The notes under the pieces: model-generated | The model's database searches: none | Seen by the model: only the letters and a program-made list of their open reading frames with translations | What the model was told of the DNA's origin: nothing | Made by a program: the position numbers and the translations under genes | Assembly: GCA_016748015.1 (NCBI GenBank) | Contig: JAAOMT010000230.1 | Coordinates: forward strand, 62,001 to 126,000 | DNA length: 64,000 nucleotides | From: Geosiphon pyriformis uo1 | Lineage: Eukaryota; Fungi; Glomeromycota | Direction: 5' to 3' | In this document: one piece after another, positions 1 through 64,000 of the stretch | How positions within the stretch are numbered: position 1 is the first letter of the stretch | Layout of the letters: every line of letters begins with the position of its first letter

Positions 1-1096
1 GTTTGATTGGATGTCCATCTACTTTCGCATCAGTGTACATCACTGTGATGAGTTTCTTCTCGAGGGTGGCTCCACTGAATAATGGTAATTGGGATGGTTC
101 TTCTAGTTCAAAAGGAAAGATGGCTGCTAATGATTTGTCATTAGTGACCATTGCTAGTGGGATGTTGTTGGTAAGTATTGTCTGTTGGTCTAATTCCAAG
201 TTGCTGGATGTGGCGTCTTTTGGAGTAACCAGGAGACTTAAATAGTTTTGGAAATTCGGGTGTTGAGTGGTGCTGGTACCCAAATTCTGAGAACGGGATT
301 CTAAGCTTTGGTAAGAAGAACTGGGGATCAGTTAATAAACAACTATCGCCAATCTCCAATTTTAAGCAATTCTGGGTTTCGGATTTCCTGATGTTATCAT
401 AGCTGAGTTTTGAAGTGGTGTTTGAATTGATGGTTGAGGCTGATAAATTATTTGGGGCTGTGGCTGATAAATTACTGAGGGCTGCTGTTGATAAATTGCC
501 GGTGGCTGTGGTTGATAAACTGGAGTTTGATACACTGACAGTTGGTAGATTGGTTGCTGTGTCATTGGCAGGTAAGTATTTTAATATTGGTCTTGATCAT
601 GATTTGAATAATGATTTGGAGTTTGGAACTGGCAATCAGGGTTTCTGTATTGATTTCCCGATCATTGGTTGTTATAAGTATGGCAATTAACTCAAATATG
701 GCCTTGTTTACCACAGTTGTGGCAGACATGCGTTTCTGGCTGCCATGTCAGACTAGGTGCTATCAAGGATGATAGACGTAATTGATTTTGGCTACAATTG
801 GAGTTCCCTTAATTATTGCATCATTGTGGAAACTGATAAATGGCATGATTGTCAGCTAAGTATCTTTCTAATTTCTTATTAATTGATTTACTAAACTTCT
901 CCAATTTGGAATCCAATTCAGATGATCTATTTATTACTAGGTTAATGACTTGGGCATGGTTGGCTTCTGACTCAATGGATTCAAAATCTCTGGCATGTGT
1001 AACTGTGTCTTGAAGGGTGCCAGAATGCAACGGACGTACATGTTGTAAAATGCTGCTGCACAGGCCATGGATAAACTAATTGAGTATCTGTGGCGC

Positions 1097-1943
1097 TGTT
1101 ACAGTTTAAGAATTTAGAAAAAAGAATCATAAAAATAATACAAACTATTCAATCATAATATAGCACAATAATAATCTTAAAAAGGTAATAATTAACATAG
1201 TAGCAAACACCATCTCGCGATAGTGGCAAGCACCAGTTCACAATAGCAGCCAACACCAACTGGTGATAGCAGCAAACACCAGGTTGAAATATCAAAAAGA
1301 AAGTATTTTCTCGTAGAACTACAAACATGTATATATACAGTAGTTTTAATATTGGGAAATAATCAATCAAGTAATAAAAATCATAACTTATCAAGCAATA
1401 GATCCAATTTTATCCAACAAACTCCACTTTAAATCATACTTTCAAATTAAATATCCCAAGAAATCTTTAAAATCAAAAANNNNNNNNNNNNNNNNNNNNA
1501 AAGTATTAAGAAACTTACTTGTATTATTTATTGAATGAAACTATTATTCATCAACTGAATCCCTTGGAAGAATAATCCTTGATCAAGATTATTCACGTTG
1601 TTACTAATTGATAAAAGCTTTATTGTGAGAATTAGAAAAGTGCTAAAGACCATTAACATTCTGTGTTTCTAGATTAGAGAAACACATCAGGCAATTGCAA
1701 GGATAGCCTCAGAGAAGACCCCAGACAGTGAGTAGATTTCAGTTCAGCCTCTAAGAAGGAGTACATAAACACACACAACAATCAAGAATTAAAGAATAAC
1801 TTACATCACAACAGAAAAAAAGAAAGCCTTCAGTATAACAGTGACATTATCACACAAATAGAACTGAGGAATTCACGAAAGACTGATTGCAATTAAAGCA
1901 GAATATCAGCAATTAAATATAACAAGAAAACCATTCCGTAACA
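1097..1943 (+). repeat. 5' LTR of copy B
   Basis: TGTTACAG...CGTAACA; 1395-1943 matches 9795-10363; followed by PBS-like TGGTGAACCC at 1946. Confidence 0.92.
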
Positions 1944-2025
1944 TTTGGTGAACCCTATGAAGAAAGAAAATCAAAAAGGAAATAATAATTAGCAATAATT
2001 CATTGCTAAAAAGGAAAAGACAAAA

Positions 2026-4994
2026 GTGGCGACAAAAACCCTTAATCTTACTGTTCTTGAATTCTGCCATGCTATTTACACACAAAATCAAAGTGATCTT
2101 GGATTACCAGAAGGGTGTTGTCCAGCAGAATCTGCCCTCACTTATTATATCAACGCCAGAATAAATTATCATATAAGGAAAGAAAGAAGAACCACACGAC
2201 ACAAAACTTGGATTGTATAGAAAATTATCACAATACACTACAAAAGAAGTAGCAGTAATAGCTGCAACTATTGTCAAAATCCATCGAAAAATTGAGCAAT
2301 ACGTCAACAAAAATTTTCCAATATCTACAGGAAACACTAGGGAACGCGCCAACAAAACCAAAGAAAATTTAGAAACTAATCAGGAAAGTAACCAGCAAAA
2401 ACTAGAAACACCAGCTCAAACGCCAAAGAAAACTGTCACTCAATCAATAAAGAAACAACGTATTTATTCACCAGAAGATAAATCATACCATTTTTCACCA
2501 GAAAATAAGATACAAATTCCATTAGGAGCTGCATCATCATCAACATCAACTCCACAAACGCCAAAAACTCCTAGTTATATTGATAAAATTAAACAATGTA
2601 ACTGGGGAGACATACCAATTACAGGAGGATATTCATCACTATTCCAAAACCCTCTTTTTCAGCCAAAATTTAGAACGGGGTTTGAAAACCATGAAGAGGA
2701 GTCTGAATTAGAATCTGAAAAAAAGACCAGTGAAAAAACAATTACAAGACCAGTCACTGGAACAAGCAGCCAGTCCAAAAACCAAGAAACTCGTGATCAA
2801 GAGGAAGAACCGGATATAAGGGAAGCCACCTTTAGGAATGCTCAAGGAAATATCATCCCACCTCCTCTTAGACCAATAAACCCACCAGCAGAAAACGGCA
2901 ACGAAATGACCACACCATACATTGCAAGACTAACAGATTTCTCAGGAGAGGAAGAAGAAATGGACGTGCACACATGGCTCAGAGAAGCACAAAAAGCCAT
3001 CCAGGCAAATAACTGGAATGACCAAAGAGCAATTCAAACATTACCTTTCTTCCTGAAAGGCACAGCNNNNNNNNNNNNNNNNNNNNCAAGAGGAAGAACC
3101 GGATATAAGGGAAGCCACCTTTAGGAATGCTCAAGGAAATATCATCCCACCTCCTCTTAGACCAATAAACCCACCAGCAGAAAACGGCAACGAAATGACC
3201 ACACCATACATTGCAAGACTAACAGATTTCTCAGGAGAGGAAGAAGAAATGGACGTGCACACATGGCTCAGAGAAGCACAAAAAGCCATCCAGGCAAATA
3301 ACTGGAATGACCAAAGAGCAATTCAAACATTACCTTTCTTCCTGAAAGGCACAGCCAATTCGTGGTATCAAAGCCTGGAAACAAAACCCATGAGCTTTGC
3401 CAAATTTAAAAATGCACTCCTGGAGTATTTTAGCGACCCAAACGCCATAATCCAACTACAGAACGAATTCAATACTATCAAGCAAAATACCGGTGAAACT
3501 GTCACCCAATACCTTGCTCGATTCAATCGAATTCACCGTCAGATTGAAGTGATTGAACAAGGATACTACACTGATCCTCAGGTTTTAAATCAGTTTATTA
3601 GAGGATTAAAAAGCAGCATTTTAGGAAGAGTACACCCTGCCCATCCTAATTCCTTACCAGAAGCCGTTACGCTCGCCAGAGCCCTTGAATCGGCTGAGAA
3701 AGAAGCTAATCATAGTCAAATGGTTAACATGGTAATGGAGGAAAATAAGACAGAAACATTAGAGAAAAGAGTAATGCGATTAGGGGAGGAACTCTCTAAG
3801 AAAATAGAAAGTTACCTCATCCCGGATCCGAGAAAAAATACATACCAACCACCCCAAAGATGCAGCCAGGAAGTCAGCAACAGTCGAAATAATCGCTCGT
3901 CGCGCCAGGAATTCAGAACAGAAACACGCGCCTGCCATTTTTGCAAACGCGTAGGACATTTGATTAGTCAATGTCGAACGCAAATGATGCAGGAAGCACG
4001 CGAAAATAATTACTACGCGCCATCCCAAATGCCCAGAAACCAGTACATGCCAATACCATGCCAATATCCCACCACGTATCAAAATCAAGGAGCTTACCAG
4101 CAACAGCCCATGATAGCCAACCCAAATTGGTGTCCCGAGACCCGAAATCAGCCCATGTGGAACCAGAACGTGTTGGTCCAGAGGAATCCAAACCACGCCG
4201 GAACCAATCAGCAAACCAATCAGCAAACCAATCCAAACTACCAAAATTATCAACAAACTTATCTTAATATACTGGAAAACCTGATCATCGGAAACAATGA
4301 TGGTAGAAACATAAACAGAACCAAGAATTCCTCCAAATTGAGCCAGACAATACCACCAGCAGTTGCCACCGAAGATAGCAGCCTCGCAGTTATTTTTCCT
4401 TTTGAATTAGAGGAAAACGAGGCTATGTTCAGTGGAGCAGCATTGGACAAAAAACGCCCAATCACTGCTATGTATACGGAAGCCACTGTAAACAATACCC
4501 CAATCAAACTTATCTTAGACAGCGGATCCGCTGAAAGCATCGTAATGCTTCAATTAGTAAACCAACTGGGTTTCAAAGTTGATCGTGCCGTGACGTCCCA
4601 AATCATAACAGCCGATGGAAGTACAAAGCTGCCTCATGGCGAAATCGACTCATTCCCTTTCGAAATTAATGGCATAGTAATACCTACAAAAGTATTAGTA
4701 ATGAACACTACACAATATCAAGCATTAGTAGGGAATGACTGGCTAACAAAAGCCAATGCCACCCTAGACTGGACCATCCAAGAGCTTCTGATCAATTATA
4801 ATGGCCACCAGGCCAAAATTCCAGCCACCTGTGGCCACTTCCAAAAACCCAGTGCCAACCAAAGACCTACCTTTGAATTTGAGAAAAATCCAGCACTACC
4901 AGTCATCGAAACCTATCAGCTCTCTTGGGCTGATGACCAAAGAACAGGACTACCAGCCGTACCAACGTGGACCAGCGAAGAAAGATCCGAATGA
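2026..4994 (+). CDS. gag: Copy B Gag (N-terminal helical domain, capsid-like domain, CCHC knuckle) fused in frame to aspartic protease
   Basis: ORFs 2026-2220, 2213-3066 and 3195-4994; retrotrans_gag-like W..W..QFIRGL, CHFCKRVGHLISQC, LILDSGS; one frameshift near 2185 and a gap duplication. Confidence 0.88.
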
Positions 4995-5044
4995 AACCAG
5001 ATAAGTTCACGAAGAAACCACCAGCAACGCAGACCAAAGCTAGA

Positions 5045-5934
5045 ATGCTCGGTTTACAAGAAGAAACTCTCGTCTATGACTGCGTGCAGCACACCGGACG
5101 AAGACCTAAGAAACTCCACCCACTACTATTGTAACCGTTGTAACAAAGAAAAATACGGTTACCCAGAAAGACACGGAAAATGGAACGAGGAACCGTGCCT
5201 CGCTTGTGGAGAACCGTTACCAAGAGGGTGCGACTGGAACGACTTACCAGGCAGAGGAGGAATGTGTGACGCAACTTGCCAATACACGATCCTTATCTGT
5301 GACTGGGTAAGAGGAGGAACGCCGTTCGAAGCAGCGTTCAACAGAGCATTAAAAAGACTACAGCACTACCCACACGACAAGGACGAGTTGTACAACACCG
5401 CACAAGCCAAAGTAAAAGGAGGAACCGCCAAAGAAATACGACATTGAAAAGAGTCAACTGCAATAGCCGACGAAGTCGCCAGCTACAACATGTTCGACCC
5501 AGTGGACGAATTCCAGGACTACTATTAACAACTATGCCCCACTCGACAAGAGCAAGAACAATACCTCGCCCAAATCAACACTTACCTTTGCGAAAACTGT
5601 CTCATTCCGTACTAAAATCAGTGCTGTAAAGAGTGTCAAGACGAAAGAGACTTAGAAAAAAAAATGGAAATTGAGAATCAGCAGTCTCAAAATCAATCAA
5701 TAAATCAACAAGACTCACCTGACAATCCCGAGTCAGAAAAATTTGTAGCCTATACCGACCTAGAACAGGTGACTGACATCCGATACTTCGACAACGGGCA
5801 CTTAGGAATAATACCCGAAAGAGCCCATCCAACTGACGCCGGATTCGATCTACGTTATCCGGAAGACCAATCCACAACGTTACCACCCAGGAGCATCACC
5901 AAAATCGACCTAAAAATAGCGGTTGAAATTCCGC
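5045..5934 (+). pseudogene. Copy B Cys-rich domain plus dUTPase N-terminal part (truncated by N gap)
   Basis: CNRC, CLAC, CDATC, CENC motifs; then PERAHPTDAGFDLRYP (dUTPase motif 1); same frame as gag-PR, with a few stops. Confidence 0.85.
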
Positions 5935-5954
5935 NNNNNNNNNNNNNNNNNNNN

Positions 5955-7473
5955 AACACCACAAGAAATTCTAAATTTCCCAGAAATCGCCCTCTACTGT
6001 GAACTCATTTCAATAAATTGGCAACAACCGGTAGAATGCTATCAATTTACACCAGAAGAATTGGCCAAATTAAACATTGGAACAATGGATCCCGACCAAC
6101 AGCAACAATTAAAAGCATTAATTTTAAAATACTCTGATATATTTTCAAGAAATGGCGAATTTGGAAGAACCAACTTGGTTCAACACCAAATCTCCACTAG
6201 AGACGCCAGATCTGAAAAACAACGCGCTTACCGTGTCCCACCAATGAAGCATAATTTTATCAGAGAAGAAGTCCAAAGCATGTTGGAAAAAGGAATAATA
6301 CAACCATCAATGAGCCCATGGTCTTCACCAGTTGTTTTAGTAAGGAAAAAGAACGGAAAAATTAGATTTTGCGTCGACTATCACAAACTAAACAGCAAAA
6401 CAACCAAAAACTCATACCCAATACTATTAATTGACGAAATCTTTGACGTTTTTGGAAGAGCAAAATGGTTTTCTATACTGGACTTGACCAGTGGGTACTG
6501 GCAAGTGGAAATGGACCCAAAGGACAGGCATAAAACAGCATTCACAACACAAAATAGCAATTATGAGTTCAATGTAATGCCATTTAGATTAACAAACGCT
6601 CCTGCGACATTCCAAAGACTAATGGACGTAATTTACTCTGGAATCCTGTGGCAATCCGTTGTTGTCTACTTGGATAATACAAATGTTTTCTTGTCAAAAT
6701 TCACGGATTATCTCCAACATTTACAACAAGTTTTTGAGAGATTGAGACACGCTGGACTTAAACTAAATTTAGAAAAATGTTTCTTTGGGAAAAATGAGCT
6801 AGCATTTTTAGGACACGTAGTTGGAAAAGATAGAATAAAACCAGATCCATCAAAAATAGACAAAGTGAAAAATTTTCCAGTACCTCGAAACGTTTCAGAA
6901 GTTAGAAGCTTTTTAGAACTCGCATCTTACTACCGCCACTTTGTAGAAAACTTTTCAAACATCGCCAAACCCCTTAATTACCTACTATCTAAAAATGTGA
7001 AGTTTGAATGGACTGAAGCACAACAAAAAGCTTTTGAGTACCTTAGACAAAAGCTCATTGAATCACCAATAATGATTTATCCGAATTTCAACAAGAAATT
7101 CATTTTGGCCACAGATGCCTCTGGAACTGGACTTGGAGCCATTCTGTCACAAAAAGATGATAATGGAAGAGAACGTGTAATTGCTTATGCCAGCAGAAGT
7201 CTCAGTACGGCAGAACAAAACTATGCAGCACATGAACTTGAATGCTTAGCAGTAGTCTGGAGTTGTGTTCACTTTGACACATATTTACGGTACCAACCCT
7301 TTGAGATTACGACAGATCATAGAGGTCTGGTCTGGTTAAATAACAAGAAAGCGCTAAAAGGAAAATACGCCAGATGGTCACAAACATTAGCACCATACGA
7401 TTATATTATCAAATACAAAGAAGGTACCAAAAATGCTAATGCCGACTGTTTGTCAAGAATGAGACACACATAA
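5955..7473 (+). CDS. pol: Copy B reverse transcriptase + RNase H
   Basis: SPWSSPVVLVRKK, RFCVDY, DLTSGYWQV, MPFRLTNAPATF, YLDN (YLDD), LATDAS, ELECLAVVW, TDH, NANADCLSR; ends with TAA at 7471-7473. Confidence 0.95.
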
Positions 7474-7946
7474 AAATNNNNNNNNNNNNNNNNNNNNCCA
7501 TGCCAACGAAAAGGAGGAGCAAAAACAATGGAATTATTAAGACCAATAAAAGTTGGACAGCCATTTGACAGAATCGGAATTGATTTAGTTGGACCCTTAC
7601 CAATAACAACAAGAAACAACTGTTATATTGCAGTAGCCATGGACTATCTCACCAAATGGCCAGAAGCTAGAGCTATTAAAACAGCTGATGCTATTTCCGT
7701 AGCTCAATTCATACATGAAGACTTAATTTGCTGACATGGATGTCCACAAGAATTGCTATCAGATCAAGACACACACTTCGTAAACAGCACCTTAAAAAAA
7801 CTTAGCCAAAAATTTGGAATCAAGCGACCACTGTCATCACCATACCACCCTCAAACAAATGGATTAGTTGAAAGANNNNNNNNNNNNNNNNNNNNAAAAG
7901 ATAATTAATCTTAGATCACAGCAAAAATGATTTAACAACCATAAAA

Positions 7947-8301
7947 ATGCATGCAAAAGATTCCAAAATAGCAGTCAAAATTAAAACAATGATACTTATT
8001 CCAGAAAACATCAACAATATAATTCAACAATTAGTTGAAAGCTTACAACAATTAAAATCCGATCTAAAAATCACAGTTAATAGCTCCAAAATAACATACA
8101 TAAAAAGAACAATAGAAAATCCAAAAACAAGAAAAGAACATAATTTCGAACCATATAATATTGCCAAATATAACAACAAATTTATTAGCAAAGTTATTGA
8201 AAAATTAGAGATAGCATTGGGCAATACATTAATAATGGAAGAAATAGAAATAAGTGAATTAACACCAGACACATTTAGCAACTTGAAAACGAAATTCCCA
8301 A
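7947..8301 (+). CDS. Copy B ORF3 N-terminal fragment (misplaced contig; belongs after 9700)
   Basis: 7896-7980 repeats 9690-9774; MILIPENINNIIQQLV..LKITV..ITY aligns to the copy C ORF3 start MTIPQNIQQISQKL..LSITI..INY. Confidence 0.75.
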
Positions 8302-8321
8302 NNNNNNNNNNNNNNNNNNNN

Positions 8322-9697
8322 ACAACCACCTTTACAAAAACCTCAGCCAATACTTGGAAACACTACAAATAGACAAAGAAATGCCAGTAAAAGAGCTAAT
8401 TAAGCTCCAAAAATTAGCAAAACACTATTTCATCCAAAATCACATACTTTATTACCGGAATCGACAAAATCCAGATAATCCATTAAGAGTTATAACCACG
8501 GATGAAAAAGAAACTATCTTATTTAACATGCACTCAGATATTCATTCAAGCCACTTTGGAAAAACAGCAACCATCCAACGTGCAACTAGCCGTTACTATT
8601 GGCCAAAAATGAGCTCAGACATAATCCAATACATAAGAAATTGTGATCCATGCCAACGAAGAGGAGGAGCAAAAACAACGGAATTATTAAGACCAATAAA
8701 AGTTGGACAGCCATTTGACAGAATCGGAATTGATTTAGTTGGACCCTTACCAATAACAACAAGAAACAACTGTTATATTGCAGTAGCCATGGACTATCTC
8801 ACCAAATGGCCAGAAGCTAGAGCTATTAAAACAGCTGATGCTATTTCCGTAGCTCAATTCGTACATGAAGACTTAATTTGCTGACATGGATGTCCACAAG
8901 AATTGCTATCAGATCAAGACACACACTTCGTAAACAGCACCTTAAAAAAACTTAGCCAAAAATTTGGAATCAAGCGACCACTGTCATCACCATACCACCC
9001 TCAAACAAATGGATTAGTTGAAAGATTTAATCGCACATTATGCGAATCACTGGCGAAAATTAGTAACGAACATGAAAAAGAATGGGATTTGTTCATACCA
9101 GCAGTACTATTAGCATATAGAACAGTAAAACAAGATACTACACAATTCACACCATTTGAACTAGTTTATGGAAAAAAAGCCACATTACCCATTGAACTTA
9201 CTATCCCAACTTATCCGAGTGACACTATTATGGAAGCAACATTCCAGAAAACACTACTTAGAAGAACATACGAATTAATGGGAACTTTAGAAAACAAAAG
9301 AAGAAAAGCAGCACAAAATATTGAACAATCACAAGAACAACAAAAAGTGAGACATGATAACCAGTTACCAGATAATATAATTAGCTACAAAATTAGAGAT
9401 AAAGTATTGTTGCATCGTACAAAAATGGAAAAACAGTGGAGTGGAAAATTTGATCACAAGTGGGATGGACCATTTTATATTCACGAAATACTTGGAAATG
9501 GAGCATACAAGCTAAGACTAAATGATAAAATATTAAGAAAAGCAGCACATGGTAACCGGCTGAAATTCTATTACAGTAAACCAGTAATAACAACAAAAAC
9601 ACCCAGAATTGGAACACAATTACCTTTAATTCTACCAGAACAAATTCCACGAGATTTAGAACCAATAGTTTTAATTGAACATTATTCGAAAAGATAA
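8322..9697 (+). CDS. Copy B DDE integrase (one internal CGA>TGA stop at 8882)
   Basis: HHCC (H..HFG..CDPC), IDLVGP, SDQ, HPQTNGLVER, GPY/F motif WDGPF; no chromodomain. Confidence 0.92.
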
Positions 9698-9794
9698 TTA
9701 ATCTTAGATCACAGCAAAAATGATTTAACAACCATAAAAACACATGCAAAAGATTCCAAAATAACATTCAAAATNNNNNNNNNNNNNNNNNNNN

Positions 9795-10363
9795 GCAATA
9801 GATCCAATTTTATCCCACAAACTCCACTTTAAATCATACTTTCAAATTAAATATCCCAAGAAACCTTTAAAATCAAAAAGAAATGAAAAAGAATATTTAA
9901 AACTAAACTATCACAACCCAAAGTATTAAGAAACTTACTTGTATTATTTATTGAATGAAACTATTATTCATCAACTGAATCCCTTGGAAGAATAATCCTT
10001 GATCAAGATTATTTACGTTGTTACTAATTGATAAAAGCTTTATTGTGAGAATTAGAAAAGCGCTAAAGACCATTAACATTCTGTGTTTCTAGATTAGAGA
10101 AACACATCAGGCAATTGCAAGGATAGCCTCAGAGAAGACCCCAGACAGTGGGTAGATTTCAGTTCAGCCTCTAAGAAGGAGTACATAAACACACACAACA
10201 ATCAAGAATTAAAGAATAACTTACATCGCAACAGAAAAAAAGAAAGCCTTCAGTATAACAGTGACATTATCACACAAATAGAACTGAGGAACTCATGAAA
10301 GACTGATTGCAATTAAAGCGGGATATCAGCAATTAAATATAACAAGAAAACTATCCCGTAACA
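9795..10363 (+). repeat. 3' LTR of copy B (5' part lost in N gap)
   Basis: Near-identical to 1395-1943, ends GTAACA. Confidence 0.9.
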
Positions 10364-11409
10364 ACGCTGTAAAATAGTTGGCATCAATTGCTTGAATTTG
10401 GCACAGGTTTTGATAAAAGCATCTCAGGTAAGTGGTGCCTGCTTCAATTTCTCCTTGTTTCATGGTGGTGAATGTATTGACTAAGCAATTGATGCTGTTA
10501 TTGTTGCTGAAGTATCTTAGGAATTCCGCTTTGAAGGCATTGAAATCTTGTGGTTTATTAACCAAGCTCTGATACCATAAATCAGCAGTATCCTTGAGAA
10601 AGTAGAGAATGGCCTGCATTGCTTGAGTGTTATTCCATCTATTGGCTGCGATGGCCTTTTCTATATCATTCAGCCATATTTAAGCATCATCCTCTTCGCC
10701 AGTAAAGTTGTCAAGTTTTGCAATTGGTACATAGGCCATTGGATCTAAGTTAGGTGGTTGTGGTGGCTATTGAAGCAGTTGTTGTTGTATTGGTTGTTGG
10801 GGTGGTAGTTGAAGTGGCTGTTGTATGGGTTCAGCTATGAGATTAATTGGTGGTTAATCAATAATGATTACTGGAGGTAAGTTTTGCTGATTAATTAATT
10901 CGGGTTTTGGATTGTTCTGCCTTTAATAATTCAGAGTTTCAATTTCCGAATTTTCTAGATTTAGATTTTGCTGAGCTTGAAAATTCAGAGTTTCAACTTC
11001 TGGGTTTTTAGTGATTGGGTTTTGATAAGTAAATTCTTGATCTTCTGATTCTTTTTTCTCTTTTTCTTCAGATAGTTCTCATGGGGTAGTGGTTCCAAAG
11101 TCTGGTTGAGGCAGTGGTGATCGAATTCTGATGGAGTTGGTGATCATGATTTAAATCCTTTGAAATACACTCCATATGGTCCTAATAAGTCTTCTTTCCA
11201 TTGTTTACTTTGGAACTGAAATCTTCCAAATGTTGATGTCACATTTGAGGTGGACCCGTTTGCTGATGAGATGTTGATAACACTTCCAGGTATGTAGTGA
11301 TATGATAGAGTGGTTGGTGATTCTACTCTGTGTTTCTTCTAACTAGGTAACTGTATTCCTTTTGGTGTTGCTGCTGGCGTTTGTATTCTTTCTTTACCTT
11401 TGTCTGCAT

Positions 11410-12388
11410 TGTTACCGGAGGTTTTTGGTCTCTTTTCTTAAATGTTGGTAATGTTGATTTGCTGTGAATTCACGTTTTTAGGAAGTAGTTGAATCTCCAA
11501 TAACTGAATTTATCTTCAAATTATCTTCTATAATTTGAACTGCTGGGCTTATAAGTGGAATGACCAATTCCTTACCAGTTACTTTATGTAGTTACATTGT
11601 AGTAAACGTCAACTCTTTCCCAGGAATTGCTTGTCTAGAAGCTCACTAAAATATATAGTTATTTTGCTGTGAAAGTCAACTCTTTTACAGAAATCTTGTC
11701 TGTAGGCTACCCTAATGATTGTAATAAGAAAAGAAAAGGAAAATAAAAGAAATATAAAAGAAATAGAATTTTTGTCAAGAGAAACATTTTCTATCCAGGC
11801 CTGGAGTCACTAACAGTTTACTGAAATTGGTAGCTAATCAATTTCGAAATGTTAGTTGGTTTTTGGGGATTTTCCAAGGGCAATAATTAAAGAATTTGGT
11901 TTTTCAAATTATTTGGTATTTATTTCTTTTTGTGTGTGTAGAAATAGTTCTAAGTGATAAATCTAAAGTAAGATACATTTTCTCGAAGAAAGAAGCTCTT
12001 CTTTTATACAACTTGTTGTAACACTATTCTATGAACTTGAACTTTGCTATTTTCTACAATTTTGCTAAACTAAAGATACATTTCGGCAAACTACAAGTTA
12101 TTTCGGCGAACTATTAGATATTTTGGTGAACTATCAATTATTTCGGCAAATTTCTACAAATTTCAGCGAACTTCTGAATATTACATAGTTTAGGGTATTG
12201 CACGATTGATCATTGCAATTAAGTTACATTTGTGTTGTGTACAATTTGGGTTATTAATTAAATAATAATTTCGGACATTTTTGCTAATATAATAAGTGAT
12301 CATTTGAAACGATAATATATGTTAATTAATGATAGGAATTATAAGATAATTTCATGCTAAATAATATCTCTAATTTCGTCTGGTAACA
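11410..12388 (-). mobile_element. Solo LTR, family C
   Basis: TGTTACCGG...GGTAACA, homologous to 37003-37975 and 56064-57036; TSD GCAT/GCGT. Confidence 0.93.
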
Positions 12389-12742
12389 GCGTAGGTAATG
12401 GGAAATTGTTGTTAAGTGTACCTTTCAATAGTTTGGTTGATTTCTCTAATTATTGGTGCAAAACTATAGTTCCTTGGTAAGTTGGTGTGTTAGAATAATT
12501 CTGTGTAAAAGTTTTCTCTTGCTGCTTCAATGTTAACTGTTCCTCTTAAGCATTCAGTGATTTTGTTGTTGACGTAAAAGTTGAAGACTGATTCAGCTGA
12601 GTAATGATTACTGTTCAATCCTAATTGTTGGCTGTATTGTTGAAACAAAGATTTCGCAAATCCTAAATGGTTTGCTCCTATATTTTCTGATTCTGCCACT
12701 TTTGGTTTGGTGTTATTGGTGCTGGTTCTCTGTAGGATTATA

Positions 12743-12759
12743 CCTCACAGAGAGCACCA
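12743..12759 (-). promoter_or_regulatory. Primer binding site of copy A (TGGTGCTCTCTGTGAGG)
   Basis: Starts with TGG 2 nt after the LTR end; near-identical PBS in E (54060-54076) and D (29995-30011). The tRNA is not identified (Met-e- or Ile-like 3' end). Confidence 0.8.
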
Positions 12760-12761
12760 AA

Positions 12762-13560
12762 TGTTACAGGTGATTATTTCTGCTGTTGAATTGAATAACA
12801 AACCCATAACTTGATGCTCAAAAGCTATTTCCATTGATGATGTTCTGGAAGAGTTGTATCTGAAGGTTTTGGTAAAATCCTTTGTATAATGGACAGAGAT
12901 TCAATAATGGTTTTATCTGTAGCTTCCCAAATTCACAAGTCTGTCAATTTTTTTCTCGGCTTGGTGGCTGACAATCCTCTGGTAAGTATTCCATATCTAT
13001 TGTATGTGGCCTACCCTTTTGCAGAGGTCTTTTACTAGGCAATTCTTAATGTCAGTAATCAGCACTTTTAATCAATTGGTTAGTGTATGATAACAAATCA
13101 CAGCAAATAAAGAAAAATTAAGAAATCTAAAGAAATAAGCCAAGGCAATTTGCAGATTTAGTATTCTGTCAATAGTCATGATCAAGAGCTATTGTTCTAG
13201 TGTGGTTAGGTATCAATTACTATCAACATAAAGTGTTGATAGTAGAGAGTGAATTGAGATATGAAATAATTATTTATTTGAGAATTTGGTTTCTAGGCTA
13301 AGGATTCTGTGATATCAATTCTGTTTTTTCTGTTTCTAACACTACTGCTATATATACATAATTGAAATTCCTCAATTCTTTAATTCTTCACAACAGGAAT
13401 CCTGAAATTCCTGGAATTCTGCGATTCCTTTGAGAGGAATCCTGAAATTCTTGGAATCCTGTAATTTCTGAGAGAAATCCTGGAATTCCACCTTTACTAC
13501 ACCTACTTTTGATTGGCTAATAATTATGCTAATATATTTCCTATATTTCTATGAGTAACA
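12762..13560 (-). repeat. 5' LTR of copy A (family A)
   Basis: TGTTACAGG...GAGTAACA termini; homologous to 44768-45653, 54079-54935, 25890-26750 and 59762-60549. Confidence 0.92.
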
Positions 13561-14530
13561 TTGGCAAGATAAATAAAAGAACTCTAAATTGGTCTTTAGA
13601 CATCTAAATATTTTACTTTTTTATAGTCTTGGCTATATGCACTAAATTTTTCTCAATTAAAAATGTCTATTTTAAAGTCAATTAATTTGTCTAACTTGAT
13701 TTGGTGAACTTTATTACAGTTTTTTATTATATCTAATAAGTTGAATTTTAATTAACATAATTTAACCAAACTCAAATACTACAGTAATAATTATTTTTTT
13801 TAGTGTATTTATAAGAATTTTTTTAATTATTACAGTCTGATTTGAATGCACTTTTTGTCTTTTAACATTATTATTTATAATAATCTTCTTATTTTTAGCC
13901 AATAATACAGTCTTTTTTATATTTTTTTTAGATATAAATATTAATTAAATAATCTTTTTAAATTTTGAGGAAGTAGTAACTTCTCTAAAATCATTGATAG
14001 ATAAAAAAATTTTTCTAATAAACTAAGTTTTTATCATTGCCAATTTTTTTTTATAACTGAAAAATTAATGTTTAATGCAAAAATTTTTTTTACCACCATT
14101 TTAATTTAAATCTTTACTATTTTAAAGTTAATCTATTTTTTGTCAAGAAAAATATTGAGAAGAGAAGAAAAAGAACTTTTATCTTTATTCATTCCAAAGT
14201 TAATTATACCAATAAAAAAGCTATTATCCAAACCAGTATTAAATTTTCTAGCTTTGAAAATTGTTGCAGCTAAGTCAAGAAAAAAACCACTATTAGATTT
14301 TATTATAATATTACTAATTTTATTGTTATTGAATTTATTATCTATATCTAAATATATACTATTATTAAAACTAAGTTTGACTAAAAAAAATTTTTTTTTA
14401 TCATTAAAATGTTTAATATTATTTATAAAAACTCTTTTTTTCTAAAAAAAAGTACCAATAACAGGACCATAAAAAGTTTTTTTAAACATTTTTTTTTAAA
14501 TATATTGTTACTTAAAGCAGTTTTCAGGTG
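13561..14530 (-). mobile_element. Highly decayed LINE-like ORF1 remnant
   Basis: Minus strand reads KIFALNINFSV..FIRKIFLSINDFREVTTSSKFKKII, homologous to the ORF1 segment at 23480-23620 (KSFTLDIG..VIRKLFLEINNFEKTSTPLKFAKII). Confidence 0.6.
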
Positions 14531-15306
14531 TATCACAAAAGAATTATTAGCTTAAGAAATATTAAAAAAAATATAATTAGAAAAATAAAAAAACTTATTT
14601 TTAAAAAAATGCTCTTTGGAAAATTTTGAACATAGAAAAAAAAAGTTTTTTTAAACATTTTTTAAATATTATTAAAATTAACAATATTTTTAAAAAACAA
14701 GAAAATAAATAATTTAGTTTTTATTTAATTAGTCTAATTTTTAAAATTAAATAATTTAATAAAATAATTAGTTAAAATTATATGTAAAAATATATTTATT
14801 TTGCCTTTAGCATTGGCAAAAATTATTCCAAATTTGATATATTAAACAATTTAATTATATATTAATTAAAACCAAATTTAATATTATTTTTAATATTATT
14901 TAAAATTAAAAAACAATTTTTTTTTTAGTTATTTAACAATTTAATAATAAAATACAATTAAATAATTAATTTAAACTTATTAAAAGCATAAATAATATTT
15001 TTTTTTATATTTTTAATGTTTAAATTTTTTCAAATTAATTAAATTATGTTTTATATTTTATTTAACAAATTTTTTAATTAAAAAATCTAAAAAAATACAT
15101 ATATTAAAGTTTAATTTTACTTTTTTTATAAATTTTAAACAAAGTATTTTTGCATATTCTAAAAAAACAATATAGTTAATTATTTGCTTTAATTACAAAA
15201 GTAAAATTTTTATTTTCAATTAAATGATATTAAATTTATTTTGGTAGATTTAGTACAATAAATCAGCAATTTTTGAGTTAATTTATGTTGCAATCTCGAT
15301 TTTTAT

Positions 15307-15359
15307 AGAATGTTCTAGCATTTACAGAATGTTCTAGCATTTACAGAACAGTATATAAA
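15307..15359 (+). promoter_or_regulatory. Heat shock elements (GAAtgTTC x2, in a 19-bp tandem duplication) plus TATA box of STI1
   Basis: agaatgttctagcatttac x2, then agaa; TATATAAA at 15352-15359; ATG at 15411. Confidence 0.8.
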
Positions 15360-15410
15360 TGCTTAAGCAACAAAATTTAAATTCCCTAATCACCTTTTTA
15401 TCTTGAAGAC

Positions 15411-18048
15411 ATGAGTGTAAGTGCGCAGTTCTTTCATAAAATTAATTTTTATTCGAGAAATTGCTTTGGGTGAATTCCACGAAAAACTTTCTTTTAGGCA
15501 GACGAGTTCAAGAATTTGGGGAACCAAGCTTTCGCAGCCAAAGACTACGGAAAAGCGATAGAGCATTTCACTAAAGCTATTGAACTTGACTCTTCAAATC
15601 ACGTTCTCTATTCAAATCGCTCCGCAGCTTATGCTTCTTTAAAGAATTACTCACAGGCTCTAGAAGACGCGAACAAAACGGTCGAGCTGAAAAGTGACTG
15701 GGCAAAGGTTGGCTGATTTTGTAAAATTGGGAACAAATATTCCTCTTTTTTAGTCGACTTCACATTTTTTGTATACTTTTTCTAGGGATATAGTAGAAAA
15801 GGTGCCGCCCTCCATGGTTTAAATAAATTGGAGGAGGCGCGAGAAACTTATCGGGCGGGTCTTAAAATCGAGCCCAATAATAGTCTGCTTAAAAAATCTC
15901 TTGAAGAATTGGAATCTCCACGTTCTTCCCGTATGTATTGGTTTTCTGGCTCGCAAATTTAACTGTAAACTCAACAATACTTTTTCTATAGCTTCTTTTA
16001 GTATACTACCCGATGATGCGCTAGCCAAAATAGCTTTAAACCCAAAGTTAAGGCAATATTTGGAACAGCCTGATTTTATTCAAAAAATTCAAGCAATTCA
16101 AAAAGACCCTCAATCATTTCCAACGTATATATTCATTTTGGAATTTTTTTATTTTAAAAGTTATATGATGCCTCCTAATTAACCAATTATATCTTAGTCA
16201 TCTTCAAGATCCTCGTATAGGGGAAGTACTGCAATATTTTTTGGGAATCAGTTTTGGAATGGGCAACAAGGAAGACGAGGCAAGTGAAATTTATTGGAAG
16301 TCAGAATCTTGAACATTGTTAAAAACTTGTATTTTTCTTATTAGAAAAGATGAGCTTGAAATTTTATTTCTTCTTTTTCTAAACAGCATAGTTCTGAGAG
16401 TCGCTCAGAAGAGGTATGTTTCCATATTTTTTCAACAATAATAGATTTCTTCGACAAGCAATAAAGAGATTCACCATCGAGAAAAAAAGGAACCAGGAAA
16501 ATTTCACTAAAACCGAGAATTCTTTTCGAATCAGACCAAAAAGGAACAGGAAGTTCACGAAACTGAAATTGAATCAGAGCCAATGGAAATAGTGGAAAAG
16601 TCAGAGGAGGAATCAAAGAAAGAGGAGGCCATTAAAGAAAAAGAACTTGGCAATGCAGCATATAAAAAGAGAGATTTTGCCGCAGCCCTGCAGCATTATG
16701 ATAAAGCTTGGGAGTTGGACCCCACAAATATTACTATTCTGAATAATAAAGCTGGTAACTAAAGTTATTATTTCACCGGGTTGTACGCTAAACATGCTCA
16801 TCCTTCTTTATTCCATAGCTGTATTGTTCGAGCAAGAGAATTACGAAGAATGCATCAAGGTATGTGAAGAAGCAATCAATGTAGGCCGTGAGAATCGTGC
16901 AGATTTCAAATTGATAGCAAGGTGATTTTGGATCTTGGATCGATTTTATTTGTGCTGAATTTTATGAACTGTGTTTAATAAATAACTTTTTTAGAGCGTA
17001 TGGACGAATAGGCAACGCTTTCATTAAGCTTGATAACCTCGAAGAAGCTATAAAGAATTACGGAAAATCCTTAACAGAACATCGTACCCCTGATATTCTA
17101 AAAAAGCTAAATGAGGTAATAATCGCTGACGGATTTTCAAAATAATTCAATCATCAGCGATTAAACTACTGTAAATTTAGACGCAAAAATTGAAGGTAAC
17201 GCGAGAAAAGGAAGCCTACTTCAATCCTGAGCTTGCGGATCAAGCTCGTGAACGTGGCAATGAGTTATTCAAGCAAAATGACTTTGTCGCAGCTCAAAAA
17301 GAATACACAGAAGCGATAAAGCGTAACGAAAAAGATCCCCGAGCATACAGTAATCGAGCAGCTTGTTATACAAAACTTATGGCTTTCCCAGAGGCTTTAA
17401 AGGATTGCGAGACCTGCATTAGCTTGGATCCAACCTTTGGTAAATAACAAATCCTCGATTATTGGACTTCTTTGTTTTGAATATTTTATTCATTGAAATC
17501 TTCATGGATCAACACTATTCTCTCTTAAAAGTGAAAGCGTACATTCGTAAAGCAGCCGTGGAATTCTTGAAAAAGGATTACAATAAATGTTTGGAAACAT
17601 GTGAGCTTGCAAGGCTACACGACGTAGACGGAAAACATTCTACTGAAATATTTCAACAGATGCGGAAATGTCATGAGGTCTTGGATCAAAACCTAAATTC
17701 CGCAAGTGAAGAAGATATTTTGGCGCGAGCGAGAAATGATCCAGAAATTCAAGTAAAATTGGATAGTTTTTTTCACTTTTGCATAGACACTTGTAGACCT
17801 ATTATTATTATGATTTTTTACACTTTTAGAATATTTTACGTGACCCTGTAATGGGACAAATTTTGAGCCAAGCGCAGGAAGATCCCCGTGCACTCATGGA
17901 GTATGTTATTTTTCGCAAGGCTCTTTCTAATATCTACATATTTATAACGCGTCTTTTTCTCTTTTAAAATATTAGTCACATGAAGAATCCCGTTGTTGCG
18001 GGTAATATTCGTAAATTGATTAATGCCGGTATCTTGAAGGTGGCATAA
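15411..18048 (+). CDS. STI1: STI1/HOP Hsp70-Hsp90 organizing co-chaperone (TPR1-DP1-TPR2A-TPR2B-DP2), 13 exons
   Basis: Exons 15411-15416, 15498-15707, 15786-15930, 15992-16124, 16198-16279, 16387-16413, 16535-16754, 16819-16921, 16995-17115, 17181-17439, 17532-17752, 17830-17900, 17976-18048. Translation [75 protein letters not shown]. Confidence 0.96.
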
Positions 18049-18540
18049 ATCCGAAACTGGGTTTAGGAAGAAAAGTGGATCCTTGAAGATTTAATTTGGG
18101 CTCTGAGAGGCTTTAACTGTTGAGGCTTTACATTTTATTACATCGGCACTACACTGATCATTTACCTATTTAACTTCACGATTTGAAGGGGGTAATATGT
18201 AGGGTATCAAACTTTTCACCTCTAGGTTTGTGATATTGATTTTTTCTTTTATTCTTTTGGGATATTCAAATTTGTGAGATTAGGTAAAAACGCCCATATA
18301 GCAATTCTTGATTGTTCTTTTATAAATGTGAACAGCAGATGAAAGTTACAAAAAAATGAATTTCTTTAGTAACTAAATATGAGTTCCAAATCTAGGAACT
18401 TGATAAAATAAAAATTTATTAATGTTGAACAAAAAATATAAAAAGCATATATGGGCATGCTGCAGTGGCTGTGGGATCAGCCTGAAAAGAATTCACGTCG
18501 CGTTTTAGAAATACCACTTCTACATATTATTTATAATAGG

Positions 18541-21482
18541 ATGTCCAGTATCGAAGTTCAAGAAATCTACCCTTGTCGTGAAGGCAAGTGCAGTAAAGAG
18601 TAGCGGGCTTATCAGAAAGGCAAAGAAAGCGCTTTCGGTCTTTACCAAGCGTGGAATTGACTATTTTTTCCTTTTTATAGCTCTAGTAGCCTACTTGAAA
18701 GGACTAAATATCAATAATTGGTCATACGTGGACTTTTTGACCAAAAATCGCACATCCATTGTCAACTCGACTCCGTTTACTCATAAACGGAATACCCTCG
18801 ATGGTACATGGAACAGACGATTTTTGCAAGAAGCGAAAGAATTGGATCCCACGTCATATGAAGCTTTGAAGGAAAAGGTAATATCGTTTCAACTATCTGG
18901 CGGAAGGGGCCTCCTGACAAGTCTCTACTTGAATCCGGAGGTATCAGGACTCTTCCTGTCCCAAGTGATGGTGGGGAAACTCCCGGGCAAGTCTCTACTT
19001 GCACTTGGAGCATCAGGACTCTTCCTGCACCCCACTATTGCTACCCGCCTAACTTCGTTCGTTGAGTGTGGGAGTGAAGAACCTATCCTGGTCTAATAAT
19101 CTCTCTTGTTATATTTCAACAAGGTGGACCTTGAGCGCTCCAAGTCTTTACCGTTTTTACGGGCTTTTTTTGAGGGTGTGATCGATGAGCAGATAATGGT
19201 AAGCTAGGAGCAAATATCAATGCTTTCTGTTTAATAATACTGTCTTTCTGAAAGAAATATCGTCAATAATTATACCAGTCGGATCTTGAGAGGACATTCG
19301 ACAACAATGGCTGTCAACTGTTGAAGAAGTCTGGCAATTTCCACACACGCAGACTGTTGTCACGTTATGATAAGCGCGCCAGTGATTTTCTAGTATGATT
19401 TCTTCTTCCTCTGTTTAAAATGAGTTGATAGTTAATCAATCTCACATTCTCTCGAGGCTTTTCAGGACGATGAAGATGACAAAGATGAGATTACTCGGTA
19501 TACCGACGAGAATGACGTTGAGAGTGAGAGCGACTATGAGGCTAGTAACTCTCCTTCCGAAGCTGCAAGTAATAGGAGGAAGCGGAGATTTACAGGCGAA
19601 GGAGTGTCAACAGGGACAACGGTTGAGAAGGAAGGCCTTGAAAATTTTCCGAAGCTGAAAAAGGTAAGGCTACAACCTCTCTGAGCTTATCTTAACTCCT
19701 TAAATCCTAAAGCAATTCATTATGTATTTTTTGAGATCAGCTGGCAAGGCACGACGACTCTGCCGACCATGATGTAAACTCGCTTGATGAGCAGGTGAAC
19801 ATCTCATTCGTTCCACAGCGGTCTGCTCCAACCTGGATGACTGAGGCATGCCAAGCCATACAAAAAATACGGGAAATGAAAGATGGTCACGAAAGGCAGC
19901 TGAAATGATCAAGGGTTTATGTTTTATTGTCTTTATGTTTTGCTGATAAGATATTCTTTTAGCCCTATATGGTGGCGAATTCTGGACGTTCGTCCTGAGA
20001 CCAACCAAATCGGTGCTGCTAATAAAAGAGCAAAGGAATTCGTAACGGAGGAGACACTAAAGATGCTTGTACCTCCAAAGCTCATCTCACGACGAAGTGC
20101 TGTAGATGGGGCAACGAACGTGGTGCTGAATATGGTCCAGGTATATATCTGAAATATCAACAACTTCTTCAATGATGGGATCTGATCGAATTTCACTTTG
20201 CCATAGAGTATGCCTTTTAGCCAGATATTGGCTCAATTTGAAGAATTTCCAGTTGTTGGAACTCTTGGAATACTTCAGAATCTGTTCTCAATTAAGAACT
20301 GGCAGAGGGCAATGCAGACGGATCAGATGGATTTGGAGGAATTGCTAGAGGACAGGAATGTGGAGATTGAGATGGTTCGAATGGATACACCTGATACGAA
20401 ACCTGGAAGTGGCCTATCTATCACCAATGAGAAAATGCAAGAGCTCGCTCGACATGAGGACATCCTTGGACTCGGCTTTTGTGTCTATGGAAGCATACGG
20501 TACTTGAAGTCTGACATCCGTCACACCAGTATGGGGGAGCGGACAATGGATATGCATATATTCAAGTCATTATTCGATATATTACAAATAGGAAACTTTG
20601 TCCAGATTCATTAGTAGGTATTCCTAGATTTATCGCATTCTTTTGACAGTTTTTTGACTGGAGATACTTGACAATAGTGGTGAAGTGGAGAGCCGAGCAT
20701 CACGAGCGCGGCGAGGACGCATAAACCGTGATATTGAGTCTTCCCCTAAAGCACATGGAGACCATTTTGATTGGCTATTCGCGGTAAGTTGATCAGCAAA
20801 TTTATTGGTAATATTTCATTTGTTCATTTATGCACTCTGCATTCTTAGAGTTTTTTGTTGCGTGCGGACGGGGTGAGAGGTATAGAAATGGGAATCGCAG
20901 AAAATGTTGGGCCGAACCATGCTGAAACCAGTCAGAAGACTATGGAGAATTCCACCAAAGTCTTTAAAGGAAATCGTGATCAATGGGAGGAACTCAAGCG
21001 TGTCATTCAGGAGGAGGCGGATGGGTCACTGACGGATATGTTATTAAAAGGGCTATTGGCGGTACCTATGGTTGGGATTACCCTCGTAGACTTGACTATC
21101 CGGGCACATTTAGTCTATTGCGTTGGTGGCGATTTGTTTGCGGTATCAGAATTTGGTCGTTGTCGGTTGCCTGACACTATTGATGCTTTGCCGTCTGTCG
21201 TCGAGTCTGTCCGCCTCTTCATTCGGATTAGAGTAAGTTCTGTTGCATCACAAATTTCATACATTCGCATAATCATGTTCTAATATACTTTACATATATA
21301 TATATATATATATATAGAATGTTATGAAACATTCCGCAAATCTCATTCAAGCTTTGATCAAGAAAGCCAAGGAAGTTAGGGAGTGCGTATCACAGATATC
21401 CTTTGTAGATTATGACGTTACCACAATAAAAGACTTTGGAACCCCAGCGAAACCCAAATTGAAGCGAACTAAATTGAAATGA
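18541..21482 (+). CDS. Multi-exon hypothetical protein with C-terminal PD-(D/E)XK restriction-endonuclease-like domain (lineage-expanded, Crinkler/REase-type family)
   Basis: Spliced reading MSSIEVQEIYPCREALVAYL..WSYVDFL..; C-terminal GEVESRASRARR, GDHFDWLF, EMGIAENVG, KVFKGNRD; ends GTPAKPKLKRTKLK* at 21480-21482. Some internal splice sites are uncertain. Confidence 0.65.
21294..21316. repeat. (TA)n microsatellite in last intron
   Basis: Perfect AT dinucleotide run directly before the AG acceptor. Confidence 0.9.
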
Positions 21483-24400
21483 ACATAAGAATTCTTGGGA
21501 TCTACTTTGCTATTAGTGGTGCAAGAATGGGAGACTGTCCACATTATTGGGGTGCAATCTTTGAACATTGACATAGGGCAATAATTTTGTAAAGTGTGTT
21601 TGCAGCATTTCGCTTTGCCTGCAAACCATTTGAAGTGTAACGTGTGTGAAGAAGCGGACCCCACTTCAAAATTACGTAGTAAAACTCAACACCCTTATTT
21701 TTTGATATTTTGAATAAATGTATTTTTAATAACAAATTATTTTTATACTAAATAATTTCAAATATGGAATTTGAAATTTAAAAATGATGTTTGAAATTCA
21801 AATAATTTAATTTAATTATTAATATTAATATTTCATATATATATATTTATTGTATTTCAAATATCAATTTGCCAATTGTTAATTCGAGCAGTTCAAAAAA
21901 TCTATTTGAATTTTTAAATAATTAATTATTAATATAACATTAAATTTTACAATTATTTAATTTTAATATTAATTATCATAAAATGTATTATAATAGATTA
22001 AAAATAAATTATATGCTTTTTATATATAATTAATGATTTGAACTTACATCAAAACTATTTTAAATTTTTTTTGTTATTTTATGGTTTATAATTATATTAA
22101 AATTATTTTTAAACATATAAATATTAAAAATATTGATCAAAATATTTATAGCATTATTAATTATATTTATTATTATAAAATATATATAAATATACTTAAA
22201 AAATTATAATATAATTAATAATTAAGTTATATTTTAATTTATAAAAACAATAATTAAGAAAATTCAGTTTTATAATAATACAAACAATAATAGCTTTATA
22301 AATAATAAAATTTTAAATAAAATTTTTTAATGTATTAGTTTTAATAACAACAATATTAAAACATTATATTATAAAAGTTATAATTACATATTTTTAATAA
22401 TAATTAAGTAACCAAAAAATAAAAAAATTTGATTATAAACTTAATTTTATAAATTTTTTTAAAATAAATATTTTTTTAATTTAAAAAATTAAAAATAATA
22501 CAAATAAACTTTAAAATTATAATTAAAGCAAAAATAATAATAGTTTTTATTAATTTTTATTAATATAATTATTTAAAAGTTTTTTCAATAATAAAAACAG
22601 TTAAATAACACTTTTTTAAATACAAAACAGTTTTTAATTATTAAAAAACATTATTTTTGTTTTTAAATAAAAATATCTTTTTTTCTTGTATTTATGATTA
22701 TATTTAAAGCAAATAGTAAAAAAGTTATTATTTTTTATTTTTTAAAGTATTTAATAATATTTTTATCAATAAAGCATTTATAGTTAATAATATTTTGTAA
22801 AAATATTTTTCTTAAATAAATTAGAAATAAACCAGTTTTTTGCTAATTTTAAAACACTATATTTGTTATTAATTTGAAGTTTTTTTTTTCAAAATTTTTT
22901 TTAAATTATCAATTAAAATTAATAAAAAAAACTTTTTTTTTCCTATATTCTAAATTTACAAAAAGAATACATTTGTTGAAAAAAAGTTTTAATTATTCAA
23001 TATAATAAATTTAAACTGTTTTTGTTCAATTATAAAGCCACTATTAGTCCTAGTATTGCTATCATAAAAAAATCTATTAAAAATTTTGGCTTTAATGTTA
23101 ATATTAAACCTATTATATTAAGAAAAAAAAGGAAATGTGGTGTTTTGAAAAATGGTATTAGTGACAAAAAAATTTTTGCTAAGAAATTGAGTGGTTGCTT
23201 TTGGGGCTTAAAGACTAGTGACTTCACTAAATCTAATAATGTTGACATAAAAGTAAAGTATTTGGTTAAAAAAATCAGTATTAACTATAATAAAGCTAAT
23301 GTTTTTTCTGGGATAAATTCTAATCAAATACCAAAAGATTCATAGATAATAATCAAAAAACATTGAAAAAGCCATTGGGAAAAATTAATTTCTTAAATAA
23401 TGATAATAATAATGTTTTTTGAATACTCTTCTAATATTTCTCTTTTTTTAAGAATCTGGTCAAAGTTTCTGTTAGAAAGTCTTTTACTTTAGACATTGGA
23501 TTAGACAAGATTGCTGAAAAATTGTTAAAAAAAAGTGTGCAGTGATTAGAAAACTGTTTTTAGAAATCAATAATTTTGAAAAGACATCTACTCCTTTAAA
23601 ATTTGCTAAAATTATTAAAACAATATTTATTTTCAAATCAAGTTTAAAACAGACTATTGATAAGACTAAGTGTGCAAATATTCTAATAAACACCAATCTT
23701 AGAAAATCTACTGGGCATTCAGATCAGGCTGTGGTGTTAAAAAAGATTCCAATTGGTATATTAACTAAGACTGTATATGCTGTACTATTTAAGTTTGGAA
23801 TAATTAAGTTAATCAAAGTACAGTTGGTAGAAAAATGGCAGAAAACTGTGGTAAAATTTGAGCAATCAGATTATGCTGATTTGGTCACATTAGAATAGTT
23901 TATTATAATCAAAAAAAATGCTATACAAGTTGCTAAAACCAATATAAACAAAGAAATATGTGATTTTAGAAATTATAATAAAACACTGCTTTACACTTTG
24001 TCTTTAAAAACAAATATCTATGATATTTAAAACTTTATTAAGTTTGTGAGTGAAAGAACTTGTACAATAAACTATTATCCAGTTACATATACTCAAGTTA
24101 AATATGCTGTTGTTTGTTTTAATTCTCTCAAATTAATAAATGCTGTCATAAAAACTATATCAATGTTGAAAGATATTAATTTGTATTGGTCTTATATTAA
24201 TTTAACCAAGTGTGCCAAGTGTGGTTTTTCAAATTATATATTATTAAGTTGCATTACTGATAAAAAAGCTTTTTCTGGTATTTTGTCTTATAAAATTTTT
24301 TTAAATGCTGATAAAAGCAGACTAGCTGCTATTTATTTTAGACATTTGGCTTTTGTTGTCTGTCTTATTGCTTCTGGTGATGTTTCTTGGACTTTAATTG

Positions 24401-25889
24401 TTAATAAATCTTCTTTTTCTCTTTTTTCTGTTCTAAATGGTTTGGCTAATTTTGGCTTCTTCTTGAAGGCAAAGTTTTTTCTGCTGGTATTAAAGAAATT
24501 AGACAATAGATTTGCTGCTTTTGAACACAGTCTTATTAGTTTTGTGAAGCAAGTAAGTAAGTTAACTAAGAAGTTAGATACACTTGAACCAATAGTTTTT
24601 CAGTCTAACTTTAAATATTGGTCATTGGTAACTCCTTCATTATAGAATCAAGGTGTGAATATAATAATGAATAAAAGTATGGGTGTGGTCACTGATAGTA
24701 GAACTGTTGCAAGAATGGTATTTTTGAATCAGTTAATAATTTCCAAGTTGGAGGATAGTTTGATAAGTCTTTTAAATATGGTTATAGATCTTTTAGTTAA
24801 GATAGATAATATTGTTTTGGATTCAAGTTCTTACTTATCTTAATAACCAGTCTTGTTTAAAAGTTTGCTATATGTAATATTAGAGATATCAATGTTTTTG
24901 TTAAGCAGAAAAATGTTGTTTATTGGCATACTAATTTAAGTAATATGATTTCTTTTATTACAGAGACAAAGCTAAGAGCTAGTATCAAGCCATAGATTGC
25001 AAATAAGTTTAATGAAATACAAATTTTTATATCTGAGTTAAATAAAAGTTTTTTTAGTGCTGATATAGTTATTATAATAAACAATTTTTTGGCTTAATAT
25101 GTTTTCAAAATAGAAAAAATTCTCAGTTATATCATTTTAGTATGATCTTTTTTTAAAAACAAGCTCTTAGTTATGGTTTTAAGTTTGTATACAGGTGCTT
25201 TTGTTAAAGCTAGATTTAGTTAAGCTTTAAATGTTAATTTTTTTATTGCTAAGACTGTTAACTTTAACACTTTTGTGGTTTTGGGTGAAAATTTTAATGA
25301 AAATAGGTCTAAAAAGAGTGTGAGTTTCAGGTTTTGTTTAAATTTGGGTTTGGTCAACTTATTTGGTGAACATTTATTGGTTAAGATCTCTACTTGAAAC
25401 AACTTAAAGGATGTTAAAAAAGTTTTAAATTACATTTTTGTGAATAAAAGTTTATTATCAGCAGTTGTTAGTCATAGAATAAACTTTATGTTCACTTTTT
25501 TTAGCATTAATCACAAGACTGTCTTGGTATTAATTGGCTTGGATGGCCTTTTGAATGTTTGTTTGAATAGCATGGCAAGCAAGCCAACATAAATTATTGA
25601 AAGTTCAAACTCAAGAATGCAAATAATACCAAGTAAACATGATTTAAAAAATGCTTTTTTGTTAAGTTTTTGGTAGTAAAGAATAAGTTTTTAAGAGCAA
25701 AAGCTTGTGGTAATTTGGATGCTATGTGAAATTTGTTGGAAAAGATAATAGTAAAATCAGCTGATGAAACATTTTCTAGATATTGGTTTAATAAGTTTTA
25801 GTATTCAAGAAACTATTGGTCTTTAAAGTTTTTTGGATTGGAATTTCTAATTGCCAAGATTGTTAAGAAGTTAAACTTAAATAACATGT

Positions 25890-26750
25890 TGTTACTCATA
25901 GAAATATAGAAAATATATTAGCATGATTATTAGCCAATCAGAAGTAGGCGTAGTAAATGTGGAATTCCAAGATTCCTCTTAGGAATTGCAGGATTCTAGG
26001 AATTTCAGGATTCCCCAATGAGGAATTGCAGAATTCCAGAATTCCAGAATTCCTCTCAAAGGAATTGCAGGATTCCAGGAATTGCAGGATTCCTGTCATG
26101 AAGAATCGAGGAATTGAGGAATCTCAATTATGTATATATAGCAACAGGATTAGAAGCTGAAAAGACAGACCTCTTAGTTTAGATTTAATCTAAGCAAACC
26201 TCCAAATCACAAGCATCTAATAAATAACTATTTGTTATCTCAAACTCATTTCCACTATCAACACTTCATGTTGATAGTAATTAATACTTAACCACACTGA
26301 AACAATAGCTTTTGATCATGGCTATTGACAAAATACTAACTTGCAAATTACCTTGGCTTATTTCTTTCTTTCTTTATTTTATTTTATTTTCTTTATTTTC
26401 TTGCTTTGATTTTATTGTTGTTTACTAACTCTATTGAGGATTAATGCATGGGGCACTGATGTCAGGATAAATGTGACTGGTAAAAGACCCAGAAATAAGA
26501 GTAAAACACTTGATTGAGGATAGCTTACCAGGAGGAATACTGGCCATCAAGCTGAGAAAGAAATTGACAAAACTGCAGTTTCGGAAAGCTACAGATAAAA
26601 CTATCATCATTGAATCTCTGTCCATTATACAAAGAACTCAACCAAACCCTTCAGATACCAAACCTTCAGATCATTGACAACGAAAATAGCTTTGAGCACC
26701 AAGTTACAGGTTCATATTTAATTCAACACCAGAGATTGTTATCTGTAACA
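25890..26750 (+). mobile_element. Solo LTR, family A
   Basis: TGTTACTCATAG...CTGTAACA; TSD ATGT/ATGC; CCAAT 25934, GGAATTCC array, TATATATA 26133. Confidence 0.93.
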
Positions 26751-29700
26751 ATGCTTAGATTTGATTGTTTTGCTAAAAAATGGTCAAATTTGAATAATAG
26801 TAAAGCTTTTAAGATCATGGACATAATTTAGAACAATAAGAAATTAATGAATGTTTTTAAACATTTGTTAATAATTCAAAAAAATATAAAAAATTCAAGC
26901 TTTATAAGTCAAAATTAGCTGAAAAAGCATTTGTTAAGAAGACAATCAAAAAGTACATAGAAAGTTTTTGTTTTAATAAAAAAGATATAATAAAAAGTAT
27001 TTTAGATTGGTCTTTTTGCAAGATAGTTTTGAATTATTTTGTGGTAGAAAGTAAGTTGATTTTGGAACCAGAAGAGATAAAACTTAGTGTTAATAAGATT
27101 ATGAAAAATTAAACAAAGAAATAAACTGTATCTTAAATAATGCTTGATTTATGGATTTGCTAATATGCATTTTTAAATTATGTAAATAATAATGCTTTTT
27201 CTAATATAATAAAAGGGATCAGTATAAGAAAATTGCTTTTGGTAATTAATAATCTGCCTAATGACAAAGCTGCTGGTTTGTTTGGCATTTTTAATAAACT
27301 TTGGAAATATGATGATAATAATGTAATAGAGTGTTTTTTGAATTTGTTAAATACATGTTTGTTTTTTGGTAGTGTTTTAATTTTGTGGAAAAGAGCTTGG
27401 GTCTTGATAATCTTCAAATTTTATGATTAAAATAGAGTTTTGATAAACATCTGACTTATTGCTTTAATTGAAATGGCCAGAAAAATTTTCTTTAAAGTTC
27501 TATCTGATTAAATTTTGTTTACATGTAGCAAGTATAGTATTTTCTATGATAATAATTTTTCTGTTCTAAAAAGCACATCTATTTAGTTTTTTGTATTTAC
27601 TGTTGGATTAGTAATTAAAGATGCTTTAAAAAAAAATAAAAAACTTTAGTTAGTTCTGTAGAATATGCACAAAGCATATAACTTAGTTGATTGACACCAC
27701 TTGAAAGCTAGCTTGTAATGGATCAAAATATACAACAGATTTATAAAATTTTTTGGCAGTATACATAAGGATAAAGTTAATAAAATAATAATTGATTTTG
27801 GCTCTTGGGTAATTACAAAGTACATAATGAATTAAATCAAAGTAAAATCTTTTTATCTCTCTTTTGGAGAATTTTTTATGATTCACTTTTGTTTGAGGTT
27901 AAAAAACATGAACATTTATGTGAATATTAGATTGATACTAAGTTTGTAATAAAATGTCATCTTTTTTTGTTATTGGCACATTTGTGGATAATATAATTTG
28001 GGTTAAGGATTGTTAAGCTTCTATACAATATGCTTTGGATATTGTTAGTGAATTTTTTTTAATCAATAATATTTCTATTAATAATAAAAAAACTGTGGTT
28101 ATTTCTATCAATCAAAGTATTAAAGTTGTCTCTTTGAAAATCAATAGCCTACTAATTTTAATAACCAAGAAGAGTAAAACTTACAGATATTTGGGGATTT
28201 TTTTGTCAACTGAGAGATTGTCCAAGCCAAGTTTGACCAAGATTTATTCTGATGTCTAATTCTTTGTTAATGTGGTTTTCAGAAAAATTATTATGAATAA
28301 ACAGTTCTTGTATTTGGTGTTAGCTATTTTGCAATTTATAATTAGTTATAGAATTTAGTTTAGTTTTGTCTTGTCAAGTGTGTATTACAAATGGAATATT
28401 ATAATTAGAAAAGATCTCAAGTCTAAAGCCTGTTTGCTATGTAATTTTCTTAGTGAAACTTTATATTATCTTTTTTTATATGGTTTAAAACTGTTTGAGC
28501 AAATGCAGTTTAAAAAAAAATTAGCTGCATTAATTATCTTTTCTAATGCTTTAGACATTTTTAAACATTTATTTAATTACAGATTCTTAAATTTGCAGAT
28601 TTTAAGTTGGGCTTTTTTGAATTTTTTGCAATTTTTTATCAAGTTATATGTTAATTCAATAAACAATTTTTTGGTTGAAGTGGTAAAAATTTTTTTGGAC
28701 TTTAAGTTGTCTTTAATAAACAATTTGCCCAATATATTTTATAATTCTGATAAGTTTTTAATGTTGGTTATTTTAGGGCAATTTTTGTATCTTAGTTCAA
28801 TTTATTTTTTTAAGTAGTTTAAAATTGTATTTTATGATAGACTTTTAGATAAAAAAAACAATATAATAGACTGAAAAACTTTTTACTAATAGAAAAAATT
28901 ATATTTTAAAGACTTTGTATCTTATTGGTTTAAAGTACATCAAGATTTTTGCATAATAAAGATTCTTTATTGGTTGATTTGGCTGAAAAAAATCAGTTAT
29001 CTGGCTTGAAAATTTTGAAATCAAGAAAGTTTTTTAATGTGTAAAGTTGTTTATATAAAATTTGGTCTGGCTTTATAGAAATTTATACAGATGGGTCTTT
29101 AAAAAATACTGGTTTTACTAATATTGCTAATAAAACTACTGCTTATTTTTTAGCTATAGATATAAATATTAGTATCAAAATGCATAGACTTCTGTCTTTT
29201 ACTATGGCAAATTATAGGCTGTTGCTTTATTTTTAGAGTGTGTTCTATTTTTTTATATAGTAATTTTGTATTTAGATAGCCAACTTACTATTGATATATG
29301 TGCATCTAAAATATTGTTACAGTTAAAACTCATAGTTTTTATTAGTTATTACATGTATTAGCCACTAATGACATATAATTAGCCACCCTATTTTTAAATA
29401 GTGATTATTGACCTGATCAATGACCTGACCATTAACCTGATCATTGACCTGGTCATTGACCACTTTCAATAGATATATAAGTGATGAGTCTCTTAGTTGT
29501 AGAAAAATATCAATGTAAGGAATCAAGACAATCAAAGAAATAAAATAACAAACTTCCATCTCAAACATTCTCTTATCACTAATTTCTCTTTCCCTACCTT
29601 CAAGTATCTGAACATTTTTTGGATAAAAGATTACTTGTTGGCAATTCTTGAAATGTGTAATTGCAGTATTTGAAGATTATTTGAATAAATGTGACTGAAG

Positions 29701-30040
29701 AGCACAAGTTGATACCTGATATTAAATTCTAAGAGTGCTGACGTAAGGCATAGAATTTTACCAGCAGTTATCAATTGTTAACAGTACAGACTATCTCTCT
29801 ACCTTCAGATTCCCTTGTTACTTTTTGAAAAGAATAGTGACTGAAATATTTTATGAGACTAATCTCACATATTAAATTCATATTCATTTAATTTGCTCAT
29901 TAAAGTTGAATTCCTTTTGATTATTTCCATCACTCTACAATTCTGTTCTCCCTTGCTATCCATTAGCTTATTACTCCAACCCATAACATAAAAGTGGTGC
30001 TCCCTGTAAGGTTGTCAAAATTTACTTATTTCCTTATTGT

Positions 30041-33000
30041 ATGGGTGATTATTTATACTTGCCACAGCAATCAGAAGAACACTTTGCAGCACACAACAGA
30101 AGCAACCTAGAGTTTATTGAACTCAATTCTCTGCCCTTCTGCTTGATCTGTTTTTCTGTTGAAAAACAATCTAGTAGACAATTCCAAGACTTTTGGAACT
30201 GGTTCCTGAATGAGCATTCAGCTGAAATCTACACAACTTATACAACCTATTACTTTAATCAAGCTTATTTTGAAGATGACTTTGAAGAAAGAAACAACAG
30301 TATCAATCAGCTCTTATATTCTACAACTTTTGAACAACAGCCCCCTGATTTCGAATATCTGAATCATCAAATTCACATTTGGATTGCTGCCCATCAATCA
30401 ACAGTAACTCTTCTTGAAACAGAAGAAGAAAGCTACCAAACAGCCCCTATTTTTGATCTCTTCTTAAGTGAATCAGAGCACTCCACACAAACAGTAACTC
30501 CTGAACCAATGGCCCAAGATCCAATACAAGCAAACATCCTGGCTGCCCTCCAAGACATATAAACTGCTTTGGGACAAAGAAACAACACTCCACTACTATT
30601 ATTCAGAGGTGATACACAAGATCCAATTGAATGGTTGGATGACTTTAAAAGAGCTGCTACAGCCAACCAATACGATGATGAGTACAAGTTTCAAATTGTT
30701 GGTGGCTATCTCTAAGGCTCTCTTGCTACCTGGTTCTTACAAGAAACTGATGCTAATGCCCATCAAAGAATCATTAGATGAATGCTAGCAAATGCCAGAG
30801 AAAACAACACCTCTTTCACAACCCAGTTTGAAAACAAGTTCAAAACCCCAATCTTGATATCCAAGTGACACATAGAATTAGAAAGAAGAACTCAAGGCCC
30901 TGGTGAAATTGTAACTAAATATGCTAAAGCAATCAGAAAGTTAATCAAGTGTGTAGATTTTAGAAGAAATTGGACAGAAGAGCAAAAGATTCATTTCTTC
31001 ACAAAAGGATTGAGAACCAATTTATCTTATGCTCTTTGGCCTCTTTTGGCTCTGAAAAACAATTCTACAATGAACATGGCTATTGAACTTGCCCAATAAA
31101 TTGAAGACAACCAAAGAATACATTTGGAATCTACACTTCTAGTTTTTGCTCCTGCTTCTGTCATGGCTCTTGCCTCTCAAATGACTGCTGCCTCTTTTGC
31201 TGCCTAAACTCAAAATCCAAATGAACAATTAATTGATAAACTCACAGCCAATCTTGCCCAGTTATTAGAACCTTTGGCACAAGCAGTTAGAGATAACCAA
31301 CAACCACAAAGACCCAAATATGAATCATGTTTTAATCAGTTCTAGCAACCTCCTTATCAAAGACAGCAAAATTGTGGTCCTCTTGTATATTATAGATGTG
31401 GATTAACTGAACATTTCTCAAGAGATTGCAAGAATCCTCCTTTACCTTCTCCAGTTTCCAGAAATAATGACAATTAAAACAATAGACCTATCAACAATAA
31501 TGCTCTCAATCAAAAACCCAACCATACCAACATCAATTTTTTTGGAGAGGATCCTTTAGTTAAAGCCACAGTCTATTAGTCTTTAAACTGATAAGTGCAT
31601 CTCCAAAGAGTGAGAGTGCAAGCCAACTAGAAGAAAACCCTTTTTTCACTTTTAACTTAACTAATAATAACCATGACATGGATGAATTAGCAATTAACAC
31701 TTCTGAATCAACCAGAAAAAAGAGAAAAGCCAAGGTTGATTTCGTTCTAGATCCCAACAAAGTCTCAACTTCTACTGCTGATAACAATGAGCCACCAAAA
31801 GCCAAAGTTTTTAAGAACTCTCCAAAGTTGGAACCCTCAGAAATTGTACAAAAATCTGAACCCTATTCTGTTGTCAAAGATCTCATGGAAACCCCAGCAC
31901 ATATTACCTTTGGCCAGTTAATAACCCATCCACAGTTCAGAAAAAATCTCCACAAATCTCTAATTCCCAAGAAAAAAACACCAAAGACCAATAAACACTC
32001 TCGCCAAGCTAGACTTGCTAACAACAGCAATGTCACTCCTCTAATTTGCAAAGCACAAGTGGCTGGTTACTTCATTGACTTGATCCTAGACAGTGGATCA
32101 TCTGTTAGTGTAATTGCCAAACACTTCCTTGAAGCAATTGGCAGAAAAATTGATAAGCCTTCCACCCAACCAATGACCAACATACATGGTGACAAGAAAA
32201 AAGGTCTAGGCATTGCCAAAGCTATTCCTGTCCACATCAATGGCATCAGTATTGAAACTGACATGGAAGTTTTTGAAGCTAAAAAATACACCATCATTGT
32301 TGGCAATGAGTGGTTTAAGAAAACAAAAGCCTTACTTGACTATGAACTTTGTGAGCTAACCATAAGATGTGGTAAAAAACCCATTGTGGTTAAATGTTAC
32401 CATTGGACAACTCCTCCAGCAACCAAACAAAATCAAGAAGATGAGCAATCAGAAGAATCAGATGATAAAGAGAGTGATGAAAAAAATGAACAAGAAAAAC
32501 AAAAAGAAACTACTGAACTCACTTACACTATCTTTATTAGCAATAGCAAGCCACTAGATAATGTTAAAGCTGATAGAGAGGGAATCATTGTAAATGGCAA
32601 GCTGATCTGCTGGCCCTACTATGATATTCTAAGAAGAACCTTTGACCAAAAGCCTGGCAAGAAAGCCAAATACAGTTATTGGTGGCATGGCCCTTGTGCC
32701 CAGTGCTGGTGCAATCAACTCTTGTATTCTCCAAATGATGAATGCAAATCATGCCTGATCTATTACAAAAATTGGGAACCAATTAGCCTAATACCAAGAA
32801 ATGAATTAAAAGAAGTACAGAAGTCCTTTGAGAATGAACCACCTAAGATTCAATTATTAGTAGTAAAACAAAGAGAACCCTTCTCAGAAGAAAAAAAGAT
32901 AGACATTAAAAATCTGTTGGCAAGAAACAGTCCAGTTATCTCAAAAAAAGGTAATACTCTAGGATGAACCCATGTGATACAACACACTATTACCACCAGA

Positions 33001-34275
33001 GAAACTCATCCTATCCATTTGAAGTCTTATCAGTCCAATTGTCACAATGATGAGTTTATCAAGAAAGAGATAAACCACATGAAAGAATTTGGATTTATAC
33101 AAGAAACCAAGAGTAAATGGGCTTTTCCAGTTGTAGTGGTATTCAAGAAAAGTGGAACCCTATGCTTCTGTATTGACTACTACCAATTAAATGTCATCAC
33201 TGAAAGAGACATGTACCCACTTCCCAAGATTGATGCAATGCCAGACCAATTCAAAGATGCTGCTTTCTTTTTAACCATTGATTTAACTGTTGGATTCTGA
33301 CAAATAGAGATGGATCCAGAAAGCCGGAAAAAAACTGCCTTTATCACCAAGTATAGCACCTATGAATTCACAGTCATGCCTTTTGGTCTTACCAATGCTC
33401 CTCCCACCTTTCAATGCTTAATGAATAAAGTATTTGAATCAGTGAAAAAAAACTTTGTTCTGGTCTATCTGGACGATATAATGGTGTACTCAAAAACCTG
33501 GGATGAACACCTTAAACATTTGCAAAAGGTTTTTGATCTTCTCAGAAATACAGATCTCAAAATCAACCCAATCAAATCTTTCTTTGGAAGACAATCCACC
33601 CAATTCTTTGGCCATCTTATTACAAAAGATGGAATCTTTTCTGATCCAGCCAAAGTAGAAAAAGTTCAAAACATAAGACAACCAATGAATATTCATGAGT
33701 TATATTTTTTTCTTGGTTTGGCCTCTTATTATTGCAAATTTGTTAAGGATTTCTCCAAAATTGCCTCTCCACTCAATCAGCTACTCAGAAAAAATGTCAA
33801 CTACTATTGGAGCACATATTAGCAGAAAGCATTTGAAATCTTCAAAGAAAAATTGGTTACAGAACCTATTCTCAAGCAACCTGATCTGAATCAACCTTTT
33901 ATCCTTCACATTGATGCATCTGGTTATGAACTTGGTGTTGTTCTCTCACAAAAAGATGAAGATAGCAAGGAACATACAATAGCCTATGCCAGTAGAACTC
34001 TTACACCAGCAGAAAAGAACTATTCAGTTACTGAGCAGGAATGCTTAGCAGTAGTTTGGGCTACTAGCTACTGGAATAAGTATTTTCTTGGTGTGAAGTT
34101 TTTGGTAGTAACAGATCACCAAGCTTTGGTTTGGCTGTGCAACAAAAAAAGACTAGAACATAAATGGATAGCCTGCTGGATACTCCACTTAGATGAATTT
34201 GACTATAATATTTAACACCATAAAGGAGCTAATCATTAAAATGCTGATGCTTTTTCCAAATTTACCATCAAATGA
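30041..34275 (+). pseudogene. Copy D gag-PR-RT-RNase H polyprotein (many C>T/G>A stops)
   Basis: LILDSGSS protease, WWHGPCAQCWC..CKSC, MPFGLTNAP, YLDD, IDAS, EQECLAVVW, TDH, NADAFSK; TGA at 34273-34275. Confidence 0.9.
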
Positions 34276-34339
34276 CAGTACAACCTTCCAAACCAAACCA
34301 ACCTAATTATTAGTAATTCTTTTACAACCAAACACGATA

Positions 34340-35625
34340 ATAGACTTGAACAACTACTCTGCCTTAATAGAATTTTTGGGTAAAGAACAATACCCACCAG
34401 AATACACTTAACAGCAAAAAGAACATTTGCACAAACAATCAAATTTTTATTTAATCCACCAGAACCAATTATACAAAAGAAATAAAAAAAATTCTGACTG
34501 CCCCCAGAGAGTCATAAGATTTAAAGAAAAAGAAATTGTGATCTACAACATGCATACTGATCCATTAGCTGGACACTTTAGAAAAACAAAAACAATTTAG
34601 AAAATTCTAGCTTGCTATTATTGGCCTATCTTGGGAAAAGACATTACTGAATATATCAAAATCTGTAATACCTGCCAAAAAAGAAGAAAATCCAATCACA
34701 AAGAAAACATCTATCCAATCTCTGTTGGCCAATCCTTTAACAGAATTGGTATAGATGTTATTGGACCATTAACAGTAACTCCTAATGGCAACAGATACAT
34801 TATCACAGCTATTGACTATCTTACAAAGTGAGTAGAAGCAAGAGCCACCCCAGATCAAACAGCAGTTTCCATTGCTAATTTCATTTATGAAGATATCATT
34901 TGTTGTCATAGCTGCCCCAAAAAACTTTTATCTGATAGAAAAAGAGCTTTTCTTAGTACACTGGTTAAAGAACTTTGTAGAAAAATAGGAATATGTCACA
35001 AACTTTCTTTCCCTTATTACCCCCAAACAAATAGTCTAGTAGAATGTTTCAATAGAATACTGTGTAAAACCTTAGCCAAAACAAGTAAAGAAACAAACTT
35101 ATGGGACAAAATACTGCCTTCAGCTTTGTTTGCTTATAAAACTGTGAATCATGACATAACAAGTTATAAACCCTTTTTCCTGCTTTATGGACAAATAACA
35201 ACACTACTAATAGAAACTGATATTAAGACAATACTCTTTGAAGAAATTACAATAGGAAATTACAAAGACATTTTGCAAAGAAGACTTGGTACCATTCTTG
35301 ACTTATTGGTAGAGGCATGGATAATTGCCTTTAAAAAGATAAAACAGTTCCAAGAGAAGCTTAAGAAAAAAAAAATCTATAAAACACTTTCCTTAAGCAT
35401 TGGTGACTTGGTTTTGGAATACTGTTCAGACAAAAACAATGTTTATAGTGATAAATTCTTTAGCCGATGAAAAGGACCCTTTATAGTCAACAAAGTTCTG
35501 AACAATAGTTCTTATATTTTTCAAAATTAATCTGAAACAATCTTTAATGATTGTTCTATTCATGGCACATAACTCAAGAAATATCACAAATGATCTGATT
35601 GGTTATCTGTTGTGGTAATACTGAC
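34340..35625 (+). pseudogene. Copy D integrase
   Basis: H..GHF..CNTC, IDVIGP, SD, PQTNSLVE, GPF; begins in a different frame from RNase H. Confidence 0.88.
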
Positions 35626-35694
35626 CCAAATAATCAGCAAAAATCAGATATAAATAAATGCACTACTCCCAAAACAGAGGTATCTTTAATCAAC

Positions 35695-36351
35695 ATGAAC
35701 AATTATTTTCTGGATCAAAACATTTAAAATGCTTTCTATACTCTTCATAAGTATTGGATTAAAAACTATTCAAATGCTACTCTGACCATTGGAAAACAAA
35801 CTACAATAACTGACAACAATAGAACACATACTGTTATCAGACCAAAGAAAACAACTACCAGAAGAAAAAAAATTGGTAGCAAAATAGATAAGTATTTGCT
35901 AGAAAGTATAACAGCAACAATACTTATATCTTCTATTACAATTGGAAAAACAATTAAAAAAATCTTGCCCATAGACAAAAACTTGTCATATGAAAGACAA
36001 TTAGAACTCTATGGTTACCTTGGTGAAATCATAGAAGACATAAAGCTTATGAAGAAAACAACTTCTGAGATACAAGTGGAAATTTTGAATATTGTATGAT
36101 TAGATATTCCAAGCATTTTGACCATTGCAAGAAGAGCCAAAATTCTTATACAAAGATTTGGTCTCTTGGACACAAAGCTCATTTTGCCTTAAGTTTTATA
36201 TACCTTATCCACAAAAAATTTCAACAAACTAGTTAGTTTTGAGTTAGATAAAACTCTTCAAATAGAGTATCCCCTAAATAGTTTGATTTTGCCGGAGCTC
36301 AATCTCTTTGGAGAGGATAATGTTACAGTTGAAACTCATAGTTTTTATTAG
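35695..36351 (+). pseudogene. Copy D ORF3 (unknown function), reads through the PPT into the 3' LTR
   Basis: MNNYFLDQNI..LYGYLGEII..IARRAKILIQRF..LSTKNFNKL..PELNLFGEDNVTV; homologous to ORF3 of C and E. Confidence 0.7.
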
Positions 36352-37943
36352 TTATCACATGTATTAGCCACTGATGTCATATAATTAGCCACCTTATTTT
36401 TAAATAGTGATCATTAATCTAGTCATTGATTACTTTCAATAGATATATAAGTGATGAGTCTCTTAGCTGTAGAAAAATATCAATGTAAGGAATCAAAACA
36501 ATCAAAGAAATAAAATAACAAACTTCCATCTCAAACATTCTCTTATCACTAATTTCTCTTTCCCTACTTTCAAGTATCTGAATATCTTTTGGATAAAAAA
36601 TTACTTGTTGGCACTTTCCTAAAATGTGTAATTGCAGTATTTGAAAATTATTTGAATAAATGTCACTAAAAAGCACAAGTTGATATCTGATATTAGATTC
36701 TAAGAGTGCCAATGTGAGACATAGAATTATACCAGCAGTTATCAATTGTTGACAGTACAGACTATTCCTCTACCTTTAGATTCCCTTGTTATCTTTTGAA
36801 AAGAATAGTGACTGAGATATTTTATAAGACTGATCTCGTACATTGAATCCATACTCATTCAATTTACTCATTGAAGTTGAATTCTCTTTGATTATTTTCA
36901 TCACCCTACAATCCTGTTCTTTTTTGCTATTCATTAGCTTATTACTCCAACTCATAACAATATTATTAACTGTACTTGATTTTTATAATCAATACTAGAT
37001 GGTGTTACCGGAGGTTTTTGGGGTCTCTTTTTTTGAATGTTGTTAATGCCTGTTTGCTGTGAATTTACGTTTTCTGGATGTGGTTGAACCTCTAATAACT
37101 GAATTTATCTTCAAATTATCTCCTATAATTTGAACTGCTGAGCTTATAAGTGGAATGGCCAATTCCGTGCCAGTTATTTTATGTAGTTACATTGTAGTAA
37201 ACATCAACTCTTTCCCAGGAATTGCTTGTCTGGAAGCTCACTAAAAATGTGTAGTTACTTTGCTGTAAAAGTCAACTCTTCTACAGGAATCCCGTCTGTA
37301 GGCTACCCTAATAATTATAATAAGAAAAATAAAAGAAAAGTAAAAAAATGTAAAAGAAATAAAATTCTGTCAAGGGAAACGTTTTCTATCCAAGCCTGGA
37401 GTTACTAACAGTTTACTGAAATTGGTAGCTAATCAATTTCAAACTGTTTAGTAGGAATTTGGTTAATTTCAAAAGGAAAATAATTAAGAATTTGATTTTT
37501 CAAATTATTTGATATTTATTTCGTTTTTGTGTGTAAAGGATGATTCTAGTTGTTAAATCTGAAGTAAGATATATTTTCTTGAAGAGGGAAGCTCTTCTTT
37601 TATACAACTTGTTGTAACACTATTCTATGAACTTGAACTTTGCTATTTTTTATAATTTTGCTGAACTAAAGTTATATTTTGGCAAACTACAAGTTATTTC
37701 TGCAAACTATTAGATATTTTGATGAACTATCAATTATTTCGGCGAATTCCTACAAATTTTGGTGAACTTTTTGAATGTTACATAGTTCGGGGTATTGCAT
37801 GATTGATCATCGCAATTAGGTTACATTTGTGTTATGTACAAATTGGGTTATTAATTAAATGATAATTTTGGATATTTTGCTAATGTAATAAGTAATAATT
37901 TGAAATGCTAATTAATGATAAGAATTATAAAGGTAATTTCATG

Positions 37944-38663
37944 CTAAGCAATATTTCTAATTTTGTCTGGTAATATAACCTCCTCCTCAAGACTGAGCTC
38001 CATCGAAGTCCAAGTACTATCTGTAATTTCCAGATAATAATCCAAAATTATTGAAGAAATTTGGTCTGAAAATTGTTGAAATTTCAGTTTTGTGAGCTTT
38101 CCAATGTATTGAATCTTCAAAGATTGTAAAATTGGGTTTTGTAGAACGTTTTCACAGGTGTGGAATAGGCCATAAAGTCTAAGAGCAGCTCTTAGTTTAT
38201 AATGACTGTTTGTAGGTCCCGCTGTTGTCTTGAATTTGTTGTAGAGTTGTTTCCAAATAGCTTCTTTTGTGAAATTTGCTGCTGTAAGCTCCTGTTTTTG
38301 TTCATGAAGTGTTTTTCCAATGTAGAAATATCTATATATTGAAGTATAGTTGTAGTTTTCTTTATTAAGACACAGTTGAAGTTTTTGTTGAATAGTAGCA
38401 TTTGGTGGAATACTAATGAGAGTGAACATTAAATTTTCTCTTAAGGCAAGCTTCAAGAGTTTTGGTAGATGAATTCCAGAATAACTTCTTGTGTTCTTTT
38501 TGTAAGGGTAATAATTTCGTGAATTTGGGGCTAAATTGGCAACTATTTCTGTTTGGGTATAATTAATATGTTTTTCTGTAATAGTGATAGATAATTCAGG
38601 TATTGTCTTTAAAACTAGCATTAGTTTTTGAGATATTTGTTGAATATTTTGAGGGATAGTCAT
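37944..38663 (-). CDS. Copy C ORF3, intact 239-aa protein of unknown function
   Basis: Uninterrupted ATG-started ORF between integrase and the 3' LTR; homologs in B, D and E. Confidence 0.8.
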   Translation of the reverse strand: MTIPQNIQQISQKLMLVLKTIPELSITITEKHINYTQTEIVANLAPNSRNYYPYKKNTRSYSGIHLPKLLKLALRENLMFTLISIPPNATIQQKLQLCLNKENYNYTSIYRYFYIGKTLHEQKQELTAANFTKEAIWKQLYNKFKTTAGPTNSHYKLRAALRLYGLFHTCENVLQNPILQSLKIQYIGKLTKLKFQQFSDQISSIILDYYLEITDSTWTSMELSLEEEVILPDKIRNIA

Positions 38664-38807
38664 TATAAAATTTGAGTGAGAAAATAGATTGAAATTATTT
38701 TTGGTATGTGGATTTTTATGTTATTTTTGTTTTTTAGTGTGTTTTGTTTTGTTTTTGTTTTTGTGAAATTATTTTTAAATTATAAGGGAATAATTAGTAA
38801 AATTAAA

Positions 38808-40182
38808 TTAAGTGTTCAAGTTGGAAGATTGTTCAATGACAACTATTGGTTCTAAGTTTTGGGGAATATCTTCGGAATTGACTAAAGAAGAATGTATACC
38901 AATTTGTGGAATTAATAGTTCTGAAATGATAGTGTTTTAAACAATCTCCATGTGCAACTTTTGCTAAGATTTTGTCATCAAGTCTTAACTTGTATGATCC
39001 ATTGCCTAGTATTTCATGGATAAAGAATGGTCCATTCCATTTATTTTCAAATTTTCCACTCCATTATTTTTCAGCTTTAGTTCTGTATAGAAAAACTTTG
39101 TTTTCAACTTTAAAATCATTGGTAACTGGAGGCAATTTGTTGTTATGCTATTCTTTTTGTTGAGTTTAGAAGTGTTCAATATGGGTGGCTGCTATTCATT
39201 ATTTTCTTTTCAATGTGCTGAAAAGTGTATAGGCTCTTCATTAAAGCATTTCCTGGAAATTGTTTTTATTAATTGGTTGTGCTGGGTATGTTTCTACTAT
39301 GAAACTAATTGGTAATGTTGCTGTCCTTCCATAAGTTTAATCAAATAGTGTGTGTTTTGTGGTATCTTGTTTTAGTGTTCTGTATGCTAATAACACTGAT
39401 GGAATAAAGATATTCCATTCTTGCTCAAAATTGGTTGAGACTTTGGCTAATGACTTACACAATGTTCTGTTAAAACGTTCTACAAGTCTGTTTGTTTGTA
39501 GATGGTAGGGCAAAGACAGAGGTCTTTTGACATTGAATCGTTCACAAATTTCTTGTATCAGGTTGTTCACAAAGTGTGTCCCCTGATCGGATAAAAGTTC
39601 AATTGAACATCCATGTCTACAAATGATGTCTTTGTAGATGAAATTTACTACTGACTTCACATCTGCTCATTGAATGGCTCTGGCTTTGGGCCATTTAGTA
39701 AAATAGTTTACAGCTACTGCAATATAATGGTTTCCTTGAGTGGTAATAGATAGTGGTCCGACTAAATCAATACCAATTCGGTCAAAGAGTTGTTCAACTT
39801 TGATTGGATTTAATGGTTTAGTAGAGCATGTTTCTTTTCTTCTTTAACAACTATCACAAGATTCGACATATTTGTGAATGTCTTTTCTCATTCGAGGCCA
39901 AAAGTAGTATTCTAGTGTTCTTTGGGTGGTGCTGTCTTTTCCGAAGTGTACTGATGAAGGATCTGAGTGCATGTTATATAATATAGTCTCTTTTTTCTGT
40001 TCTTGTATTAATCTGAGTGGTTTGTCTGGGTTTTTGAAATTTCGATGATAAATAATGTTGTTGTGTAGAAAATATTGTTTGACTTGTTGTTGTAATTGAT
40101 GTTTTTCATCTGGAGACCAATCTGTTGGGATTGTTAATGTTTCCAAATATTGTTTAAGATTGTTGTAGTTTTCCGAATTTAT
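38808..40182 (-). pseudogene. Copy C integrase
   Basis: HSDPSSVHFGK..CDSC, IDLVGP, SDQGTHF, QTNRLVERFN, WNGPF, EPIVVI. Confidence 0.9.
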
Positions 40183-40233
40183 TGTTTGTTGGCTGTTTTG
40201 GTTGGTTAAGTTGAGTGTTGGTTTTTGTGTTTT

Positions 40234-41650
40234 CTAATCTTGTCTCATTCTGGAGAGACAGTCAACATTGGTGTGAAGTTTTTCTGGTTTGTGATGTACT
40301 ATGTATTGATAGTTTGCTAGAAATCCTGTCCATTAGGTTTGTTTTGTGTTCAGCTGAGTATTTTTGTTCTGAAGCCATTTGAGTCCAATATTATCAGTAA
40401 TAATATCGAATTCCTTTGGCCGGAAATAAAGATTGAAATGGTGTAGGGCCCAAATTACAGCTGCTGTTTCCAATTCAGTGGCAGGATAATTTTTTTCAGC
40501 TGGTTTTAATGTTCTGCTAGCATAGGCGATTACTTGCTCATTTCTATTGTCATCCAATTGTAATAGAATAGCACCAAAGGCAGTATAAAAGGCATCTGTT
40601 GCTAGTTGGAATCAGTTGCTGAAATCTGGATAGGTGAAAATTGGAGCTGTTGTTAGTTTTTCTTTGAGGATTTCAAATGCATTTTGGCATTCAGCAGTCC
40701 ATTTGTATTTGATGTTTTTGGTGGTAAGCTGGTTGAGAGATTTTGCGATTTCTGAGAATTTTTTGATAAACTTCCAATAGTAGGAGGCTAACCCTATGAA
40801 TCCTCTTAGTTCTGTAGTGTTTCGTGGAGTTTTGAAGTTTTTGACAGCACTGATTTTTTCAGGGTCTAGTTTGATTCCATCTTTACTAATGATATGACCA
40901 AAGAAGGCCAAGCTTGTTTTTTCAAAGTAGCATTTTTTGATGTTGAGTTTTAGTCCTGTTTTTCGTAATCATTGAAAAACTTCTTGCAAATGTTTTAAGT
41001 GTAATTCGAATGATAGAAAATAAACATCAGTATCATCAAGATAAACGACTACTGACTTCCAAAGGAGTCCTTGGTACACAACATCCATTAATCTCTGAAA
41101 TGTTGCTGGTGCATTGCATAATCCAAAAGGCATTACATTAAACTCGTAATTTCCGCCTTGGGTGGTAAATGCTGTTTTGGGGTGATCTTTGGGATCCATG
41201 ACAACTTGTTAGTAACTGCTTTCTAAATCTAGTGTTGAAAAGTATTTGGATTTTCCAAGAGCATCTAACATGTCATCAATTCGGGGAAGGGGGTAGGCAT
41301 CTCCAATTGTAACACTGTTGAGTTGTCAATAGTCAACACAAAATCATATCTTTCTATTTTTTTTTAACTAACACTACAGGTGAAGCCCAAAGACTTATGG
41401 AGGATTGGATAAGCCCATTATTAAGCATTCATTGTACTTCTTCTCGGATGAATTGGTGGCTTTCTGGAGCAACTCGGTAGGCTTGTTGTTGCCTTGGTTT
41501 GGCATCTTCTGTGTAGATTTGATGTTGAACCAAATCGGTTCTTCTTAAGTTATTGTTGTTTTTGGCAAAGATATTAGCAAATTCTGCAATTAGTTCTTTG
41601 AGCTGGTTTTGTTGTTGTGGTTCAAGTTGTCCCATGTTGATTTGAGATAG
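40234..41650 (-). pseudogene. Copy C RT + RNase H
   Basis: MPFGLCNAPATFQR, YLDD, IAYASR, ELETAAV, CLSRMRQD* (TAG at 40234-40236). Confidence 0.92.
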
Positions 41651-42065
41651 TTTTTCCATGACAACATGGTAGTTTTCAGAGCTGGGGTTTGACTTTTGGT
41701 AGTGAATGTCCAATAATTTCAGAGAGATTAAGGACTGTTTGGGGTAATTCTTGTTAAAATATATTACTGTGAATAACTCCAATTTCTAAATTATTTAATA
41801 AAACTATGGGGTAATTATTGGAGTTGTAAAAAGTAATTCAGACTTTCTTTGTTCCTTCTGGAATATAAATGTTTGGGATCGAAATATTATGTTCCAAGCA
41901 GACTTGTTCATTGGACTCAAAAATTTGTTGTGTGGTTGTTGGCTTTAGGCAGGTGTAGATTTCCAGGTGTTCTCCAAAGAGTGAGATGGTAATTGGTTGT
42001 GGAAGTCTGAGAATCTGGTGGGATTCATTTTGTGTGTTAAGAGCTATATTAACTGGAACTGTGAA

Positions 42066-42468
42066 TCATTCAGTTGAACCAAAACCTTGGGTTCCTTTAT
42101 TGCTTTTTCCTAATTGTTCTCTTTGATTGACTAGTTGCAAACCTGAAATGTTGATTAGGAGTAGGTAAATAGCTTGGGCAATTTTTTCAGCATGTTCGAT
42201 CTTGAATGGTTTGTCAGTTTTATTTTGAAGCATCACTATAATGTCTCCAGTATATTCAGCATCGATTATTCCTTCTCTGACATTGATTTTTTTACTTGCC
42301 AGAGAGGACCGGGAGGCAATTTGAACCATTGCTCCTGGTGGAATTTCGAGTGCAATTTTGAGGTTGATTTTTGTGAGAGATTTGGGTTTGAGAACAAGAG
42401 TATCCTTGTCTGGATATCTTAGGTCATATCCAGCATCAATTTCGTGTGCTTTTTCAGGTTTTATTCCT
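42066..42468 (-). pseudogene. dut: Copy C dUTPase domain
   Basis: Motifs AGYDL, SRSS, GIIDAEYTG, KIAQ, KGTQGFGST. Confidence 0.93.
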
Positions 42469-44767
42469 TGTCTGTTGTTGTCAAAGTATTTGAGTTGTAA
42501 GGCAGGCTGATTTTCAATAAGATAGATAGGTATTGTTTCAATTTCTTCCGTTGCTTCAGGTTCTCCAAATTCAATTTTGTTCTCATCACTTTTGCTGGGC
42601 AAGAGGATGCTAAGAGCGTAGCATTCAGAACACCACTGTTTATCACAAAGCATAATGCATTCTTCACATAGCCTAATGTTCATTTGCTCTAATTGGTGAA
42701 TTTGAGCTTCTTGAGTTGGATAGGTGTGACTTGCAATTTGGTGGTAGACTTTTACTTCATCTTCGTAATTGAATCCAGCTAATTCCATGGTGTATTCAAT
42801 GTATTCTGCTTCCTTCATTTGACAAACATCTTCTTTGGTAGCTTCATTAATTAATGCCATTGCTAGGTCGAAAATCATCTCAGCATCATGGGAGTAGTGA
42901 TAAAGTTTGTTGAGAGCACTGTTGTATGCTGCATTAAAGAGTGTTCTTCTTTTGACTTTTTCTGAAATTGATAAAACATATTGGCAGGTTTGATCACAGA
43001 CTCCTCCTCTCATTGCTACATCAATCTAATTGCATTCTTCTGGTAGCATATCTCCACAAGTCAAACAAGGGGTATTGTTCTATTTTCCGCTTCTTTTTAT
43101 TAGATGGCCTCATTGTTCTCTGTGGCAAGCCTTGCAGTAATAACAAGTATGACTTTTATATTCTTCTTCAGGTAAAATGCAGGCTCCCATTGACGATAGT
43201 TTCTTGTAACAGTTCTTATATTTAAGGGGAATGTAGGGGCATTGTTTCCTTGGTTCAGGCTTTGAGTAAGAGATATTCTATCCAGAGGTTTCGAGTTCAG
43301 AGTGTAGGGTAAAATGTTCTTGTTCAGTTTCATCAGCCCAATTGGACATTGATCCAAGAGCCATGAATGTTTTGATTATTGGTTTTTTTTTCTGGCTCGA
43401 ATTCAAAAGCCGGGGCTTTTTCGGAGCATTTGTTAAATGTTCCACAAGTGGCAGGTACTCGGGCATGTTGTCCTTGGTAAGAGATTTGTAGTTCTTGGGT
43501 TTCTTAGTCTAATTTCACATTGGCTTTTTGGAGCCAATCATTTCCGACAAGAGCTTGATACTGGGGCGCATCCATTATAAGAACTTTAACTGAAATAGTA
43601 ATTTCATCAAGAGTGAATGGAAAATTGTCAATTTCTCCTACTGGAGTTTTTTTCATGTTATCGGCAGTAACAATTACTGTTTGAGCTGGTCAGTCGACAT
43701 TTCTCTTTAACTGTTGTATTAACTGGTAGATAATAATGCTTCCAGTGGATCCATTGTCTAGAATCAAGCGAATTGCCTTTCCTTCAACTTCTGCTTTAGT
43801 GTACATAGCCATAATTGCTTTTTGTTTATTGGTGGCTGCATTGCTAAGCAGGAATAGTGACTCATTTGCTTCGAACTCAAAAGGGAATATATCTGAAAGA
43901 TTGGCATTTTCAGCAATTCTGGCTGGTGGGATTGTGGTGGGAGTATAAGAAGGGTTTTGTTGTTGTTGTGCTGCAGCTCTACCTTCTGAGAGTGCAATAT
44001 GGTGAAAATTCTGTTCTTCTGGCATTGTTAAATAACTGGGTTGAGTGTGATAGTGGTTGGGTTTTGGTTGAGTGGAATTTTGGGGAACCAATTGGTTGTT
44101 TGAACTGATTCTATTGTTGTTTACTTGGTATTGGTTTTATGATGTGAACTGATTTTGTGTAATCAGTCTTCGAGCAGGTACTTGATAATGTTATGTGGGT
44201 GGTTGTTGGTATTGCTGTTGGATTGGCTGTGGGGCAGGCTAATAATAGTTACTTTGATATTGGAGTCTTGGTAGATAGTAAGCTGGTAGTGATGGTTGAT
44301 AATAAGATTGCTGTGGTGGAGGGTAATGTTGATTACTCCTATTTTGTTGGTCTCATTGTAGCTTTCTGCAATCTCTTTTTCAGTGGCCAGAGATTCCACA
44401 GTAATGGCAATTTTGAGGCTGGTTATTAGAAAGTGGTGCAAAGTTATTTTGATTTCGTCTTTGGGGTGGTTGATATTTTTGGAATTGCTGTTGTTGTTGA
44501 TTGGTGAAATAGTTTTCAACTTTCTTTGTGAGTTGGTCAATTTTTTTCTCAGCTGCTGAGCTGGTTTTTCTAATTGCCAAATTTACAAGTTTTGTGCAAT
44601 TGGCCTCTTTTATGGCTATTTCATATCTTTTTGCATGCTGTATGACAGAGTTTAAATCTTCTGGGGCATGTGGATAAACCTTTTTAATTAGTTTATCTTT
44701 TAGACCAGCAATAAATTGATCCAAGATTTGAGCATTGGAATAATAATCATTTGTTTCGAGTTGGCAA
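42469..44767 (-). pseudogene. Copy C gag C-terminal half, protease and Cys-rich domain (gag N-terminal half at 54936-56018)
   Basis: DQFIAGL, CHYCGISGH, LILDNGS, CDQTC, CEEC..CSEC. Confidence 0.87.
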
Positions 44768-45673
44768 TGTTACAGGTGATTATTTCTGCGGTTGAATTAA
44801 ATAATGAACCCATAACTTGGTGCTCAAAAGCTATTTCCATTGATGATGTTCTGTAAGTGTTGTATTTGAAGGTTTTGATGGGTCTGAAGATTTTGGTTGA
44901 GTTCTTTGTATAATGGACAGAGATTCAATAGTGTCAATAATAGATGTATTTTTCCAAGAGTTTTCCCAATTTTTTTCTTAGCGTGGTGGCCAGATTTAGT
45001 CTGGCAGTTGTGCCCTTCTAGTAAGCTATCCGATAATATATAAAATTCTACTCTTATTTCTGGGTCTTTTACCAGGCTATCCTTGATGTCAATAACTCAG
45101 CACTTAATCCTTTTAATCAGTTAGTATACAATAACAAATCAAAATAAAATAAAGAAAAAGAAAATAAAAAAAATAAAGAAAGAAAGAAATAAGCCAAGGC
45201 GATTTTGCAGATTAGTATCCCGTCAATAGCCGTGATCAAGAGCTATTGTTTCAGTGTGGTTAAGTATCAATTACTATCAACATAAAGTGTTGATAGTGAA
45301 GAGTGAGTTGAGATATGGAATATTTATTTATTTGATGATTGTGTTTTCTAGGCTAAAAATTCTGTGATATCAATTCTGTCTTTTCTGTTTCTAACACTAC
45401 TGCTATATATACATAATTGAAATTCCTCAATTCCTCGATTCTTCACGACAGGAATCTTGGAATTCCTGGAATCCTGCGATTCCTTTAAGAGGAATTCTGG
45501 AATCCTGGAATCCTACAATTCCTCGTCGGGAATCCTGAAATTCCTGGAATTCTGCAATTCCTGAGAAGAATCCTGGAATTCCACATTTACTATGCTTACT
45601 TCTGATTGGCTAATAATTATGCTAATATATTTTCTATATTTCTATAAGTAACATTATTCCCTCCTTTTTAATA

Positions 45674-46327
45674 TTAAGCTCCGTCAAAATCTAACTCGTG
45701 TAATTTCCCTTCTTGAAGTATTTCCTGGATTTCGTTTTCGAGAATTACTTGTGTTATTTGGGTCTGTAATTCTTCAAATTGAGCATTGGTGATTTTTCCC
45801 AATTGATTACTGGTAACCATATTCATTGCTCTGTTGCATAATATTTCTGGTTTATCTTGAAATGCTGTGTGTATTTAGTATATGGCTCGAGCTTATGTGG
45901 ATAAGTTGTTTTTTCCCACAAAATGTCCTAATTGTTGTAGTATTTTTTTGTTGAATAATTGCTTTGTTTTATCCATATATAGATTCTGAATATTTACATG
46001 TTGTCCCAAGTAGAAATAACAATAGTTTCGTGGGAATTGTTGTATCCATCAATTCCAAGTTTTTTTAGTCAATTCTTGATATAGTGACTCTTTTGTCGAT
46101 TCTTTTATTGCTAATTTTACTTTCGCCATGATTTTGTTCACAGTATTTTCAGTTTTCTTCTGTGTTCTGAATTGAAATGTTTTTCTAGTATCTTGATATC
46201 GAATGGTTTGTTAATTGATTGTAATCTCCATTTTCTGGTGTTGGATTAATTGAAAGAGTTGTTGTGCTAGTGAGTGAATGTTGTTTGTAATTTCCATTTT
46301 TCTGATATTTCCTGTCACGTCTACCAT
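45674..46327 (-). pseudogene. Copy E ORF3 (a few premature stops)
   Basis: MEITNNIHSLAQQL..YCYFYLGQH..ARAIY*IHTAF..QLGKITNAQFEELQTQITQVILE; aligns with ORF3 of C. Confidence 0.8.
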
Positions 46328-46351
46328 GTCTTTATATATTCTTTTGATGGA

Positions 46352-47734
46352 TCAATTTAACATGTTGTTGTCGATAATAATGATTGGTTTCAGATCTCGT
46401 GGAATTTCATCTGGTTGGACTAGTATTCTTTGTACTCCTAATTGTGAAATATTACTGGTAGATGGTAGTGTGATGTTGTGATATGATTTCAGTTGATCTC
46501 CATGTGCTGCTTTGGTTAAAATTTTGTTATCTAATCTTAATTTGTAAGCTCCATTTCCTAGAATTTCTTCTATGTGAAATGGTCCGTCCCATTTGGGGTC
46601 AAATTTTCCACTCCATTGTTTTTCCACTTTGGTACAATATAGTAATACTTTGTCTCCAATCTTGAATTTAACTGGTTTGTCTGGTAGTTGACTATCATGT
46701 CTTTCTTTCTGTGTTTCTTGTAACTTTTGGATATTATCAGCTGCTCTTCTTTGTTTGTTTTTCAATGTTTCCATTAAGTCATATGTTCTTCTCAGCAATG
46801 TTTCTTGAAAATTTTCCTCTGTTATTGGTTCAGCTGGATATGTGTTAATTTCTCTCTCTACTGGTAACGTTGCTATTCTCCCGTATACTAATTCAAATGG
46901 TGTTGCTTGTATAGTATCTTGTTTCATTGTCCGATAAGCAAATAGTACTGATGGTATGAACAAATCCCAATCATTCTGGTTTTCTTGGCTGAGCTTGGCT
47001 ATTGCTTCACACAATGTTCTGTTGAATCTTTCTACTAATCCGTTGGTTTGTGGATGGTATAGTGATGATAATGGTCTCTTGATTCCGAATCTTTGGCTCA
47101 ATTCTGTTAATGTTCTGTTCACAAAATGAGTTCCTTGATCTGATAATAATTCTTTTGGACATCCATGTTGACAAATCAAATCCTGATAAATGAATTCGGC
47201 AACAGATTCTGCATCCGCTCTTTGAATTGCTTTCGCTTCTGGCCATTTAGTGAGATAGTCCATAGCTACTGCTATGTATCTGTTTCCTCTACTGGTGATT
47301 GTTAATGGTCCGATTAAATCAATTCCCATATGGTCAAATAGTTGTCCCACTTTGATTGATCTTAATGGTTCACTGGGTCTTGTTCCTCCTTTTTGCTGAC
47401 AAGCATCACAATTTTAAACATATTGAATGATGTCTGGGTACATTGATGGCCAATAGTATCTTTTTCTAGTTCTTTCCATGGTTGCTTTTTTGTGAAAATG
47501 TCCTGCTGTTGGATTTGAGTACATGTTGAATAATATTGTCTCTTTTTCTGGCTCTGTAATTACTCTGATTGGTTGATCTGGATCTCTTCTATTTTTTCGA
47601 TAAAATATATTTTGGTAAGTAATAAAATATTTTGATTGTTGTTTGATATTCCTTCATTCCGTCTGAGATAAATTCTTCTTGAACTGTTAAGTATTTAGAT
47701 AATGTTGTAATTGTTAATATTTTTGTATGTTCAT
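46352..47734 (-). pseudogene. Copy E integrase (own ATG at 47734: MNIQKY)
   Basis: GHF..CDAC, IDLIGP, SDQGTHF, HPQTNGLVER, WDGPF. Confidence 0.92.
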
Positions 47735-47797
47735 CTTTTGTTGTATTTTTCTGTTGGTATTGTTCTGGTTTTATTATATTTTTGGGTTGAAATGTTC

Positions 47798-49200
47798 TTA
47801 GATTTGTCTTATTCATGATAAACTATCAGCATTTCCATTGTCTTTTCCCTTTTTGTAATGTATAGTATAATTGTATGGTGTGAGTGCCATTTTCCATCTT
47901 GACTGTTTTCCATCTCCAAATTCTTGTTTTTGGAGTAATGTCAATCTCTTGTGATCTGTGTATACTTCAAACTTCTGGCTCAAGTATTTTTTCCATTTCA
48001 TAATGGCCCAGTATATTGCTAAGTGTTCTTGTTCCGGTGTTCCATAGTTCTTTTCGGCTGGTGTTAAACCTCTGCTGGCATATGCTACTGGATGTTCTCT
48101 GCCATCCGGTCCTCTCTGAGATAATACTGCTCCCAATGCTTGGCCGGATGCATCAGTGGTGATGATGAATGATTTGCTGTAATCTGGATAGATCAGCACT
48201 GGAGCTTGGATAAGCTTTTTCTTCAGAATATCAAAAGCTTTTTGTTGACTTTCTGTCCATTCATATTTCGCATTTTTGTTTTGTAGTTGATTGAGTGGCT
48301 GTGCTATCTTGGAAAAGTTCTTGATAAAATGATGATAGTAGCTGGCAAACCCCAAGAATGATTTCAGTTCTGTTATATTGGTTGGTACTGGAAAGTTTTT
48401 TACTATCTCTATTTTCTCTGGATCCGTTTTGATGCCGTCTTTGCTGACTATGTGTCCCAAGAATTTGAGTTCCGTCTTGCCAAAAAAGCACTTTGTCACA
48501 TTTAGCTTCAGTCCTGCTCTTCTTAGTCTTTCGAACACTTATTGAAGATGATGAAGATGATCATCAAACATCTTTAAGAATACATTGGTGTTGTCCAAGT
48601 ATACAACTACTAATTTCCACAATAAGCCTGTATAAACAATTTCCATTAGCCATTGGAAAGTCACTGGGGCATTGGTTAAGCTGAATGGCATTACTTCAAA
48701 TTCGAAATTCCCTTCTCTAGTAGTAAATGCCGTCTTCTCTTTGTCAGCTGGATTCATGACTACTTGCCAGTAGCCACTGTCCAAATCTAATGTAGAGAAC
48801 TATTTATTCCCACCGAAAGCATTGAATAATTCCTGTATTCATGGAGTTAAATAACTGTCTCCATGAGTTACACCATTGAGTTTCCTGTAGTCCACACAAA
48901 ACCAGATTTTTCCATTTTTCTTATGGATGAGTACCACTGGTGACGACCATAGACTCATTGATGGTTGAATTAGCCCATTGTCAAGCATTCTGTTTATCTT
49001 TTGACGAATAATCTCGTGGCTGGCTGGCGGCACTTTGTATGCTCTTTGTTTGATTGGCATTGTATCTTCAGTCTTGATCTAATGCTGAATGATGTCAGTT
49101 TGGCCAAACTAATTTTTGCTGGCAAAGATGTCATTGAAATTGTTGAGTAACATCTTGAGCTGCATACATTGGAGTGGATCTAAGTTTCCCATGTTCATTT
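47798..49200 (-). pseudogene. Copy E RT + RNase H
   Basis: CVDYRKLN, DSGYWQV, YLDN, TTDASG, NGNADSLS(R)IRQI*. Confidence 0.92.
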
Positions 49201-49630
49201 GTTCCAATTGTTCTGGTTGGAGCAAATAACATTCGTCTCGTCCATAGATTGTTTGTGATGTGATGTCAACATATCCACAAAGTTGTGGAAAATCTGGAAT
49301 GGGGTTTGGTGGTTGGTCCTCTATTTCTGTGGTCAAATATCCGATGGTGGTTCCTTCTGGTTTGCTGATGACATTGCCAGTATTGTTGTAGATGGGAATT
49401 TTTATGCTGCTATAGCTTTTGGCTGATATGTGAAAATTGATCAATCCAATCTCTCTCGATTCACAAAAGGTTGTTTCCACTTCAAACATCTGTTCTTGCT
49501 CCTTTTCCTTCCTTTCTATTGCTAACATGTACTGGCTATATGATGGAATAGAAATAGCTTGACCAGTTGAGATAATTTCTCCTTGGCCAACAATTTCTTC
49601 CTCTGCCATGTTAACTGGTACATCTATTCT

Positions 49631-50025
49631 ACCTGTGGATCCGAATCCTTATATTCCTCTCGCTGTTATTCCTAATTCTTCCCTCTTTCCCACTGATACT
49701 AACTGAGTTATTCTAACCAGAGACAGGAATATTGCCTGTGCTATCTTTTCATTGGGCTCTATTACATAGGCCTTTTCTGAGTCATTTTGTAGCATAGTGA
49801 TGATATTTCTTATATATTCTGCATCAATTATTCCTCCTCTTATATTAATCTCTCTTTTCACTAAACTACTCCTAGATGCTAGTTGAACCATGGTTGTTGC
49901 TGGAATTTCTAGTGCTATTTTCAGATCAATGCAGGTGCGTGAATGTGGTTCCAATTTGATGGCATCTTTTTTTGGATATCTCAGATCAAACCCTGCATCA
50001 GTATCATGCACCCATTCTGGCATAA
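49631..50025 (-). pseudogene. dut: Copy E dUTPase domain
   Basis: DAGFDL, SRSS, GGIIDAEY, KIAQ, RGI*GFGSTG (all five dUTPase motifs). Confidence 0.93.
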
Positions 50026-53000
50026 TACCTTCCCTATTGTCACTATACCATTTCAACTCTTGTTTCTTGGAGAGATCTGGTAGTGCAATGTATTGTTCAT
50101 AGTTTACATCTAAGTTTGTATCTGAGTTGGAATCATTGTCGTTGTTATTGCCCTTTTGAACGGAGCTTGAACTGTTGTTGTCATTATCATTGTCAGAGTT
50201 TGAATCGTGATTGATCAGCAATTCTGATTCTGATGCGCAGCTGCTGATTGGTTCTTCCTCTTCCAGGATCGTGTAGATCATGCGTGGTGGTGGATTGTAA
50301 ATGAGGTCACACTCATCGCAATATTGGAAGTCACAGGGAATTAGGCAGTGTTAACATAGTCGAGTGTTCAACTGCTCTAACCATTGTTTTTGTTCTTCCC
50401 TTGTGGGTGCTAATTCTTGATAGTGTTTGTGAAATTGTTCTGGGTCCAAGAGGTTTATGATGGGTTCTGCATCTCAGTCAAGCTCTAAAGATTCTAGGAG
50501 GTTGTCTTTGATCGTTTTTATCTCTTCTGGCGTCACTCCTTCAATTTTTGCAAGTGCCATTCGCCAAATTTTGTCATCATCATGTGGGCAATTGTCCAGT
50601 CACTGTACTGCTCTTCTTCAGACTGCTTCTATTGGAGTTTTTTTCCTTACCCAGTCACTTATTAGAATCATGTATTGACATGATACGTTACATGTTCCTC
50701 CATGTCCAGGAATGTCATGCCACATTCTTTCATCCAAGAGAGTCTCTCCACAAGCTAAGCATGGCTGATTGTCCCATTTTCCTACTCATTTTGGTCTTCC
50801 AAAGTGTTCAAGAATGCATGGACAGCAATAGAACTTAGTTGCTGTTGAATATTCCTCATTGTCCCCACAGCATGTGCCCATTGACGACAATTTCTTGCCA
50901 CAATCAATGCAAATAAGCTTGGGTCAATGATAAGTAGATTGTTGTAGTGTAGTGTAAGTGTTATAAGCAGTGGTAGTTTGAGTGGTCTCTTTTTCTTTTC
51001 CCTTCCCCTTATTTTTATTGTCTTCTTTCCATTCCCAACTTGAAGTTGGTTTGCTCTCATCATGGTCGGTCCATGTCAGATCATCGGTTTCCCAGGTAAG
51101 TTCTTCCTTTTGTTTCCCTTTTTCCTAATAGTTGTCATCCCAGAAGAGTATTGGCGGCAGCTCATTGTGCTCTTCGTCAGCCCACGATACTTGGTAGGCT
51201 TCCCAGGTAGGCTTTTCTTTCTTCTTCTCCAGCTCAATCAATAGTTTCTCTCTTGGAGGAGTTTTGAAGTGGCCACATGTGGCTGGGACACGTATGTGTT
51301 GGCCCTAATATGTTAGCTGGAGTTCCTGAGTGTTCCAGTCTAACGTTGCATTGGCTTTGGATAGCCAGTTATTATCAACAAGAGCTTGGTATTAAGTGGC
51401 TTCCATTACTAAAACTTTAATGGGAGTCATGATGCCATTGACTTCAAAAGAGAAATTGTCAATTTCACTGATTGGAGTTTTGGTCACTCCATTGGCTGTG
51501 ATGATTTTGGCGCTGGCAGCTCAATCAACTCGGCGATCTAATTGATCCATGAGTTGTCTAGTGATTATGCTGCCAGCTGATTCACTATCTAGAATGAGTT
51601 TGATGAGGTGACCATCAACTCTGGCATCCGTGTACATGGCTGTTATAGGTTTCTTTTTGAGAGTGGCTCCACTGAATAATGGTATTGTTGTGTTTTCTTC
51701 AAGTTCAAAAGAAAAGATGGCTGCTAGGAATTCATTGCTAGAGATGGTTGCCGGTGGAATGGTGTTAGTAGGTACATGCTAATTGGATTTTGTGTTGTTG
51801 GAGGTGGTGTTTTCTGGGGTAACTAGGAGACTTAAATAATGTTGAGAATTTGGGTTTTGGACGCGACTGGTATCCAAATTCCAGGTGCATGATTCTGATA
51901 GTGAGTTTAGTGAACTGGAGATCAGTTGGTGAACAACCATCACCAATCTTCAGTTTTGAGTAACTCTGGATTGAGGGTTGCCTGATGTTATTTGAGCTGG
52001 GTTCTGGATTGGTGTTTGAATTGGTTGGGGTTGATAGATAATTTGTGGCTGCAGTTGATATATTACTTGTGGCTGCGGCTGATGAATCGGAGGTTGATAC
52101 ACTGACAGGTAATAGATTGGTTGCTGCATTATGGGCAGGTAATTATTTCAATATTGGTCTTGATTTTGATTTGGATAATAATTCAGAGTTTGGAACTGGT
52201 GATTGGGGTTTTGATATTGATTTCCTGATTGTTGGTTATTTAGACGCTGGTGACAGTTAATTTGGATATGTCCTTGTTTCCCACAATAGTGGCAGATACG
52301 CGTTTCCTGTTGCCACTGTTGATTGGTTGATGAAGATGGGCATGGTTGATTTTGGCCACAATTAGAGTTTCCTTGATTATTGCGTCATTGTGGAGGCTAA
52401 TAAATGATGTGATTGTCAACTAAGTATCCTTCCAATCTTTTATTAATTGATTCATTGAATTTCTCCAATTTGGAATCCAATTCAGATAATCCGTTCATGA
52501 CTAGATTAACAGCTTGGGCATGGTTAGCTTCTGACTTGGTGGATTCAAAATCTCTGGCGTGTGTAACTGCATCTTGAAGCATGCCAGGATGCAATGGACG
52601 TACATGTTGCAAGATGCTGCTGCACAGGCCATGGATAAACTGATTGAGTATCTGTGGTGCTGTGAAATAATTGGCGTCAATTGCTTGAATTTGGTGTAGG
52701 TTTCGATGGAAGCATCCCAGGTAAGTGGTGACTGCTTCAGTTTCTCCTTGTTTTATGGTGGTGAATGCATTAACTAGGTGATTGATGCTATTATTGTTGC
52801 TGAAATATCTCAGAAATTCCACTTTGAAGGCATTGAAATCTTGTGGTTTATTAATCAAGCTCTGGTACCATGAATTAGCAGTATTTTTGAGAAAGTAGGG
52901 AATGGTTTGCATTGCTTGTGCGTCATTCTATTCGTTGGCTGCGATGGCTTTTTTTATATTGTTCAGCCATATTTGAGCATCATCCTCTTCACCAGTAAAG

Positions 53001-54016
53001 TTGTTGAGTTTTGCGATTGGTGCGTAGGCCATTGGATCTAAGTTAGGTGGTTGTGGTGGCTGTTGAAGCAGTTGTTGTTGTTCTGGCTGTTGGGGTGGTA
53101 GCTGAAGTGACTGCTGTATGGGTTCGGCTAGGAAATTAATCGGCAGTTGATTGATGACAATTACTGGAGGTAAGTTTTGCTGATGAATTAATTCGGGTTT
53201 TTGATTTCTTTGATTTGGCAGTGTTCGAATATTCGGGGTTTCGATTTTCGGATTTTCTAACTGTTGTTAAGTTTAAAAGTTCGGTGTTTCAACTTCCAGG
53301 TTTTCAGTGATCAGGTGCTGGTAAGTGAATTTTTGATTCTCTGATTCTTCTTCCTCTTTTTTTGATTCCACTGCTTTCCACGGATCAGAGATTCCAAAAT
53401 CTGGTGGAGGCAGTGGTGATCAAAGTCCTGATGGGATTGATGATCGTAAATTAAATCCCTTAAAGTACTCACCGTATGGTCCTAACAATTCTGTTTTCCT
53501 TTGTCTACTTTGGAATGAGAATTGTCCAAATGCTGATGTCACAGTTGATGTGAACATGTCTGTTGATAATATGTTGATGGTGCTTCCAGGTATATAGTGG
53601 TAGGATGGGTTGCTTGGGGATTCAACTCTGTTTTTCTTCCAAGCAGGTGGCTGTATCTTTCTGGGTATTACTGCTGGTGTTTGTAATTTTCCCTTGCCTT
53701 TACTAGCATATGTAATTGGATATCTTTGTTGAGTGTGATGTTCAATTTCTTTGTTGATTTCAGTGATGATAGATGCAAAATTATGATTTGTTGGCAGGTT
53801 GGTATTTTGAATTAATTCCCTATAGAAAGTTTCTCTTGCTGATTCAGTATTCACTGGTGTTCCTAATAAAGAAAAAATCTTTTTGTTGATGTAGAAATTG
53901 AAGGCTGATTCGGCAGATATATGATTGTGGTTTAATCCCAAGTATTAACAATAGTGTTGAAATAAGAATTTTGCGAATCCTAAATGGTTTGCTCCTATAG
54001 TTTCTGATTCTGCCAC
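50026..54016 (-). pseudogene. Copy E gag, protease and Cys-rich domain
   Basis: QILNQFIHGL, CHYCGKQGH, ILDSES protease, CIDC, CLAC, CNVSC. Confidence 0.87.
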
Positions 54017-54935
54017 TTTTGGTTTGGTGTTGTTGGTGCTGGTTCTCTGTAGGATTATACCTCACAGGGAGCGCCAAATGTTACAGGTGATTATTTCTGT
54101 GGTTGAATTAAATAATGAACTCGTAACTTGGTGCTCAAAAGCTATTTCCATTGATAATGTTTTGTAAGTGTTGTATTTGAAGGTTTTGATGGGTCTGAAG
54201 ATTTTGGTTGAGTCCTTTGTATAATAAACAGAGATTTAATAGTGTCGATAATAGATGTATCTTTCCAAGAGTTTTCCCAATTTCTTTCTTAGCGTGGTGG
54301 TCAGATTTAGTCTGGCAGTCATGCCCTTCTGGTAAGCTATCCGATAATATATAAAATTCTACCCTTATTTCTGGGTTTTTTACCAGGCTATCCTTGATGT
54401 CAATAACTCAGCGCTTAATCCTTTTAATCAGTTAGTATACAACAACAAATCAAAATAAAATAAAAAAAATAAAAATAAAAAAAATAAAAAAAGAAAGAAA
54501 TAAGCCAAGGCGATTTTGCAGATTAGTATCTCATCAATAGCTGTGATCAAGAGCTATTGTTCCAGCGTGGTTAAGTATCAATTACTATTAACATGAAGTG
54601 TTGATAGTGGAGAGTGAGTTGAGATATGGAATAATTATTTATTTGATGATTGTGTTTTCTAGACTAAGGATTCTGTGGTATTGATTCTGTCTTTTCTGTT
54701 TCTAATACTACTGCTATATATACATAATTGAGATTTCTCAATTCCTCGATTCTTCACAACAGGAATCCTGGAATTCCTGGAATTTTGCAATTCCTTTAAG
54801 AGGAATCCTGGAATTCTGCAATTCCTCGTCGGGAATCTTGAAATTCCTAGAATCCTGGAATTCCACATTTACTATGCTTACTTCTGATTGGCTAATAATT
54901 ATGTTAATATATTTCCTATATTTCTATGAGTAACA

Positions 54936-56018
54936 GTGAATTTGTCTGAGAAGTTTGTTGAATTTTTTAATATAAGTCATAACAGATTTGGAAGATTCTT
55001 GTTTGATATTGTGAAACCAATTTCGAAGGATGATGGAGGTATTATTGTCAGTAAACTGTTCAAGGAAGGCTGCTTTGAAAGCGTCTCAATCATTGAATGG
55101 AGCGGCTAAGTTTTCAAACCATTCTTCTGCTGTTTTTTTGAGAAAGTAGGAAATTGTTCTTAACATTCTGGCAGCATTCCATCTATTTGTATCTCCAGCT
55201 TTAGTAACTTGGTCAAGCCATTCTTGGGGACTGGTTTCAATGTCTTTTCCATTAAATTCAGGGATTTTTGCAATGTATACTGTCATTTTGTTTTCTTTGT
55301 TTTCACTGTTTATTGATTCTTCTTCAGTTATTTCAGAGTGGTTTTCTTCGTTTGCTGCTGTCTCAGAGTGTTCACTTTGATTTTCAGCTAGAAAATCAAG
55401 AAGATTGGAACTAGTTTGAAGGGGTTCTTGCTGTTTGGTGGGACTTCTGAGTAATGTAAAATCTTCTGGTCTTGCAAATCAATTCAAGGGTGAATTAAGT
55501 GTTTGTGCTTGTGCAAGTGAAGCTAGAAAAGGTGTAATAGTGAGTGAAAGTTTTGAACTGGTTCTTTGTTCAGGTGTTTGTAAGTGTTTGGCAGTTGTTT
55601 TTGGTAGGATTGGAGTATTTGGGGTGGTTTTTGAGTATTGCTTCAATTTGGTTTTGCTTTTGTTGCTTGTTTCTGTCTCCGATTTAAAATCAATAGAGTA
55701 TTGAGACTGTACTGGATAGGTTTCTTTACAGTACTTAATAATGTTAAAATTAAGTTCTTGAAAGTAAGTGGCAAGTGTTTCACTGTTAAGGTCTTCAGTT
55801 CTCAACTGTGAATAGTGTGCTAAATTATTGTAAAGGTTGCTTCTAACTTCTGAGATATTGTAATTTCTGAAAAGATAATTGTTGATGCGATTTTCAATGT
55901 ATTGGTATACTGATTTCTTGACAACTTCAATTCCGTTTGGAATGTTGAATCTTTGCTTGCAGTAGGTGTAAATTGATTGGTAATACTCTAGAGTTGTTGC
56001 ATCTGGTGTGGTCGCCAC
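54936..56018 (-). pseudogene. Copy C gag N-terminal half
   Basis: ORFs 55479-56018 and 55086-55286 (AKIPEFNG..PQEWLDQV..W..FLK..EWF). Confidence 0.85.
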
Positions 56019-57040
56019 TTTGAATTTGTTGTTGCTGTATTATTTCCATGGAAGAGCACCAAATATTACCTGAGGTTTTTGGGGTCTCTTTTCTTGAATG
56101 TTGTTGATGCCTATTTGCTGTGAATTCACGTTTTTTGGATGTGATTGAACCTCCAGTAACTGAATTTATCTTCAAATTATCTCCTATAATTTGAACTGCT
56201 GGGCTTATAAGTGGAATGGCCAATTTTGTGCCAGTTACTTTATGTAGTTACATTGTAGTAAATGTCAACTCTTTCCCAGGAATTGCTCATCTGGAAGCTC
56301 ACTAAAAATGTGTAGTTACTTTGCTGTGAAAGTCAACTCTTCTACAGGAATCCCGTCTGTAGGTTACCCTAATAATTATAATAAGAAAAATAAAAGAAAA
56401 GTAAAAAAATGTAAAAGAAATAGAATTCTGTCAAGGGAAACGTTTTCTATCCAGGCCTGGAGTTACTAACAGTTTACTGAAATTGGTAGCTAATCAATTT
56501 CAAACTGTTTAGTAGGAATTTGGTTAATTTCAAAAGGAAAATAATTAAGAATTTGATTTTTCGAATTATTTGATATTTATTTCGTTTTTGTGTGTAAAAG
56601 ATGATTCTAGTTGTTAAATCTGAAGTAAGATATATTTTCTCGAAGAGGGAAGCTCTTCTTTTATACAACTTGTTATAACACTATTCTATGAACTTGAACT
56701 TTGCTATTTTCTATAATTTTGCTGAACTAAAGTTATATTTCGGTGAACTACAAGTTATTTCTGTGAACTATTAGATATTTTGGTGAACTATCAATTATTT
56801 CGGTGAATTCCTACAAATTTTGGCGAACTTTTTGAATGTTATATAGTTCAGGGTATTGCATGATTGATCATCGCAATTAGGTTACATTTGTGTTATGTAC
56901 AAATTGGGTTATTAATTAAATGATAATTTTGGATATTTTGCTAATGTAATAAGTGATAATTTGAAATGCTAATTAATAATAAGAATTATAAAGATAATTT
57001 CATGCTAAGCAATATCTCTAATTTTGTCTGATAACAATGA

Positions 57041-57981
57041 TGTTACAGATGATTATTTGGGGTTTCAAAGCAAATAACAAACCTGTAACTTGGTGCTTAA
57101 TTAATATAATGATAATATTGGTTTCTGAAAGTTAACTGTATCTAAAGGTTTGGGTTGAGTTTTTTGTATAATGGACAGAGATTCAGTTGTGGTTTTAGTA
57201 GCTTTCTGAAATCACAATTCTGTCTAATTTCTTTTTCAGCTTAGTGGCTGGTTTTATTCTGGCAGTCATACTCTTTTGGTAAGCTATCCATTAATTTATA
57301 AATTTTATACTCTTATTTCAGGGTCTTTTATCAGGCTATCTTTGACATCAATTACTCAGTGCTTAATCTCTTTAATCAGTAGTAAATAAACAAACAAAAT
57401 AAAATAAAATAAAATAAATGAAAAATGAAAAAAAATAAGAAATTAGTATTTCATTAATAGCTGTAATCAAGAGCTATTGTTCTAATATGGTTAAGTGTTA
57501 GATTTTATCAACATAAAGTGTTGATAAATGGAAGAGTAATTATATTTTCAAACAAATGACAATAACATGGATTTGAAGAATTGAAGAGATCTTTTATTTA
57601 TATAATTTTATTTTGGTTGATAGCAACTATTCTTAAAATGAGGATTAATAAATAGAAAAGAAAGGAGATTGTTCTAAATTAATAAAACTCTATTAAATTC
57701 TCCTGGAATTATTTTTTCTGCTTTTAACACTCTTGCTATATATATATAATTTATATTATACAAAATTCTGCATATTCATAAGCAATGTGCCATGATTTCT
57801 TAAGCAATATGCCTGTAATTTCTGACAATATGCTTATTGCTGAGCAATATGTCATAATTTTCTGACAATGCTTTATATTGCTGAGCAATGTGCTCATGTG
57901 TTAAATACTATTCTCTTATTGGTCTATTTTTCTTATTTGTTTTTCCTACTATTTTCTTGTATTCTTTTTCTATAAGTAACA
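57041..57981 (-). mobile_element. Solo LTR, family-A-related, with a different U3 repeat module
   Basis: TGTTACAGAT...AGTAACA; R/U5 part homologous to family A; flanked by ATGA/ATAG. Confidence 0.85.
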
Positions 57982-58839
57982 ATAGAAAGAAAACATATTA
58001 TTAATCTGATTAGAAATAAAGATTTTACTGTAAATTGGATAAAAGTTAAGAATTATTTGGAAATTTCTGACAATATAAAAACTAATGTAATTGTAGGTAA
58101 AACTGCTTATTTTATTTTTTTTTTATTAAGAGTGCAAAAATATTTCTTGGTAGCTGAAAACACAGCTGTATTTGATAATACTTGTCATTTTGTTTAAGAT
58201 TTATTTAAGTCTATTTGTTATATTTAATGAAAAGCTGACTTTGGTTGTGTGGTTTCTGTTAAAATAAATTTATAGTATTATTTTAATTAGTCCAAATGAC
58301 TAGTTATATGTCGAAAGTACATAATTTGCATCTAATTTAAATTAATTAATTTAATATATTGTGTTAGATAACATTTATGCCTCATTTGTAAAATAAAAAA
58401 ATAAAAAAATAATTTATAATTGCAAAACATATAAACAAAAAACAATTATAATAAAATTAATTAATTTTATATACAAAAAATTTATATATTATAATTTATA
58501 AAAATATTTAAAATAATTTATATAATAATAAATATTTTTTATTTTAGTATCTAATATTATTATTTAAAATTTGTATTTTAAGTTTTTTTGAATACTATTA
58601 TTAAAATTAAAATTTTTTAATTTTTTGGTTATTTTTAAGATTGTAAATTTGTTTATAATATTTAAATTTGTTTTTATTTAATTTTTTAAATCTGTTTTTG
58701 CTTTTATAATATATTTAAGACTAAATTAATTGATTTTTTTAATAATAATGTTTTTAAATTAATAAAAAACTCTTTGTTTCCTTAATTTTATAATTATAAT
58801 TAGAGCAAAAAGTAAAATAGTTATAATTGGTATCTTTTT

Positions 58840-61690
58840 TTTGGTATCTTACAAAGTTTCAATCAAAATAGTTTTTTTTGTTGTAAAAGCAGCTAAACAG
58901 AATATTATAAAAGTTTTTTCCTTATTTAATAATTGTAAAAAGCTGTTTTTAATAACCACTAAAGCATCTTTTTTATTTTTAATTGATTTTTTATTAGTCA
59001 AAATTTTCTTAAAAAGACATATTTAAATTAATTTTAATGTTGTCTTCATTTTATCTAAAAGCCCAAAAGTTTTTAATAACAAACCAGTTAACAAGTTGGT
59101 CTTCTCTTTTATAGTTTTTATATCAGGTGTTGTTAGTATTTTTTCTTTAAAAAAAATAGTTAAAAAGATTAAAAATTCAAAAAAAAGCAGTCACTTGTTT
59201 TTGTTATTATTATATCAAACTTTTTTGTGGTTTCTAATAAGATCTTTATTGTATTATTTGACATATTATTCAAGATAAGCTAAGATCAACCATTGGCTAT
59301 GTTGCCAAATATGGTATTCTCCAGTAAATTATCATCAGTTTTAGAAACAAAACAACAGTCTTCTGTTAGATTACCTATTTATAAAAACTGGGCTAATTAG
59401 ATAGAAACAGACTTAATATTTTCTCTGATTTCTGGTTCTGTTATTGGTAATATCTAGAAAACTATTCCTAGTCATCAAAAATTTACTAGATAAATAGTTT
59501 CTACTCTAATAGCTAGTGCTATTTTTAAAATTAAATTGGCTTATATTAAGATTGTTGTTTAGTTTGTACATAGTTTTTTAAGTGCAAAATTGGTATTAAA
59601 AGACAATATAAAGCTTTTTTGTATGAAGTTTGCTTTTTAAAAAATTTTAAAAACTGCTTTTTTGGTTAAGCTTATGAATTTTATTTGTTTAGTCACTTTT
59701 AAAATTGCCAAGTCTTTAGTAATTTCTGAGTTTGGTTTTTTTTGCTGCTGTTGTATTATATTGTTACTCATAAAATATAGGAAATATATTAGCATATAAA
59801 TTAGCCAATCAGAAGTAGCTGTAATAAATGTGGAATTCCAAGATTCTTTTCAGAGGAATTGCAAGATTTCAGAAATTTCAGAATTCCTGGTGTAAAGAAT
59901 TAAAGAATTGAGAAATCTCAATTATGTATATATAATGGTAACATTAGAAGAAAAAAAGACAGACCTCTCAGTTTAGATTTAATCTAAGCAATCTTCTACA
60001 TCACGAATATTAATAAATAATTATTCACTATCTCAATCTACTCTTCATTATTAACACTTTATGTTAATAGTAAATGATGCTTAACTATACTAAAACAATA
60101 GCTCTTAATCATGACTATTGACAAAATACTAATTTGCAATCATCTTGACTTATTTTCTTTTATTTTTTCTTTATTTTTTTTATTTTATTTTCTTTTGTTA
60201 TTATGTACTAATTGATTAAAAAAATTAAAACACTGAGTTATTGACGTTATGAATAGTTTGGTAAAAGACCCAAAAATAAGGGTAAAAGTATATATATATT
60301 ACCAGATAGCTTATTAGAAGGGCACAACTGCCAAATTAATCCAGCCACCATACTAAAGACAAAAATTGGAAAAAATGACTTGAGAAATCAACCAACACCA
60401 ACCATAGTAAATCTCTGTTCATTATACAAAGAACTCAATTCAAACCTTCAGATACAAACAACCTTCAGAAATCAACATCAATATAGTAATTGAGCACTAA
60501 GTTATGGATTTGTTATTTACTTTGAGACTCCAAATAATTACCTGTAACAACATAATATGCCTTTGAGTGTGTTTGCTGCTAATATTAAGACAGTTTTTAG
60601 TGTATTTGGTAAAATTGGTCATGTGATATTGAAATTTGCTGGTATTTGGCAATATATGATTGTTTATTTTGAGAAACTGGACTTTGCTGTATCTATTTTG
60701 AATTATTGGTTAAGTTTAGTGAATAAAAATAGTATTAGGACTTTTTTTTTGATAAATTAAAATAAAACTATTATATCTTATGATAGGTTTAAAGCCAAGT
60801 TAGTTAATTTTTTCTTTGGTTGTATTGCTTTTAAAATCAGTAATATGATTTTTTAAGTTAGTGGTTAAACATGTTTCATTCTTTGTTCTTCTGATTCTGG
60901 TTATTGTTTCTGGTTTGCTTTGATTATGTTTAAATCTCAAGTGAATTTAAATGTTGTTGTAATTAAAACTGGTATATTAAGAAAATACTGTATCTAATAG
61001 AAAACTTTTGACTGTTAATATTGTTTTAGATATTAGAAAGTAGGCTATAGGACTGTAGATTATAAAGTGTTTTTATTTTCTCCTTTCAAGACTTTTAGAG
61101 TATTTATACCTTATTTTGTAAGCTTTAAGTTTTATGTCAAAGCTTTTGTTCCTTTAAGTTCTTTTAAGTTTTTATCTTTAACAATTCTTATTCTTTCTTT
61201 TGTTATTGTTAATGACTCTTTGATGTTGTTTTGGTTGTCTTCTTTAGAATTTGATTTAACCAAACTTTTTACATTGGTTAGGTCAATTGTTAAGCTTGTT
61301 GGCTTCTTAATTATTATATTTAAACAGTTTATTAATAGTAATTTGGTTTTAAGTAGTGTTTTTAGTCTTAAAATTAATAAACTTATGATTTATCTAGGTT
61401 CTTTTAGCAAAATTATTGGTAAGTTGGAAAAAAAAGTGGTTTTACTAAAAAAAAGAGTGTTGTATAAATAATATTAATATGTCTAATAATTTAAATTTTT
61501 AGTTGATATTAATAATAATATATTTTTTAATTTAATGTTTTTTTAAACACATAAGCTTAATAATATTAAAACTGATCTTTTAAAAACAGCTGAATGGCTG
61601 GTTAAATTAATTCTTTATAGTGTTAAATTATTTGATATAGTTCAAAAAATATTGGCTTTAGATAAATTTACTTTTATTATAGTAATATAG
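58840..61690 (+). mobile_element. Decayed LINE-like ORF1 (RRM-type) remnant with solo LTR insertion
   Basis: MPLSVFAANIKTVFSVFGKIGHV..GIWQYMIVYFEK resembles the RRM segment at 23745-23870; heavy C>T/G>A decay. Confidence 0.55.
59762..60549 (+). mobile_element. Solo LTR, family A
   Basis: TGTTACTCATA...CTGTAACA; TSD ATAT/ACAT. Confidence 0.92.
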
Positions 61691-62821
61691 CATAGTTTAA
61701 ACTAACTCAAATAGCTAGTTACATGTAGAAAGTATGTAAACTATACTTAATATAGAATACTTAGTTTGTTTTAAAGTACTAAGTAGTAGTTAGATCATAA
61801 TTGTTAAACTTAATAAAAAAAATCAATAATATAATTGTATAAATACATGATTAAACTTAATTTGTTTCTTATTTTTTAACTTTAATTATTATTAAAAATA
61901 TATTGTTGTTATTTTTAAAATTAAAAATGGTTTTAATATTATTGTATTTAAAATTAATATTTTAAAAAAGTTATATTTAATAAAAAATACTTAAATATAA
62001 ATATTATTATATGTAATAAAGTTTAAATTATTTGATTTTAAATATAAAACAAGTTTTTCTGGTTCGTTAAAATTTTTTATCAATTTTTTATTTTTTAATA
62101 CTTAATTTATTAATTTAATATTATATGTCAAAGTTACTGCTTTTTAGTTTTTATTTTATAGTGTTTTTTAATATTCTTATTAAATTAAAATTTATTTTTT
62201 TAGAATTATAATTGTATAAGTTATTATAGTTAATTAAATTTGTTGTATAGCTTATTAATTTTTAATTAAACTAGTTTTTTTTTATTGTCTATAAAAAAAT
62301 TTAGTTTATTAATAAAATAATTAAGTTTATTAATAAAATAATTAAATATTTTTTTTAAAAAAACAAATTAATAATATATTTAATTAGTTGTTAATATGTT
62401 TAAAAACTTTGTTAATTTTAAAAAAAAATTAGAAAAAAATTTGGTACTAAATTTTTAAATAATAAAAATATGAATAATAAAACAAGTTTTTTATAAGTAA
62501 AAACATTTTTGATTAATTAATAATTTTGTAATATCTTTAAGGTTTCAAAATTAAGAAAAGCGAAAAAGCATTTAAATTGTGATTAAATAAATTAATTAAG
62601 AATATTAATTATTTAAATTGTTGTATCAATAAGATAAAAGCACAGAATTTGTTTTTATTGTTTGATTTTAAAAAAAAAATGATTGGCTTAAGTGATTAAT
62701 TACACATTATTTGTAGTACAAATTATGTTTAATGTATAATACTTAAGTTGTATAATATAATGCCTATTGAATTATTTAATTTTAAGCAAAAAAAAAAGGT
62801 GTATAATTAATATATATGTAA

Positions 62822-62980
<159 letters not shown>

Positions 62981-63524
62981 GTAAATTAATATAAAATTAT
63001 GATTTGCTTTAATTTAATGTAAAATTGTTTAAAATAAATTATATTGTTATATAATAAAATTTTTTTTTACATAATATATGGTTTTTAATTTATTTAACAT
63101 TGTCAAGTGTTAAAATATCGTTTATTCAAAAAATGGGTTTGTCCTGTGATATTTCCGATTTCCGGAAATATCATCGATCTCTTTAACACATACCAAGCGA
63201 CTAGCTGCTAGTGAACTAGTGCTTGCATCAAATTTGCATAGAACCTCGAAGAATTTATCCGCACTAAAAATGCAGCAAACAATCACTTTGAAACAGTGCC
63301 GAGAACTAGTGTTACACCATTCGTTCGCCCTGCGACCTTATCATTTGACTAATAGTTTGTATAAAAAGTAAATTTCAACCTATTCAGATAAACTTTACCC
63401 CTTTCCCTATAATCCTTTTTCCCTTTATATCTCCAATAATATATAAGTTTAGAGTCTTAAGCGTCCTTAGCAAAATAATTTCACTTTAATACCTTATCTT
63501 TTTCAAAAAAAACAAAAAAAACAA

Positions 63525-64000
63525 ATGCCAGCAGCTGCAGCCGAGACAGGGATCCATGAAAGTCCCTTCGAAATGAACCAGGAAGATGTTCCGATGGACA
63601 CTACAAGTTTTTTGCCTTTAGTCTTACAGGCCCAAGACCTCATTTCAAAACTTGAAAATAGAGTAGTAGAGTTAGAAAGCGATCTTGAGGTAAGCTTCTC
63701 AGTCTTGTAACTTTTGGAAATTATTTCCGGGTATTTGATTGAGTTCTCTCCAGTTAAAAGATTTTCAAGGAATTTTTCAATTCACATTTGATATATAATT
63801 ATATTATTAATCGGATAGACCATTAATGAGGCTCATGAACAAGAACGTGAGCAATTACTACAAGAAATCGGCGAAAAGGATGAATATATACATAACTTGA
63901 AAACCAAAGTTAGTAGACTTGAGTTCGGAGCACGGGAGGCTATTGTCGTGCTAGCGCGTACAGTGGAAATGCTCAAGGCACAAAATATTGAGGATGATGA
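63525..64000 (+). CDS. 5' part of a spliced coiled-coil protein gene (unidentified)
   Basis: A-rich leader then ATG; exon 63525-63689, GT-AG intron 63690-63818, exon from 63819 in frame (LENRVVELESDLE|TINEAHEQEREQLLQEI..). Confidence 0.7.

Follow-up and report, generated by a model that had tools for sequence, protein, structure and literature searches.

The window, that is the whole stretch of 64,000 nucleotides that was analysed, is an AT-rich nest of LTR elements surrounding a small host-gene block. Four of these elements are referred to as B, C, D and E, and the features expected of Ty3/Gypsy retrotransposons, namely LTRs, a polypurine tract (PPT), the order gag-PR-RT-RH-IN, a Ty3 capsid and GPY/F, were all found. 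The features around the integrase C-termini, together with one host gene, are as follows:

1097 to 10363, forward strand: element B, a Ty3/Gypsy LTR retrotransposon (5' LTR at 1097-1943; 3' LTR ending at 10363).
8322 to 9697, forward strand: integrase frame of element B, with its start hidden by the assembly gap at 8302-8321 and one in-frame stop at 8882-8884.
9398 to 9574 (approximate limits), forward strand: SH3 (GPF/Y) domain of the element B integrase (Pfam SH3_Tf2-1, E 3e-5, below the cut-off), with a linker of about 30 aa to the motif.
9659 to 9679, forward strand: C-terminal motif of the element B integrase, E-PIVLI-E in translation (core 9662-9676), then EHYSKR; stop at 9695-9697.
15800 to 18100, forward strand: host STI1/Hop-like TPR gene with introns, its name inferred from the translation (Pfam TPR matches), uninterrupted by these elements.
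35606 to 35620, forward strand: decayed short-linker motif of element D, SVVVI, preceded by a W at -4 that many homologues share; 10 aa, then stop.
38835 to 38849, reverse strand: motif of element C, PIVVI with E on both sides, then EQSSNLNT; stop at 38808-38810; a frameshift lies upstream in the linker.
46373 to 46387, reverse strand: motif of element E, PIIII with K before and D after, then DNNMLN; stop at 46352-46354.

The translations showed that the C-terminal peptides described for B, C, D and E in an earlier note on this DNA lie where they had been placed, even though each of the quoted 15-base spans holds only the five motif residues and leaves the preceding E, K or L just outside. All four tails lie C-terminal to the GPF/SH3 domain of a Ty3/Gypsy integrase (Pfam SH3_Tf2-1 matched in B and E), with a stop 6 to 10 aa past the motif. 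In element D a stop is found 4 codons ahead of the motif and the proline is absent, and in element E the codon preceding the motif proline (46390) reads Glu rather than Lys in 64% of the depth. The earlier statement that these integrases lack a chromodomain was borne out by zero Chromo matches (Pfam) among the 24 long ORFs scanned, and as the tails of C and D end within 10 aa, a chromodomain has no room there.

The integrases of B, C and E share 68% to 73% DNA identity over IN, and 10 to 13 of 26 tail residues are identical; their tails are common by descent, so that they are not three independent cases and the window alone proves little. The pattern P.[VI].[ILV] occurs 109 times in the 127,996 six-frame positions of the window, and its presence at four integrase ends is therefore not due to chance. 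A role as a DNA-level signal (PPT or LTR) was ruled out, since in C, D and E the motif and the 3' LTR are 700-860 bp apart and since the copies differ at synonymous sites. The long-linker subfamily also keeps a further stretch of about 20 aa N-terminal of the motif (a G, a hydrophobic run, a P and IP; 9602-9658 on the forward strand in B, and its equivalents in C and E), and this conserved stretch may form a second binding surface.

Element B sits inside an older gag-bearing element between the 4-bp flanks GCGC/ACGC, and the start of its 3' LTR and its PPT are lost in the assembly gap at 9775-9794. The element is misassembled (7478-8321 and 9775-9794): 7498-7875 duplicates 8648-9025, the piece 7896-8301 belongs downstream of the integrase stop, where it carries the sequence on, and 2798-3066 occurs again as 3087-3355 on the other side of a gap. 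A dUTPase domain was seen upstream of RT in elements C (42066-43025, reverse strand) and E (49649-50350, reverse strand), and none was seen in B or D. A distance of 4 bp separates one end of element C from the edge of a decayed LTR (57036-57040), and 44 bp separate its other end from element D (36959-37003). The target duplications appear to be 4 bp long (ATAT for D; GCGC/ACGC for B).

A separate integrase reading frame and ORF3

In the usual Ty3/Gypsy layout, the integrase is in frame with RT-RNase H in a single pol ORF. This layout was not found in the window, where the pol frame stops a few codons past the end of RNase H in all four elements, by three different stop codons, and the integrase is separate from the RT-RNase H frame. 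The junctions, and a further reading frame downstream termed ORF3, are located as follows:

7471 to 7473, forward strand: stop directly after RNase H in element B; the integrase start is in the gap.
34273 to 34342, forward strand: element D, stop after RNase H at 34273-34275; the integrase begins in another frame, with its N-terminus (codon ATA) at 34340.
40180 to 40236, reverse strand: element C, stop after RNase H at 40234-40236, integrase N-terminus at 40182 (codon ATA).
47732 to 47800, reverse strand: element E, stop after RNase H at 47798-47800, a 63-nt spacer with more stops, integrase ATG at 47734.
37944 to 38666, reverse strand: orphan ORF3 of element C, about 240 aa, between the integrase and the polypurine tract, with no Pfam match.
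45737 to 46024, reverse strand: relative of ORF3 in element E.
8058 to 8252, forward strand: relative of ORF3 in element B, out of place, between gaps.

The integrase starts 51 to 64 nt past the RNase H stop in C, D and E. At the RNase H stop of element E, no other letter reached 5% or more among 882 contig pieces, which is weak support as short contigs hide differences near their ends. Among the 120 best homologues, obtained in a search restricted to 194-618 aa in which fused forms could not appear, 92 start with M[DENK]x3-4Y, and these are mostly integrase-only proteins of 400 to 440 aa; motif-less homologues have the same stand-alone starts. Two fused relatives were seen, both without the motif, and in one gene model from Entrophospora a short RT-like piece is attached to the integrase, which is a weak case. 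Scans for related loci returned no Glomeromycotina elements, and the stand-alone homologues may belong either to LTR elements or to Ginger-like DNA transposons.

The integrase relatives also include Ginger1-type proteins with OTU or Ulp1 tails. The separate integrase ORF is unusual for Ty3/Gypsy, and a link to the Ginger1 transposases is possible, with which the window elements have in common a stand-alone integrase of about 400 aa with an N-terminal extension, zinc finger, DDE and GPY/F, as well as 4-bp duplications. In contrast to Ginger1, however, they carry LTRs, gag, protease, RT and RNase H, and a C-terminal peptide in place of a protease; the terminal inverted repeats, lack of RT and OTU/Ulp1 tail of a Ginger1 DNA transposon were not found in them.

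For ORF3, neither a Pfam nor a PDB match was found. The search gave 206 homologues, and 119 of the 120 listed are 'hypothetical proteins' of G. pyriformis, the remaining one being the window's own protein, so that many annotated genes of that species are element ORFs. Element D has a long, mostly open frame at the place of ORF3, which gave no tblastn match. The separate integrase ORF and the orphan ORF3 are new and go beyond the first reading of the window, and no account of a separate integrase ORF of this kind was found in the literature covered (titles and abstract openings; few subscription journals).

The tail motif in homologues and in predicted structures

The 120 best of 1,493 matches and the 150 best representatives together gave 269 proteins, of which 204 have a complete SH3 end and 111 remained after dereplication at 75% SH3 identity; these were scored as 72 close and 39 distant homologues. 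Six of the ten closest integrase relatives looked up are named Geosiphon pyriformis, which together with the names of the ORF3 homologues makes this species the most likely host. The results showed that P.[VI].[IVL] is present in the first 45 tail residues of 27 of the 72 close homologues, in comparison to a mean of 3.4 and a maximum of 10 in 500 shuffles, and in 5 of the 39 distant homologues, which is not significant (shuffled mean 1.6, maximum 6). The patterns P.V.[LMI] and P.[VI].I were found in 16 and 24 of the 72 close representatives in comparison to shuffled means of 1.0 and 1.5, respectively, and strict PxVxL was found in none of them. The motif that the earlier note had read from the window is thus conserved far beyond it, and it is missing from 45 of the 72 close representatives.

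From the 72, 46 tails of at least 10 aa were aligned with no preselection for the motif and with five long-linker rows left out. On the upstream side, W (13) or L (10) is followed by E (18) and P (32). No single residue prevails at position -1 (I 8, Q 6, T 5, L 5), position 0 is V (19) or I (12), position +1 is mixed hydrophobic, and position +2 is I (23) or V (8), followed by D/E (14). As read from this alignment, the tail profile is W/L-E-P-x-V/I-x-I-E/D, an alternating pattern. Among 32 motif matches, 2 have L at position +2 and 10 have I at position 0, acidic residues are found at -3 in 15 and at +3 in 18, position +1 is V, I or L in 22, and position -1 is aliphatic in 15.

The motif is mostly offset from the SH3 end by 6 to 8 aa, and by 23 to 31 aa in some proteins; some carriers have 40 to 150 residues C-terminal of the motif, and the tail is 6 aa or shorter in 14 of the 72 close homologues. 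Presence of the motif varies even among near-identical members of one 90% cluster. In the P0071 90% cluster (P0409, P0414, P0417; including Rhizophagus irregularis proteins), some members end just before the motif Trp and others keep the motif, which makes this cluster a natural pair for insertion-site comparison. In R. irregularis, families with the motif (P0071 type) occur beside families that lack it (P0018 and P0029 type).

In a quick tree of 103 integrase cores, with the tail left out, the nearest carriers outside the window are about 1.06 changes per column away, and the motif label needs 18 changes, 8 of them forced by starred branches. By this tree the motif is old or recurrent, and often absent. 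The five chromodomain-bearing INs in the tree (two Pfam-confirmed) all lack the motif and stand on a separate branch with 100% support. As the chromodomain-bearing INs have their own branch, the earlier proposal that the tail motif replaces the chromodomain of chromoviruses stands as an analogy; the tree traces no loss of a chromodomain.

AlphaFold monomers were obtained for the element E integrase (106-row alignment) and for the short-linker homologue P0001 (107 rows), the latter of which matches foamy-virus and Ty3 intasome chains. In both, the core and SH3 are well folded and the motif is low-confidence coil, with pLDDT of 53-65 and 60 for the last blocks in comparison to 82-98 for SH3. The possibility that the motif is a structural strand of the integrase, which the earlier note had named as fatal to its reading, is thus not what these models predict: the motif lies outside the monomer fold, in a segment predicted to be flexible and accessible. 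Because it is coil in the models, because 14 of 72 tails are 6 aa or shorter and because cluster members differ in having it, the motif is, by the models, not needed for the integrase fold. The motif tends to be accompanied by a basic residue (Lys) in SH3 strand 1 (24 of 29 in comparison to 3 of 19; Bonferroni p 0.005 by a naive test, with only 3 independent pairs), and this association may reflect a contact within the integrase; no hydrophobic column tracked the motif after correction.

Taken together, the motif is a real, conserved and dispensable peptide of the docking type: its conservation, variable linker, repeated absence and coil state in the monomer models are what a docking peptide would be expected to show.

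Candidate partners of the tail peptide

The reading of the earlier note presupposes a chromoshadow HP1 in the host. Fungal HP1 genes were picked up by a pattern scan, and a profile made from five chromoshadow domains detected HP1 in G. pyriformis (P0319; Chromo_shadow, E 1e-18, at about 219-285) as well as in Glomus, Rhizophagus, Funneliformis, Gigaspora, Paraglomus, Acaulospora, Ambispora and Diversispora. The strand that forms the groove is near-invariant in all 11 aligned Glomeromycotina HP1s (P0319 and 10 others) and matches Swi6; in the host it reads F-Y-E-Q-R-L-T-F, with a conserved Arg. The chromodomain of P0319 is below the cut-off (E 0.035) and its stretch is disturbed where relatives have YLIKWKG, which is probably a splice error in the annotation. 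A chromoshadow DNA pattern scan of viral contigs gave no match, and the literature covered gave no study of H3K9me/HP1 in Glomeromycotina.

Our best guess, to be taken as tentative, is that the motif docks on the chromoshadow dimer of the host HP1. The tail peptide would insert as a beta-strand between the dimer's two C-terminal strands, where P(-2), V/I(0) and I(+2) would occupy the three groove pockets and the conserved Arg of the host strand would pair with the acidic residues at -3 and +3. The docked tail would tether the integration complex to H3K9-methylated chromatin and steer new copies into silent DNA. The docking is supported by the conservation of the motif, its variable linker, its repeated absence, its coil state in the models and the presence of a chromoshadow HP1 in the host. 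In excerpts of the published work, HP1-alpha binds a PxVxI peptide at 110 nM (PMC4557296), an xx[IV]x[IV] motif is bound by Chp2 and Swi6 in fission yeast (PMC6499331), and DIM2 contacts Neurospora HP1 through its I-x-V-x-L and an acid-Arg bridge (PMC11315935), so that Ile at 0 or +2 is tolerated; the accepted variants PxVxI and xx[IV]x[IV] are both matched by the tail motif. The fungal groove is also described there as having little side-chain specificity (PMC6499331), and because such a groove is permissive, a motif match comes cheaply and the fit alone is weak evidence. Further points against the docking are the absence of strict PxVxL, the 45 of 72 close representatives without the pattern, the match of the calcineurin pattern to 22 of 72, the SH3 strand-1 Lys and the low-scoring P0319 chromodomain; a point in its favour is that none of the five chromodomain-bearing INs carries the motif. 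Among the partners considered, HP1 is nonetheless the one that we would provisionally regard as best supported.

The known chromoshadow ligands (Sgo1, CAF-1, Mit1 CkIvV and DIM2 IxVxL, as far as excerpted) likewise carry alternating P/V-I/I in a flexible segment, and the host has the domain; they are host proteins, however, while the window-type tails almost always have Ile at +2 and have acidic flanks. The Ty5 integrase, which binds Sir4 in budding yeast, similarly uses a short C-terminal integrase segment for a silent-chromatin protein (PMC5911963, in excerpt), but Ty5 belongs to a different superfamily (Ty1/copia), its sequence and partner are different, and its binding and targeting are proven in comparison to inferred for the window elements. 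In chromoviruses, the chromodomain stands at the same position past GPY/F and the same outcome has been proposed (PMC6839031, in excerpt, citing Gao 2008), whereas the window integrases have no chromodomain and would reach H3K9me indirectly through HP1. No integrase described as an HP1 chromoshadow or PxVxL ligand was found in the titles and abstract openings covered (few subscription journals).

The alternative that deserves most attention, although we hold it to be unlikely, is that the motif binds the element's own proteins, either by strand addition to an adjacent integrase subunit within the intasome or by loading the integrase into the particle via Gag, RT or ORF3. With a stop after RNase H in all four elements, the integrase cannot ride in on Gag-Pol, and most of the best homologues (92 of 120, as above) also begin as separate, mostly integrase-only proteins; a separately made integrase must enter the particle by some route, and this is another role that the motif could plausibly have. 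The SH3 strand-1 Lys that goes with the motif is in keeping with this, and monomer models are blind to contacts in trans. Motif-less homologues, however, have the same stand-alone starts, the linker varies from 6 to 31 aa, no hydrophobic column tracks the motif after correction, and the Lys signal is unconfirmed by independent pairs.

It is rather improbable that the motif docks on another host chromatin or nuclear factor, or binds HP1 for nuclear retention or interference with silencing. Integrase tails do bind varied host factors, such as Sir4 for Ty5 and Pol III for Ty1 (PMC5911963, in excerpt), but none of the partners considered fits the profile better than the chromoshadow groove.

It is highly improbable that the tail serves as a SUMO-interacting motif and thereby ties the integrase to SUMOylated chromatin proteins, through which it might likewise reach heterochromatin. 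V, I or L at +1 (22 of 32) and the acidic residues at -3 and +3 (15 and 18 of 32) agree with such a motif, and in related Ginger1-type transposases the corresponding end bears an Ulp1 or OTU protease domain; yet two SIM patterns fell within the shuffled range (7 of 72, mean 3.8, maximum 9; 13 of 72, mean 6.3, maximum 15), no more than 15 of 32 have an aliphatic residue at -1, and SUMO binding would not explain the conserved Pro and Trp/Leu. No SUMO-interacting motif of this kind in an integrase was found in the titles and abstract openings covered (few subscription journals).

Short linear motifs in integrases also recruit host factors in retroviruses of animals, with other sequences and partners than those considered for the window: the MLV integrase has an ET-binding motif (BET proteins), and the deltaretroviral integrase recruits PP2A-B56 by a B56-binding motif. 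Least probable of all is a calcineurin PxIxIT docking site bringing the phosphatase to the integration complex, as even though PxIxIT matches 22 of 72 tails (shuffled mean 2.4) and STLV intasome:B56 structures exist (PDB titles), the residue before Pro is D/E in 15 of 32 matches and V/I/L in 3 of 32, Thr is found at the sixth position in 0 of 32, and calcineurin binding is strongly reduced by an acidic residue just before Pro and raised by a hydrophobic one (PMC6728138, in excerpt).

Returning to HP1, it is doubtful whether docking would amount to HP1-directed targeting, in which the free-standing integrases of a widespread Glomeromycotina clade would mimic an HP1 client via the terminal PxVxI and integrate into H3K9me heterochromatin. 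If true, this would be the first integrase-HP1 chromoshadow tether and would add to chromodomains and Ty5-Sir4 a third way of targeting heterochromatin, one that works through its most conserved adaptor; the motif-less sister families would serve as natural controls, and a five-residue handle would be cheap to test. It would also be a possible driver of the TE-rich compartment in mycorrhizal genomes, and would bear on targeting in comparison to selection as the origin of the repeat-rich compartment in mycorrhizal fungal genomes. Should the partner be a protein other than HP1, both the conserved peptide and the stand-alone integrase ORF would still be real features, for which the literature covered gave no prior description.

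The earlier note had taken the nesting of these elements in older TEs as evidence for targeting. Insertion into older TEs was found for B (a gag-bearing element), E (the gag of C) and a solo LTR at 11410, while the target of D is an AT-rich stretch with no TE established. The host-gene block makes up about 8.75% of the window, and six random insertions would all miss it with a probability of 0.58 before selection; the nesting thus says nothing on targeting, the more so as repeats are abundant in Archaeosporales (62.5% masked repeats on average; PMC11952901, in excerpt). The same source gives LTR elements as 41.2% of the G. pyriformis genome and TE overlap in exons of 61% of its genes, which counts against heterochromatin steering but is softened by the fact that many annotated genes there are ORF3 copies. 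The E family is very abundant, with 7,991 contig pieces of run X1 on one 501-base stretch, and C>T and G>A changes are dominant among these pieces, the pattern expected of methylated repeats.

Follow-up and report, generated by a model that had tools for sequence, protein, structure and literature searches.

Retrotransposons are known to carry additional sense-oriented open reading frames (ORFs) between pol and the 3' LTR (PMC7264820, PMC5408684, PMC6431247). Extra ORFs are common in LTR retrotransposons, and almost none has a known job. Precedents for a regulatory role include the family-specific VANC anti-silencers (PMC6719617) and nuclear aORF products such as GENE23 of Grande (PMC7264820). 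The clearest self-encoded anti-silencer or activator case in PMC6719617 is a plant DNA transposon. Retrotransposon dUTPase is recorded in PMC5408684 from basidiomycetes and rotifers only. TEs of Rhizophagus irregularis are methylated and targeted by small RNAs (bioRxiv 2021.03.30.436303), and a striking LTR expansion is described for the genome of Geosiphon (PMC11952901). The window analysed here, a 64-kb stretch of Geosiphon pyriformis DNA taken as a whole, was a nest of decayed Ty3/gypsy elements. In these elements, a third ORF (ORF3) was located between the integrase and the 3' LTR. Within a lineage of Ty3/gypsy, ORF3 is a conserved accessory gene that lies behind a separately encoded integrase.

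The elements of the window are designated B, C, D and E, and the features needed to place ORF3 are as follows.

~1395-10363, plus strand: element B, with N gaps
~29315-36959, plus strand: element D
44766-45653 and 54077-54935, minus strand: LTRs of element E, which is nested in the gag of C
37003-37975, minus strand: 3' LTR of C; identity with the 5' LTR 95.8%; U3 includes an array with a 20-bp period at 37650-37719
56064-57036, minus strand: 5' LTR of C; a PBS-like TGG tract comes next, and the 4-bp TSD has one mismatch
38809-40185, minus strand: decayed integrase of C, 10 stops in 420 codons, with RT-RH set apart by a stop at the conserved junction (~40234)

The LTR pairs of B, C, D and E had TG..CA ends, a PBS and a PPT. 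The 4-bp TSDs of C, D and E were read by eye, and transition mismatches were present in those of C and E. Pfam domains occurred in the order gag-PR-RT-RH-IN (Ty3_capsid, asp protease, RVT_1, RT_RNaseH, Integrase_H2C2, rve and SH3_Tf2-1). The host elements are Ty3/gypsy LTR retrotransposons. The target duplication of E read TTGC (44762-44765) and TCAC (54936-54939) on the element strand, as would result if one site had undergone CpG decay twice independently. The LTRs of C were more alike than those of E (90.8%), although E is nested in C; hence, either the LTRs of C were converted or LTR identity dates these insertions poorly. The C and E families were also represented by solo or partial LTRs at 11410-13563, 25890-26754, 57040-57538 and 59762-60553, and an E-like LTR end abutted the 5' LTR of C across the target duplication of C. 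A long N-terminal extension or upstream frame preceded the gag capsid domain in B (2177-3124, plus strand), E (53420-53944, minus strand) and C (55479-56039, minus strand). Probable host-gene exons were located at 15823-17851, a CpG-rich island between the TE blocks, and this gene presumably resembles a Sti1/Hop co-chaperone. ARAGORN detected no tRNA in the window.

The pol region was split in all five elements considered (B, C, D, E and the metagenome element L001) by a stop 3-6 codons beyond the RNase H end motif.

7471, ~34270, ~40234 and ~47800 of the window, and 772 of L001: pol-split stops

The integrase began 25-60 nt after this stop, behind an A/C-rich spacer, and its ATG was kept in E and L001 and was ATA in C and D. 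An integrase outside the RT-RH frame is a variant layout that is still Ty3/gypsy. The stop after RNase H and the separate integrase ORF in each of the five indicate that the element is at least tricistronic. A separate integrase cannot be packaged within Gag-Pol and must reach the particle by another route. This layout would suit an ORF3 product that acts as a cofactor of the particle or pre-integration complex, binding the free integrase or Gag and serving nuclear import or tethering to heterochromatin or other elements. In Pfam, the integrase ORFs of B and E showed an SH3-like module and lacked a chromodomain, and the elements of the window were nested or adjacent, both of which agree with such a cofactor role. 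Import of the pre-integration complex by an accessory protein is discussed in PMC7264820. The degree of conservation, considered below, bears on this explanation.

A dUTPase was situated between the protease and RT in B and C, according to Pfam, and in E, where it was evident in the frames; it was preceded by a Cys-rich stretch. No dUTPase was detected in D. Gypsy elements that bear dUTPase now extend to this fungal group.

42069-42460, minus strand: dUTPase of C
49649-50100, minus strand: dUTPase of E
5800-5934, plus strand: dUTPase of B

The position of ORF3 in element C is defined by three features.

37944-38663, minus strand (38663→37944): ORF3 of element C (P0001), 239 aa, ATG start, open frame
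37979-38001, minus strand: conserved GGAGCTCA-type box and PPT of C, within the ORF3 frame; C, D, E and L001 all have an equal box and PPT before the LTR
38662-38816, minus strand: G-free run of 155 nt spanning the spacer from the integrase stop to ORF3; the longest run in 200 shuffles was 81

The first-pass annotation had reported an intact 239-aa ORF between the integrase and the 3' LTR of C. This ORF was present on the minus strand; the plus strand at 37944-38663 was closed and held no ORF3 frame. The start codon lay 145 nt past the integrase stop. The last 10 codons and the stop were inside the 3' LTR, beyond the PPT, and the read-through into the LTR that had been described for C and D was seen in both. 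Because ORF3 of C crosses the GGAGCTCA-type box and the PPT, its conserved acidic C-terminal tail is best read as a constraint on the DNA and not on the protein. The 145-nt spacer of C was 83% AT and was free of ATG and AG, and the lack of AG excludes a splice acceptor inside that spacer. L001 had a 73-nt G-free run at the matching place (shuffle maximum 65), and the runs of C and L001 both ended at the ORF3 ATG. The spacer ahead of ORF3 was long in these two elements and short in E (24 nt) and D (44 nt). Expression of ORF3 in E, D and B, with their short spacers, may occur by re-initiation after the integrase stop. In C and L001, internal initiation or an AT-rich internal promoter at the G-free leader could serve instead.

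Decayed or partial copies were present in the other three elements of the window.

45674-46327, minus strand: ORF3 of E, 4 internal stops in 217 codons, ending just before the PPT
35695-36351, plus strand: ORF3 of D, 3 internal stops in 218 codons, PPT read-through into the LTR; probable remote homologue
7947-8301, plus strand: 5' half of ORF3 of B, on a scaffold segment between two N gaps; database copies begin at ATG 7989
9698-9774, plus strand: true start of ORF3 of B, directly behind the B integrase stop, interrupted by an N gap

Since the 5' end of the B copy at 9698-9774 came right after the integrase stop, the post-integrase place holds despite the mis-ordered piece at 7947-8301. The remainder of the B protein was carried by P0360 and P0362. 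Scaffolding artefacts in B (7478-8321 and 2798-3355) appeared as duplications around 20-nt N gaps, in which 7498-7875 equalled 8648-9025 and 2798-3066 equalled 3087-3355.

The suggestion that all four families share ORF3 was firm for C, E and B and only probable for D, for which the standard tests failed. The E homologue was recovered by tblastn in the window (E=3e-8) and by hhalign against C (E=1.2e-5 over 183 columns), and the B homologue by the same two routes (E=2e-4 and E=2.8e-7, respectively). E and B matched each other in hhalign with E=0.0013, using the half of the B ORF3 that is present in the window. ORF3 of D had no tblastn match in the window and gave hhalign E values of 0.1-0.7. 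In hmmsearch, the 15 D proteins listed scored -3.8 to 7.0 bits, and 1000 shuffles reached 10.2 bits. A glocal whole-length profile test, devised post hoc after the standard local tests had failed, gave Z 4.8 for the D family (0/500 shuffles) and Z 3.4 for the D copy of the window (1/500), and 10 unrelated element proteins used as controls gave Z -0.7 to 2.1. Furthermore, ORF3 of D matched the others in slot, length, motif order and PPT read-through. D was the most distant element in integrase, in RT-RH and, on average, in ORF3. ORF3 of D is probably a remote member of the family.

Sequence searches placed nearly all further relatives in Geosiphon. With ORF3 of C as the query, 199 homologues were obtained among 329 candidates, and the best 120 comprised 119 hypothetical proteins of Geosiphon pyriformis and one protein of the window itself. 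The queries from E and D were translated with X at stops. The E query gave 113 matches among 169 candidates, all from Geosiphon, and the D query gave 129 among 389, of which the best 120 were all from Geosiphon. A C+E+B profile run over 1.84 billion representatives returned 118 matches, 95 of them new; 67 of the 95 were at least 50% identical to Geosiphon references and 28 were less than 50% identical. Ten of these 28 were examined and comprised six Geosiphon and four metagenome proteins. The more distant matches completed the B protein and added two Geosiphon lineages to the family, besides the four metagenome proteins. The motif had been likened to that of a helical family expanded in arbuscular mycorrhizal fungi. 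The searches gave no support for this link, as no named Glomeromycotina protein from outside Geosiphon was present among the matches listed (best 120 of 199 for C, 113 for E and best 120 of 129 for D) or among the 10 examined from the C+E+B profile. Many Geosiphon gene models were chimeric, with ORF3 pieces joined to integrase, gag, dUTPase or unrelated sequence (for example P0357, P0388, P0403 and P0360). Hundreds of "hypothetical proteins" of Geosiphon are ORF3 copies or such chimeras, which matters for the gene counts of this genome.

The metagenome contig L001, whose ORF3 is P0401, showed the order RT-RH, stop, integrase, ORF3, PPT and LTR, and its identity with C was 29% in ORF3 and 57% in integrase. 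Direct evidence for the post-integrase position of ORF3 came from the window and L001, and indirect evidence from gene models joined to the integrase tail, such as P0403 and P0404. A metagenome scan gave at least one locus from 587 stretches. None of the 601 pattern matches of an IMG/VR scan was confirmed, and a phage tblastn with P0401 gave no match. Across families, identity was 15-36% for ORF3 compared with 39-65% for integrase, and the motif order of ORF3 was retained. The fast divergence of ORF3, its kept motif order and the outlying place of D throughout fit vertical inheritance with lineage-specific specificity. An ORF3 that is far less conserved than integrase and RT would be unusual for an obligatory core partner, and a role as cofactor of the particle or pre-integration complex is somewhat unlikely.

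ORF3 occupies the place of env in sense orientation, as would be expected if its product were env-like or a movement protein and carried the element from one nucleus, cell or host to another. The properties of the protein spoke against this role and bore out the earlier statement that TM helix and furin site are lacking. The maximum KD19 was 0.27-1.29 and R-x-K/R-R was absent in 11/11 ORF3 proteins, and the 0-3 Cys residues in each of the 11 were not conserved across lineages. The N-terminal Kyte-Doolittle window of P0001 peaked at 1.05, in a region modelled as an amphipathic helix and a hairpin. None of the 11 showed a hydrophobic segment, a furin site or a cysteine pattern, and ORF3 is thus not env. 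The predicted structure was also soluble and helical, and spread by an env-like or movement function is very improbable. The AlphaFold2 model from 70 aligned sequences had a mean pLDDT of 76 and a pTM of 0.64, with block means of 79-97 over residues 71-210. It predicted an N-terminal helix and beta-hairpin with low confidence (residues 5-37), a disordered basic linker (residues 39-61) and a compact helical domain (residues ~90-210), with a confident core at ~80-210. The results of hhalign, the profile search, the model and hydropathy together supported the proposed soluble, mostly alpha-helical, non-env accessory protein across divergent Gypsy families. An earlier model from 54 close sequences was poor (pLDDT 47), and the fold search made on it (best Z 6.2) was discarded.

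A fold match had been sought by AlphaFold and Foldseek, and none was found at E<=0.001 in PDB or BFVD. The best hits of a wide VIA fold search over 48,161 chains (Z 5.1) and of a VIA re-look (Z 5.5) were to a designed protein and to designed helical repeats, respectively; fold searches that end without a clear match do not show the fold as new. Most rows of the fold searches were unrelated helical bundles, and the N-terminal module was barely covered. Of two sequence searches of PDB, one gave a best E of 0.17, to importin-5, and the second gave no match. In Pfam, PHROGs and NCBIfam, no ORF3 match was above the curated cut-off or under E 0.001; an SH3 match occurred only in a chimeric gene model.

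Several hints converged on residues 103-175. The commonest Pfam match of this segment was DUF1016_N (PF17761), which may hold an HTH. ORF3 residues 104-174 were weakly similar to its positions 17-86 (E 0.063), and 6 of the 70 members matched it (best E 0.0028). However, the 13.8 bits of ORF3 compare with a gathering score of 32.8, and ORF3 has no nuclease domain. DUF1016_N is the N-terminal helical domain of YhcG, given in PMC1189080 as unknown and mainly helical. In the same segment, PHROG 23683 matched with E 0.0012, and all 57 residues of a sigma-F fragment could be aligned (rmsd 2.4, Z 4.3). Among the best six rows of an Atlas search, one cluster had 15% HTH_3 members (score 0.85). These hints, each below significance, point loosely to a three-helix nucleic-acid-binding unit.

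The linker carried a further motif. R/H/K-X2-5-PY, the shared C-terminal motif of PY-NLSs (PMC2408616), was found in the linker of 16/31 C1, 7/24 C2, 4/5 B, 1/2 F and 3/5 metagenome proteins. It was absent from the linkers of E (0/11) and D (0/11), where basic clusters occurred. The least decayed-looking homologues (P0390, P0401 and P0450) had pI values of 5.1-5.9 and were not basic overall. An NLS-like linker suits a nuclear regulator and also fits a cofactor of the pre-integration complex. The linker, basic and disordered in the model, might also belong to an RNA-binding post-transcriptional factor, which could act in Rev-like export, assist translation of the polycistronic message or suppress silencing by small RNAs. 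Such roles would suit an at least tricistronic element, and Gypsy elements rank among the main targets of small RNAs in Rhizophagus irregularis (bioRxiv 2021.03.30.436303). However, no RNA-binding family or fold match stands out, and broad silencing suppressors are disfavoured in transposons (PMC6719617). A post-transcriptional role is distinctly unlikely.

Between two C subfamilies, 44 fixed differences had a mean BLOSUM score of +0.25 compared with -0.57 for 204 private changes (P=0.001). The core/linker split was 9/23 for the fixed differences and 87/71 for the private changes (P=0.006). Depletion of fixed changes in deeply conserved columns was not significant (4/31 vs 45/131, P=0.08). Fixed differences that are conservative and avoid the core suggest purifying selection on the active ORF3 lineages, which is thereby shown indirectly, in a protein-level test on sequences. 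The proteins compared were annotated copies, a sample in which open frames are over-represented. Of the 65 residues identical between C and L001, 35 were encoded by different codons, and the identities at the three codon positions (0.38 / 0.57 / 0.45) gave no clean 1>3 coding pattern.

ORF3 of C had been noted as intact despite a decayed pol. The contrast itself was real, with 0 stops in 239 codons compared with 18 in 892 pol codons; as evidence of continued use, it is weak. From the pol rate, ~4.8 stops would be expected (Poisson P ~0.01), which would favour a copy that was domesticated or is still selected in place, apart from its dead pol. However, 8 of the 18 pol stops were TGA, many of them probably from CGA codons. 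Because ORF3 of C has only one CGA, TGA stops were left out, and TAA and TAG alone gave an expectation of 2.7 (P ~0.07). The copy was also picked for its open frame as one of three full-length copies in the window. Moreover, 32 of its 239 residues were not the one commonest in the subfamily, a count close to the highest among the other copies (16-33), and many of these departures were transition-type Pro and Glu changes. Domestication of the C copy, or selection on it in place, is highly improbable. This copy is itself decaying, and its open frame may be luck. ORF3 of E and D decayed like their own pol (4/217 and 3/218 stops).

We infer, with a probability of roughly 0.4, that the ORF3 product is a soluble nuclear regulator that binds nucleic acid in an element-specific manner and acts as an activator or anti-silencer at its own LTR. 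Nucleic-acid binding, trans-activation or anti-silencing had been proposed for the product from the outset, and the proposal is weakly supported by hints that all fall below significance. Beyond a conserved soluble helical accessory protein, all functional steps are what we infer. ORF3 would enter the nucleus by the PY-type or basic signal in the linker. The helical core would then bind nucleic acid belonging to the same element, with the LTR as the most plausible site, and the helix-Gly-x-x-Asn-helix segment (133-167) may provide the binding surface. The targets could be the family-specific U3 repeats, and binding to the LTR may promote transcription or counter silencing by methylation. The CpG observed/expected ratio was 0.05-0.66 in the elements compared with 0.89 in the flanking host-gene region, and this depletion makes a silencing pressure to be resisted plausible. 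U3 arrays differed by family, with periods of 20 bp in C, 8-40 bp in E and 12 bp in the 5' LTR of D; in a 10-mer test, only 3 of 9 LTR sequences were above all 25 shuffles. Repeats in U3 are a frequent feature of LTRs, where host factors usually recognise them. A more far-reaching form of the proposal is unlikely. It holds that, in Geosiphon and related fungi, a Gypsy lineage with three cistrons (gag-PR-dUTPase-RT-RH, free integrase and ORF3) supplies its own LTR-binding protein, specific to the family. That protein would have an undescribed helical fold, co-evolve with the U3 repeats and act as a trans-activator or anti-methylation factor. If it exists, an LTR-binding ORF3 carried by retrotransposons would help explain the LTR expansion of the Geosiphon genome. 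ORF3 is a tractable case: its product is small and soluble, its core is predicted with confidence, and many divergent variants exist, each tied to its own LTR.

In the literature on Geosiphon and fungal LTR and Gypsy elements, extra ORFs, dUTPase and split integrase, a description of the ORF3 family was not found, and a mention in the Geosiphon genome papers, Repbase or supplements is possible. The proposed logic of ORF3, and only the logic, resembles that of VANC in the VANDAL elements of Arabidopsis (PMC6719617), where a fast-evolving accessory protein, family-specific short tandem motifs and a methylated element also occur together. VANC belongs to a DNA transposon of a plant host, that is, to another element class, and no similarity of sequence or fold to ORF3 was found. 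The bdelloid rotifer elements Juno, Vesta and TelKA (PMC5408684) are likewise of Gypsy type; a dUTPase separates their protease from RT, and pol is followed by a third ORF. Their third ORFs encode env, a GDSL esterase or a DEDDy exonuclease, families to which ORF3 showed no match. The ORF3 family fits none of the extra-ORF types named in PMC7264820, PMC5408684 and PMC6431247. It is like aORF-3S (PMC7264820) in position, in orientation, in its many copies per family and in having no homologue detected outside elements. Unlike aORF-3S, which are mostly env-like with TM segments, ORF3 is soluble, fungal and located behind a separate integrase ORF.
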